Shown: in pieces, positions 1 through 64,000 of the stretch | Numbering within the stretch: the stretch's first letter is position 1 | Layout: the number at the start of each line of letters is the position of its first letter | Position numbers and translations under genes: made by a program | DNA from: Balanoglossus misakiensis | Lineage: Eukaryota > Animalia > Hemichordata | Assembly (NCBI GenBank): GCA_040954595.2 | Contig: CM082589.2 | Span: 1,029,909-1,093,908 of the forward strand | Reading direction: 5' to 3' | Length of the DNA stretch: 64,000 nucleotides | The notes under the pieces: model-generated | Seen by the model: the letters and a program-made list of their open reading frames with translations, nothing else | What the model was told of the DNA's origin: nothing | The model's database searches: none

Positions 1-3000
1 TGCAGTTGCCTAGAGCAAAAATACTCTGAAGAACCTTCTGATGTAAAAATGTACGTTGTTGAATTCACCAATGATGACTGCAGTCTGTGTTGTCTATTTT
101 GTCTTCACTTTTCGTATCTTCTGATCAATTTGCTGTCTATTACCCCTCGGCAGAGTTCTTATTATCTGGTCCCCTCTTTGCTTCTGATAATTGTGTGGCA
201 TCTATGAGCTGCAGGCATCAAAGGAGCCTGGTTTGTGATTGAAGTCACTTTTTTCCGTCTCTCTCTCTCCGCAAAGTCTGGTTTCCTCACGAAAAGGGGC
301 AAGCAAAGGCATGTCATTGATCAAAGTATCAAGCGTTCTGATTGGTGAATACATATACCTATTGCAAATTTCAGACATTCATGGAATCATTTTTCAACAA
401 TTTCATATGTCATGCGTGTTACTAGGATAATTCCAATCTTTGGAAAGTCGTGATATCTGGATCACATCAGTTGTACCGAGAAAAATGCTGACTTTTTAAT
501 ATGGCTCATTAAATTCTTGCTGTCGTCAGTTGAATACAATTTTATTACCAGTCTCCCTTAATACCTTTCATATGGTTTTTATACCAAATAAGATCATACA
601 TGTGCCACGAGCGTCAGCAAATATATAGTGTTTTGGTTAAAACAAATATAGTTCTACATTTCATGGAATGTACATTTCCAAATGTAAACATAATTGCCCA
701 GCAACTGTTACATAAAATGGCTATATCTTTATATGAATGTATATGAATGCTGTCCATTTGTAAAATTTTCTGTTCACAAATTACAGAGCTGAAACTCTTT
801 GAATTGCAATAGTCTGTGTATAAAAACACTCGTTGAAATGAAATGAAAGGTGTAATGAATGATAAATGAAGTCGAAATACAAATTATGATAGATGGAAGG
901 AAATGCGTCGAATTTAGCACTGTAGCACCGCCTGATGTCTTTGCCCTGTCAGTCACAATGGAAACAGCGGAATTAAGCCATGCTCTTCCAAGAGATTAGA
1001 TAGCAAAAATGTCTGTATCTATTACTTGCAGTGTCATTTAACTGAACGCATCTGCAACAGAATGTCTTTCTATGTCTCAATCCATCTGTCATCCTTGTGA
1101 CACTGGCTATTCAAGAGTACGCTGCCTCATGCCTGCCGTCGTAAACCGATAAATGATTTCCAATTTTAGGTGAGTCGCAGATAATGAATTGCTCAGCGCT
1201 CCTGTCAAAGTCTTCCTCTTGTGTTTTCTGACACAGCACATTTGGGTGAGACTTCGGTCGGTGATGTGCCTAATTCGTGTTCAGCGTAGAGTATCCTCTT
1301 CGTACGGACAGTACATATCAGCAGACTTTAATACAAAACTTTTTCCAACACAAATTATCCACATGTAAATTCACGGACTGATTAGAAAAGCCAGGAAGAA
1401 AACAGAAAGATGCATTTAGCATTAAAAGTTTCCGCAGGAAACACAACCTCCAAAGCATGCAGACATACAGGAAAACACCATTGAAGCATTTCGCACACGT
1501 TAAAAATTTTATTTTGTGAGCTCATGTAAATTATTAATTAAAAAGGAAATGTTTTATTAAGAACATATGGAAAATTTTAGTGTACAGTCACAAAATATTA
1601 AGTAGTACGGGTAGGGATGATGGAAATAAGAATGTGTAATGTGTTTCTCATGTACATGTATAGTAAACTGAATATTGATAATGGCTGACATAACTGTTAG
1701 ATGGCTTTGATAAATAGTGTTGTGATAGGCAGTTTTTGAAGTCGTGGGCTTACATCCTTGGTTAATTGAAGACAAAACTAATCTAGTTTGCAATGAAAGT
1801 GGTGATTCAATCATAGTGGCGGAGATAATAAAATCAATTTTTGTCATCTCAGATTTATCGAAAGTCCAATAAATCTGAATAGATAACCAGGGAGAGGTAC
1901 TCTATGGGTTTCTATTGTTAACATCTTTTCTGATTGTAGTTTGATAAAAGATTGCTCTTTTGGACAGTGAAGTTGAACCATCCTCGCATTGATTGAGTGT
2001 GATTGCCTGGGTTTCATTCAAAAAACTTCAACAAAAGCAGATTTACAGCGCATCTAGCTTGCATAATGAAATATTATGCCCCAGGCACAGGTATATTTCA
2101 ATGTTACCATGAAAATCTCTTTGAGAATGATTTAAGACTTGCCCTTGATAAAGTCCAGTGCCTTCCAGCAATGAGAAGTTGAAATATTGCCAGGTACACT
2201 AATAAAATACATGGAAACAGTGCAGTTCATGCAATTTGTATTTTAAGGAGAATTACTGAGAAAAACCTACAAATTAAATGCAAAGACTTTACAGGTTTGA
2301 AGCACAGATTTCAGAGTTGGTGAATATTCCCTTGTTTTACATCGTTACTTTTCATGCTTACAAAATGGTGGAGAGGTTGTAGATCAAATACAGAGTTCAT
2401 TATGGACCTTGTAAACGAGTACCATGGGTGTTTGGTAAACGCCAAAAATTTGTTGCTATTACATCGGCACATCTTTGTAAAAATTTATGTGTCCATGCTT
2501 TGAAGTCCTTGGGTTGTAGTATCTTTTTATTGCATTTGTAAAATGGCAGCAAAGTCTCAACGTTTCCTGCTTGTCTTCCATCAAAAGCCACAAATTACGT
2601 TTATGAATATGTATATGAATATATGACATAACAGATGTGACGTTCAAGCACTGACGTTTGACCTATTGCTTGGTCGGTGGTAGCCTCATGCAGGGATAAG
2701 AGTACAGGTGTGAATAACACATTTCAATGCTACACTGGTTTGTCAGTGGTAAGATGTTGATCTGAGCACGTACTAAACATCTAAATTATCCCGACAACCA
2801 CAGACTAATTCCTCTTGCGTAATCTTTCGTCGAGCAGATGTCGTTTCTACAAAAACAATTGGTATTGTCGTTATGCTACAAAGTGCTGTGTGGGGCACGC
2901 GAGTCTAGATTTGTAGAAACTAGGCAAATTGTTTGTTCATATGAGAGCCACTGTGAATGATAATGCAGTACACTGAAAAACAGACACTATTAAACCCATG

Positions 3001-6000
3001 GCTTAAGTGCACATCTTGTGCATGTATGTTTTGAGTCGAATAAAGTCAGCATACACTGTGAAAAGTGCAGCTCACTGATGTTGCTTGTAACGCATTCAGA
3101 AAAGAAGCTGAATGTTCCCAGCCTGTCCCTCCCATCAGAAATTGAATCATGGTTGGTTTTACAACAGGTTTGTCAGTATCAGAAGTAGTATAATGTTTTC
3201 TTGATAGCTTTTATCACGGTGATCATAAATTGAATTGATGTGATGCTTGCGTGATAATGGAACTTTTCAATGACTCACAGTTTTGACGGAAAAGAATTGA
3301 TGCTTGCAGCCTTTCTTTCGTCAGAAATTAATTGCAGGTGGTATAAATGATATGCTGATGAACAAAACTTAGAGGACATTCCTGAAACGCTACGATTCAA
3401 CACCCCAGTATACCATTGTATGTCTTTCATATAAACCTGAACAGCCTTTCTATAGCTGTGAAATTTTTAATCCAATGAAACAGGATGTTTTCAAAAAATT
3501 CTTATCAGGGAATTTGCTGTATGAATAACCAAGACAATGAAAATGGGGTCTTTAACAGCACGCACATCTATAACATGTTTTTGCCGCAGGCTTTTCACTA
3601 TTCATGGGTGTTAGAAGACATTAGTGATGAAATCAAGTTTCAGATGCGAAAGTTGAGTCAGGGAAAGCTCGGAGGTGTGGTTCTGACATCAAGTTTTGAC
3701 TTCAATTCATGATTGACGCGGTGATGGTAACAAGACACTCTATTTCCGTTTTCTTGTGGAAACTGAAGAACTAATATTGCCAAGCTTTTGAGTATCTGCC
3801 CAGACCTTGAAATGATTGAAGACAGTTGATGTTTGTTCCTGTGAATCAGTCGCTATTTGTCTGTCGTTGAGAAAGTACAGGCACATGGAAACTGGTGCAC
3901 CTGTTTGCTTGAAGCTAGCTGAAGTCATTACAGAAATTCTACTTATATCTCACAGCAGTGTTGAATACAAAGTGAGATTTTGGTTTGATGGGGGGGGGGA
4001 GTTCACAAAATGAGATTTGGTGTGAGTGATATATTGAGAACATTTATCGCAATGAAGAGGGGTCTGTATAGACATGTGTGCTGCATGATAAAATTCATCG
4101 TTAACGTCACCACAGTTAGGTTGGAAGGTTCGCTTGTGGCTAAAAACATGAAATCAAGCCTCGCTTAATTGGATTACCTTGTGATCATAGTGTTTTCCGA
4201 TGATTTGTGACCACACACTCTGTGGGAACTGTCACATGGCCACATCCAAGTAATTAAGAAAGTAATTTGCCGTGCTTGGATTCAGGAAAACTGTTATGCA
4301 TGATAAAATACCGGTATAGTGGTTTTAGTCTACCTGTTTTTATGATAATGTCAAATTAGAAAACTTAATATGAAAGCTAATACAAAAATACTCGTGGGAA
4401 GCTGAGTGGATGGGTGTGGTCGTGGGAGGATGTGTGCATTAATTCCCCCATAATTAAACTGCAATATATCTATATAGCACACAGGAGGTTATTTTACCAA
4501 ATTGTACGCTATAATACCGTGACACTTTAGTAATCACAAGTTTATCATCAAGCAGTTGATTAAGAATGCATTCAGATTAACACAAGATAATGAGTTAATT
4601 TGTCACGGTAGATAGATGCTCAGCCGCCAGTGTTTATTCATTGCATGGCCAGCCTTGATTAAAAAATAAAACCATGAAGAAACTGCTGACTTGTAGAAAA
4701 TAATGGGTCTTCACAATTTCCACTCTCTGCATGGATGCATTTAATTTCGACAGGATCGATTTCAGCGACATATGCACTATCACAAATACAAACAAAACGA
4801 ACAGATGCAGTAAAAGTAATTTGTTACCCTTAAGATTTGTTTTAGTATCATTACACCTGAAATATAAATTCATAATTAGGTTTAACACTTTAAATGTGAA
4901 ATGCAAATAGCAACTCCATTAAGGTCCTCATTCTGTGTTTGTGAAGTAAGGTTTTGGAGTAACAACTGTAAACACTGCGACTGTTATTTCAGTAATATTA
5001 TAAGATTAAAAGTGAATAACACTCAAAACATATTAACTAGGTGTGAGTAAAGCAGAATGTGCTTCCCAGCCGATCATTCAATTTAACATTCGGTGAAAGT
5101 GACTCTCGTGTCTGGAAACTGCATTGAAAATTTTCCCAGCCTCTAGCATCTTTGCTTTGATTTTTTAGAATGAAAGGGTTTGCGTACCCAGACGTCTGTA
5201 CCTCTGGCAAACTGTACATTTTTTCTCTCAGTCGCAAATCGTATATGTCAATTGTACAGAAACATAATGGTTACTTTTCATTTAAAACTAACAAAATTAA
5301 AATCACATGATGATAAAAAAATGACTTTTCCATACTGTGAATACCTTTCTGTATTGATTATTCTGTGTTTGCGGCTGTCTCAAGTTTTATATGGTGAAGA
5401 ACATCGACACAATTGTTGTATTGATTTTCAGACCATTAGCATTGGCTAGTAACATCGGTGTATTGCATTGTAATCACTGTGTGTGAGTCTTAAGATGAAA
5501 GCGTTGTTTGCAAATGTAGCATTTGCATTCATGTATGTGAGAAGTGTTTAGAAAAGACTCCATTGCTATTTTATCTTTTCAAAGCCTGTTGGAATTCATC
5601 AGAACCATCAGAACTGATGTGACATCCAGAAACAGGCAGTGAATCTAATTTCAAAACTGTGAAAATATAATGATGTTTATAGCAGTACATAAAAATAGTT
5701 TTTAAAGCTGGATTCCAACAAATAGTGGTTATAAGCTCTTCAAAATTAGGTAGAGTGACATAACAAATATTGTTGTTATCTAGCATGGGGTATGTTTCTT
5801 ATCAGAGAGACTTGTTTGAAGTTAGTTCAACAAGTAATGAATTAGAATGACTTGGTCATATAATATTTAGTTGCCTCATTTTCCCCTACATGTCTGTCAT
5901 TGTTGAGAGCATTAACTTTTTACAAGAAACTCATAACAAATGCAATGGTAGTTTTGTAATTTAGAATTCTTCAAATTCTGATTAGATTAATAATTGGCAA

Positions 6001-7903
6001 ACTATCTAAAGTACAGTTTCATCATGAAAGTTTTGCCTTGGTACTGATAAGCCATTGTGTTATTAAGCAGAATTAATTCAAATAATTTCCCCAAAACTAA
6101 AAAGATCTGAAAAAGGACACAAGATAACAAAAAGAGCTAACAGAAGGACACTAGATAGACCCCATGTTCCGTTAAAACCAGACTGCTGTTAATAGCCTAT
6201 AGTCTTGCAAATATCACAGAAGCCATTGACGAGCCTTGTGACACTAATTGTCTAACGGCATCAGAGAAGGCCCAGAATAAAACTGCTTAGCTGTGTCATC
6301 GAGTGAGGATAAAAATCAGCTGGGAATTATCCAGTGGAGACGACTGAAGTATCTGAGTGAACGCAGAGAGCCATATATAAACTACCTTGCTGTATATCAC
6401 AACGAGAATTGTTGTTGCTATGGTGAAGTTGATAGGCTGACACTCTAGGCGGCATAAACACTCCCCGGATTGAACTGCAGGAGACTTGGGAGACCTTCCT
6501 TGATGGAAGTGCCGTTTTATTTGAAATCTTTTACCCCACAATAATAGTAATTGATTTCTGTGTGTTTATTCAGTGGCAAATAATGCATAGTGATACGCGG
6601 TCATTCCAGAATCTCTGGGACTCCTTGTCCACAGGTGAATTTTATTCCACATTTGATTTCAGTCAGTGGCAAAATCAATACAACCTCTAATCAAATTCTC
6701 TCTGACAGCAGAAAATGCAATCTTTGTAAAAACAGATGTGGCCTGTCTATTGTCCTATACAACCATCAGGAAGCCTTGAACTTGAGAGTGATAGAAATCG
6801 TGGACTTTCACCAAAGAATTTAGGCAATTAAAAAAATTGTGTTTACACCGTGGTGTATACTGTAATCACTGCTTGATGCATAGTATGTAAAATGATGTAC
6901 ACAGAAAGTGACAGACTCTTGATTGGAAAGTTATTTCAATATTAGCCATGTCTACATTCCAGCTTAATTGTGTTTTCGTCCACGAGTTCATATCCACAAT
7001 GCAAAACTGATTAGAAAGAAACCTTTCCTTCATGGAAAAGGAAATTATCGTCACTGAATTAAGCAACACACACACACAAATAATTGCTGCAGATTTTTGT
7101 TCCAGTGTCAGTACACTCTGCCATGGTGAAGCTTAACAAGTTTGGGCAAGTTTGTTAGCATAGTGAACAATATCTGTGGCAATCCAGTCATATGGCTCGG
7201 AAATTAAATTTTGGACAGACCTTTGTATAGTGTAAACAGTAACTATTTTGTATCACACAGCGTATTTTGTTATCTGTAATATCAGCAGTGATAGAAACAC
7301 TTTCAAAAAAACATGATGCTATCTGATAAATCACACTTGGTATGTCGTGTTCAGATAAACTTCAATGATAAATTCCTATGATATCATTTGATATAGCTGC
7401 GTATACGTATACGTTGTTGATTCAAATCCCACGTCTTTCTGCACGCAGTCATATTAAGTGCAGCGTAAGTTCATGTCCTGCCTTGGTTTTCACAAAGCAT
7501 GCATTGAAGTTCAAATGTCCTCAAGGAGTTGACGATTTGGTACATTTATGGGGTGTTTAGTTGACAAGCAAACCTGTAAGTTTTGACGAGTCAAAAAATC
7601 TCACTGAACATTCTCTGAAATTGACAAACAATCAATTATCTTAAGTATGAAGGATCCATGACAAGCCCTGACGTAGATAACCTTTATGACTCAATAATAA
7701 TATTGATGCATTTAATAATACAAATCAAGCTAGATTTCTATCTTCTTTCGAAAAGACTAGATCTAAAATTATTTTGCTTGGTCAGTAAACTTCAACGTTT
7801 ACTCTGTTGGAGTGATTGTTTATTGAGGATCTAAAAAAACACACACAAGGGGAATCGAATAATTTTATCAAAAGAAAATTTCTAGATAATGGCTACAAGT
7901 GTG

Positions 7904-9049
7904 CTAATATCGATGCCGACAATATTGACACTTGAGGATTTTGTGGAAGGCATTTTTGAATTCCTTATTGAAGACAGTGTAAATGATTGGATTAAGGAGG
8001 GAATTGACGTAACCCAGCCAGTTGATGCAACTTCTGAGTGGGGCTGGAACGTTGCAGTTTTCTTTACAAAACGGGAGAACAAAAGCAACAATAAAGAAAG
8101 GTAACCAGCAAACAACAAATGCACCAGTGACAATACCTAGAGTTTTTGCGGCTTTACGTTCGCGAACCTCAGCCAGATGCCTTTTCGAGAGCTCTAGTGT
8201 TCTGATGGGGCTGGGCACCGTCTGATGATGATGGTTGCCGGGGGAACCATTTCCAATTACTGTAGTCACTGTTGTTGTCACTGTGGCACAGTCCGTTGCA
8301 TATTTCGACTTTTGTAGCGCCTTCCCACGGATGCGGAATTTGGCAACTTGATAAATCCTCCAGTAGATGATCAACATGACAACCATCGGGATGTAGAAAG
8401 CCCCAAATGTCGAGAAGACGGTGTATCCCAAATCCTGGCTAATTCCGCAAGCATACGGATCTGCTGTATCGTCTGGAGTGCGCCAACCAAACAATGGTGC
8501 AATAGAAATTATCGCTGATATCAGCCACGCCAGAGCAATCATCAAGATCATCCTCCTTGGAGTTCTTTTCGTTGTGTACTGAACATGCTTGGTGATCGAC
8601 CAGTACCTGTCCAGCGCAATAACACATAAGTTTAAAATGCTGGCCGTGCACAGGAGAACATCCATGGAAATGAAAAAATCACAAACTTCTTGACCCCATA
8701 TCCAGATTTCTGTCACTTCTAAGACGGCTACCAACGGCATGACAACAGTCGAGACCAAGAGATCAGCAACAGCCAAAGATACTATCAAATAGTTCGGGAC
8801 TGTCTGCAAAGTACGTTCCAACAAAATCGCAATCAGCACCAGGCAGTTTCCAAAGATTGAACTCAAGATGATCAAACTTAACAGTGTCACCAAAATTATT
8901 TTCTGCACTGTGATCTCGATGACAATATCTTCCCCAGTGTTGTTACCCTGTGTGTTGTTAAAGAGAAGTGAGATCACCATTCTGTCAGAGTAGTTCTCCA
9001 TTCTCCCAGTCACCGTCGTCGTCTGATTCCAATGCACAGGTTCTTTCAT
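7904..9049 (-). CDS. HTR1: 5-HT1-family (5-HT1A-like) serotonin receptor, class A GPCR, intronless CDS, 381 aa
   Basis: Seven hydrophobic segments. Motifs: GNCLV (TM1), SLAVADLLV (TM2), MDVLLCTASI with the amine-binding Asp3.32, DRY, STFGAFYIP (TM5, typical of 5-HT1), ERKAAKTLGI, CWLPFF, NWLGYVNSLLNPIIY. N-terminal N-glycosylation sequons NQT, NYS and NNT. The exact subtype is inferred. Confidence 0.92.
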   Translation of the reverse strand: MKEPVHWNQTTTVTGRMENYSDRMVISLLFNNTQGNNTGEDIVIEITVQKIILVTLLSLIILSSIFGNCLVLIAILLERTLQTVPNYLIVSLAVADLLVSTVVMPLVAVLEVTEIWIWGQEVCDFFISMDVLLCTASILNLCVIALDRYWSITKHVQYTTKRTPRRMILMIALAWLISAIISIAPLFGWRTPDDTADPYACGISQDLGYTVFSTFGAFYIPMVVMLIIYWRIYQVAKFRIRGKALQKSKYATDCATVTTTVTTVIGNGSPGNHHHQTVPSPIRTLELSKRHLAEVRERKAAKTLGIVTGAFVVCWLPFFIVAFVLPFCKENCNVPAPLRSCINWLGYVNSLLNPIIYTVFNKEFKNAFHKILKCQYCRHRY

Positions 9050-9485
9050 CTCACAGTACTCCAGAAAAAATGATGCAAATGTTATGCAGCAGCGTCAGCC
9101 TAACACCAACATAAATACAACCCCCTCATTATAATATTCACATTATCTAACTCGACTTTCCATTTCAAGCCAACCAATGGGATGCGGTCGCCATAACTAC
9201 ATAGACACACTCCCTAAGCTAGTAGCAAATGCTACACATTATCAACAACCTCCTAAGTTGATCTTCTCAAGTGCATTGTCACAGAATACTCCTTAATCGT
9301 AATGGCCGTAACCTTGGACTTCCCCAAAATCGAACTTGGGATTGAACTTAAACATGCACTAAGGTTAATTCAGCCATTATGCAAATCAAAGCACTGTACT
9401 GAACCCTCTCAAAACAGCTGAGGTGATATTAAAAAAGCTCCATCCAATTCAACGTAAATCACATGGGAAAGCCCGCAGGTACCAG

Positions 9486-9520
9486 CTGTGAAAAAATTAC
9501 AAAGGGGAAAAAAATAATAC
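9486..9520 (-). promoter_or_regulatory. Putative 3' splice acceptor upstream of the HTR1 coding exon, implying a non-coding 5' exon at higher coordinates
   Basis: The minus strand reads gtattatttttttcccctttgtaattttttcacag|ctggt: a long polypyrimidine tract plus CAG, about 436 nt upstream of the ATG. Confidence 0.55.
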
Positions 9521-12500
9521 CTAAAGCAAATATGCTGATATTGTTATAGGATATGAGTCGCGAAGTGTGAAACTGATTAATTTCAGGGGTACATTCGACT
9601 ATCTGGTGTTAGATTCGCCATATTGACAGAGAGCGTAAAGTGTAGGTGGCACGAAACAATTTCAGTTTTCATCAAGTCGGGTGTAATTTGGCAGGTTGTG
9701 TGGAATGCGCAGTTAGTAATTGAAGACCATTAGTCTGTCAACATCGTTAAGCAATACTGTAGAGACGACTGAAAAAGATTATATAGAGCTGTGTACTCCA
9801 CAACAGATTATTATCACAAGATGAAACAATCTTACATGAATCTCCCAGTAAAATATTTTTATTTTTCAAAAAAATTAGTATAATTAAAAATAACAAGCAT
9901 TCACACAATCTGGTGGATGGATCTATCAGAAATGTATTTTTATAGCGCTTACAGAAAATATTATCAATCATGTGCAGCTGTAAACAAGATTTGTACTTCA
10001 AATATGAGTGTGCTTTTTGTGCATCTCGGATTTTTCCTCTGTATTTAGCCCTAGGTGGTGGTTTGCTATTTTTTAAGTCTTAAGATATTCGGTTGCATTT
10101 TACAATATCTAAGTGTCTTTACATGATCATGGAAACGAAAACCCAGAAAATTGTAATTCGATGAGTGCCAAAAAAATCACGTATTAGGCGTATTGTAATG
10201 ATAACTCCCGAGGGGGAAGTGAAGTTGAGGAGGGGGAAAAATGATATGCAATCAAGAAGACGTATTTTGATTGTAATTCCCCCGAGGTTTACACACAAAC
10301 GTGTGTAAATATATCTCTCATCTTGAACTTGGCTCACTAAACTGCATGTCAGAAAAATAGATGTTTTGAGTCGCTTGTCTAATGAAGGGTCAAACCTGCA
10401 GGCAATGGCATTGTTAATATAGAGTTCTACTCTAATAAACTTGTGTATTGACAGAAAACCCTAAGTACATATTATCCTCAATACTGTTCCCTTGTTGAAG
10501 CATTTCCACTGAATTAAGGTGATACTAAAGGATTGAACTTTCTATACACTGATTGTCAGGGAGAAAATTCAGAACACATAAAATAGGAATTTTGTGTAAG
10601 TATAGGTAAAACAGAAATTTGACTGACATTTCTTGGTGCTTATTGGGCAATCCTGTGAAATAAGAAATGAAAAGGAAAAGACTTAGCTGCCAAAATGTGT
10701 TTGAAAATCACAAATTTTATGATTATCCAAATTATCTCAATTGAATTTGATACAGATTTTCTTAGGATGATAAACAGCATATAAATTTGGCAATTGACTT
10801 GAAGGTGTGGGATTTATTGAAAATAATCCTATGTCTGACAGAGAGCTTGTGGAAGATTAAAGTTACGAGCTGAGTTAAATGTTATCGTTCTTGTCAAACA
10901 TCATCAACGTATGTGGTCCTGAGATCATGTCATCAAGTCTGTAATGACATTGAACTTTGGTTGCTTACATGTTAAAAAAATTGACTGTCTGAATTGAATA
11001 TGTTTTCCTGCACTGACAATGAACTACGGTTAAAAAAAATTATGAATTGAAAAGCTTTCCTGTATTCACATTGAACTATACAGTTGAAAAAATGTATGAA
11101 TTGAAAAGGAACCCAAAAAGCTTTCAAGTCAGACAGAGTTGGGTCAACATAAACTTGTATAAAAAGTGACTTCAAAGGTTTGGAAAATAAATGGGTTTCA
11201 TTTGACAAGATTAGCTGAATCTGAGCTATTTCAAATGAAATTTTCAGAAAATAGAAAATTCTTTCTCGGAGTTGTCTTAAATCTTTCTCAGGAGCAAATG
11301 TGAGTGCTTGAAAAACCTGAAAAGACTTTGATCACTTCCTTGCTAGAAACATATTTGTTAATTAAAAACTGTTGCCAGGACAGCATAATTGATTTCCCCC
11401 TTTATCATTTTTCCGGTGAAGTCTGTTTATGGAGGTCAGCGATATTTTTGAATTAGATGAACATAATTTGGGCGGAAAATGACAGAAAGAAGACATGACA
11501 TGATGTCGCAAAATTAGAACTGAAAATTTCCTTGAATGAAATTAGAATTTGAAATTGAGGTTAGTGAACTGGGTAATTGCAGAATGTTATTCTTTGAATA
11601 GACAAGCTGGATGCCGTAGTTTGATGATCTATAATAGATAGACTGGTACAGAAGTTCGTCTGGCTGTTAATGTGTGTGAAAATCAACATATTAATTTGAC
11701 CTTCAGATTTAATATGAGATCTGACCTGGCATACACAATAAGCATTGTAAATTGGAAGTAGATAATGTACAAGGAATGACACAGAGTGCAAAGTCAATGT
11801 TAGTTGAAAGTCAATTAACATATTGAGAACTAATGACTTCACTTTCATTTTGTCAACACAGATCTGAGTCTCCTTCACTAATCACCTTTGTAATTAAAAT
11901 AGTTGGTAATTAGTAAAGGTCAGAGGATATAATTACATGAATAGGGAAAGGTTTCTTTCAAATGGCTTTCCGGTCTGGGTGTGGCTCTGTTGTTATGACG
12001 ACAAGATCTGGAATGTTTTCCCAATTTTTATAGTGCAGTTGTGTTTGTCACAGCTATTTCAAGCTTCCAGTTCAGAAATCTCAAGTGGTTCCATCAGTAT
12101 ATGTTGCACAATTACTCTCAATATTAAGTTCAATCGATACTGAATCCATGTTTTTATCTTACCGAGCATGCTTATTTTGAACCAGCCGTACAGGAATACT
12201 TAAAACATAACAAATAACCGAACACAAACATGTCGAAGTTCGTATGAAATGACTAACTTTCCTAGAAATGCCACACTTTGACAGAATGTCAAGGAGAACA
12301 TTTTCATTTCAAATCTAGATTAGTAGCATTAGTATCCATTTAACATTCGAAGTGACTTTGACTCAAAAAAACCATCTTCAACCGCCCTAATGTCTGCATG
12401 AATACGTTTAATGATATCTGCTGCAAAGATAAAATGTCGAGGTGGCCACTCCACTGCAAGTTGATCTTCAAGAATAAATAGGGTGATTGCACCCGAAATT

Positions 12501-13277
12501 CTGAGCTAATTCAAGTGTGATCAGGTGTAAGACTTTCCCATTAGTCTCTCGGAATAAATTGGAGTGGCTTGGCGAGATCTTCATTACGTATTCTTTTGGG
12601 ATGGGACACCCATGAATGCTGTGTCTGAACGTAAACAAGTTTGCGGAAAATGACCAGCCTCTAATCATGAATCTCAATAGTTCGCCTCTCTGTCCGTGTG
12701 ATGAATCACAGTGGATGCCCGAAAAATTTGAGACGTTAACAATTTTGAGACGTTCTTTTCAAGATTAAAGTAAGATCTTAGCAACAATTGTGTTTTGACA
12801 TTGTGTAGTTCAAACGCTTGTGTTTGGTTATTGTGTTTGAATGGCAACATCACATATTTCTTGTAACACTGCGTCAAAACATCATGTTTGTCGTGTTACG
12901 TTGCATTTTTCTCTTGACATCACATTAGTGCGACATTTGAATTTATCTCGTGACATTGCATTTGTCTAGCGATATCCCATTTATCGACATCACATTGTTC
13001 ATGCATGGTAACTTGGGGGAAGATAATGCATTAAGTGATTTCCCCAACTTGCAAATTGTATGACCCCTAGGATATGACCTTTCAGATCCTATAATTGATT
13101 TTGAAGGTAATTCTTCTATCAGGCACCTTGCACAAAACATTCACTATCCTCCCACCAGTTGGTCCAAATCGATTGTTTTCGACGGTATGACAGATACAAC
13201 CAAGCTAAGCCCAAATAAACAATAAAGCTTCAATAATTTTAATTTTGGCTATTTGTTCTAGTTAGTCTAATGTCTAA

Positions 13278-14000
13278 GGCTGCATTCACAAACACCTCTG
13301 GAGGGGGGGGCGGGAGAATTGAGGGGGGGGATTTGAAAAAATTGAGGGTATGTAAGGGGGGGATTTGAAAAAATTGAGGGTATGTAAGGGGGGGACTTGA
13401 AAACTTTAACGACTAAATATTTATTTTGAGTCCACAAAAATGCAGTTTCGCGCCCTTTATTTTACAAAATTTTCTAATGTGGGAGGGGGACACCCCCTCC
13501 CACACCCACCCCCTCCATTCATCAACACCTTTCAATCATTGACTGGTTTATCCAGTGTCCCAGGTCAGGGGACTTGCCCCCACCCCATGATAACTTTGAG
13601 CAGCGACGGTTAAATTTGTCCTCCCCAACATACCGGTAGTTGAGTTAATTTGCTTTTGCCGGGTTCATAATTCAATTCTCGGTTTACAATGTCTCCCAAC
13701 ACAGAATACAAATATATGTACTTAAAAAATAAAAACAATGTTCAGTTTTAATACCCACAGATGAGGGGAAACATCAGTTTCAAATTATTTTCATGGGAGC
13801 GCTGTTTTTCTTTTTACAAGATAGATAGGTGATATGTTTTGCTCAGTGAAAGAAAATGGGGGGGGATTTCAAAATTTTGGCAGTTCGGAAGGGGGGGATT
13901 TGAAAATATTGGCAGTTCGGAAGGGGGGCATGTGAAAATTAGCGGTAAAAAAAATTGAATTCTCCCGCCCCCCCCTCCAGAGGTGTTTGTGAATGCAGCC
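13278..14000. mobile_element. MITE, PIF/Harbinger (Tourist-like), 723 bp
   Basis: Perfect 43-bp terminal inverted repeats (GGCTGCATTCACAAACACCTCTGGAGGGGGGGGCGGGAGAATT at 13278-13320; reverse complement at 13958-14000). TAA target-site duplication at 13275-13277 and 14001-14003. G-rich subterminal direct repeats. No transposase ORF. Confidence 0.93.
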
Positions 14001-15409
14001 TAACCATGTTTTGTCCGCTTGCTCTAGTTTTCAAACAAAGCAGACAAAACACTGCTGGATATTAGACTAGTTCTCGTAGGCGAGGCCGTTAACCCTTACA
14101 CCCCCAGTTCCCTCTTTAGAGGTCCAACCTTACCATAGAAAACAATGGGTTTGGACTGTACCATGGTGGTGAAAGGGGTAAATATCCAAGAATACAGCTC
14201 CTGTCCCGTGAATTGAATAGAGATACTGATCACTTTATTAATGTCATCAGTTTCCAAGGGTCTTGCAGACAGGTAACTAAGAGATAGATTGTCTACAGAC
14301 AGGTATCTGCTTGACTCAAGGTTCACATGATAGGTTTCACAGTGTATGACCTGTGTTTGTTGGTGCCTGGACAATTCTACGTGAGAATTTATACTTCTCC
14401 TGGGGTTCTGTGAACTGAAACATCACCGCACGGTGTGTGACATTTAAGTGTTGATGTTTAGGATGTACGTGAACTATGAGAAGGCCAAATTAAATGTCTT
14501 TTCCCGAAGGATTACATTTAGAGTTGATAGAAAAAACACTTCTCCTTGTCATGGAATTTCACAGATAGCCCAACTAAAAGAAAGAAATTTAGTGCGGTGA
14601 TTGAATAAAACTGAAGAGTCGCTGTGCGTCATTTTGAAAGAACTTCACTGAATGTTTCTTAGAATAACAGTTCGTCAGAAAAGTTAACTTGGCTGTTTGT
14701 TCGATTTTTACTGTGAAATTCATGGCGTTATATTTCATAAACTAGAACAGTGACCCCTTTATTTCTATACAAATTTCAATAACACATTCAAATGATAGTT
14801 GAATTCTTTTATGCTGTAAAAAGACTGACTGACTGACTCCTCAGAACATTACTTTGCAATAAAATCAAGACGACGAAAATATTACTGAAAGGTGGTGACT
14901 GTGTTCCCTCATCAAAAATGATACTAAGCTATCTATAATGTCTTCTTGCAAGAGACTTCAGTGTCTTCATTTAGTGACCTAACATCCGGCATCAGATGTT
15001 TAACTGGATGGCAAAATAGAAAAATTGAACTTGGGTCACAACAAGAAGACGCCTTAAGATTCACATTATAGCAGAGTACCGGTAATTTTCCTGTTTCATT
15101 GCCAGTCTTCCAAACGAGATTGGCCTGATCTATTGAAATTGCTGCTTATATTGACCCACGCCATTCTTAATGGTAGTTATGTAGATAAGCATCTGCTGAC
15201 ATGAGGAAACAGGATAATTGATAGAGTATTGAAAAAGTAATTGGAATCGTATGTCGATTAATAAATGCTGCGCTTCTATTGTCCACTGTAAGAACATTAC
15301 CCATGGGTGTTTCACTATTAGTGTCATGTGGGATAAGATCTACATTGTGTGTGTCATATTCTCGCAAATTGACTGATTCTAGTCTCTGGCAAGAATACAC
15401 ACCTAAGTG

Positions 15410-16083
15410 GTTGTCACACTGTATCAAAACACAGAACAAATGTGTCATATTGTATTAAATACTCCCATACAAGCTTGTCACATTGTGTCAGCCCCATGCC
15501 CATGTACTAGTGTGTCACATTGTATCAAACCCCCTACAAGGGTGTCACTTTGTATCTCCTCCCCCATGCAAGTTTGTCACATTGTATCAAAACCCACACA
15601 TGTTTGTCACATTGTATCAAAACCCATTACAAGTTTGTCACAGTGTATCAAAACCCATACAAGCTTGTCACATTGTATCAAAACCCACACAAGTTTGTCA
15701 CAGTGTATCAAAACCCATTACAAGTTTGTCACAGTGTATCAAAACCCACACAAGTTTGTCACATTGTATCAAAACCCATACAAGCTTGTCACATTGTATC
15801 AAAACCCATTTACAAGTTTGTCACATTGTATCAAAACCCACACAAGTTTGTCACAGTGTATCAAAACATATTACAAGTTTGTCACATTGTATCAAAACCC
15901 ACACAAGTTTGTCACATTGTATCAAAACCCATTTACAAGTTTGTCACAGTGTATCAAACCCATTACAAGTTTGTCACAGTGTATCAAAACCCATTACAAG
16001 TTTGTCACAATGTATCAAAACCCATACAAGTTTATCACATTGTATCAAATCCCACACAGGCTTGCCACAATGTATCAAAACCC
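15410..16083. repeat. Minisatellite with a 30-32 bp unit, roughly 22 copies
   Basis: Tandem ACAAG(T/C)TTGTCACA(T/G)TGTATCAAAACCC(AC/AT/ATT/ATTT). Homogeneous core at about 15570-16020, degenerate at both edges. Confidence 0.95.
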
Positions 16084-19000
16084 TGTGCAGTACAGGGGAT
16101 GTCAGCATCCTGCATCTCCAGTTGGAAAATGAGCGTATTCCCAACTTGTGATATTTCACCTTCTGGAAATATGATAGACCTTGTCTGATAACAAATTGGA
16201 ATAATTGCATGGTCTTTACTCAAAATATGCTTGATTAGTGAGTGCAAACATTAAGAATCTTGCGAAATTACAACTGAAATGATGCTGCTCTACTAATTCA
16301 ACTATAATCAAGATAGTGAATGTTTTCGTAAGTATATATTCTATACTTTACTTTGTAACCCCACAGTGCACTCAACAGGACACAGAGGTTCTTTTCGCAA
16401 ACAAAACTGTATACCCTACGGCAATATTTCCATCAGTAAAAGCACACAACAAGATTTTGCCTTGTTGTGAATGGAAAGAACTCTTTTCACTCTGCAGAGC
16501 AGACTCAAAGGTCATTGGATTCTTGTCCTGTATGACATAACAACAAGGCATTAATTGTACAGGACTGAGGACTGTATCTACCAACCAATATAATGATCAT
16601 CGCACTCTAACGATCCACAGCAAAGCAGCTGTCTAACCATTAAAATGTATGTGGTACAGACAGCCCTTGCATTTCAATTGAAACACATCATTCTGTTTTC
16701 TCAGAAACTCTAACAGAGATACTCCTACACAAACTCGTGACCGCAAAACAACACCCCTGTTGTTTTGTACTATCTTCCTGCTGTTGTTCTCAATGACCAT
16801 CAATGCTTCCCGTCGATTTCTAGCCATGAGCTAGGTATTACTATTGGCACATCAAGTTCAATGTCACTACCTCAGCAGGAACCAGATAGACCCAATCTAC
16901 ATTGTACTTTTACTTTCCAAGGCGACATGTGCCATGTATGGCTAATTATTCATCATTAAGATAGCGCCTATCGCCGTGGTTACCATCTGGTCAAATTTAT
17001 TTCAGTTGGTGAATATTGGATATTCCATCATGTGGGTCTAGTGAAGCGGTATCATTTAGGACACACTGATCTTTTTCATGACTACAACGTCTATCAAGAA
17101 GCCGTGTGAAACTATCTGCTGTGCCTGCAAACTTAATGCATATATGAATAAAATGAGTTCGCCTTGAGTGTTGAGTGGCCTTTCCTACCGGCACTGGCAA
17201 TTATTGAACGCCAAGGAGGCCAATTTGAAATGCTTTGATGTTTGTGAGACGGGAGCTGCAGCAATGAACAAGGTTATAGTCATGCTCTTGAGTATTGGAG
17301 CAGTTTTAGCTTCAGTTAAAAGTACTCCACAGAGCAAAAATAAAAGGTTCAGTTCTAAGAAAATGCCAGTGATTCGACGCGAGAAAGCTTGAAATAGATT
17401 TATAGTGGTGTATTATTGCATGGAGTTTGATAAGTGCATATAGTGAAGAACTATTATATGATTTTTAGTGCTCTTTTTTATTTTTAAGCAAGTCAACTTT
17501 AATTGGATGTATCTTGCGCTCATTAGCATCTGCTGTGCTGTTGTGTTACTAATGTTAGAATATGAGTAATGAAGCGAAAAGCTGGTCTCCAGGGCAACAA
17601 ATAGGCTTCTTTGTCCTTGCAACTTTGATCAGAATTGGTGAGTAAGATGGAGCCTTATGTGTACAAACAAGCAGATTAATCTCAATCAAAATGAACACTA
17701 TTCAGTCATTACGTACAACACCAGCAAGCAGTCCAAATACATTGATTCCACACTTCAGTTGTGTCTTGTGTTTTTGTAAATTGGTTTTCAGTACCATGTG
17801 GCATGAAAATTGCTTGAAATCAATAAATTAAGGTATCCTTCAACACAACGTCATTTTGAATGTTTCGAGAAAAACAAGCCACCATTATTATTATGCAGCA
17901 AGACTTCGTAGGGAGTCATGACTGTTATTGCTTTGACACATCCTGTCCAGATCATCTGAAAAAGTGTCTCTGGATTAATTACCAGCCATTAATATAACAC
18001 GGCTGTTTTGTTATGACCGTGTTTACTGAGTTGTTTGGTTATTCATCATCAAGATCTGTTAGTTTTTAGAAACAGTCATTTTCTAGGAAATTGACGATAG
18101 AGATGTGCCATAAAGAGCTTTGTGATTCAAAGTTTAGTTTATATTAATCTGCTGCTGTTTATGAACAATTTACAGTGCTTTGTACGGTATCAACTGTACG
18201 CGGTACAGTAATCTAGAACTTGGCTTGTTCATCTCTGAGGGTACATGTACTTTTCAAGTTCTGAATTCAATGCTGGATACAGCAGTCATTGACAACTTAT
18301 CTTAGTGATTATTCTGACATGAAAGTGACAGCTTAAAGGCTTTTCATTATCCCAAAGTGGTCACAATCTGTTATGGGCATAAAAACCCAACGATTTATGC
18401 AGCCTGTTATCATAATAAGTTGGCCAACACTGATGCTGTCTTGAACTCTTGAGAATCGTAGGATTTTTACCGTGAATTAGTCAGGTGATTTGTTGACCAC
18501 GATGTCAAAGATTTTGATTGGGTTTTTAGTTTTGTGCTACGTCCCTAAGTGTTACTTGTCACAGTGGCAGGTGTTTCTACCACTAAATTGGAGATTATCT
18601 TAAATGCATGGAGATTATGCGTCAGTAAAAAGTTAGAAAGGCAAGCTTTCAGAGCTGATTAGCACAGTCTTAAAGCATCCCCTGTGATTATTGGCTTTTC
18701 ACTTTAACCACATAGCAATGTATGTACTTTGTGAAAAACTCTATGAAATTCTAATCTAGGGGCATCAGTCTTTCCTTATTTGCACTACCTAATTCGCACC
18801 AGCCTTGACTTTTACTCCATCTAGGATAGTCTGGATATGTTGGCCAAACATCCTACATGTCGACATCATATGATATATTGATTTTGAATTTGACACAAAA
18901 TTATGAAAGTTCTGTTCGAGTATCTGAGACAGATTTCCCTCGTACATCGCAAAGCTAAGATGACAGGTTAAGGTTAATACTGTATGTACGTAACAAAGAT

Positions 19001-22000
19001 TACGGAATGACTATTTTAGGTTATACCATTCTACCCTATAGTGTGGTGTAAGCCTTTTGTGTCTAGTGGTGAAAGAGGTCCCACCTAACGGGAAATAGGG
19101 GTGGAAGGGTTAAAGATCAATATGAATTGGTTTCCTGTTTTATTCCCAGGACATAAAGCCTATACTGCAAATGAAGGAAGTCCTGTCCAGGACTGCAGTT
19201 ATGTAACACCTGAAGAAAAAAGCAGTTTATTTCCTCGTAATTGTAGTTTTGACTTTTTATAATTAACATAGGTGTGTCTGTGAAAAGAAAATCAGATATG
19301 GCTACATACAATCAACTGCTGTATTCATATGTTTACGTCAGCCATATTGATACACTGTTTCCCTCATACTGTATTAATAAATTCTGGTGACATTGCATGA
19401 TCCTTGAATCGACGTCACATCTGATCACAAGACACTCTGAAAACAGGAAATCAGTTTTTAGTTTTCAACAATAAACACCCACTGAAGGAGAAAAACATAG
19501 CGGCATAAATTTCAGTAAGAATAATATTGACCCCAGAGTTGAAGTATTTTGTTCACTGATCTAGAAAATTTTACATTAACTGGAATGTGGCTTCTGGCCA
19601 AGTTATAGATCATTATTTGGCTTTTGACACTAGAAATAAAGATACATTGGTTGACTATTTCAGTCAGGTGTTTTAAAAAGTGAGCTGATTAAGTGATGCA
19701 GATCTTAATTTTAATGATAAAGGCAGGCAATTTTGTGTTGAGGCAAACCCAGTCATAATGGTGTTAACGTTGTCTTTGGGTCATGCAGTTGATGGTTTTC
19801 ACCAGATATGTCGGCAATGATTTGATGTGTAACTAATGTGATGTAAAACCCAAGTTGCGCGTTCACGTTTGTCGATCTAAATTTGATCAGAATGTTCCGG
19901 TGAGTTCACAAGCTAACTTGCTAATCACTTCTGTTATCCCGTGGTAATGGCAGTCTGAATTATAATTAGCCATCTTCATAAACCTGTCAGGCTTTTTCTA
20001 ACGAAATTCTACAGGCCACGTAGCTTTGCAATACGCTAATGCAGTGTAATTTATCTGCTCGTTAACACTGGCAAATTAAATCCTGCCTAGTCATTACCAC
20101 TGAAGACTTTGGATCATCAGTAACAACTCTCTTTTGGGAGAAGATTTCCTGACCTTGGAAAGGTGGATTAAACTTTAGAAGAAAAAAGCTGGGGTGCCTT
20201 AGGCTCCCCCAGTTTACTTTTGTATCACTTGACATAGCAAGAATAGGTTATGACAAAAAATGTATTGCATCTTTTAGCAGCTAGCTCTCAGAGTAATCAA
20301 TAACAAATATTGTAACCTTGTGCATATATAGACTAAGATTTCTTGAGGTCATTGACGTGTATATCTTAGGTCAATGTCACATACATCTTTAAGTCAATGC
20401 CACCTGTATTGTGAGGTCATGGTGATATCCTGAAACCGTATCTCTCGGGTTCCCAAACGTATTCCAGTTTGTGTTGATTCAATAATCCGGGAAATAAAAC
20501 AAGCATCACAGTAGGAAGATAAAATCATAAAGTTCAATGATGCAGGGCCGAAATCATCACAAGATAATAATGTTAACATTGTTGTCCGGCTATTTTTTAA
20601 ATAATTATGCCGTCAGTTGCCTGCCACTGTTGCTAAGCAACACCATTTGTGACAAACTTTAGTATTAATGTTTTCCATGGAATCAAAAGATGATACTGAT
20701 TATTATTGCTTTATACAAGCAAGCCTGGTGCATACATAACTATCAAGTGATGTGAATTTTTGAATTTTGAATCGAGAGTGCAGTTGGTGTAGTGGCAATT
20801 GCTGTGGAATGAAACAAATAACATTCATGTGAATGTTTATCCAGTGAAAAATCCAGTCATGGCTTCAATTTGTCATCACTAGTTTGACTGAACCGCTTTG
20901 TTTACAATGAATGAATAGTCGGACCTATTGAGACGGGGAAAACTAGAGGTCAAAAGGTCATCTAATAACACAACCTCAAAAGGTATACAGCTTTTCAAAA
21001 TTGAATTAATGATTGGATGAGGCAGTTTAAACTTCCACTTGAACTCATCCAATAACAAGGACTTACAAGTCAGGCTTTGCGTTACTAAATTGTTCTTTGT
21101 ACAGACCTTGTGTGCGACACTCAATTTTTCTGTCAGGGATAATAAGGGTTTTTTTAATCCTGAATGTTACTCATAAGATAGCACTCAGGTCACTGGCTTT
21201 GGTAATCTATAGAATTAATACTGAACCAGTGAGTGTGGCTGTTTACAATAACTATACAAATGGAAGTAGCGTGTGTCAAAGGGGCAAAGTCACCTACTTT
21301 TAACATTATTTTGGTTATTTTAAGCTTCTTTTGAAAGTTTTATACCTTGTTCTGCTCTTTGAAACATAACCAGTTGTCACAACTCAACTCATACCGTGTA
21401 CATGTCCATTTTATTTCTGGTCAATATCAAGTGGTATTCACTTTATTCCCATAAACAAGGTGTGAGTTGAATTTGACAAAGATTGTACTCTTAGGAATCT
21501 GTATAGCTGTGAGCTGAGGTTATTTTGAGTTGTTACATGGTGTTGAGTGATAAATGCAGGTGTAGAATGATAGGCCTGTGAATAGAATTGATGGCTTTGA
21601 TAAAATGTTGTCAAACGTGGCAGACACCTCTGTAAACCCTTTAGCTGACCTTCAGGACCCAGAGGTGTGATTTGTATTAATGTTTTTTCTGTTGCCACAA
21701 ATACATCATTGCAATTGATGACAAGGACAGTAACCACATGTACATCATGGCAATTGATTAACAGATTATTGGCAGGGTTATGATTACATGCCAACATAAA
21801 CCTAAAGGAAATGTTGCGTATCTCTTTTATTGTGTCGTGGGGCTTTTCTTCCTAAAGGTTATTTTCCATGAACTCAGTAATGTGGTGAGTGTGGTACATT
21901 TGCAACCTGAGAAAATTTCTGCTGAAAAATAATCCGGAGTCAATATTTTTTCTTTCAACAAATAAACGGACTGAAAGTAATGGAAAGAATCGTAGACATG

Positions 22001-23761
22001 TTTCTGTTTCCGTCAACACACAGTAGGTTAGACATGTCATAAGTACATGTCTATCATTTGTTATCTGCTCTGACCAGCAGCTAAATTTGCACTCCGCTGG
22101 AATTGTAAATCTAATCTGAAATTACATGACACCTTCAAAGAAGTTCCAGGAAGCCTTGCAGGTGTTTTCAATACACTATAAATTCAGTTCACTTCAACTT
22201 TGCTCGTGTAGCATGCATTCTTTCTCTGTTGCTATGATATATAAATACTGGTAGCTTCCAAACTTGGTTAAGTGTTGTGGATGGCATCTTTGCTGTCGAT
22301 TTGAGTTAGAGAGAGCGGGAGAGATAGATTTATAACTGGACCATCTGCAATTTATATGATATCAAGGACTTCATTATTTATTGAAAGGAACTGAGTTTGC
22401 AAAGAAGCTTAGGGAAAAGCTCAGAACTCCAGTATTACATTAAGGAGACTGGATTACACAACCGTTAACACCGGTTACAATACAGTTGATTTCTACTCTT
22501 TGTTGATGGTTTAGGGGCAAGGCCATCGGTTGATGGGCAAGGACTAATTGTGGACGTGGGTGTTCGTTGTGAAACACAGCTGCCTGTTGTTAGACATGGT
22601 TGCTGGGCGTGATTGCCAGCTATGGAGTATGTTTTCTTGCGAGGCATGCGTGGTGACTGATTGTGGGACACGAGTGTTAGTTGTAGTATTTTTGTTGTTA
22701 TTATTAGCAGATATTTCACGTAAACATCCTGTTATAGTTTAATCCAGCAAAACAATAATGATTTATCATTGTACCATCTGCAAAAATTGCTATTATTGTG
22801 GTTTTATTACCATATTGTCTGTTTTCTTGTTCAGTGTAAAATATACTAAAAATACATCCATCTGCACTCATGCTCACATCAAAAATGCAAGTTCAATCTT
22901 TCCCACATCTATCCTTAAAGAGTCCTTTTCTGTGATCATGGTGTTTTCAGGATCTGCAAGAAGGAGTAATAAAGTTATCCACGGATGAATCATAGGGACC
23001 ATGTTTACACCAGTTGCCAGATTATCAAACTAGTTTTGCCAGCAATATGTTGTACTATCCAAAATGTGTTTCCATTAATGTCCGTTTTATGGCACATAAA
23101 TCTTGGACGGGTGATAGAAAAATAAAATTCTTTTAGCATGATACCTGTGTGACAAAAGACTTTTATTTTATGATTTACAGCTGAGCTCTTGAAACCTCTC
23201 ATTATCCCGTGTCACAGCAGTAGAATGTGATTAGATGCAATAAAATTAGTCTAATAGTAAATCTGTGTGGACCAGTCTTAGCATCATCAGTTCTGTCTTT
23301 TCTATTATCAGTGCTACTGTTGTTAACATAATCCCAAATGTGACGTCAATATTCTCAACTCAGTCTGTGAAATTCTTACACCTCGTAAAGTCTGTAAAGG
23401 TTTGGGCATTAAGGTACATTTAAGAGAAGAACTTCCTTCATCAGTTCATAGATGTCTTATATTGCTAATATTCATTGTATCACATGCCCAATGCCTTGCA
23501 GAAATTCGGGTGATATTTATTAAAATTGTGTCTTTGTCTGTTGTCACATATATTCAGCTCAAAGCGATCAATCTTTGCTTTGCGGCTATGATTTGTAATA
23601 ATGGTTTCTGCCAAGTGTGATGTACGTCTTGAAAACAACTTACATCAAACTGCCTGAATATTCAGACAAAACTGGTTAGTTCATAAGAAATTACATATCT
23701 GATTTGATCATTGCCATTAATGTACTATCTCTCTTTCTTTCTTTCTTTCCGTCCACAACAG

Positions 23762-26700
23762 GTTCGAGATCGCTGTAGAAGTACGAAGTTATGCCTCCAC
23801 AGGTTTGATATTCTACATTGGTAATGGTGGTGATGGAAAAGGAGACTTCACTTCGTTACAGTTGATTGATGGATTCCCGGTGTTTTCCTTCGACAATGGT
23901 GCAGGAGCTCTCACGCTGACAAGCCAAACACAAATCAATGATGGAGAATGGCATACTGTAAGTGAATCAAGAAACTTGATATTTCTTCTGTAAATCTCCG
24001 AGTACTAACACGAAAGTCCTCGAGGACTGTGTCACCTATCTTAAACAAACACTAACGGTGTTCGTACATTTGCTCTCGGAAAAGTTGAAAGTCCGGCATA
24101 AATGAAATTTACACTATGAAAGTCAAAGAATTCTTATTGAGTTACCTTGCTATCGTAACGTCAATTATGCCAAGAAAAAATTGTGTGGTTCTGATAATAT
24201 GCTTTTCAAAATTATGGTAGGTAGGTTGGTTTTTGTTTTTAGCTCTCATTTAGATGGTGACAACTTGTGTAAATAGATTTTCCTCCTCGTCACATGTTTT
24301 GAAGGAATATAGAGTATTAATATAATGTGATCAGTTCCTTGTAATGCCTCCGACTCTAGATCTCGCAATTTTATTTTTAACTGTCATGCTAAAAATATAG
24401 TATTGTATAAATTAGGATGTTTACTTCAGCATTTATTTATCTCTAAGATGTTTAGGGTCAATAGGAAGAAGTGGGGTGGGTCAGGTTATTGGGTTCATTC
24501 AGTTATGTTTTTTTGGCCTTGAACAAGATTTTGCTGAACTAACTTGACTCCGATTCCTGTACTTTCTCCCTGCGAAATAACACAGCGTGTTTGAACATAG
24601 TGTGGAAACCCCAGGGGATTTTAGCAATTTTGAGTGAAAACCCACATTCATGTATACAAGAATGTTCAATTTGAGCGATGTGTTAAAAACATTCCAAAGA
24701 AGCCCAAAATATGCAAGCATAGTCTGCCATGTGTCATAAATCAAAATCCCTTCTCCAGCAATTTGGACTCCCATAGATCATTCTGTATGTTTATAGTTAC
24801 CAGCAACTTTCAAATGAATATGAAGACTTTTATTGACTGAAACTGAAAGCAAGTGTGTAATGTATGCATGCATGTACTTATACTCGTTCAAACGAGGTGT
24901 TTGCGACCGTGTTTGCGTCATCAACATTTTGCCAATCAAATTGAGTTTTTATAATGCCAGTCTCTGACCTCATAACTCTCTTTTCCTGGATAACACACTG
25001 TAATTTATTTATAGAATTTTGAAGTGAAAAAACTAATTTTGATTAGCTCAGAGTACACTTTAACATTGGCACTTTGCCTTAATATAGGTTGCAGTCCAAG
25101 TATTCTGGAAATGCATTTTCTTGACAGCCATAATCAGAATTCTCCTTGTCAACCAACCATCAAACTTTGTATTTCACATGATCTTTTGATGCTGGTCAAA
25201 GTTGACACAGTCCATTTTGTAGGCTTTTAGAAATTGCTGTGTGCACTCTGGAGCAATTGAAAATTGAGTTTTATCAGTATAAAGTGATAAAGTACCTATT
25301 TGTGACATAATTCATATAAGAGGTTATTTATTGAGTTGATGACCGATTTGTGGCGAATCATTGGTTATTTGAGATGTCCTTCCATCCTACCGTCGGTTGC
25401 GTGGTACTTTGCAGTTTTCATGTGTAGTACACATGCAAACATTTCAGGGAACAGACATTTTGTTTCTTTAACACAAACAACACATTAGAACAACAGCACA
25501 ATCAACAGTGCCCAATGGTTTGAGTGATGTCAACCAATAATCAAAGTGTAACCAGATTTTAATACGCTTTTCGGATACTTGATTGATAAATATCATGCTT
25601 TGCATAACAAAAAATAATGCGTGTGGCAGATAAATTAACCCCCTTTCTGAAATTGGCTGTTACTTCACATCCACCCAACCTGTAAACTCCTAACTTGCAG
25701 TTGCATTAAATAGAGATCTTAAACGACATTATCCCATGCAGCAGAAATTTGCATCAAAATGGAAACGATATTGTGACATAAATTGGCATTTAATAAAATG
25801 GCAGGCGGCAATTTCATATTCCATACACAAAATTGAACAAATTATTATACTAAGTTGTGTTTACTATTAATATATTACACCGCAAAATATTTAAACAGTC
25901 GCTGTCAATGTTTTACTGCGAGGAAATCACTCAGAAAATCAGTCAATATCTAGCTGAAATGGAGTCTTACATTTTACTTGCATCTAAATAAGAAAAGCTC
26001 TCAATGTAACATTGTATTTCATTATGTATGAAATGCAGGCATGAACAGAAGGTGTCAGTTTTTGTAAAGAAACTTAAGTGAGCTGTGTAACTAGCGCTAC
26101 CTATCAATTGGAGTGGAAAATCTTGGGGAGAAAAAAGTAGCGAGTGAATGTAGAAAGAGCATTATCGAGTCGTATTGTTGCATTTGTATTAAATTGATCA
26201 GGTCTGTAAGAGACTTCAAATGTACTTTAAAAATAGCGACCAGAATGAGCATTGTATGTTTCAACGTATCACTTAGGTACTTTGAGTGTAGTTGACCTCT
26301 AGTTTGAAAGATCTGTTTTCCCTTCCTGAGAATGTTTTATGTATGACTAACTCTTATGGATATGATTATCGTTAAAATCTACACAGCGATTGGTGTCAGC
26401 CAGTCCTCCATAATAACACAAAGTGATCCCAAAAACATGGATGTAACTAATGCTTTCGTATGTACTAAACTGATTTCTTAAACTCCAAAACTGTAAAAAC
26501 TCTGGGGATTTGAGCAGGATTATTGAATCTACTTGCAAGTCTAACCTGTACGCCGCAGCTCGGTCTCCATGGCAACACATTTCAAATTACTGTTCCGCTA
26601 ACAGTCCTGTCCTTTCTGGATATTTATGGTGACAATTTCGCCAGTACCCGACTCGCTCCCATTGTTGCTATTTATAGAATGATCTATTAACTTTCAACAC

Positions 26701-29700
26701 TAAATGGTGAATTCCCCGTATGGTGGTTTCACCGATTTCCATCAAATTAACTGAAGACAACGTTGACATTGCAAATTGGCTGGGGTTTTCTCCTTGTTTC
26801 AATTTTCAAGACATCTCTTGCTAGCACCATTTCTATAATTGGTTGTTGCCCGGTTTCTATTAGGTGGTTTGTCAATGCCAGAATTTTGGCGAGTCCACAA
26901 GGTCAATCACGTTGATGAAACGAGACAGACTTGTGGAGGAGTGTATACTGTGGTATAGATTCATTGATTTGTTCAGACATTATGTCCACAAGGCAGGGTT
27001 GAATGCGTAGTGGACACCGTTTATGAGTTCGAAGTAGCATAGCTAGTGATTGAAGTCATAACTCTTGAGTATTCAGATTGCACTGAAATTGAGAAGAGAA
27101 ACTTAGAAATTGAGTTTGAGGACCGTAGTAAAAATCGATGATGTCAAAGCGGGGGGACTATAGCCAGTTGAAAATGTCAAAGTTAAAGTACTTTGACTGT
27201 ACTTTGGAAGAATTCAATGAAATAAACACTGTTAGTTTTAAAGCGTCTTAAAATGAAAACTAATTCAGCTCAGGTAAAGCTTGCACTAACACTGTACTTG
27301 TGTATACAGATATCTGTGTAAACGACGCGACTGTGTGAATGAGTGTTTCTATCCCTGCTTGATAAAATCGAATTTGGATGTGTAAACTAGATCCCATCTA
27401 TGTGTATGTAGGGAGATGATTGGAAGTGTATGTCTATATGTCCATCTGTCTGTATGTGTGTCTGCCTGTCTGTCAGTGCATGCGTGTCTGTATATGCATG
27501 TTACCGATTGAAATTTGGCTGTACTTTCAGATGGTGAATAATTCTCCCAACACCGTGAAAATTCAAATGAGCTTAAAAATAGCAGTTAAGTTGCGTTATA
27601 TTGAACAAGCTGATAATCACTGCGGAAGGTATTTCATGGACAAATCAGTCATATTAAATCAGCGCGTGAAGGGTAGTGTAATGTCTTTTTATGATGTTAA
27701 TTTCATCCAATAAATTATGAGGGCTGTTCTAAGCTCTCATCTCCTATATCATTCTGACTATCATGTACCTGCAAAATTAGATACTTGACTTGTGTTTTGA
27801 CGAAGGAAGTTGGACCACCTGTGTGCTCTCTGCATACATGTCTGTTTTCTTCTCAGAAATGTCAATATCACTAAGGTGACCCGTCATTCAGGAAGACCTG
27901 GCTTGCCCTTTATAGAATCGTGCCTGTGAGTTTGTTAATCAGTTTAGGAGACACACATGCTGTGCTTAAATTTACATGATATCTATTGAGACCGCAGGCG
28001 TGATTTTGTTATCTTTTGTGACCAGGGTTTCAGTCCTATCTTCTGAGATGGTAATGCTGTCTCATTCACATGATAATTGCTCACGTCTTTTCAGGAGTTC
28101 TTGTGTAAAATTGTAAAAGTCTGCAGTAAATGTTAGGAATCCGTGAGACTTGTAGTCATGGGTAATTGTTTGGCAAATCCTGTCCGCCAGCGTTTGCTTT
28201 GAGCAGAACAGTTTTTATCTCATTCATCGGAGTGCCAGTCACTTTTTCGAGGCATTTGACTCGCAAATAACCTGCTCGTCGATTTAAGATATGAATACTT
28301 CATAGATCTAACTGTTACCGTCGCAATCACAGGATTCTATCGCGTGAGGTGTTTTTCACTTTTGCTGTTTTCAATTTCAGTAACGTGTCACAGGGTTCCT
28401 TTATTTTCCGGAAATGACAATTTATGTCTCATCAGATTTGGTCCTTTTTATCAGATGGTGAAAAAAGGTCATTCCTCCCCTGTTTACTAGTTATCTTGTT
28501 TTCGTCTGCGACAGTTGAATGAAAAGTGTTGAAAATAGATTTATGAAATATGATGCCTTCTCCCAGTAGATCCTGTTGTGTTGTTTTGAGGAGAGGATTC
28601 AGAAATCAATATCAATTAAGCGATTTGCGGGGACCGGTTGCCATGTCAGCTTATAGTTCATTGACCTTGAACCTGAAGAAATAATTGTTCTGTTCATTGA
28701 ACTCGCAGGAAGTAAATTCTGTTGCATCATCATCCTCGTTATCACCGCTATTGTCACTGTCATCATCATTACGCTTTCAAATTGCTGAAATCATTCATCC
28801 AAAATGTAACAATTAAAAACCCCATGCACTGAGAACAACAGACCATAACCTGAGAAGGCTTGCTGATGAAATCTCTTGGAGAAATTGAAATTCAAAACTT
28901 GATGCTGAAATGGGTTTACTTCCCGCATCAAATGATCGCCTGAGAGAAGCAATTAAGGTCGATGATGACAGAAGTGCAGGTGTACTCTTCAGTTCTTTAT
29001 CTTCTAGACACTGGCATTGAAGGCTCTAACAGAGATGTCTGCTGTTGAGGGGAATCTTTTTTGTGACAGAAACTGTCATGAACTTCCCTTAAATGTTGAC
29101 GATCGTCTTATCTGTCATCTTGTCTGTTGTTAGGACAGCACACTGCCTTATGGTACGACTGTATACAATTTCTGTAACCATAGTCTCTGGTTTGACACAT
29201 GCACATAAGATGATCATCGCCCTTTAAAGATATATCCAGCTAACTGTTAAAGGCAGAGTTGATATCCGAAGTCACTATGGACTGCCTCATCACCATGACA
29301 ACTATAAGCATCCCCAACACCCTGATGTACCTAATACAAACCAAACAAAAACACAATAATGCATCAGAAAGTAATTAGGAAATCTTATGACTGTCTTGCG
29401 AAAATTCAATTAAAATTCCGGATATTTCAATACTGTCCTTGTAATCGGTTGGACAAACTGGGTATCTTTCTTTTCTCCGTGTGCTCGGATGAGATGTATG
29501 ATTAAATTTTGATGGATTGGTGAATAGGAACATCTCCCACAGCCGAGTCTGAAATCTCCATAAGTTATTATGTCACAATGAACTATAAATTTTATTTTGC
29601 TTTCATTAATAGCAAATTTGATTATGGTATGAAAACTGCAAGAAAAACCGGCTCATCTAGAAATGTTTTTGTACCATGTCAGTGAGCTCATTCTGTTGGT

Positions 29701-32700
29701 GTCAGGTTTAGCTCAGTCTTGTCATTTCAGTGAGGGATTTGGTATCTTTCTGGAGATTGCCTTAACTCCTATCTTCAGTTGAAAACTGTGTGAATTTGTT
29801 GTCTACATTTGATTGGTTCTTAGATGAATCTGCGAAGTAAGGGTTAGATAAATTGCTATATTAGCAAAAGATGCAGTGATTATTACTGATAGTAATTTTC
29901 CTTATTATTTGAATTACTGGTACGCCTGAGATAATTTTGTATTATAGATTACAAGGATACTGCGACTGATTTTCAGTACTGGGTTAATTTTTCTGTGTGA
30001 TTAAAATGACATTACCTATGACCATTTATAAGATTGTTTTTTTCCATGTCAAAACATGTGGTGTTCCTCAAATGTGTTTTTAATAATTTCTATCTCTGGA
30101 GATTTTAGGGTCATGTTTGGCCCAAACTCGTTCTTAGACAAAATTTGACAAGTAGGACTGTCTGTCAGTTCTCTTCAAGCATTCAGGTGACCTGCGATTC
30201 TAATTGGCTTTCGTCAACATTTTAATTTCTTTCCAGATTGCTGTAAGTCGAAATCGCAGAACAGGTACGCTCTCTGTAGACGGGGGCGATGAAGAACGTG
30301 GCAAGGCACCAGATGGAGCATCAAACATGGATATTAAAATCCCGTTGTACGTTGGTGGTGTAGAAGAAACAATTCCTGTGCCAAGACTCGGAAAGGTAAG
30401 ATTTCATCTCCCATGATGCCTTGCAAACGATGTAACCTTGTTATTTCCTGCAATTTGAAACCATTCCTGGAAATCCAGTAAAAATTGAATTTACTCCTGG
30501 AAAATTGACCATCAAACGCTCATCAGACCTCCAAGCTGTTTTTTTACGGAGAAGCGATTGGAAAGTCACTTGGGAATAGTATCATCTCGGGTGTGTATAC
30601 TTCCCCTTGTGATTCTTTACACAGTTGGTTTGGTCAAAATAACTGCTACCACAACTCAACAGTCATAGAGATAAAAATAATGTGACACTATGTGATGAGA
30701 GGTTACTGGTGATGAATTCTGAAACTAAGGCCTGTCCGTCCGATCGTGGTTCTCATGGGTGACAATTAAGATGTGAGAATCTCAGTCTGATGGCCTATTA
30801 GACCGATAGTGGAACAGTGAAAAAAAGATAAAAGGTTTTGCTTTGAACTGGAACTCCCTGACCCTTTGTCTTCATTGCCGTTACCATGGAAATACATGTA
30901 GCCTCTGGATGAACAAGATTGAGAGGTTGATTTTCAGCCAATCAGGAGAATTATCTCTAATCATCAAATGATTGGAACAAGTTACCCACCATTTGTAAAA
31001 TGAACCACGGTGGCTCGGCAATTGTGAACAAAAGCTGTCCATCCAGTTTGATGAACAGAAATGAGTCAGTGACCAATAGCAGGAAAGATATACAAAACTG
31101 ATAAAATGATAAAGATATGTTGTGTTTTTATTCATTAATAATTTAAAAGTGATGGGGTATATGTACATCAATTTGTGGTATGATAGGATCCAATATGGCC
31201 ACCTGGTAACCATATTTTGTACCGGTAATGCTGAATGGTGTACTCACAACTACTATTTTCCCAGTGCAAGGCCCAGCAGCAAAAAATGCCTACGATCTGG
31301 AAAACTGTGATGATGTACTGAATCAAAAAATTTGCTGATCACACACACGTACATACCGTCATACGCATACATTTACATGATAACAACTTAATATTTGGCT
31401 CTGTCATCTCTGTGCCCATGAATTAGGCTGATTACTGCTGAAAATTGCTCATTTTAATTTACCACGGCGCTTGAATCAACACAGAGAGACATTAAAATTA
31501 ATTATATGAAGTTCACTCAGCTGCTTTAATCAGCAGATTAACCAAGATATTCATGTGTTGTAACTCAACGTTAATACAATTCAATCAAAGTGAATGGTCA
31601 TAAAAACAGGCAGACACTGCATAGGAGATGAAGCTGTGAGAACGGCCATCGTCATCTGTAATCTGATCACAGATTAAGATTGTGACTGAAATAATTAACA
31701 TCTTCAAGGGCAATTGCTCTACCTACTTAGTTTGCTTAGCTTCAATTCAAGCTTGGTTGACATCTGTTACTTTTTCTATCACTTGTCACGATAGAAACGC
31801 TTAAAATACTGAATCTGTGATTGTGGGTTCAGTTTTCCTAGGCTGTTCAATCGCTCATCTCAAAAAGAATTCTGTATAACATCTGATAATTAGTCCATCA
31901 GTTGGCTGAATTCTGAAAACCTCAGATTTTGTAAAGGTAACAAAATTGATGAAGATGTTTAAGCACTGTTTACCCTTTGGCCACCGAAGCAAGAGTTTTT
32001 ATTAGTCTTGCATTCACGCTTCTTCTCAGACATACCACAAATTTTATGTGCAAGTTTCCCCCAAGATATCTCCGTGAAGCACCTTCAATGAAATCTAATA
32101 TAGCCAGTACTTATACATACCTCAGATTTTATTTGCAAGTTGACTACAAGGTAACTCATTAAGAATCAGATTCTTTAACGAAATCCAATATAGGGAAAAT
32201 TTGAGAGATTTATCACAGTAAAAAATCGAATGTCCTAAACACATCCCTGGTTATCTCTTTGAGATAACTGAAGACAGATTGAAACCTACAGGGCATATAC
32301 TAATTACATCAAGCAGCTGATTTTGTTCCTTAAACTCCTCCAATCTTGCCTTCTGGGAACTATTAAATTTGATCGGACATTAATTTTCCACTGGTACAGG
32401 TATATACAGAGGGTTCCATGATGCTGTACTGATTTTGTCTAACACAAACAAAATAAATTGTTTTCCTTCAGGAAATTCACTATTGTTTTGTGATCTAATC
32501 CAGAGAGGCTGTTTTGTCTCAAGGCTCCTCAGCTACCTTAAAAACCAAAGCAGTTTGGAAAATTAAAGATTTGGATTTTAAGAAGTTGTCAATAAATTGC
32601 ACCAGTGGGATAAAAATGAGCTATGTAGATTTTTTTCATCAAGATAGTATTTAGAAGACCACTCCTGTATTTGTCTTTTCCATATGGTACCACATGGCAC

Positions 32701-35700
32701 AAATGGAAAACCTTCCGTGATACAAATAAAATTTGGGCTTCTGACGCTGTAACATACCTTATTGAGTTAAATGCTTTGTAATTTATGTCTCTTGTTTATA
32801 CAAAGCTCATCATAAAATAAAACCATATTGAGTAGGCCACATGTGGACAATATTTTTTTCTTAATACCCCGTACCCGTAACCTTGAACATTGTGATGAAC
32901 AATCAGGTGAAATCACAACCAATTAAACACGAAATGTTGCGGCAGATGAAAGTCTGTGTTTGCTTGATCATTAACTTGAACAAAAGTGATTGTTTGGATG
33001 AATGATAATTATAATCCTAACCATTGCGTTTGGGTTTGAGTATACCAACATATTGTCATTTGCATAACTGCTGGTAGACTAATTGAGTCATGTTTATTGT
33101 GATTTGAGAGAAAATTAGAAAATTGAAAACTCTGTAGTCAGAAAAGCGTGGGAGGAGGGCAATGATGTTTGGGTATTGACAATCAATAAAACTATTTTTT
33201 TTTCCTCTCTCAGGTGTCCAATAGTTTAGATAGCTGCATCAGAAAGTTTGAACTGAACGCTGAGATGTTAGACCTGCAATCGCCGTCCAGTTCCACAGAT
33301 GTAATGCCATGTTACACGACAGTAGAAAATGGAGCCTACTTCTCGGGTGATGGCTATGCTGTGCTTGGTATGTATTAATTATGAATATAAAAGGATTGGA
33401 TAGATCAAACAAGAATTAAGCTGTCAGAATAGGATTATAGGATTAAGCAGCAGTTTGTATGGATATTATTAGCTATTGTGAAATGAGCTTTGGGATTAAT
33501 AGTACATGGTACAGATGTGATTTCTAGAATATGGGAGTTATACACAATTTATGAAGATATTTACTAGGATTTATTGGAATTAAATACAAAAGTCTCTGGA
33601 GATTTTTTATCAGTGTATATACATTGTTTTGAGATGAGTGACAAGATTCAGATTAGCTTCTTGGAGATCATCAAGATAAGATAAAGAGGTGAATATCAAG
33701 ATTAAGAGCTAATTTTAGGAGATTATCATATCAGGGTAAGTATCAGGGATTTGTGATGATTATTGGGAATAAGGGGAGAGCCATTTGGTTTCTTGAGAGG
33801 GTGGAGTTTATAGGTATATTTTCATCCACTGTTTATACAGCATTTTTCCATTGCTAGTCCTACTTTTACTCAAGGCATTGCAGAAGACAAAAAATATCTC
33901 CTGCACCATCTGCCAGTTTTTTTCTCTCCAAACATCCTCCACCACCCCCTCCCTGAATTCAAATGGTTCTCCCCTAAGAAAACCCAGCTGAATATGAGTG
34001 ACGTCATGTTGTGAATGTCATGAGTCCAAACAAGTGATTAGAATATAATCAAAGGATTACACTAAAAACATTTTAAAATGATTATGAAGATTAAATCAAG
34101 ATTTCTGGCAATATTTTTATGATTTCAATTTGGCTTCAGGTAATTACCATTTTATATTCATTTTAATTCTTTGCTGGCATTTAAATGGGATAGATTAAAT
34201 GTTGTCTCTGACGTTTATTGTGCAGGAATGTATCTATAGCTGAAAGTGCCTTAAGGATATGGAAAACTTTTAACTGAAGAATCTGGATTTTTTGCTAACA
34301 GCTGATGTAAATGACGTCTTCAGTCAGACAATTTCACAAATTCCTTTTTTATAGTTTTATTCCAAATTCTCAACTTTGCTGTAAAAGTCATTAAGGGAAG
34401 CCTCCCTGAGGAGTTCTGGAAGCCGTAACTCCATTTGATAGTGAGAGCTGGTCGGGGATTGAAGCAGTGAGCTGTGAAATACTGTCTAAAACCGTTAACA
34501 GCAGCCAAGTATTCCCAAAGGAGTGCTAACAGAAAAATATCAAGGAAGTGTATTCTGTTAGACTATTGATCTCATCACCGTGTTTGTTACACAGTTCAAA
34601 TTAATACAAAACAGTTCAGCTATCACACAAACACAAGATGATACATCGATAGAATTATTGTCCCCATTATTTTCAGATGAAACATTCCGAGTTGGTACAG
34701 ATATGGTTATAGAGCTTGAATTCCGTACAACGCAGAACAACGGTGTTCTGATGACTGTAGCCAATGAAAGAAATGACTGCTTCGGATTGGAACTGGTTAA
34801 TGGAGAGGTAAGCATACTGCCCCCTAGCGTCCAATAATTGACATCGAGTGAGAGATTAGATATGTGTATGTCCATCATTATGAATTAGATATTAACTTCG
34901 CAATCAAACGGGAATAGTCTTATAATTATATTGTTTTCCTCAATTGGATTCAAAACGAAGGTTATAGTGTTTCAGTCCAGATGATTCTGTATGCATATTT
35001 GATAATGTTTTCCATATTGAATGGTCATCTTATATTTATTCCAATAATGAAATCTGGACAACACATGAATAGATCATCTTTTTATGATTAAGGTTAAATA
35101 TTTTGTTTCATTTGAGTGGCTACAGCAATTATTGTGATGAGAATTTAATTTTTTCGGGTCTAGCCTTTCTGAAATAGGCTTGATCTTTCCGTGATTTCCA
35201 GAAGACAAAGGCCAGGAGGGGTTAATTAATATACTGCCACAAATCAAAGTGATGTGCTGGCCTCGATTTTCGTAATGTTTATGTCCACAAAATTGGAAAT
35301 AATCTTGGCTCTCTCTCACTCACTGTGCATCTGTCTCTTTGAAAAAATTAGAACTCGCAATTCAACACAGAGATTGACTTTCTTGCTTATATTTTTTCTA
35401 GTTAACATTACGTGCTGACAACGGAGCTGGAAAGTTTGACGCGGTCTTCACAACAGAGTCTCCCTACTCTCTTTGCGATAACGAGTGGCATATAGTTCGA
35501 GCGAACAAAGTGAAAAATGCACTTGAACTTCAAGTAGATGGAGAGTATGTTGGTGGTGGCACAGACAAGATCAGTAGCTCAGCCGATACCAATAATCCTC
35601 TCTATATTGGTGGCTATCCAGGTATGTTTCCATATTCTTCTTAGACTCGTTAATATTGTCTCAATGTCTGTTGCAAGACATACCCATTCATCAACCTATC

Positions 35701-36031
35701 AAAATGAGACGATAGACTGGATTGAGTACGCAACAGTGAATGCTGACAGCCTTTGTTTGCTGGCTTTTCCCCTTGAGTTCTGGTCAGGCCCGACCACCAC
35801 CGACCTGCATGGGGAGAACCCTCTAGAGGGAACTGTAGTCTTACTTCAGGCATTGTCACTAAATAATTTTTGTTTCTCTTTCCAGATACCGCTATAGCAC
35901 AGAAAGCATTGACTATAAGTGACAAGTTCCAAGGGTGCATACGCAATGTGAAAATTCAAGACGTCTTACAAGACATGAGCAAAGCACCCGTGTTGTTCAA
36001 CGTCAGTCCAAACTCATGTCCTTTTGTTTAA
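23762..36031 (+). CDS. LAMA1/2: Laminin subunit alpha (alpha-1/2-like), last six coding exons encoding LG4-LG5; 5' part is outside the window
   Basis: Phase-consistent GT-AG exons: 23762-23957, 30237-30395, 33214-33367, 34677-34807, 35402-35621, 35886-36031 (TAA). Translation includes FSFDNGAG, INDGEWHT, LYVGG, DSCIRKFELN, CYTTVENGAYFSGDGY, ELEFRTT, DNGAGKF, LCDNEWHIVRANKVKNALELQVDG, ADTNNPLYIGGYP, FQGCIRNVKI and C-terminal SCP. These match my recollection of laminin alpha-1/2 C-terminal LG domains. Confidence 0.88.
24168..24518. mobile_element. Possible degenerate MITE
   Basis: Ends (t)gccaagaaaaaa ... tttttttggcc form an imperfect inverted repeat with tta/ttg flanks. Internal ggtaggtagg and ggggtgggtc motifs. 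Confidence 0.35.
27395..27560. repeat. (TGTC/TGTA)n-rich degenerate repeat, possible non-autonomous Helitron-like remnant
   Basis: A ctgtctgtatgtgtgtctgcctgtctgtc microsatellite followed by accgatt-gaaatt. The same arrangement recurs near 49625-49690. Confidence 0.35.
30880..31385. repeat. Probable decayed interspersed-repeat remnant
   Basis: Contains tccaatatggccacctggtaaccatattt and ends in a cacacacgtacatac/catacat microsatellite-like tail. This layout resembles non-autonomous elements of marine invertebrates (pattern recognition only). Confidence 0.3.
33773..33974. mobile_element. Small MITE, PIF/Harbinger (Tourist-like), 202 bp
   Basis: Left end GGGGAGAGCCATTTG versus reverse complement of the right end GGGGAGAACCATTTG (14/15 identical, weaker similarity further in). 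TAA flanks at 33770-33772 and 33975-33977. Confidence 0.75.
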
Positions 36032-38517
36032 TTGCAAATCACGACCCCAAACTTGGCAGCTTTTAGGATGATAGATCTGAGTTTGAGTTAAAAAATCTGT
36101 CCAGTCGCTGAATCAGTTGTTCCCCCTCTCATAATCACATGTAGCTCTGAATTCATCCAGCCATGTGTTTAGGAAAGGCTGGGTTACACCGAACAGAATG
36201 TGTCATTGAAGAATTTGTTTATCGGAAATGACAGTGGTTTGCTGCAAGGACGTTCTGGTATTTTCACAACCTTAAATTGTGAATTCCAGACTCTGTTGTG
36301 TTGGGGACTCCTGCGAAGACTTCAATATTACCAATTGGGAATTTAACACAAACCTGTCACTTCACGAATTCACAAATTCTTCCGAAAAACCCCATTTGAT
36401 ATGTTTGTTTTTATTTTTGTCTGGTTACGTACACATTGATGACATTTTGTAGTGCACGCAGTAAGAGAGACCTTGGGACCAGATATGATTCATCACCATT
36501 AACTTTGTCCCAACTGCCGACAGTGTCTGAAATAGTCATTAACATGTTGACAGGCTTGATTAAGTTGCCAATGACTACTTATGTATCCCACTTTGCCACA
36601 AAAACCTTGATACGACTCCCGGGATTCCAACGGCGAAATTACTCCAGTTCAGTGACTGCACAGTTTTATTAACCCACTGCGTTCGACATTGACTATGAAT
36701 CAAGCGGAAATCAAGTGACTTTTAAAATATTTTTGTACAGGTTTTTTAAACTACCACGAAGTGCCTACGGTTCCATCTCAAAAGAGCAATCTATTTTTCT
36801 ACTGATGTGGGGATTCTATGAAATTTGTCTGAAATTATTTTAAAGGGATCTTGTTGATTTTTTTAGCTGTAGGTGTAGATGTTTTTATACTGAAGAAGTA
36901 TTCATTTGTTTTCTGTACATGGTGTCCAAAAGTAATGGATTGCTGGTAACCATGGTGACCAACTTTTGAGTTCTGTTCATGAACATCCCAGCATGCCTCA
37001 CACACAGTCTACGTAATTTGTAGCTAAGTTTACGAGGAAACAAGTCTGGTGACCTTCGACCCCAAACACACTTCTGCCAGCATCCTGATATGTTTACAGT
37101 GAATCCCTCTTTCCAAAATTAAAATTGATTAGTCATCTTTCTTAATTCGGATGAAATATAACAACTAGAAAGTCAGTTCTTATGGGTTTGTTTTACTGCA
37201 GTCCATGGAATTATTTTATGTGTAAGGGGATTTATAGATCTTAGTAAACCGCCAATCATTGAGGAATACCACAGCTGAGGTCGTGCTTTGGCGCCCAGAG
37301 CATACAGAACTTGAAGAAAAAAACTGTGACTGATTATGAAGCAAGTTTTCTTAAACCAGGATTTATGCTTCCTTTTGCCATCAAATATATCTTTCATCCC
37401 AGAAGTGTTTCGGCTGAGACATTACTCTTGCATTACCATCTTCTGATATGACAAGCATTAACCCAGACCAGATCATCGTGGCAGACAGATTTTATTAGCT
37501 GTCTATATGTCTCTGTATATCGCATCCCATCTTTTTGCATCCGGTAATCACTATTTTTCTTTATCCCTGAACGATCTAAAAAAATTCTTTTGCAGTTTTA
37601 TTTTTCTCTAAAGTAACATCACCTCATTCCAGCGTGTCTAATGAAGCTTTTTGTAAAATCTATGTGTAATCTTCAGGCATGGAAAGACTCTTGAGATTTT
37701 GTCTACTGTCGCAGAACTCTCTTTATCAGATCCTGCTGACAGTAATAACCAACCAGACAAATGAGCCCGTCTTCATTTTACATCATTTCTAACCTGCCTG
37801 TACGGCTTTACCTGTATCGAAAACAAATGAATACAAATATAGTTTTAATGTAGTCTGTTGTAGATATGTGCTCTTTGTACACAGTGCAGTAAATTGCCGT
37901 TTTACCGAGTGATCTTTGTGCACACAGGAAGAAGCTGACTTGTGTTATCATCCGTTGATCTTTGTAATAAAAAGGCGCAGGCAATTTAATGATGGTTTGC
38001 GGGCGAGGATACCATCTTATGTAAAAAGCAAAATGATTTACACAAGACATCCATTCCAGCGTGGTACTTTCAGGTGCACCGGTAATGCAAAGTTTCCAAC
38101 CATAAATATGATATATTGATTTGCCATTCACTTGTGTCTGTGGAGAATTTTTATGCATCGCTCGTACGCGGCGGTAATCTGCAACACAACGCACATCATC
38201 GAACGTGATAGCGTGAACATCTGTAGGGGGTTGCTTTTATTTTGCGATTACCTCGACCTTGGTTTTGTCTTTTCATTAGCATAGCCTGGAGTCGGACCTC
38301 TATCAGACAGGTATTTGTAGAATTTGGAAATTCGGATAGATCCCATTTATTTCGAAAGATAATGAAAATGACATATTATATCCAAGGCTATTTTGGCGCC
38401 CCCTACAGTTCATATTGAGCATACATTTTTCTCTGTATCAAGGAAAAACTTTTAACAGATAACGAATGTCATTTTATTTGGTGTGTGTTTTTTTAATGTG
38501 TGTGTACAAAGTAGCAG

Positions 38518-38523
38518 AATAAA
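38518..38523 (+). terminator. Candidate poly(A) signal of the laminin gene (about 2.5 kb 3' UTR)
   Basis: AATAAA followed by GT/T-rich sequence (gtgcgtcttttgtt), just before the convergent EIF2S1 3' end. Confidence 0.5.
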
Positions 38524-38623
38524 GTAGTCGGAAGCAATTAAGTTCGTGCGTCTTTTGTTACATTTTGGAGTTCATTTTTGGCCTTTGGCATTCATTGGGT
38601 TGATAATTGCGATGGGTCAGGCC

Positions 38624-38845
38624 GTCAATTTCTAGGTTGAAAGAATTCTTTTTTGAAAGATTACATGTCAAATGCAAGGTCACAATTTAAATGTACAATA
38701 ATGGTGCAGAGAACTTGAGTACCATGCAGTCATTATCACCCCAAGATTCTATTAATGGTGACAGGATTATCTGTCAATTTCTAGGTTGAAAGAATTTTCT
38801 TTCAAAGATTACATTTGAAAGACAAGGACACAATCAACATGTACT
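38624..38845. repeat. Diverged direct duplication of about 70 bp with a 149-bp period
   Basis: gtcaatttctaggttgaaagaatt...aaagattacat...caagg.cacaat...atgtac occurs at 38624 and again at 38773. Confidence 0.85.
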
Positions 38846-38856
38846 GTCTATGTGGC

Positions 38857-38862
38857 TTTATT
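38857..38862 (-). terminator. Candidate poly(A) signal of EIF2S1
   Basis: AATAAA on the minus strand about 150 nt downstream of the stop codon. Confidence 0.5.
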
Positions 38863-39013
38863 AGATCTTTCCTCCATTTTATTTTACAGCTGTCTTTTTC
38901 AAGACAAAAGATGTACATGTCAATAGTGGATATCAACAACAGACAAGTTTACTCCAAATGTTCTGATATTGAAATCAAATTTGCAAAATAAGTATTCATA
39001 ATATTGTAGTCAA

Positions 39014-40842
<1,829 letters not shown>

Positions 40843-41219
40843 TTATTAAAACTGCAAAAGATAAGGAAACACAGCAAACTAATTATTTGAGAACATGAAT
40901 GTGAATAGTTTGATTAGATTGACATACAAAATCTGCATTCTCCATCAATGGAAGAAATTGACCCCCCCCCCCCCCCCCCCAATAAAACAGATTATCTCCA
41001 TTGAGTCGAGCCACAGTTCATGGCTTAATTTATTCAAAGCACACAGGTCAAAGCATCCTAATCAACTTATTTTCGGGTCAACTATATATTCTGCTTTCAG
41101 TTTCACTTTATACTCGGTTGATCGTGAGGATCGTAGTGTTAGTATGAAATGACATATGCATGAAACCTCGACCTGTCTGGGCCAATTTCAAATTTTGCTT
41201 TATGCTGTCATCGGTCACC

Positions 41220-41760
41220 TTACGATTAAAATGGAATCAAATACAATGGTATCATTGAACAACTTGCCTTTGCCTGGAAAAATAAAGGGAATTGGGAGCA
41301 AATACAGGCGAACACGCTTCTAAATATTGGTTCGTGGATCTTCCGTACGCGATTTCTTCTGATGCAATGGCGGTCACACATGTGGTCGACCTCTGACCCC
41401 AAGTCTGGGCATTTTCAGACTGTGCATTCCAACACCTCGCTGGGAAAATCGTTTTGAAGCATATATTTGAACTAGTTACTGCATTTGTGGATTGATATTT
41501 TGTTTATTTAGTTGAATTACTACATTTATTATTTTTTCACAGTTTATAAACGCTGAAATCATCATCTGTGTTTATATGATATGTGAATCTGAAGTTGATA
41601 ATGACGAAACGCTGACTATCAGGAAAAGTGTGGTGTGTGCACTTTATGATGTAGTTTACACGAAACCCGAAATATCAGCGCTTAAACTGAAGAATTAAGG
41701 ACCCATGCGAATAAGTTGATTACTTTTCTGGATACACTTTACTTCTTGTAACAGGTGCAA
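41220..41760. promoter_or_regulatory. Putative bidirectional promoter region shared by EIF2S1 and RAE1
   Basis: Divergent ATGs about 1.15 kb apart, each preceded by a splice acceptor. Local CpG enrichment, an ATTGG (CCAAT box) and an AATGGCGG (YY1-like) motif at about 41325-41375. Confidence 0.55.
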
Positions 41761-41978
41761 AACAGGTCTGTCTGATAAACTCTTAAAATCGAGCATAAAC
41801 ATATTTGACAACTGCCTGTTGTGTTGTTTTCCCTCGTGCTCATAACTCATTCATTGTAACTAATTTATGCAAAGCAATGTAACATAAGCATCTTTGCATC
41901 TCATATTTTGTTGTCTTGGAAGTCATGTAGATAAATAACCATCTCAACATTTCCACACCACCAGAGCTATCTAGAAGA

Positions 41979-44376
41979 ATGAGTCTTTATGGCACTGGTA
42001 CAAGTGGTTTTGGTACAACTGGATCAGTGTTTGGTCAGCAGGCAACAGACCACAATCCAATGAAAGACATAGAAGTGGCCTCACCACCTGATGACAGTGT
42101 CAGTTGCCTTGCCTTTAGTCCACCAGCCATAGCATCCACATTTCTCATTGCTGGATCGTGGGCAAACGATGTGAGTTTGTGTAAAATCATCATCCAAACT
42201 GTCTGTAGTGTGGTAATCGTAACTTGACACAATGTTGTCTGTCAATGTACATATGTTTGCATTATAGCTCGCTAAGGCTTGTACAAGCATTCTGTTTTAA
42301 TTTTGTTAAACCATCAAACTTTACTTGCAGGTAAGATGTTGGGAAATCCAAAACACGGGACAGACAGTCCCAAAAGCTCAACAAACTCACACAGGACCTG
42401 TTCTTGATGCATGTTGGCATGATGTAAGTATGTCAGTCATTTTTGATGCAATGTATTCGAAAACCACCGGAAAAACCTACATGTACATTGGGACATTAGA
42501 CACGGTCAGAAAATATGTGACTCATGTTTTTGCCAATTTTCTTTTCAGGATGGTACAAAAGTGTTCACAGCATCAAGTGATAAAACTGCAAAAATGTGGG
42601 ATTTGAATTCTAACCAAGCCATACAAATAGCTCAGGTACGTTTGTATAAATCTTTCAAGTGAAGAGTAAATTTCATGTAGACACTTTGTTGTAAAATGTA
42701 TAAATGTAGAAAGATATCTTAAATCTTTTTTTTCTCATTTGATTGAACACAGCACGATGCTCCGATTAAGTCAATACATTGGGTCAAATCACCAACCTAC
42801 AATTGTGTTGTGACTGGAAGCTGGGACAAGACTGTCAAGGTGAGAATTTTGGATTGTGACAAATTTAAAATGGACATTTTACTGATCATTCAGATCACTT
42901 GATACATTGCACAGTTTGTTGTTGAGTTACAATTCCCATCACTTTTCCGGTTGTTTTCCTATCTGTAGTTCTGGGATACTCGAACGCCAAACCCAATGCT
43001 GACATTACAGCTGCCAGAGAGATGCTACTGCATGGATGTGGTAAGTACAGTAGCTATATTTAATACATGTACCCTCAAGTATTGATTTTTCATGTGTAGA
43101 AACATTACTCTACCATCTATACATGTAATTGTACCTGCGGGGAAAATCCCTACCTTACATTCTTGTATTGTGTGTGTGTTGCAGATGTATCCAATGGCTG
43201 TAGTTGGCACAGCAGGAAGAGGCATCATCGTGTATCAGTTAGAAAATCAACCATCAGAGTTTAAACGCATCGATTCACCACTGAAATATCAGGTAAGCTC
43301 ATTTAACCATACGTTTAATCCTTACAGGCCTGAGTTCCTGATAACATACCCAAATTTAACCCTATATCTGGTGGTTTGCACAGTAATTATTACTAATAGG
43401 TAATTGTTTCTCTTCATGTGATTGTATTGTAGCACCGTTGTGTTGCAATATTCAGAGACAAGAAACAAGCACCAACTGGATTTGCACTTGGAAGCATAGA
43501 GGGCCGTGTTGCTATTCAGTTTGTACAAGCAACCAATCCGTAAGTAGTTTCCAATGTGCTTTGGGGAGTTGACCAATCACAGCAAGGGTTGTTTCCCTAT
43601 TATCTTCACTTTGAGTTTAAATTCAGGGTGTCTGAATTTGAAAGCTTTCAAGGCAAGTATTTGTTTACTCTTCATTGATTGTTAAAACTGATGCAGATTT
43701 TGTTTTCCTTTTTCAGGAAAGACAACTTTACATTCAAATGTCATCGCTCCAATGGGAGTACGAATGCAGTGCAGGATATATTTGCTGTAAGTTACTTTCC
43801 TGTTGAATAACCTCTTGCCATTTTGAACATGTTGCTGTGTCATGAGGGCAATAGCACCCATCTGTTACCTCAATGGACTGTTGAAGGTTCTCATTAAATT
43901 AGGCAATAGGAGTGAATGTGGACTGTGATTTGACGATTTCAGGTAAACGGGATCGCGTTTCATCCAGAACATGGCACATTGTCAACATGTGGCTCGGACG
44001 GAAGATTCAGCTTCTGGGACAAAGATGCCAGAACGAAACTGAAGACATCAGAAGCATTGGATCAATCCATTACATGTTGTACCTTCAATGCCCAGGGCAA
44101 TATATTTGCATATGCCTCAAGCTATGATTGGTCAAAGGTGGGTATGCAGATTACATGCAAATCAATAGTAAAATTTGCATACACAGACCTTTTTAATCTC
44201 ACTGTGTGTTCTTTACATATTTTGAATTACAATAAGAGCACAGCCAGTAATGCTGTTGACTGACCTCCATTTTTTATTCATTTCAGGGACACGAGTATTT
44301 CAATCCTCAGAAGAAAAATTACATCTTCTTAAGAGGCAATGCTAATGAAGAACTCAAACCAAGAAGCAGAAAATAA
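41979..44376 (+). CDS. RAE1: mRNA export factor RAE1 (WD40)
   Basis: Exons 41979-42170, 42331-42423, 42549-42635, 42753-42839, 42969-43040, 43185-43292, 43433-43539, 43717-43786, 43943-44137, 44287-44376. Motifs [89 protein letters not shown]. Confidence 0.97.
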
Positions 44377-45112
44377 CTTCACTCTGTCAATCATTGCAAC
44401 CAGAATGTACAGCGATTTTCTTTCTTGCATCGAGGAAAGATTGAATATTTTCATAAATGATCGCAATAAATAGCTTTTGAACCATCAGATATTGACAGGT
44501 CATATTTTTGAACCTTCATTGACATCTGATATCATGTACCACAACCCATCGTGTGTTACTTAGTCGGATCCATTATGATTATAGAGCTCTGTGTTCATAT
44601 TGGCGCTTCATCCAGTACAAACTGCAGGTGATACAATGTAGTTAAAAAGATAAAATAATGAAATGCCAGTGGAGATCTTCACCAGTATTTGATTACGAGC
44701 AGCATGCTACCATTTTGTAAAAACAAAATACAGTCAGAACATTAATTTTTCTAATATCAGTTTTAATACTGTATTGCATTGGAATTATACTACAGTGTCA
44801 CATACAGTGTTCAAATGAAATATCCTTTTCTCAATGGAGTGAAACAATTCTTCCTGTTCACAGTTTCTCCAAATACATTAAACTGAAAGAAATAAGCAGC
44901 TGCTGGTCTCTGAGAAAAATGACAAAACTTTTCCACATCTTAACATTTACTATTTGCCATTCTTTGCAAAATATTCTTTATGTTTCTTCGTATATTACTT
45001 CAAGGAAGTTGTGTGTGGTTAAACAACATGAATAAAGTATTTGGAACACAAAGAAATGTTTTGTGATTATGTGAAAGAGTTAAAGTCATGTAATAATGTG
45101 TAAATGACTGTA

Positions 45113-45772
45113 TCACAGGTTTGGACAAAATGTTTGAATTCCATCTTCCCTTTTGTTGTAAACAACAATAAATCCTCTCGATTTATGACTGACAGTATCC
45201 TCAGTATTCATAGCACGATATAAGTCTTTTGTAGTAGTCCAAGTTTCCTGCGTGTCGGCCCACACATCCATCAACAACAACCTGTCAGTTTCTTGATGAT
45301 ACGCTGCTACTGGGCTTATATGTCCACCCAAATATTCATCTTGCCCCAGGACACGCATGTGATAGTTCACTATCAAAGTACATCTACAGTCAGTGCTGCT
45401 TAGTGTTTCTATGGCAACTTGCTGAAATTGCTCACAGCTGCTGTCGGAAGCATAGTACACCTTCACATCATACTGAAATGCTCGATATAAGTCTGCCATT
45501 TCTTGCAAAGTACAGCCTTTTGCTGCTACAGCTTCCCTGTTTAATACGGACACGGTTTGTGGTAGATCAAACATTGTCTCTTCTTTGTATGGTACATTCT
45601 GGTTGTTGCCAGGTTGCTGCATGGCAGACATTGTAATGGTTGCAGTTCTGATTGCACAAAATGTACGATGTGTTTGTTTGGCAAAGTTTTCAATGATTGC
45701 ATTTTGTTTGTAGGTTGCTGTGAGTAGCAACTTCTGCCCAGCTGAGCTTTCCAAGTCAATTAATCCTGACAT
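45113..45772 (-). CDS. Phytochelatin synthase family protein (papain-like glutathione gamma-glutamylcysteinyltransferase fold), catalytic domain only, about 219 aa, intronless CDS
   Basis: Motifs QTHRTFC (oxyanion Gln and nucleophile Cys six residues apart), GCTLQEM, LIVNYH..LGQ, GGHISPVAAYH, LLLMDV (His and Asp 18 residues apart), LYRAM and SRGF. The true start is probably MSGLID at 45772, because a splice acceptor (tttttttcacag, AG at 45793-45792) lies inside the longer ORF call. A candidate donor at 46071 would define a non-coding exon 1. Confidence 0.88.
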   Translation of the reverse strand: MSGLIDLESSAGQKLLLTATYKQNAIIENFAKQTHRTFCAIRTATITMSAMQQPGNNQNVPYKEETMFDLPQTVSVLNREAVAAKGCTLQEMADLYRAFQYDVKVYYASDSSCEQFQQVAIETLSSTDCRCTLIVNYHMRVLGQDEYLGGHISPVAAYHQETDRLLLMDVWADTQETWTTTKDLYRAMNTEDTVSHKSRGFIVVYNKREDGIQTFCPNL

Positions 45773-46071
45773 CAGTGGTGTGCTTATTAACCTGTGAAAA
45801 AAATCCAAAAAGTTGTTAGTCATGTTTTACTTTGTGTTACATCTGTATTAAATGTGAATGGTGTACATTTCAGCAATCTCTAACATAGCAGCATGCATTG
45901 CAGGGCTGTGTGTTAGCTTTGACCAGCTGCTGGAGGCACGTCTACATTAGTTTGTGATCAGATAAACTCCCTGTAACATTAAATCAATGTAGCCTACCTA
46001 TTATTATAAATATTAAATGTTTTATAGTCGGAAGTCTTCTGTCTATTTCAACCTTGTCTATTTCCTAATAC

Positions 46072-46244
46072 CTGGTAAAGGATCCATCGCATGATGGCGC
46101 TGTATTAATGGCTTCCCCCAATGGGCGATCTCCGTTCGATTATCACCAGTTTGATTTTCTTTCAACGTCATTGATTGGTTAAAAATTTGTAGCGTTCCCG
46201 CCATCATTTGGGTCCGCCATTGTCGCGTATCGGTAGAGGGAATC
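46072..46244. promoter_or_regulatory. Very compact bidirectional promoter shared by the PCS-like gene and DEK
   Basis: About 170 bp separate the PCS exon-1 donor and the DEK ATG. The segment is CpG-rich, with oppositely oriented CCAAT (about 46118) and ATTGG (about 46173) boxes and YY1-like ATGGCG/CGCCAT motifs. Confidence 0.6.
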
Positions 46245-49200
46245 ATGTCAGACACCGAGAAAAACGACGTAAAGGAAGAAACTGAGGTACCGTAACCATA
46301 ATATTGAACTAACCCTTGTCACACATGTATAGTTGGAATATGCTGTATTGACTTTGTGGTAATCGCACGGCTCTTTCTCTGCTGAACGGGACCCAAAATA
46401 CTTGTAAAACTAAATGGCTTCCCGGTAGTTTTGACACATTGTACATATCATGTGTGTATATTTACCCCCACTTGCACGCTCACTCCCTTTGTGCCGGAAG
46501 CCATTTGACACAATCGTGGTGATGGAGTTAATTAATACCCCTTTCCAGGTTCTTTCCCTTGCAGATTCTGTAGCTAGTTATGCGACATATCCAGTAGGCT
46601 TCAAAATTTCCTACACGACTTGTGCGTTACGCGTCCAACCGTTTATCAAAACATGACCTGAAGGGGGGGGGGGGGGGGGGGGGGGTACGTAGACAACGCA
46701 TTGTCAACTGCAAGTAGGTCGGTCTGTTGCGGTACTGAGTCAATTGTGAAGTGTGCTTCCGGGTACAGTGTTACAGTTCTTGCCAGTTGAAAATTGCCAC
46801 AACAAATATAAGCTGCTGTAGTCATGATATGCTTGCTGCAGTACTAGATCTCAAGATTTTTATCGTTTTGTTTCTTTTTTTAATCAAGGAACCAAAAGAG
46901 GAAGTTGAAGAAAGTAAAAAGTCCAGTCCCAAGAAGGTGACCAAGTCACCGCAGAAGAAAGATGTAGACAAAAAAGATGAAGAGGCTGAGGAGGATGAAG
47001 AAGAAGATGATGGTGAAGATGATGAAATCGAGGATGAAAGGCCTCACGGTAAGAAGAAAGTTATTGTAGATGCATCAAGGGTTAATGTAGTCTAGAATCC
47101 AGACTAATGTGTGTGGAGCATAGCGAAAAAAACACATCTGGATTCTAAAGTACAATTCTATCAACGATTTTTTTCTTCAAATTTTCAGTAGGTCTTCTTG
47201 ATAAACCAGTGGAAGTCATGAAAGGAACCAGAGACAGGAAGAAAGTCGAGAGATTATCACTCCAAGATACGAAATCCCTTTCAAATAAAGAAAAATTTGA
47301 AGTCAAAGAAGGCCGTGGAACAAAACTCGGTGAAATCGAGAGAGGTAAAGACACTTGGAGTGTGTTGATGTGAAAGTGAATATTTATGGCTTGTAGATAT
47401 ACAACACCAAATTTATCCTGCGGTCTCATTCATTTTTTGTTTTTATTTACAGTTGAGTTACAACTTAAGAAAGCTCATTCAGATGCCTTAAAACCTCTCC
47501 ATCGTCTTCTCTTTAGCCGGCCTGGATCGGTAAGAATTTTCCCTTTTTCCAAAGATGTAGAATAACTGTGTATGCATTAAGGGAAAAATGGCTGCCAGCC
47601 ATACAATTCTTTTGCGAAAATTTATTTTTACATTCTCTCTTTTCACTATAGAATTAATCTCCGTCCTTTTACAGGCTTTTGAAATAAAAAGAAACATTCG
47701 CAAATTTTCTGGATTTCCGTTTTCCAGAGATGAAGCAGAATATGAGAAGAAAGAGAACATTTTAATCAAGTGAGTAATTTGATCTCAATCATCAATTGAT
47801 CACATCAGTTGAAACATCACGATTAAATGGTCTGATTGATAGTTTTGTATTTCCAGTATATTTAGTGTAGTCCAGTTTAGCAGTTAATAACCATTAACCT
47901 TATGCTGTTGTTTCTGCAGATACACTGTGTCTGGATTGAAGGAGTTTTGTGAATGGCTAGACCTTGAAAAGGGCGGAGGAAAAGAAGATGTTATTCACAG
48001 AATACTGGATTTTCTTTTAGAACCCAAACCATCAGGGAAACCTTTGCCAAAACCAAAAAGTAAGTCAAACCTCCAGGGATTTCAAAATTACACCATTTTC
48101 AGCCCACTCCAAATTGATTTGAGATGCCTACTGTTCAGCTTATCAACACATTTTGTATATGTACAGATTGGTACAATATTTGCTAACATCTTTCTTTCTT
48201 TAGAAAAAAGAGGAGAAAAGAGAAAACGGACCCCAAAAGCCAAGAAAGATAAAAAGAAGAAAACAGAGAAGAAAGAAAAGAAGAGTAAAACCAAAAAGAT
48301 AGATTATGAGATTTTGAGCAGCGAGAGTGAGGAAGACAACAACAGTGATGAGGAGGAAGAAGAAGAGGTAGGCTTTGCTCATCATTGTTACCATGGAAAT
48401 AGGAATATGTACAGACTCCACATGTGTTCATTTGCATAATACACCAATCAACACCTATAAAGGGGGAAAATAACGTTTGTATTGAATCTCTCTTACAGGA
48501 AGTGCCGAAGAAGAAAAGACAAAAGATTGACAAATCACCAAAGAAATCACCCAAGAAAACTCCACAGAAAACACCCAAAAAGAAAGACAAATCCAGTACT
48601 CCCAAGAAAGAGAAAAAGCAGAAAAAAGAAACACCAAAGAAAGAGAAGAAAAGAAAAGGTGAGGGCAGCATTGCTGTTTCCATGGATATAATAGCCAGAA
48701 GCTACATTTTGTCTACATATTAGATTGTGAAAAGACATTGCATTTTCCTTCGATTTGAAACTTAAATGTCATTTTCTTTTTCCTATTTAGTTTCAGTAAG
48801 TTCAGATAGTTCAGATGATGAACCGCTTGTGAAAAGGGTCAAATCCCCACCAACAGTAAGTATCAAACTAAGTCGTCATCATCTGTATTGTGTAGAAGCT
48901 TTCAATTCCTTGCAGTGTGTTCAAGTTTTTTGAAAACAAAATATGTAGGATGTTCAACATCTTGCTTCCACTACTTTTCAGGATGGAGAAATCCGTGATG
49001 TTATCCAGAAAATTTTAGACGGTGCCAACTTGGAGGAAATCACCATGAAAACAGTGTGTAAACAAGTGTATGCAAAATATCCTGACTTTGACCTGAGTGA
49101 AAGAAAAGATTTCATCAAATCCACCGTCAGACAGGTAGGAATTTGCATTTTTTCTTAGTGTTCGGTACATTTGACACCCAAATAAAATTGAGACTTTGGT

Positions 49201-49311
49201 CAGCTTGGTTAAGCACTGTAGTTAATTGTTCACGTAGTATTTTTGACTTGTTTTCTCTAAACACCACTATTCTGACCCTTTACATTTTTATTTTCACAGA
49301 TAATCTCATAG
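46245..49311 (+). CDS. DEK: Chromatin protein DEK (SAP-like and DEK-C domains)
   Basis: Exons 46245-46286, 46889-47048, 47189(or 47192)-47344, 47453-47529, 47675-47769, 47920-48059, 48204-48367, 48499-48658, 48791-48855, 48982-49134, 49300-49311. Motifs GRGTKLGEI, LKPLHRLLFSRPG, IKRNIRKFSGFPF, LKEFCEWLDLEK, SSDDEPLV, ANLEEITMKTVCKQVYAKYPDFDLSERKDFIKSTVRQIIS. Confidence 0.94.
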
Positions 49312-49574
49312 CTGGATGGAGACCAAACCAAAACATCTCAGCACTATATGTACAGTTCCCTCAGTATCTCTTTCTCTCTCACATTTTTTAAAAAGTATTT
49401 TAATCATGATGCCCTCTCGATTCTGTCTTTTGTCAACCTATTATTTTGGTTGTAGGTGTAGTATTTGTGATTTTTATCATGAAGTCAATTTTAGTACAAG
49501 ATTGTAATTTTGATGTCCATTATAATCGACAAATAAATTTTTTACTGAAAGAGAACTGCTTGTTTGTTTGTTTG

Positions 49575-49800
49575 TTTTTATCAAGCTCCTGTGATCACTC
49601 ATGGAGCTGGTGTGACTGCTGATTCTGTCTGTATGTGTGTGTCTGTGTTAACTTCACCTCAAGAATTATACACCGATTTTAAAATTGCCACTGATCTCTG
49701 TATATCTCAATGAAGAATAATGAAGTGATTTGCATGAAATTGATTAACACCAAAGTGCGCCACCACATGGTCATTTGAAGAAAACTAAACTATGGATCAT
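49575..49800. mobile_element. Possible non-autonomous Helitron-like (HINE/DINE-1-like) remnant
   Basis: A T-run, then a short inverted repeat agctcc...ggagct (49584-49608), then a ctgtctgtatgtgtgtgtctgt microsatellite and accgatttt. Similar to the element near 27.4 kb. Confidence 0.4.
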
Positions 49801-49859
49801 GCATGTTTATATAGACTAGACTATGAGAGTGTTCAGCGATGATTGATCGGTTAAAACTA

Positions 49860-50179
49860 TAAATTCGAACAAACCAAATGTCACCGAGCACACGAGATAA
49901 ACAGCCAGCTTACGCGGTTGTGACGTGTGACAAGCATTTAATTTTGTTTCCCCCACTTCAGAAGTCTCGCAAACCACGAGATTGAACGAGAACGGAAGCT
50001 GGGTTGGTAGATATAGAGTAAGGAGTGAAAGAGACAACGGCGATCGTGAACTGGAAAATCTTGATAAAGCATAACATAGGAAACAATGGTGGATGTGATA
50101 TTCGAGGGAAGATGAATACTTAACATGGACTGAGGATATACCTTCTGAGACATCATTTGAGCCGTCCAAGTACCAACAC
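49860..50179 (+). promoter_or_regulatory. Putative promoter and non-coding first exon of RNF144
   Basis: CpG-enriched stretch with a TGACGT motif (about 49921), ending in the donor caacac|gtaagt at 50180. The next acceptor is at 51259, before the ATG exon. Confidence 0.5.
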
Positions 50180-51285
50180 GTAAGTATTTTTGTGCTGACA
50201 GTGCGGAGTGCCAGTGTGTGTACATGTATATACATAGTAAATTTATTCCATGATGATGGAGAATACATCATCGAGTAATCGTATATATGGTTGCCGTACG
50301 CACGACCTGGATAGTGTCACACATACTGTAACCGAAGCTTATATCGCCATTGATGCAAGATAGTACGTGAATTAGTCATAAATTCAAGATTTGCTGTTAC
50401 GAAATACGTCGACCAAATCGTCTTGTCGATTTCGTTGTATAAATCTGTGGTTTGTGTTTATGTCAATCTCTGCCAGACATTTGTCACGTCGACAGTAAAG
50501 ATCACGATTTTGATTTTCTTGTCTTCGGAAAGTGGATCTGAAAGAGGAAGCCTCATTTGTGTCAACTCAAGATTATATTTTTCATTTCATTTCCTGTTAC
50601 TGGTATATGGTACTACTAGACCCCCCCCCCCCCCCCAGTCTACCTTGTATTCTCAATTTATATCAGAAGTAATGTTTTCTACATAATCAGAAAACCTGTT
50701 TGTGTTTGTCCTACAATGAGATTCCACATAAGTTGTTACCTTCACAAAAATGAAATTCCATCTGTACTATTCTCTGATACACAAAAGAAGTAATGAACCA
50801 TGATCAGTGGGGTTTGTTCCCCCATGCTGTGTAAGTGGCACAGTTAGTTTGCTAGCTGGTACATGTACACGTACAAAATGTATATTTATATCATGTTGCA
50901 CTCTCGCTCAAGGTTATAACTCTCATAAAGGGTGCAAATCAAAACGTGTGAAAATATGAACAGGGGAGTTTAGAATCTTAGACAATCTGACTTTCCGAGC
51001 AGTGTTGGCCGACAATTAATTAGAGCTTAGAGTCTGCAAATGATGTGATACTAAAGGTTGGTGCTTGATGTTAACACAAGAAATCCCTGTGGTCACGCCA
51101 TTTGAGATGACAAGCTGTTCTACTGTGATAACATCATGAATGGCATTGAACAACACAAAGTGTTACTAATGAATCGCTTTCTCACTATCTTCACAACGTC
51201 TTCGGAATAATGAATCGCTCAACAAATCTAATGAGTGTCTTCTTGTTTCTTGCGTTCAGGTACAACTTGTTTCCAGTCGACCATA

Positions 51286-54200
51286 ATGGCGAGATCAACA
51301 TCAACAACTAGTATCGGCCGCTCAGATTTAGCAATGGATCCATTGATATCATGTAAATTATGTCTCACGGAACATCCATTACAAGATATGCACCCGATGG
51401 AACAGTGTTCTTGCATATATTGCAATTCAGTAAGTCAGTTCAGCTCGTATTTCTTGCACATCTGTCTTTCATACTTTTCTATAAAAAAGAATATTCATAA
51501 TAACAATCAGTGCCCAGTTTGACGTAGGTTCTTCATTGAAAGTCCATCCGTGTAGTGTGTACTTGACTGTGAAGTGGAGACATTTTCAAGTATTCATTGT
51601 ATGTCTCTCATTTCCCTTCCATTCTGCAAAACATACAGGGAACACAATCCAGACAAATTAGGAATTCCCATCCTCATTCAAATTAATTTCCTGGATGTTT
51701 TGCTTGATGGCAGCCTTAGATCAGAACTCGTTCATAGTTGAATACATATATTCACATTTTTGTGTTGTGGATTTCTCTCTTCAATGAAAACTGACAGGAA
51801 AACTAACATGTAATATTAATTGAGTGTTTGTAGTTTCAGAATTTAAATGAGAGAGTTGTTGACACACGCACAATCATTAGCAGAGATTACTCTATCATTG
51901 ACGTCATTGTTCCCACAACCAAACAGGATTCTTGACACCAATTTCTAGAATAATAGGAATTTCTTTACATCAGCCAGACATACAAATTTTCTCATGTCAC
52001 ACAGAATTCTGTGTTGGTTTTGTATTCTGTACACTTACTTCAGAATGGCATTTTCTGTTTTAACATGCTAAATATTTATAGTTTTTCCCCCAGCCTCACT
52101 CATTTCAGTTCATATTATAAAGTCCAAATTGGTTATTTTAAACTGAATAAAAACCTCTATACCTGTCCAGGGCCAACATAAACTGTCTAGTGTGAACTTC
52201 CCTACTATATGTACAGCTTTCAGCAAGGATCACTTCATGACGTCTTCTGCCTCTTAAAATTGTTACAAGACCCTTTGGCAACTAGCCAATCAACATTCAG
52301 ATGCAAATCTACGTTGTGCAAATTTAGTAGGTTTGCCTGTGAATCAACCTCACCTCCGGAAAAGATCATATCACATTACTCAGCCCTTACTATTCATTTC
52401 TCCACATCCAATGTACAACGTTAACAAAATAGTCTGCATTCGATTAATTCACTGTCACTATAGCTACTTAGGTACATTTCAAAATATAAATTTATCTAAC
52501 CTTATGGCTTATTTTCGCATTGTTCATGTCACTTTTTTACAGTGTTTACAACAGTACTTATCAATACTGATCAAAGAGGGATCTGTTGCCATAGTAACAT
52601 GTCCCGATGCCACATGTAAAGAACAAGGTAAAATCGGAATGAATGAGGTACGTAATTCATCACTATACACTTGTGATTCTGTAAGCTTTAGCATTGTATA
52701 AGTTACTTTCATCTCATCATTACAAGCTTTGGATGAAAGAGATAGAAATTTGTTTTAATAAAGGAAGACATTTTTTACCAATGATTTTATTGCTGGTCTT
52801 CAAGTAATATTCATCAAGAAAGTGGTTGACATACGTAACTTGATACATGTACAGATGCCTGTTTTGGCTAAGTATAACATTGATTGTGTTTCCATGGATA
52901 CAACAAGAGAATTTACATTTTAAAGATAGAGATAGCCTACAGTGAAATGACCATATGTTGTTGAGTATAGAGTGACTGATAAACAGCTCATGTTAACCAT
53001 GTAATTATGTTTCAGATTAAAAGAACGGTTGATAAAAGTACATATGAGAAGTATAAAAAGTACAAATTTGAATTAGGTAAGCTGGTTTTTGATTTCAGAT
53101 ATTATACATGTTTTTGTACTAGGATTCCTGTCACAATCTCTCTATTACCTGCTAATAATCCTTCAGAGCTGCCCAGGTTGTGATATCCTGACTTTGAACC
53201 ATTCCATCTCGTCTTCATTTTCAGAGGTAGATCTGGATCCTAACAGAACGTGGTGTCCAGAAGCTGGGTGTGAAACAATCTGTCATGTTTGTTCTGGAGA
53301 TGCGGCCAAAGCAAAACCAGTCCATTGTCCAACAGTGAGTGTGATCACTTACCATCAATTACCGTTACAAAGTTTCTGTCCTTCCAGCAGAAAAAAACAA
53401 ACAGTAAAGAACAACAGTCAGATTTGTTAGGAGCCAACAAAATGTTGCAACATGTATCTTAATTGAAGGAATATACCAAATACGGTAATATATCTCAGTC
53501 TCGGTAACCTTACTTTGATTTCTTTGTATTTTCTTGCAGTGTGGTTTACATTTTTGTTCTCTGTGTAAATCCAAGTGGCACAGTAACAAAACTTGTGATG
53601 AATTCAGCAAAGATAGTGAGGCCAGTGGGGGAAGCAGTGCGTCGTACAATTCAAAGACAGATGCCATAGGGTAAGTCTGATTTTCATATTCTGAAGAAGA
53701 ACAAGTTTGTGAGAAAAATTCTAAGTGGGACTGTTGTTGAAACTTCACATGTGAAACTTGCCTGGTTACGAACATCTTTGGAACAGAAAGTGTTTCAAAG
53801 TCCAACTTTCGTCTTGAAAAATCTGTTCGAATAGAGACATGTTCTGATGAGAGAGGTGTTTATAAAAAACAACAGTTTTCACTGTATTGAATGAGCACTC
53901 CCTTTGATTGTTTACAGAATTCCTTTCAGCAGCGATGAGAATGCACCAATCAAACGCTGTCCTTTATGTCATGTGCCAATCGAGAGAGATGAAGGGTGTG
54001 CGCAGATGATGTGTAAACGATGTAAACATGTTTTTTGCTGGTACTGTTTGGCATCATTGGATGTAAGTAGAGATTACTTGCAATATAATTTTTGATACCG
54101 ATTAAGAGATAAGTGACTGTAATATTCTGACTGAGATTTCTGTTTGACAGGATGATTTCTTACTTCGTCACTACGACAAAGGACCGTGTCGAGACAAGCT

Positions 54201-54568
54201 TGGTCACTCGCGAGCATCAGTTATCTGGCACAGAACACAGGTATGTCTGTTAAACTCACTTCAGTGATCAAATAATTCCACCCCTACTTTGGTAGATGAA
54301 GTCATTCACAATCAATGAAAATGTGATGTTCGTAACATATACATGTAGTCACTTTGACAGGTTTTGAGATGAAATTATGGAAAAAAATACTTCCTTATAG
54401 TTTTTGTTTTTTCTCTAGGTTGTTGGTATATTTGCTGGTTTTGGAGTTTTGTTACTTGTGGCCTCGCCGTTTCTGTTGCTGGCTGCACCTTGTATCTTGT
54501 GCTGTAAGTGCAAAGTTTGCCGATGTTGTGATGACGACGATGATGGCATCTCTGGTCTGCCGTCATGA
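51286..54568 (+). CDS. RNF144: RBR E3 ubiquitin ligase RNF144A/B-like (RING1-IBR-RING2 plus transmembrane segment)
   Basis: Exons 51286-51429, 52543-52647, 53016-53076, 53225-53334, 53540-53670, 53918-54062, 54151-54240, 54419-54568. Motifs [117 protein letters not shown]. Confidence 0.95.
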
Positions 54569-55993
54569 CAACGCAGCAAGTCGATGGCCAAGTCTGCTGA
54601 GAATTAATTCACAGAATTTTTCCTATTACACATCTCAACTACACAGCTGTGGTACATGTATATCAATTTGAAGATTAACTTGTAAATCGGGATTTTACCT
54701 GAAAATAAGTTAAATCTGCGTGTAACCAGGACTATACACAGATTCCAAATCAAGATATTTATCAACCACAGAAATAAACCTCATGAATTATATTTTTTAT
54801 AAACATGAAAAAATATTTCTGGAAACCATTTGAGTACATCTACTGTAGTCATCATTTATGTTTGGATAAAATGCCTGTGAAAACAGTTGCCATGGGGAGT
54901 CAACAGTTGCTATGGGAAACCAGCAAATTTGCTGTTGGAGACCACCATAGTTGCTGTTCTAATACACTGTCATGATTGCCATGAAAGATTATCAATTCCT
55001 AAGGACGGCCTATCAGTTTCAATCTGAAACCCCCAAAAAGGTTGCTATGGAAACCCACATGGTTGCTTTAAATAAAGAGACCACTGAATTGGAACTTTTT
55101 GATTCAGTTGTCATGGATACCAAGGTGAACTTGGCAACCCTGCAAACAATGGGTGTGTGGATTGTGTGTTAAGAAAACTGAACTTTTTACAACCGGTACA
55201 TAAGAGTCAGCGAAAGTTTCATTGTGATCATTACTTGAAAAATGGACATGTTGAAATCGACTATTATTTCATGACAAATTGGTATAAGATGTTTCAGTCC
55301 AGTCATAAATTATTGCTTATGTGGAACATGAAAATAAACCCTGAGAAAGTGTCAGGCTTGTTTGTGACAAAAATCAAAATGTGGTATTTATTTATGTTCT
55401 AGTTAGAAAAAAAAACATTGATTGTATTTGGTGCTTGAAAAAAGAACAGAATGAGCTAGTTATCATAAAGATGTTATTTAGAGGGAAACTCACTCATTCA
55501 GTAACATTTCAGAACTGGTATTTAATGTGGGGATAATACAGTGGGACATATTTGTACCAGGCGCCAAGAGTTCCGATTTATTTTATCAAAATTGATAGAA
55601 TGCGTATATATGTCAAAACAATATAAGATTTTCAATGTTTTTACATAGCACTGTAAATATTCTGAATATATGTATGTGTTATCAATATCTATATTATTAT
55701 TATCATCATCATCTTTGTGATATTTGTATCAGTACTGTATCAATTTCTTTATCTGTAACACCACCAGAAAATATCAACTCAACGTGCCTAAGCATGAAGT
55801 AAGTGCAAATATACATTGTGGTATCTTGAAAGAAGCTCATGTTTTTTCGCAAAATGTCCATGAGAGTGTATAGCATTAACAAATGAATTTTTGTTTGTAG
55901 ATATTAAATGGCTTCCATGTCACTTCCACAGTTACAGCCCTGCATTATCAACATCACTGGATATTTTAATGTATTTTCAGTTGTACATGTGGA

Positions 55994-55999
55994 AATAAA
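55994..55999 (+). terminator. Candidate distal poly(A) signal of RNF144
   Basis: AATAAA at the end of an AU-rich tract about 1.4 kb after the stop codon, with a TGTA motif just upstream. Confidence 0.5.
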
Positions 56000-56039
56000 A
56001 GCATTTTGTGAAAAAGTGTACTATTTTCCGTCTCTTATT

Positions 56040-59000
56040 TTGAAAATTCGCAAAGTCGAAAAATCGTCGATTTTGGAAGATTTTCATGAGCTATAACCCA
56101 TGATTTTCTTCAAAAAATGACCAAATTTGAAAATTCGCAAAGTCGAAAAATCGTCGATTTTTCAACATTTTCCTGAGCTATAACCCATGGTTTTTTCAAA
56201 AAATGACCAAATTTCGAAAATTCGCAAAGTCGAAAAATCGTCGAGTTTTCAACATTTTCCTGAGCTATAACCCATGGTTTTTTCAAAAAATGACCAAATT
56301 TCGAAAATTCGCAAAGTCGAAAAATCGTCGATTTTTCACCATTTTCCTGAGCTATAACCCATGGTTTTTTCAAAAAATGACCAATTTCGAAAATTCGCAA
56401 AGTCGAAAAATCGTCGATTTTTCACCATTTTCCTGAGCTATAACCCATGGTTTTTTCAAAAAATGACCAAATTTCGAAAATTCGCAAAGTCGAAAAATCG
56501 TCGATTTTTCACCACTTTCCTGAGCTATAACCCATGTTTTTTTCAAAAAATGACCAAATTTCGAAAATTCGCAAAGTCGAAAAATCGTCGATTTTTCACC
56601 ATTTTCCTGAGCTATAACCCATGGTTTTTTCAAAAAATGACCAAATTTCGAAAATTCGCAAAGTCGAAAAATCGTCGATTTTTCAACATTTTCCTGAGCT
56701 ATAACCCATGGTTTTTTTCAAAAAATGACCAAATTTCGAAAATTCGCAAAGTCGAAAAATCGTCGATTTTTCACCATTTTCCTGAGCTATAACCCATGGT
56801 TTTTTCAAAAAATGACCAAATTTCGAAAATTCGCACGCAAAGTCGAAAAATCGTCGATTTTTCAACATTTTCCTGAGCTATAACCCATGGTTTTTTTCAA
56901 AAAATGACCAAATTTCGAAAATTCGCAAAGTCGAAAAATCGTCGATTTTTCAACATTTTCCTGAGCTATAACCCATGGTTTTTTTTCAAAAAATGACCAA
57001 ATTTCGAAAATTCGCAAAGTCGAAAAATCGTCGATTTTTCACCATTTTCCTGAGCTATAACCCATGGTTTTTTCAAAAAATGACCAAATTTCGAAAATTC
57101 GCAAAGTCGAAAAATCGTCGATTTTTCACCATTTTCCTGAGCTATAACCCATGGTTTTTTCAAAAAATGACCAAATTTCGAAAATTCGCAAAGTCGAAAA
57201 ATCGTCGATTTTTCACCATTTTCCTGAGCTATAACCCATGGTTTTTTCAAAAAATGACCAAATTTCGAAAATTCGCAAAGACGAAAAATCGTCCATTTTT
57301 CAACATTTTCCTGAGCTATAACCCATGGTTTTTTTCAAAAAATGACCAAATTTCGAAAATTCGCAAAGTCGAAAAATCGTCCATTTTTCAACATTTTCCT
57401 GAGCTATAACCCATGGTTTTTTTCAAAAAATGACCAAATTTCGAAAATTCGCAAAGTCGAAAAATCGTCCATTTTTCAACATTTTCCTGAGCTATAACCC
57501 ATGGTTTTTTCAAAAAATGACCAAATTTCGAAAATTCGCAAAGTCGAAAAATCGTCCATTTTTCAACATTTTCCTGAGCCATAACCCATGGTTTTTTCAA
57601 AAAATGACCAAATTTCGAAAATTCGCAAAGTCGAAAAATCGTCGATTTTTCACCATTTTCCTGAGCTATAACCCATGGTTTTTTCAAAAAATGACCAAAT
57701 TTCGAAAATTCGCAAAGTCGAAAAATCGACGATTTTTCAACATTTTCCTGAGCTATAACCCATGGTTTTTTTCAAAAAATGACCAAATTTCGAAAATTCG
57801 CAAAGTCGAAAAATCGTCGATTTTTCACCATTTTCCTGAGCTATAACCCATGGTTTTTTCAAAAAATGACCAAATTTCGAAAATTCGCAAAGTCGAAAAA
57901 TCGTCGATTTTTCACCATTTTCCTGAGCTATAACCCATGGTTTTTTCAAAAAATGACCAAATTTCGAAAATTCGCAAAGTCGAAAAATCGTCGATTTTTC
58001 AACATTTTCCTGAGCTATAACCCATGGTTTTTTCAAAAAATGACCAAATTTCGAAAATTCGCAAAGTCGAAAAATCGTCGATTTTTCACCATTTTCCTGA
58101 GCTATAACCCATGGTTTTTTCAAAAAATGACCAAATTTCGAAAATTCGCAAAGTCGAAAAATCGTCGATTTTTCACCATTTTCCTGAGCTATAACCCATG
58201 GTTTTTTCAAAAAATGACCAAATTTCGAAAATTCGCAAAGTCGAAAAATCGTCGATTTTTCACCATTTTCCTGAGCTATAACCCATGGTTTTTTCAAAAA
58301 ATGACCAAATTTCGAAAATTCGCAAAGTCGAAAAATCGTCGATTTTTCACCATTTTCCTGAGCTATAACCCATGGTTTTTTCAAAAAATGACCAAATTTC
58401 GAAAATTCGCAAAGTCGAAAAATCGTCGATTTTTCACCATTTTCCTGAGCTATAACCCATGGTTTTTTCAAAAAATGACCAAATTTCGAAAATTCGCAAA
58501 GTCGAAAAATCGTCCATTTTTCACCATTTTCCTGAGCTATAACCCATGGTTTTTTTCAAAAAATGACCAAATTTCGAAAATTCGCAAAGTCGAAAAATCG
58601 TCCATTTTTCAACATTTTCCTGAGCTATAACCCATGGTTTTTTCAAAAAATGACCAAATTTCGAAAATTCGCAAAGTCGAAAAATCGTCCATTTCTTCAA
58701 CATTTTCCTGAGCCATAACCCATGGTTTTTTCAAAAAATGACCAAATTTCGAAAATTCGCAAAGTCGAAAAATCGTCCATTTTTCAACATTTTCCTGAGC
58801 TATAACCCATGGTTTTTTCAAAAAATGACCAAATTTCGAAAATTCGCAAAGTCGAAAAATCGACGATTTTTCAACATTTTCCTGAGCTATAACCCATGGT
58901 TTTTTTCAAAAAATGACCAAATTTCGAAAATTCGCAAAGTCGAAAAATCGTCGATTTTTCACCATTTTCCTGAGCTATAACCCATGGTTTTTTCAAAAAA

Positions 59001-62000
59001 TGACCAAATTTCGAAAATTCGCAAAGTCGAAAAATCGTCGATTTTTCACCATTTTCCTGAGCTATAACCCATGGTTTTTTCAAAAAATGACTAAATTTCG
59101 AAAATTCGCAAAGTCGAAAAATCGTCGATTTTTCAACATTTTCCTGAGCTATAACCCATGGTTTTTTCAAAAAATGACCAAATTTCGAAAATTCGCAAAG
59201 TCGAAAAATCGTCGATTTTTCACCATTTTCCTGAGCTATAACCCATGGTTTTTTCAAAAAATGACCAAATTTCGAAAATTCGCAAAGTCGAAAAATCGTC
59301 GATTTTTCACCATTTTCCTGAGCTATAACCCATGGTTTTTTCAAAAAATGACCAAATTTCGAAAATTCGCAAAGTCGAAAAATCGTCGATTTTTCACCAT
59401 TTTCCTGAGCTATAACCCATGGTTTTTTCAAAAAATGACCAAATTTCGAAAATTCGCAAAGTCGAAAAATCGTCGATTTTTCACCATTTTCCTGAGCTAT
59501 AACCCATGGTTTTTTCAAAAAATGACCAAATTTCGAAAATTCGCAAAGTCGAAAAATCGTCGATTTTTCACCATTTTCCTGAGCTATAACCCATGGTTTT
59601 TTCAAAAAATGACCAAATTTCGAAAATTCGCAAAGTCGAAAAATCGTCCATTTTTCACCATTTTCCTGAGCTATAACCCATGGTTTTTTTCAAAAAATGA
59701 CCAAATTTCGAAAATTCGCAAAGTCGAAAAATCGTCGATTTTTCACCATTTTCCTGAGCTATAACCCATGGTTTTTTCAAAAAATGACCAAATTTCGAAA
59801 ATTCGCAAAGTCGAAAAATCGTCGATTTTTCAACATTTTCCTGAGCTATAACCCATGGTTTTTTCAAAAAATGACCAAATTTCGAAAATTCGCAAAGTCG
59901 AAAAATCGTCGATTTTTCACCATTTTCCTGAGCTATAACCCATGGTTTTTTCAAAAATTGACCAAATTTCGAAAATTCGCAAAGTCGAAAAATCGTCGAT
60001 TTTTCAACATTTTCCTGAGCTATAACCCATGGTTTTTTCAAAAAATGACCAAATTTCGAAAATTCGCAAATTCGAAAAATCGTCGATTTTTCACCATTTT
60101 CCTGAGCTATAACCCATGGTTTTTTCAAAAAATGACCAAATTTCGAAAATTCGCAAAGTCGAAAAATCGTCCATTTTTCAACATTTTCCTGAGCTATAAC
60201 CCATGGTTTTTTTCAAAAAATGACCAAATTTCGAAAATTCGCAAAGTCGAAAAATCGTCGATTTTTCACCATTTTCCTGAGCTATAACCCATGGTTTTTT
60301 CAAAAAATGACCAAATTTCGAAAATTCGCAAAGTCGAAAAATCGTCGATTTTTCACCATTTTCCTGAGCTATAACCCATGGTTTTTTCAAAAAATGACCA
60401 AATTTCGAAAATTCGCAAAGTCGAAAAATCGTCGATTTTTCAACATTTTCCTGAGCTATAACCCATGGTTTTTTCAAAAAATGACCAAATTTCGAAAATT
60501 CGCAAAGTCGAAAAATCGTCGATTTTTCAACATTTTCCTGAGCTATAACCCATGGTTTTTTCAAAAAATGACCAAATTTCGAAAATTCGCAAAGTCGAAA
60601 AATCGTCGATTTTTCACCATTTTCCTGAGCTATAACCCATGGTTTTTTCAAAAAATGACCAAATTTCGAAAATTCGCAAAGTCGAAAAATCGTCGATTTT
60701 TCACCATTTTCCTGAGCTATAACCCATGGTTTTTTCAAAAAATGACCAAATTTCGAAAATTCGCAAAGTCGAAAAATCGTCGATTTTTCACCATTTTCCT
60801 GAGCTATAACCCATGGTTTTTTCAAAAAATGACCAAATTTCGAAAATTCGCAAAGTCGAAAAATCGTCGATTTTTCACCATTTTCCTGAGCTATAACCCA
60901 TGTTTTTTTTCAAAAAATGACCAAATTTCGAAAATTCGCAAAGTCGAAAAATCGTCCATTTTTCACCATTTTCCTGAGCTATAACCCATGGTTTTTTTCA
61001 AAAAATGACCAAATTTCGAAAATTCGCAAAGTCGAAAAATCGTCCATTTTTCAACATTTTCCTGAGCTATAACCCATGGTTTTTTTCAAAAAATGACCAA
61101 ATTTCGAAAATTCGCAAAGTCGAAAAATCGTCAATTTTTCAACATTTTCCTGAGCTATAACCCATGGTTTTTTTCAAAAAATGACCAAATTTCGAAAATT
61201 CGCAAAGTCGAAAAATCGTCCATTTTTCAACATTTTCCTGAGCTATAACCCATGGTTTTTTCAAAAAATGACCAAATTTCGAAAATTCGCAAAGTCGAAA
61301 AATCGTCGATTTTTCACCATTTTCCTGAGCTATAACCCATGGTTTTTTTCAAAAAATGACCAAATTTCGAAAATTCGCAAAGTCGAAAAATCGTCGATTT
61401 TTCACCATTTTCCTGAGCTATAACCCATGGTTTTTTCAAAAAATGACCAAATTTCGAAAATTCGCAAAGTCGAAAAATCGTCGATTTTTCAACATTTTCC
61501 TGAGCTATAACCCATGGTTTTTTCAAAAAATGACCAAATTTCGAAAATTCGCAAAGTCGAAAAATCGTCGATTTTTCACCATTTTCCTGAGCTATAACCC
61601 ATGGTTTTTCAAAAAATGACCAAATTTCGAAAATTCGCAAAGTCGAAAAATCGTCGATTTTTCACCATTTTCTGAGCTATAACCCATGGTTTTTTCAAAA
61701 AATGACCAAATTTCGAAAATTCGCAAAGTCGAAAAATCGTCCATTTTTCACCATTTTTCCTGAGCTATAACCCATGGTTTTTTTTCAAAAATGACCAAAT
61801 TTCGAAAATTCGCAAAGTCGAAAAATCGTCCATTTTTCAACATTTTCCTGAGCTATAACCCATGGTTTTTTTCAAAAAATGACCAAATTTCGAAAATTCG
61901 CAAAGTCGAAAAATCGTCCATTTTTCAACATTTTCCTGAGCTATAACCCATGGTTTTTTTTCAAAAAATGACCAAATTTCGAAATTCGCAAAGTCGAAAA

Positions 62001-64000
62001 ATCGTCCATTTTTCAACATTTTCCTGAGCTATAACCCATGGTTTTTTCAAAAAATGACCAAATTTCGAAAATTCGCAAAGTCGAAAAATCGTCGATTTTT
62101 CACCATTTTCCTGAGCTATAACCCATGGTTTTTTTCAAAAAATGACCAAAATTTCGAAAATTCGCAAAGTCGAAAATCGTCGATTTTTCACCATTTTCCT
62201 GAGCTATAACCCATGGTTTTTTCAAAAAATGACCAAATTTCGAAAATTCGCAAAGTCGAAAAATCGTCGATTTTTCAACATTTTCCTGAGCTATAACCCA
62301 TGGTTTTTTCAAAAATGACCAAATTTCGAAAATTCGCAAAGTCGAAAAATCGTCGATTTTTCACCATTTTCCTGAGCTATAACCCATGGTTTTTTCAAAA
62401 ATTGACCAATTTCGAAAATTCGCAAAGTCGAAAAATCGTCGATTTTTCAACATTTTCCTGAGCTATAACCCATGGTTTTTTCAAAAAATGACCAAATTTC
62501 GAAAATTCGCAAATTCGAAAAATCGTCGATTTTTCACCATTTTCCTGAGCTATAACCCATGGTTTTTTCAAAAAATGACCAAATTTCGAAAATTCGCAAA
62601 GTCGAAAAATCGTCCATTTTTCAACATTTTCCTGAGCTATAACCCATGGTTTTTTTTCAAAAAATGACCAAATTTCGAAAATTCGCAAAGTCGAAAAATC
62701 GTCGATTTTTCACCATTTTCCTGAGCTATAACCCATGGTTTTTTTCAAAAAATGACCAAATTTCGAAAATTCGCAAAGTCGAAAATCGTCCATTTTTCAA
62801 CATTTTCCTGAGCTATAACCCATGGTTTTTTTCAAAAAATGACCAAATTTCGAAAATTCGCAAAGTCGAAAAATCGTCCATTTTTCAACATTTTCCTGAG
62901 CTATAACCCATGGTTTTTTTCAAAAAATGACCAAATTTCGAAAATTCGCAAAGTCGAAAAATCGTCCATTTTTCAACATTTTCCTGAGCTATAACCCATG
63001 GTTTTTCAAAAAATGACCAAATTTCGAAAATTCGCAAAGTCGAAAAATCGTCGATTTTTCACCATTTTCCTGAGCTATAACCCATGGTTTTTTCAAAAAA
63101 TGACCAAATTTCGAAAATTCGCAAAGTCGAAAAATCGTCGATTTTTCACCATTTTCCTGAGCTATAACCCATGGTTTTTTCAAAAAATGACCAAATTTCG
63201 AAAATTCGCAAAGTCGAAAAATCGTCGATTTTTCAACATTTTCCTGAGCTATAACCCATGGTTTTTTCAAAAAATGACCAAATTTCGAAAATTCGCAAAG
63301 TCGAAAAATCGTCGATTTTTCACCATTTTCCTGAGCTATAACCCATGGTTTTTTCAAAAAATGACCCAAATTTCGAAATTCGCAAAGTCGAAAAATCGTC
63401 GATTTTTCAACATTTTCCTGAGCTATAACCCATGGTTTTTTCAAAAAATGACCAAATTTCGAAAATTCGCAAATTCGAAAAATCGTCGATTTTCACCATT
63501 TTCCTGAGCTATAACCCATGGTTTTTCAAAAATGACCAAATTTCGAAAATTCGCAAAGTCGAAAAATCGTCGATTTTTCAACATTTTCCTGAGCTATAAC
63601 CCATGGTTTTTTTCAAAAAATGACCAAATTTCGAAAATTCGCAAAGTCGAAAAATCGTCCATTTTTCAACATTTTCCTGAGCTATAACCCATGGTTTTTT
63701 CAAAAAATGACCAAATTTCGAAAATTCGCAAAGTCGAAAAATCGTCGATTTTTCACCATTTTCCTGAGCTATAACCCATGGTTTTTTCAAAAAATGACCA
63801 AATTTCGAAAATTCGCAAAGTCGAAAAATCGTCGATTTTTCAACATTTTCCTGAGCTTTAACCCATGGTTTTTTTCAAAAAATGACCAAATTTCGAAAAT
63901 CGCAAAGTCGAAAATCGTCGATTTTTCACATTTTCCTGAGCTATAACCCATGGTTTTTTCAAAAAATGACCAAATTTCGAAATTCGCAAAGTCGAAAAAT
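56040..64000. repeat. 87-bp satellite DNA array, about 90 copies, continuing beyond the window
   Basis: Consensus AAAATTCGCAAAGTCGAAAAATCGTCGATTTTTCA(C/A)CATTTTCCTGAGCTATAACCCATGGTTTTTTCAAAAAATGACCAAATTTCG. The period is confirmed by the 29-aa repeat in the ORF track. The first unit is diverged and the rest are near-identical. Confidence 0.98.

What the first reader, a model, noticed from the sequence alone, without database searches (positions are those of the whole stretch)
45113..45772. Catalytic-domain-only, intronless phytochelatin-synthase homologue in an animal housekeeping cluster
Seen: a protein of about 219 aa with intact PCS triad spacing (Q-x5-C; H-x17-D), no long C-terminal extension, no obvious signal peptide and no coding introns, whereas the four flanking housekeeping genes have 7-11 coding exons. 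Established: plant, fission-yeast and nematode PCS enzymes carry an extra C-terminal region, while short single-domain forms are typical of bacteria (such as the Nostoc enzyme), which mainly hydrolyse glutathione. PCS is patchily distributed in animals and absent from vertebrates. Inference: this could be a horizontally acquired or retroposed gene, and possibly a little-described animal branch of thiol-peptide or metal-detoxification chemistry.
Basis: partly seen in the sequence, partly recalled or inferred. Interest (0 to 1): 0.78.

Follow-up and report, generated by a model that had tools for sequence, protein, structure and literature searches.

The report
Third phytochelatin-synthase branch in animals
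This intact 219-residue gene belongs to an old group of short phytochelatin-synthase look-alikes shared by acorn worms, echinoderms, an annelid and several single-celled eukaryotes; the group lacks residues that plant enzymes need to build metal-binding peptides, so it likely cuts a small thiol peptide instead, and databases may be mislabelling it.

Summary
A single ORF (45772-45113, minus strand, 219 aa) matches Pfam Phytochelatin (E 1.3e-39), keeps Gln33/Cys39/His151/Asp169, folds like Nostoc Alr0975 (Z 32), and has no C-terminal domain, signal peptide or coding intron. A 5'-UTR intron is likely. The transfer and retrocopy ideas are not supported. The nearest relatives are equally short acorn-worm proteins (Saccoglossus, Glandiceps; 53-56%). 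They sit in a eukaryotic clade ('DxW') with echinoderm, annelid, choanoflagellate, amoebozoan and dinoflagellate members. AU tests reject grouping with full-length animal PCS or with bacterial short PCS. A scan of 185,579 prokaryote genomes found no member of the clade. The new point is biochemical. Arg152 and the Lys185-Tyr186 loop of Arabidopsis PCS1, needed for phytochelatin synthesis, are kept in 80/80 canonical enzymes and in most bacterial-type ones. The clade replaces them with Met and an Asp-x-Trp loop. The enzyme is therefore likely a cytosolic cysteine hydrolase that does not polymerise phytochelatins; glutathione or its conjugates is the likeliest substrate, but this is untested. 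Expression is untested. Verdict: new variant of a known kind; interest 0.45.

The parts
45113..45772 (-). Coding sequence, 219 aa, single exon; short PCS-fold cysteine enzyme of the 'DxW' clade
45656..45658 (-). Catalytic Cys39; oxyanion Gln33 at 45674-45676; clade-typical Lys32 at 45677-45679 (Thr in most other PCS)
   Evidence: invariant in A1; column counts
45356..45358 (-). Met139, at the position of AtPCS1 Arg152 / Nostoc Arg173
   Evidence: alignment to Alr0975; M in 41 of 57 clade rows, R in 80 of 80 canonical rows
45260..45322 (-). His151 ... Asp169-Val-Trp171: catalytic His/Asp and the clade's Asp-x-Trp loop, which replaces D-V-A/S-R-Y/F-K-Y
45792..45811 (-). Likely 3' splice site of a 5'-UTR intron; first exon base 45791, 19 nt before the ATG; donor not resolved (candidates 45997 and 46071)
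   Evidence: score 10.4, matched by 1 of 1085 background AG sites; matrix trained on only 9 Rae1 sites
46050..46300 (.). CpG-rich stretch, likely a bidirectional promoter shared with the DEK-like gene (ATG 46246, + strand)
   Evidence: CpG o/e 1.28 against 0.26-0.39 in the gene body and upstream; function inferred
44762..44767 (-). Candidate polyadenylation signal ATTAAA, about 350 nt after the stop; 3' ends face those of Rae1
   Evidence: motif match only
41979..44378 (+). Neighbour: Rae1-like WD40 gene, 10 coding exons, 367 aa (name recalled from sequence)

Best explanation
The gene encodes a short papain-fold enzyme with an intact catalytic triad, likely inherited vertically within an old eukaryotic subfamily, that likely works in the cytosol as a hydrolase of glutathione or glutathione S-conjugates and likely does not build phytochelatins. 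Shown: triad, fold, lack of signal-like N-terminus, clade membership, and the swaps Arg152->Met, Thr49->Lys and D-V-A-R-F/Y-K-Y -> D-x-W-P-x-T (AtPCS1 numbering). Inferred mechanism: Cys39 attacks the Cys-Gly bond, helped by Gln33, His151 and Asp169, to form a gamma-Glu-Cys thioester. The pocket that positions the acceptor glutathione has lost both positive charges and gained a Trp and a Met, so water would resolve the intermediate. The Trp two residues after the catalytic Asp matches the N-S-W motif of papain (recalled, not tested). The lineage part is firm (about 0.85), 'not a phytochelatin polymerase' about 0.75, and the glutathione substrate about 0.55 given that.
For: Fold and triad. Residues shared by all three PCS groups include G12, F30, Q33, C39, G86, T88, Q144, G150, H151, S153, P154, Y158, L166, D169, W178, D192, R199 and G200, so the core is kept. 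Acceptor site: at the R152 position the clade has M 41, L 6, R 4 of 57 rows, against R in 80 of 80 canonical and 112 of 116 bacterial-type rows. A K/R-aromatic pair after the catalytic Asp occurs in 1 of 53 clade rows against 80 of 80 and 97 of 115. Trp at Asp+2 occurs in 45 of 53 against 0 of 80 and 0 of 115. In AtPCS1, R152A and K185A retain 0.02% of phytochelatin synthesis (PMC3855540, Table 1). The Nostoc enzyme mainly deglycylates glutathione, and the catalytic domain alone of Schistosoma PCS cleaves GS-bimane about 9-fold faster than the long form (PMC3561135). A hydrophobic N-terminus occurs in 2 of 55 clade rows against 80 of 107 bacterial-type rows. Lineage. GC3 0.39 against 0.37 in Rae1 and CpG o/e 0.39 against 0.36 fit long residence.
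Against: No member of the clade has an assay in the papers I could read. PMC3855540 measured synthesis only and warns that the same mutations may disturb the first site, so hydrolysis of glutathione may be lost too. The loop before the catalytic Cys is variable in the clade (Tyr55 position: F 16, T 8, N 6, H 5, S 4 of 57), which could mean another substrate. The Nostoc enzyme is already mostly a hydrolase while keeping Arg173/Lys206, so these losses are not required for hydrolysis and hint at a further change. I could not inspect model coordinates or dock glutathione. With the diagnostic columns removed, support for the clade falls to 67/92.
Confidence: 0.45

Rival explanations
1. Same old eukaryotic lineage, but the enzyme has left glutathione and hydrolyses or transfers another small amide, ester or peptide whose leaving group is uncharged or hydrophobic and fits the Met/Trp-lined pocket.
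For: Both basic residues are lost across the clade and replaced by conserved Met139 and Trp171; Lys32 and Glu64 are conserved clade-specific gains. The mutants may affect the first site. Paralogues and fusions exist (two Saccoglossus copies on one contig; P0030 has a phosphatase-like N-terminal domain, read by eye).
Against: The core residues shared by all PCS groups are kept. Structural match to Alr0975 (Z 32) is twice that to any other fold relative (Z 15.9).
Confidence: 0.3
2. It is a working, C-terminally truncated phytochelatin synthase in which Lys32/His138 stand in for Arg152/Lys185.
For: Triad intact; truncated AtPCS1 and SmPCS still make phytochelatins; Lys32 is present in 74% of clade rows; databases name relatives glutathione gamma-glutamylcysteinyltransferase.
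Against: Even R152K and K185R nearly abolish synthesis in AtPCS1 (0.01% and 0.56%), and bulky Trp substitutions in this loop cut it to 4%. The database names follow from the Pfam domain.
Confidence: 0.13
3. Lineage-specific horizontal transfer from a bacterium into this animal or into acorn worms.
For: Short, single-exon form; ESM Atlas neighbours are mostly bacterial clusters. A tree with acorn-worm genes outside the rest of the clade is not rejected (p 0.057). With motif columns dropped, the clade groups with short bacterial proteins against canonical PCS (95/81).
Against: AU p 0.0009 and 0.002 against two bacterial placements. Named relatives are all eukaryotic. Of 22 genome loci matching the clade motif, 20 are PCS-like and none falls inside the clade; the motif catches 42 of 52 Asp-x-Trp proteins. 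Composition matches the host.
Confidence: 0.05
4. Retrocopy of an ordinary full-length PCS that lost its C-terminal domain.
For: No coding introns between intron-rich neighbours.
Against: AU p 3.2e-10 against grouping with the bivalve 492-aa PCS and a similar unnamed one. It lacks every canonical motif (E-P, W-R-W, R-x-K-Y). No poly(A) tract in the 400 nt downstream and no convincing flanking direct repeats. An old intron loss or retroposition inside the DxW family itself remains possible.
Confidence: 0.02

Closest known systems
Nostoc sp. PCC 7120 Alr0975 / NsPCS (PDB 2btw, 2bu3, 6tho), 'half' PCS
   Same: Single catalytic domain, about 35% identity, Z 32, rmsd 1.5 A; Gln/Cys/His/Asp in register; mainly a glutathione hydrolase.
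   Different: NsPCS keeps Arg173, Lys206 and Tyr207; this protein has Met and an Asp-x-Trp loop one residue shorter. Most bacterial-type rows have a hydrophobic N-terminus; this clade does not. Separate clade.
Canonical eukaryotic PCS (AtPCS1, CePCS1, SmPCS, bivalve PCS such as Sinanodonta 492 aa; EC 2.3.2.15)
   Same: PF05023 domain and catalytic triad.
   Different: No C-terminal domain, no E-P or W-R-W motifs, no Arg152/Arg183/Lys185/Tyr186; grouping rejected.
Saccoglossus kowalevskii XP_002730372.1 (206 aa) and LOC100369208 (236 aa); Glandiceps talaboti LOC144445235 (211 aa); Strongylocentrotus XP_790643 (221 aa)
   Same: Same length, start, motifs and clade; 53-56% identity for the acorn-worm proteins. 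These are the likely orthologues.
   Different: Only automatic names; no function in the papers searched. PMC3838358 cites Saccoglossus XM_002730326 as a PCS hit; that this is the transcript of XP_002730372.1 is my inference from the accession numbers.
Algal and cyanobacterial PCS groups 1 ('N') and 2 ('E/D') of PMC11314372
   Same: Short forms occur in eukaryotes; groups are not prokaryote versus eukaryote.
   Different: The window protein has His, and the clade mostly Gly, at the diagnostic position. The parts I read (abstract, section 2 part 1, section 2.4) describe no Asp-x-Trp group, and the study covers cyanobacteria and algae only.

Membership tests
Pfam PF05023 Phytochelatin synthase domain | Score above gathering cut-off over the full model | tested here: met
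   136 bits against 24.9; profile 4-210 of 210
PCS / papain-like fold | Cys-His-Asp triad plus oxyanion Gln in register, PCS fold | tested here: met
   Q33, C39, H151, D169; Z 32 to 2bu3
Canonical phytochelatin synthase (EC 2.3.2.15) | Second-substrate residues Arg152, Lys185, Tyr186 | tested here: not met
   Met139 and D-V-W-A-D-T-Q; requirement from PMC3855540
Canonical phytochelatin synthase (EC 2.3.2.15) | Variable C-terminal domain | tested here: not met
   Stop about 14 residues after the last strand; relatives likewise. No search for longer fused forms of this clade was run.
Canonical phytochelatin synthase (EC 2.3.2.15) | Groups with full-length eukaryotic PCS | tested here: not met
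   AU p 3.2e-10; only one named animal full-length sequence was available
Canonical phytochelatin synthase (EC 2.3.2.15) | Makes (gamma-Glu-Cys)n-Gly from glutathione | not testable with these tools
   needs an assay
Nostoc-type bacterial half PCS | Catalytic domain only | tested here: met
   219 aa
Nostoc-type bacterial half PCS | Arg173 and D-V-S/A-R-Y-K-Y loop; nests among bacterial sequences | tested here: not met
Nostoc-type bacterial half PCS | Removes Gly from glutathione and conjugates | not testable with these tools
   needs an assay
Short eukaryotic 'DxW' clade (working name, defined here) | One clade with N-Y-H-M, Asp-x-Trp, no hydrophobic N-terminus | tested here: met
   96/93 and 95; 92 in the mixture quick tree; 67/92 without the motif columns
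Processed retrogene | Intron-bearing parent in the same genome, poly(A) remnant, target-site repeats | tested here: inconclusive
   no genome held; no poly(A) or clear repeats, but old retrogenes lose these

The most novel reading that the evidence does not exclude
Eukaryotes carry a third, so far unrecognised class of PCS-fold enzymes, from amoebae and choanoflagellates to acorn worms, sea urchins and annelids. Its rebuilt Met/Trp pocket acts on a substrate other than glutathione or makes a new thiol-peptide product. Some published records of 'phytochelatin synthase' in hemichordates and echinoderms would then be this class, not the metal-detox enzyme.
Probability: 0.3. Interest if true: 0.68.

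Novelty: new variant of a known kind. Interest (0 to 1): 0.45.

Why it matters
Whether animals use phytochelatins is often argued from BLAST hits (PMC3838358 lists phyla this way, including a Saccoglossus record). If the short DxW proteins cannot make phytochelatins, the map of PCS in animals needs redrawing, and the automatic name glutathione gamma-glutamylcysteinyltransferase is wrong for a whole clade. The clade is also a natural experiment on the debated second-substrate pocket. It is small, cysteine-catalysed and probably soluble, so one expression-and-LC-MS experiment would settle its chemistry. It is not a new system and not a striking transfer event.

Tried and rejected
No whole genome is held, so I could not look for a separate full-length PCS, paralogues or a parent gene. 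No RNA holder was listed; this is no evidence on expression. Neither start variant is in the protein collection by exact sequence. The search for related loci with the single protein in genome contigs gave 27 pattern matches and no relative; with alignment A1 it could not build patterns. The clade motif had 0 matches in viral contigs. I used P0045 as a query hoping it was an animal full-length PCS; it proved to be from tea plant, and the search gave mostly fungi and only one named animal. So whether acorn worms or echinoderms also have canonical PCS is untested. The careful mixture-model tree of 71 rows did not finish in two runs; I report its quick version and an LG+G4 tree of 45 rows that I chose from those 71. 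The AU test that merely moves the acorn-worm genes outside the other DxW rows was not rejected (p 0.057). The first candidate UTR donor (46071) scored poorly (1.2; 24% of background sites score as high). An acceptor-like site before the ATG in relatives was significant (control fraction 0.05 or less) in only 4 of 17 single-ORF loci, some of which may be transcripts. ESM Atlas gave only PF05023 clusters and no structure search. Earlier scan findings: none by sequence or by the five-word query; the 8 shown of 29 for 'phytochelatin synthase' were all archaeal MscS fusions, unrelated. Three papers were not held: Bundy and Kille 2014, and two Alr0975 structure papers. The hemichordate genome paper (PMC4729200) has no 'phytochelatin' in its main text or in the 2 supplementary files held. 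No complex prediction was run; glutathione is not an offered ligand.

Full report
Observation. The minus-strand ORF ends at 45113 and is 236 aa from ATG 45823 or 219 aa from ATG 45772. It matches Pfam Phytochelatin at E 1.3e-39 over profile 4-210 of 210. It matches Nostoc Alr0975 at E 3.1e-34 with no intron-sized gap. An AlphaFold model from a 37-sequence alignment has pLDDT 93.4. Its best structural match is Alr0975 (Foldseek E 2.4e-23; Z 32.0, rmsd 1.5 A, 196 residues), and the next fold relatives score Z 15.9 or less. Gln33, Cys39, His151 and Asp169 are invariant in that alignment. There is no C-terminal domain and no hydrophobic N-terminus.

Gene structure and surroundings. The order is eIF2-alpha (-), Rae1-like (+), this gene (-), DEK-like (+), RNF144-like (+), then an 87-bp satellite (the last three gene names are recalled from sequence). 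Rae1 has 10 coding exons and eIF2-alpha 7 coding pieces. A strong acceptor lies 19 nt before ATG 45772: score 10.4, reached by 1 of 1085 background AG sites, with a matrix from only 9 Rae1 sites. A CpG-rich stretch at 46050-46300 (o/e 1.28) lies between this gene and the DEK-like ATG. I infer a spliced 5' UTR from a shared bidirectional promoter; the donor is unresolved. GC3 (0.39 against 0.37) and CpG depletion (0.39 against 0.36) match Rae1. An intronless GPCR ORF at 7907-9094 shows that single-exon genes are not unique in this window. No RNA run was listed, so expression is untested.

Relatives. Against 1.84 billion representatives, 1776 proteins scored E 0.001 or better and the best 150 were listed. 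The top hit (E 3e-66, 56%) is Saccoglossus XP_002730372.1, 206 aa. A profile search added a second Saccoglossus copy and Glandiceps LOC144445235 (55%, 53%). Of 20 further look-ups, named ones were Saccoglossus, the crinoid Antedon, the brittle star Amphiura, the sea urchin Strongylocentrotus (XP_790643, with 7 Logan members in its cluster besides NCBI and EukProt records), the annelid Dimorphilus, the amoeba Gocevia and the choanoflagellate Didymoeca; the rest carried no species name. Symbiodinium 'PCS3' also belongs. The host is therefore probably an acorn worm; this rests on this one protein.

Phylogeny. A FastTree of 197 of 211 collected rows (14 fragments left out) put the window protein with the three acorn-worm proteins (99) inside a 57-row clade (95) with no named prokaryote. 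An LG+G4 tree of 45 chosen rows gave acorn worms 99/97, a 13-row group with echinoderms 95/97, the whole clade 96/93, and canonical long PCS 99/99. The quick mixture-model tree of 71 rows gave 99, 92 for the clade, and 100 (the careful run did not finish). Dropping the diagnostic motif columns kept the clade but at 67/92, and joined it to short bacterial proteins against canonical PCS at 95/81. AU tests: with animal full-length PCS, p 3.2e-10; with 11 Nostoc-type rows, p 0.0009; with the nearest bacterial Asp-x-Trp group, p 0.002; acorn-worm genes merely outside the other clade members, p 0.057, not rejected. Only one named animal full-length PCS (Sinanodonta, 492 aa) was available.

Search for a bacterial donor. 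A degenerate pattern for the His...Asp-x-Trp segment matches the window once, with 0 hits in 100 shuffles, and catches 42 of 52 Asp-x-Trp proteins in hand. In 185,579 prokaryote genomes it found 22 loci. Twenty are PCS-like, from Dongia-, Neisseriaceae- and Chlamydiae-labelled records, and none falls inside the clade. The Neisseriaceae/Chlamydiae-like group is a weak sister (84/47). Viral contigs gave 0. Metagenomes gave 101 loci, 60 of them passing my score and motif filter. Of these 17 hold the domain in one ORF, 17 in two or more pieces, and 26 are partial. In the split loci I inspected, most break near profile position 95 at GT...AG-like borders. So the family has both intron-bearing and single-exon members. 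The pattern cannot see genes with an intron inside the motif. Four longer loci that I read look eukaryotic (low-complexity ORFs, a mariner-like transposase; read by eye).

Active site. Using melon PCS to anchor AtPCS1 numbering: Arg152 is kept in 80 of 80 canonical and 112 of 116 bacterial-type rows, but is Met in 41, Leu in 6 and Arg in 4 of 57 clade rows. The K/R-aromatic pair after the catalytic Asp is in 80 of 80, 97 of 115 and 1 of 53. Trp at Asp+2 is in 0, 0 and 45 of 53. The canonical set is mostly fungal, and most 'bacterial-type' rows are unnamed and labelled by motif and tree position. Clade-specific gains are Lys32 (74%), Glu64 (91%), His138-Met139, Trp171 and Thr174. In PMC3855540 (parts 1-4 of 5 read) R152A and K185A keep 0.02% of synthesis, R152K 0.01% and K185R 0.56%, and F184W/Y186W 4%. 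The authors warn that the first site may also be affected.

How it likely works. Shown: an intact triad in a PCS fold, no signal-like N-terminus, and a rebuilt second pocket. Inferred: acylation of Cys39 by gamma-Glu-Cys from glutathione or a conjugate, then hydrolysis, because the acceptor cannot be positioned. Nostoc PCS is mainly such a hydrolase, and the isolated Schistosoma catalytic domain cleaves GS-bimane efficiently (PMC3561135 passages). The main rival is a different substrate altogether. True phytochelatin synthesis is unlikely but untested.

What is in print. Ten library searches returned no listing that describes this clade. PMC3838358 (passages) cites a Saccoglossus record as a PCS hit and has two Strongylocentrotus sequences in its tree, accessions not seen. 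PMC11314372 (abstract, section 2 part 1, section 2.4) splits algal and cyanobacterial PCS into two groups. PMC4655397, PMC6981842, PMC4410428, PMC7411734, PMC7216689, PMC12065762 and PMC4729200 were read as passages and add nothing on it. Key subscription papers were not held, notably Bundy and Kille 2014, which may already show a short animal group. Supplements of these papers, other than PMC4729200's, were not searched.

Verdict. A real, ordinary-looking resident gene, not a recent transfer or a retrocopy of full-length PCS. It marks an apparently undescribed subfamily whose chemistry probably differs from its database name. New variant of a known kind; interest 0.45.

Noticed in passing
window 56037-64000: 87-bp satellite, 91 copies, 97% matches, running off the window end; genes stop about 1 kb before it.
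   Followed up: no
window 40830-41979 and 45772-46246: Two head-to-head gene pairs (eIF2-alpha/Rae1-like and PCS-like/DEK-like), each with a CpG-rich stretch between them (o/e 0.91 and 1.28); Rae1-like and the PCS-like gene are tail to tail, about 730 nt apart, and their 3' UTRs may overlap.
   Followed up: partly
window 45512-45514 and 45386-45388 (Cys87, Cys129): Extra cysteines shared by the four acorn-worm-type proteins; Cys87 sits in the G-x-T-L motif where Nostoc has Met, next to the invariant Gly86. Could be a redox- or metal-sensitive site.
   Followed up: no
P0167 (Saccoglossus LOC100369208), residues 1-27: Basic, acid-free N-terminal extension that looks like a mitochondrial presequence (by eye); its paralogue lacks it.
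   Followed up: no
P0030 (406 aa, unnamed): DxW domain fused behind a dual-specificity-phosphatase-like domain (read by eye).
   Followed up: no
L001-L022: Two or three bacterial PCS-like groups (Dongia-type; Neisseriaceae/Chlamydiae-labelled) also have Asp-x-Trp and lack the Arg152 equivalent, on long branches outside the eukaryotic clade.
   Followed up: partly
L023, L026, L034, L037, L041, L056, L058, L061, L064, L076, L086, L088; L055: A set of near-related gene-poor contigs carries the gene with one intron near profile position 95; L055 has a second near 151 and a possible GC donor.
   Followed up: partly
window 7907-9094 (-): Single-ORF rhodopsin-family GPCR (7tm_1, E 5.7e-72).
   Followed up: no
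window about 23700-35650 (+): Multi-exon gene with several laminin G domains.
   Followed up: no
window 15411-16083; 13324-13403; 13859-13940; 46663-46686; 40962-40981: 30-bp minisatellite (19 copies), two short 32-bp repeats starting with G runs, and long G or C homopolymer runs in introns.
   Followed up: no
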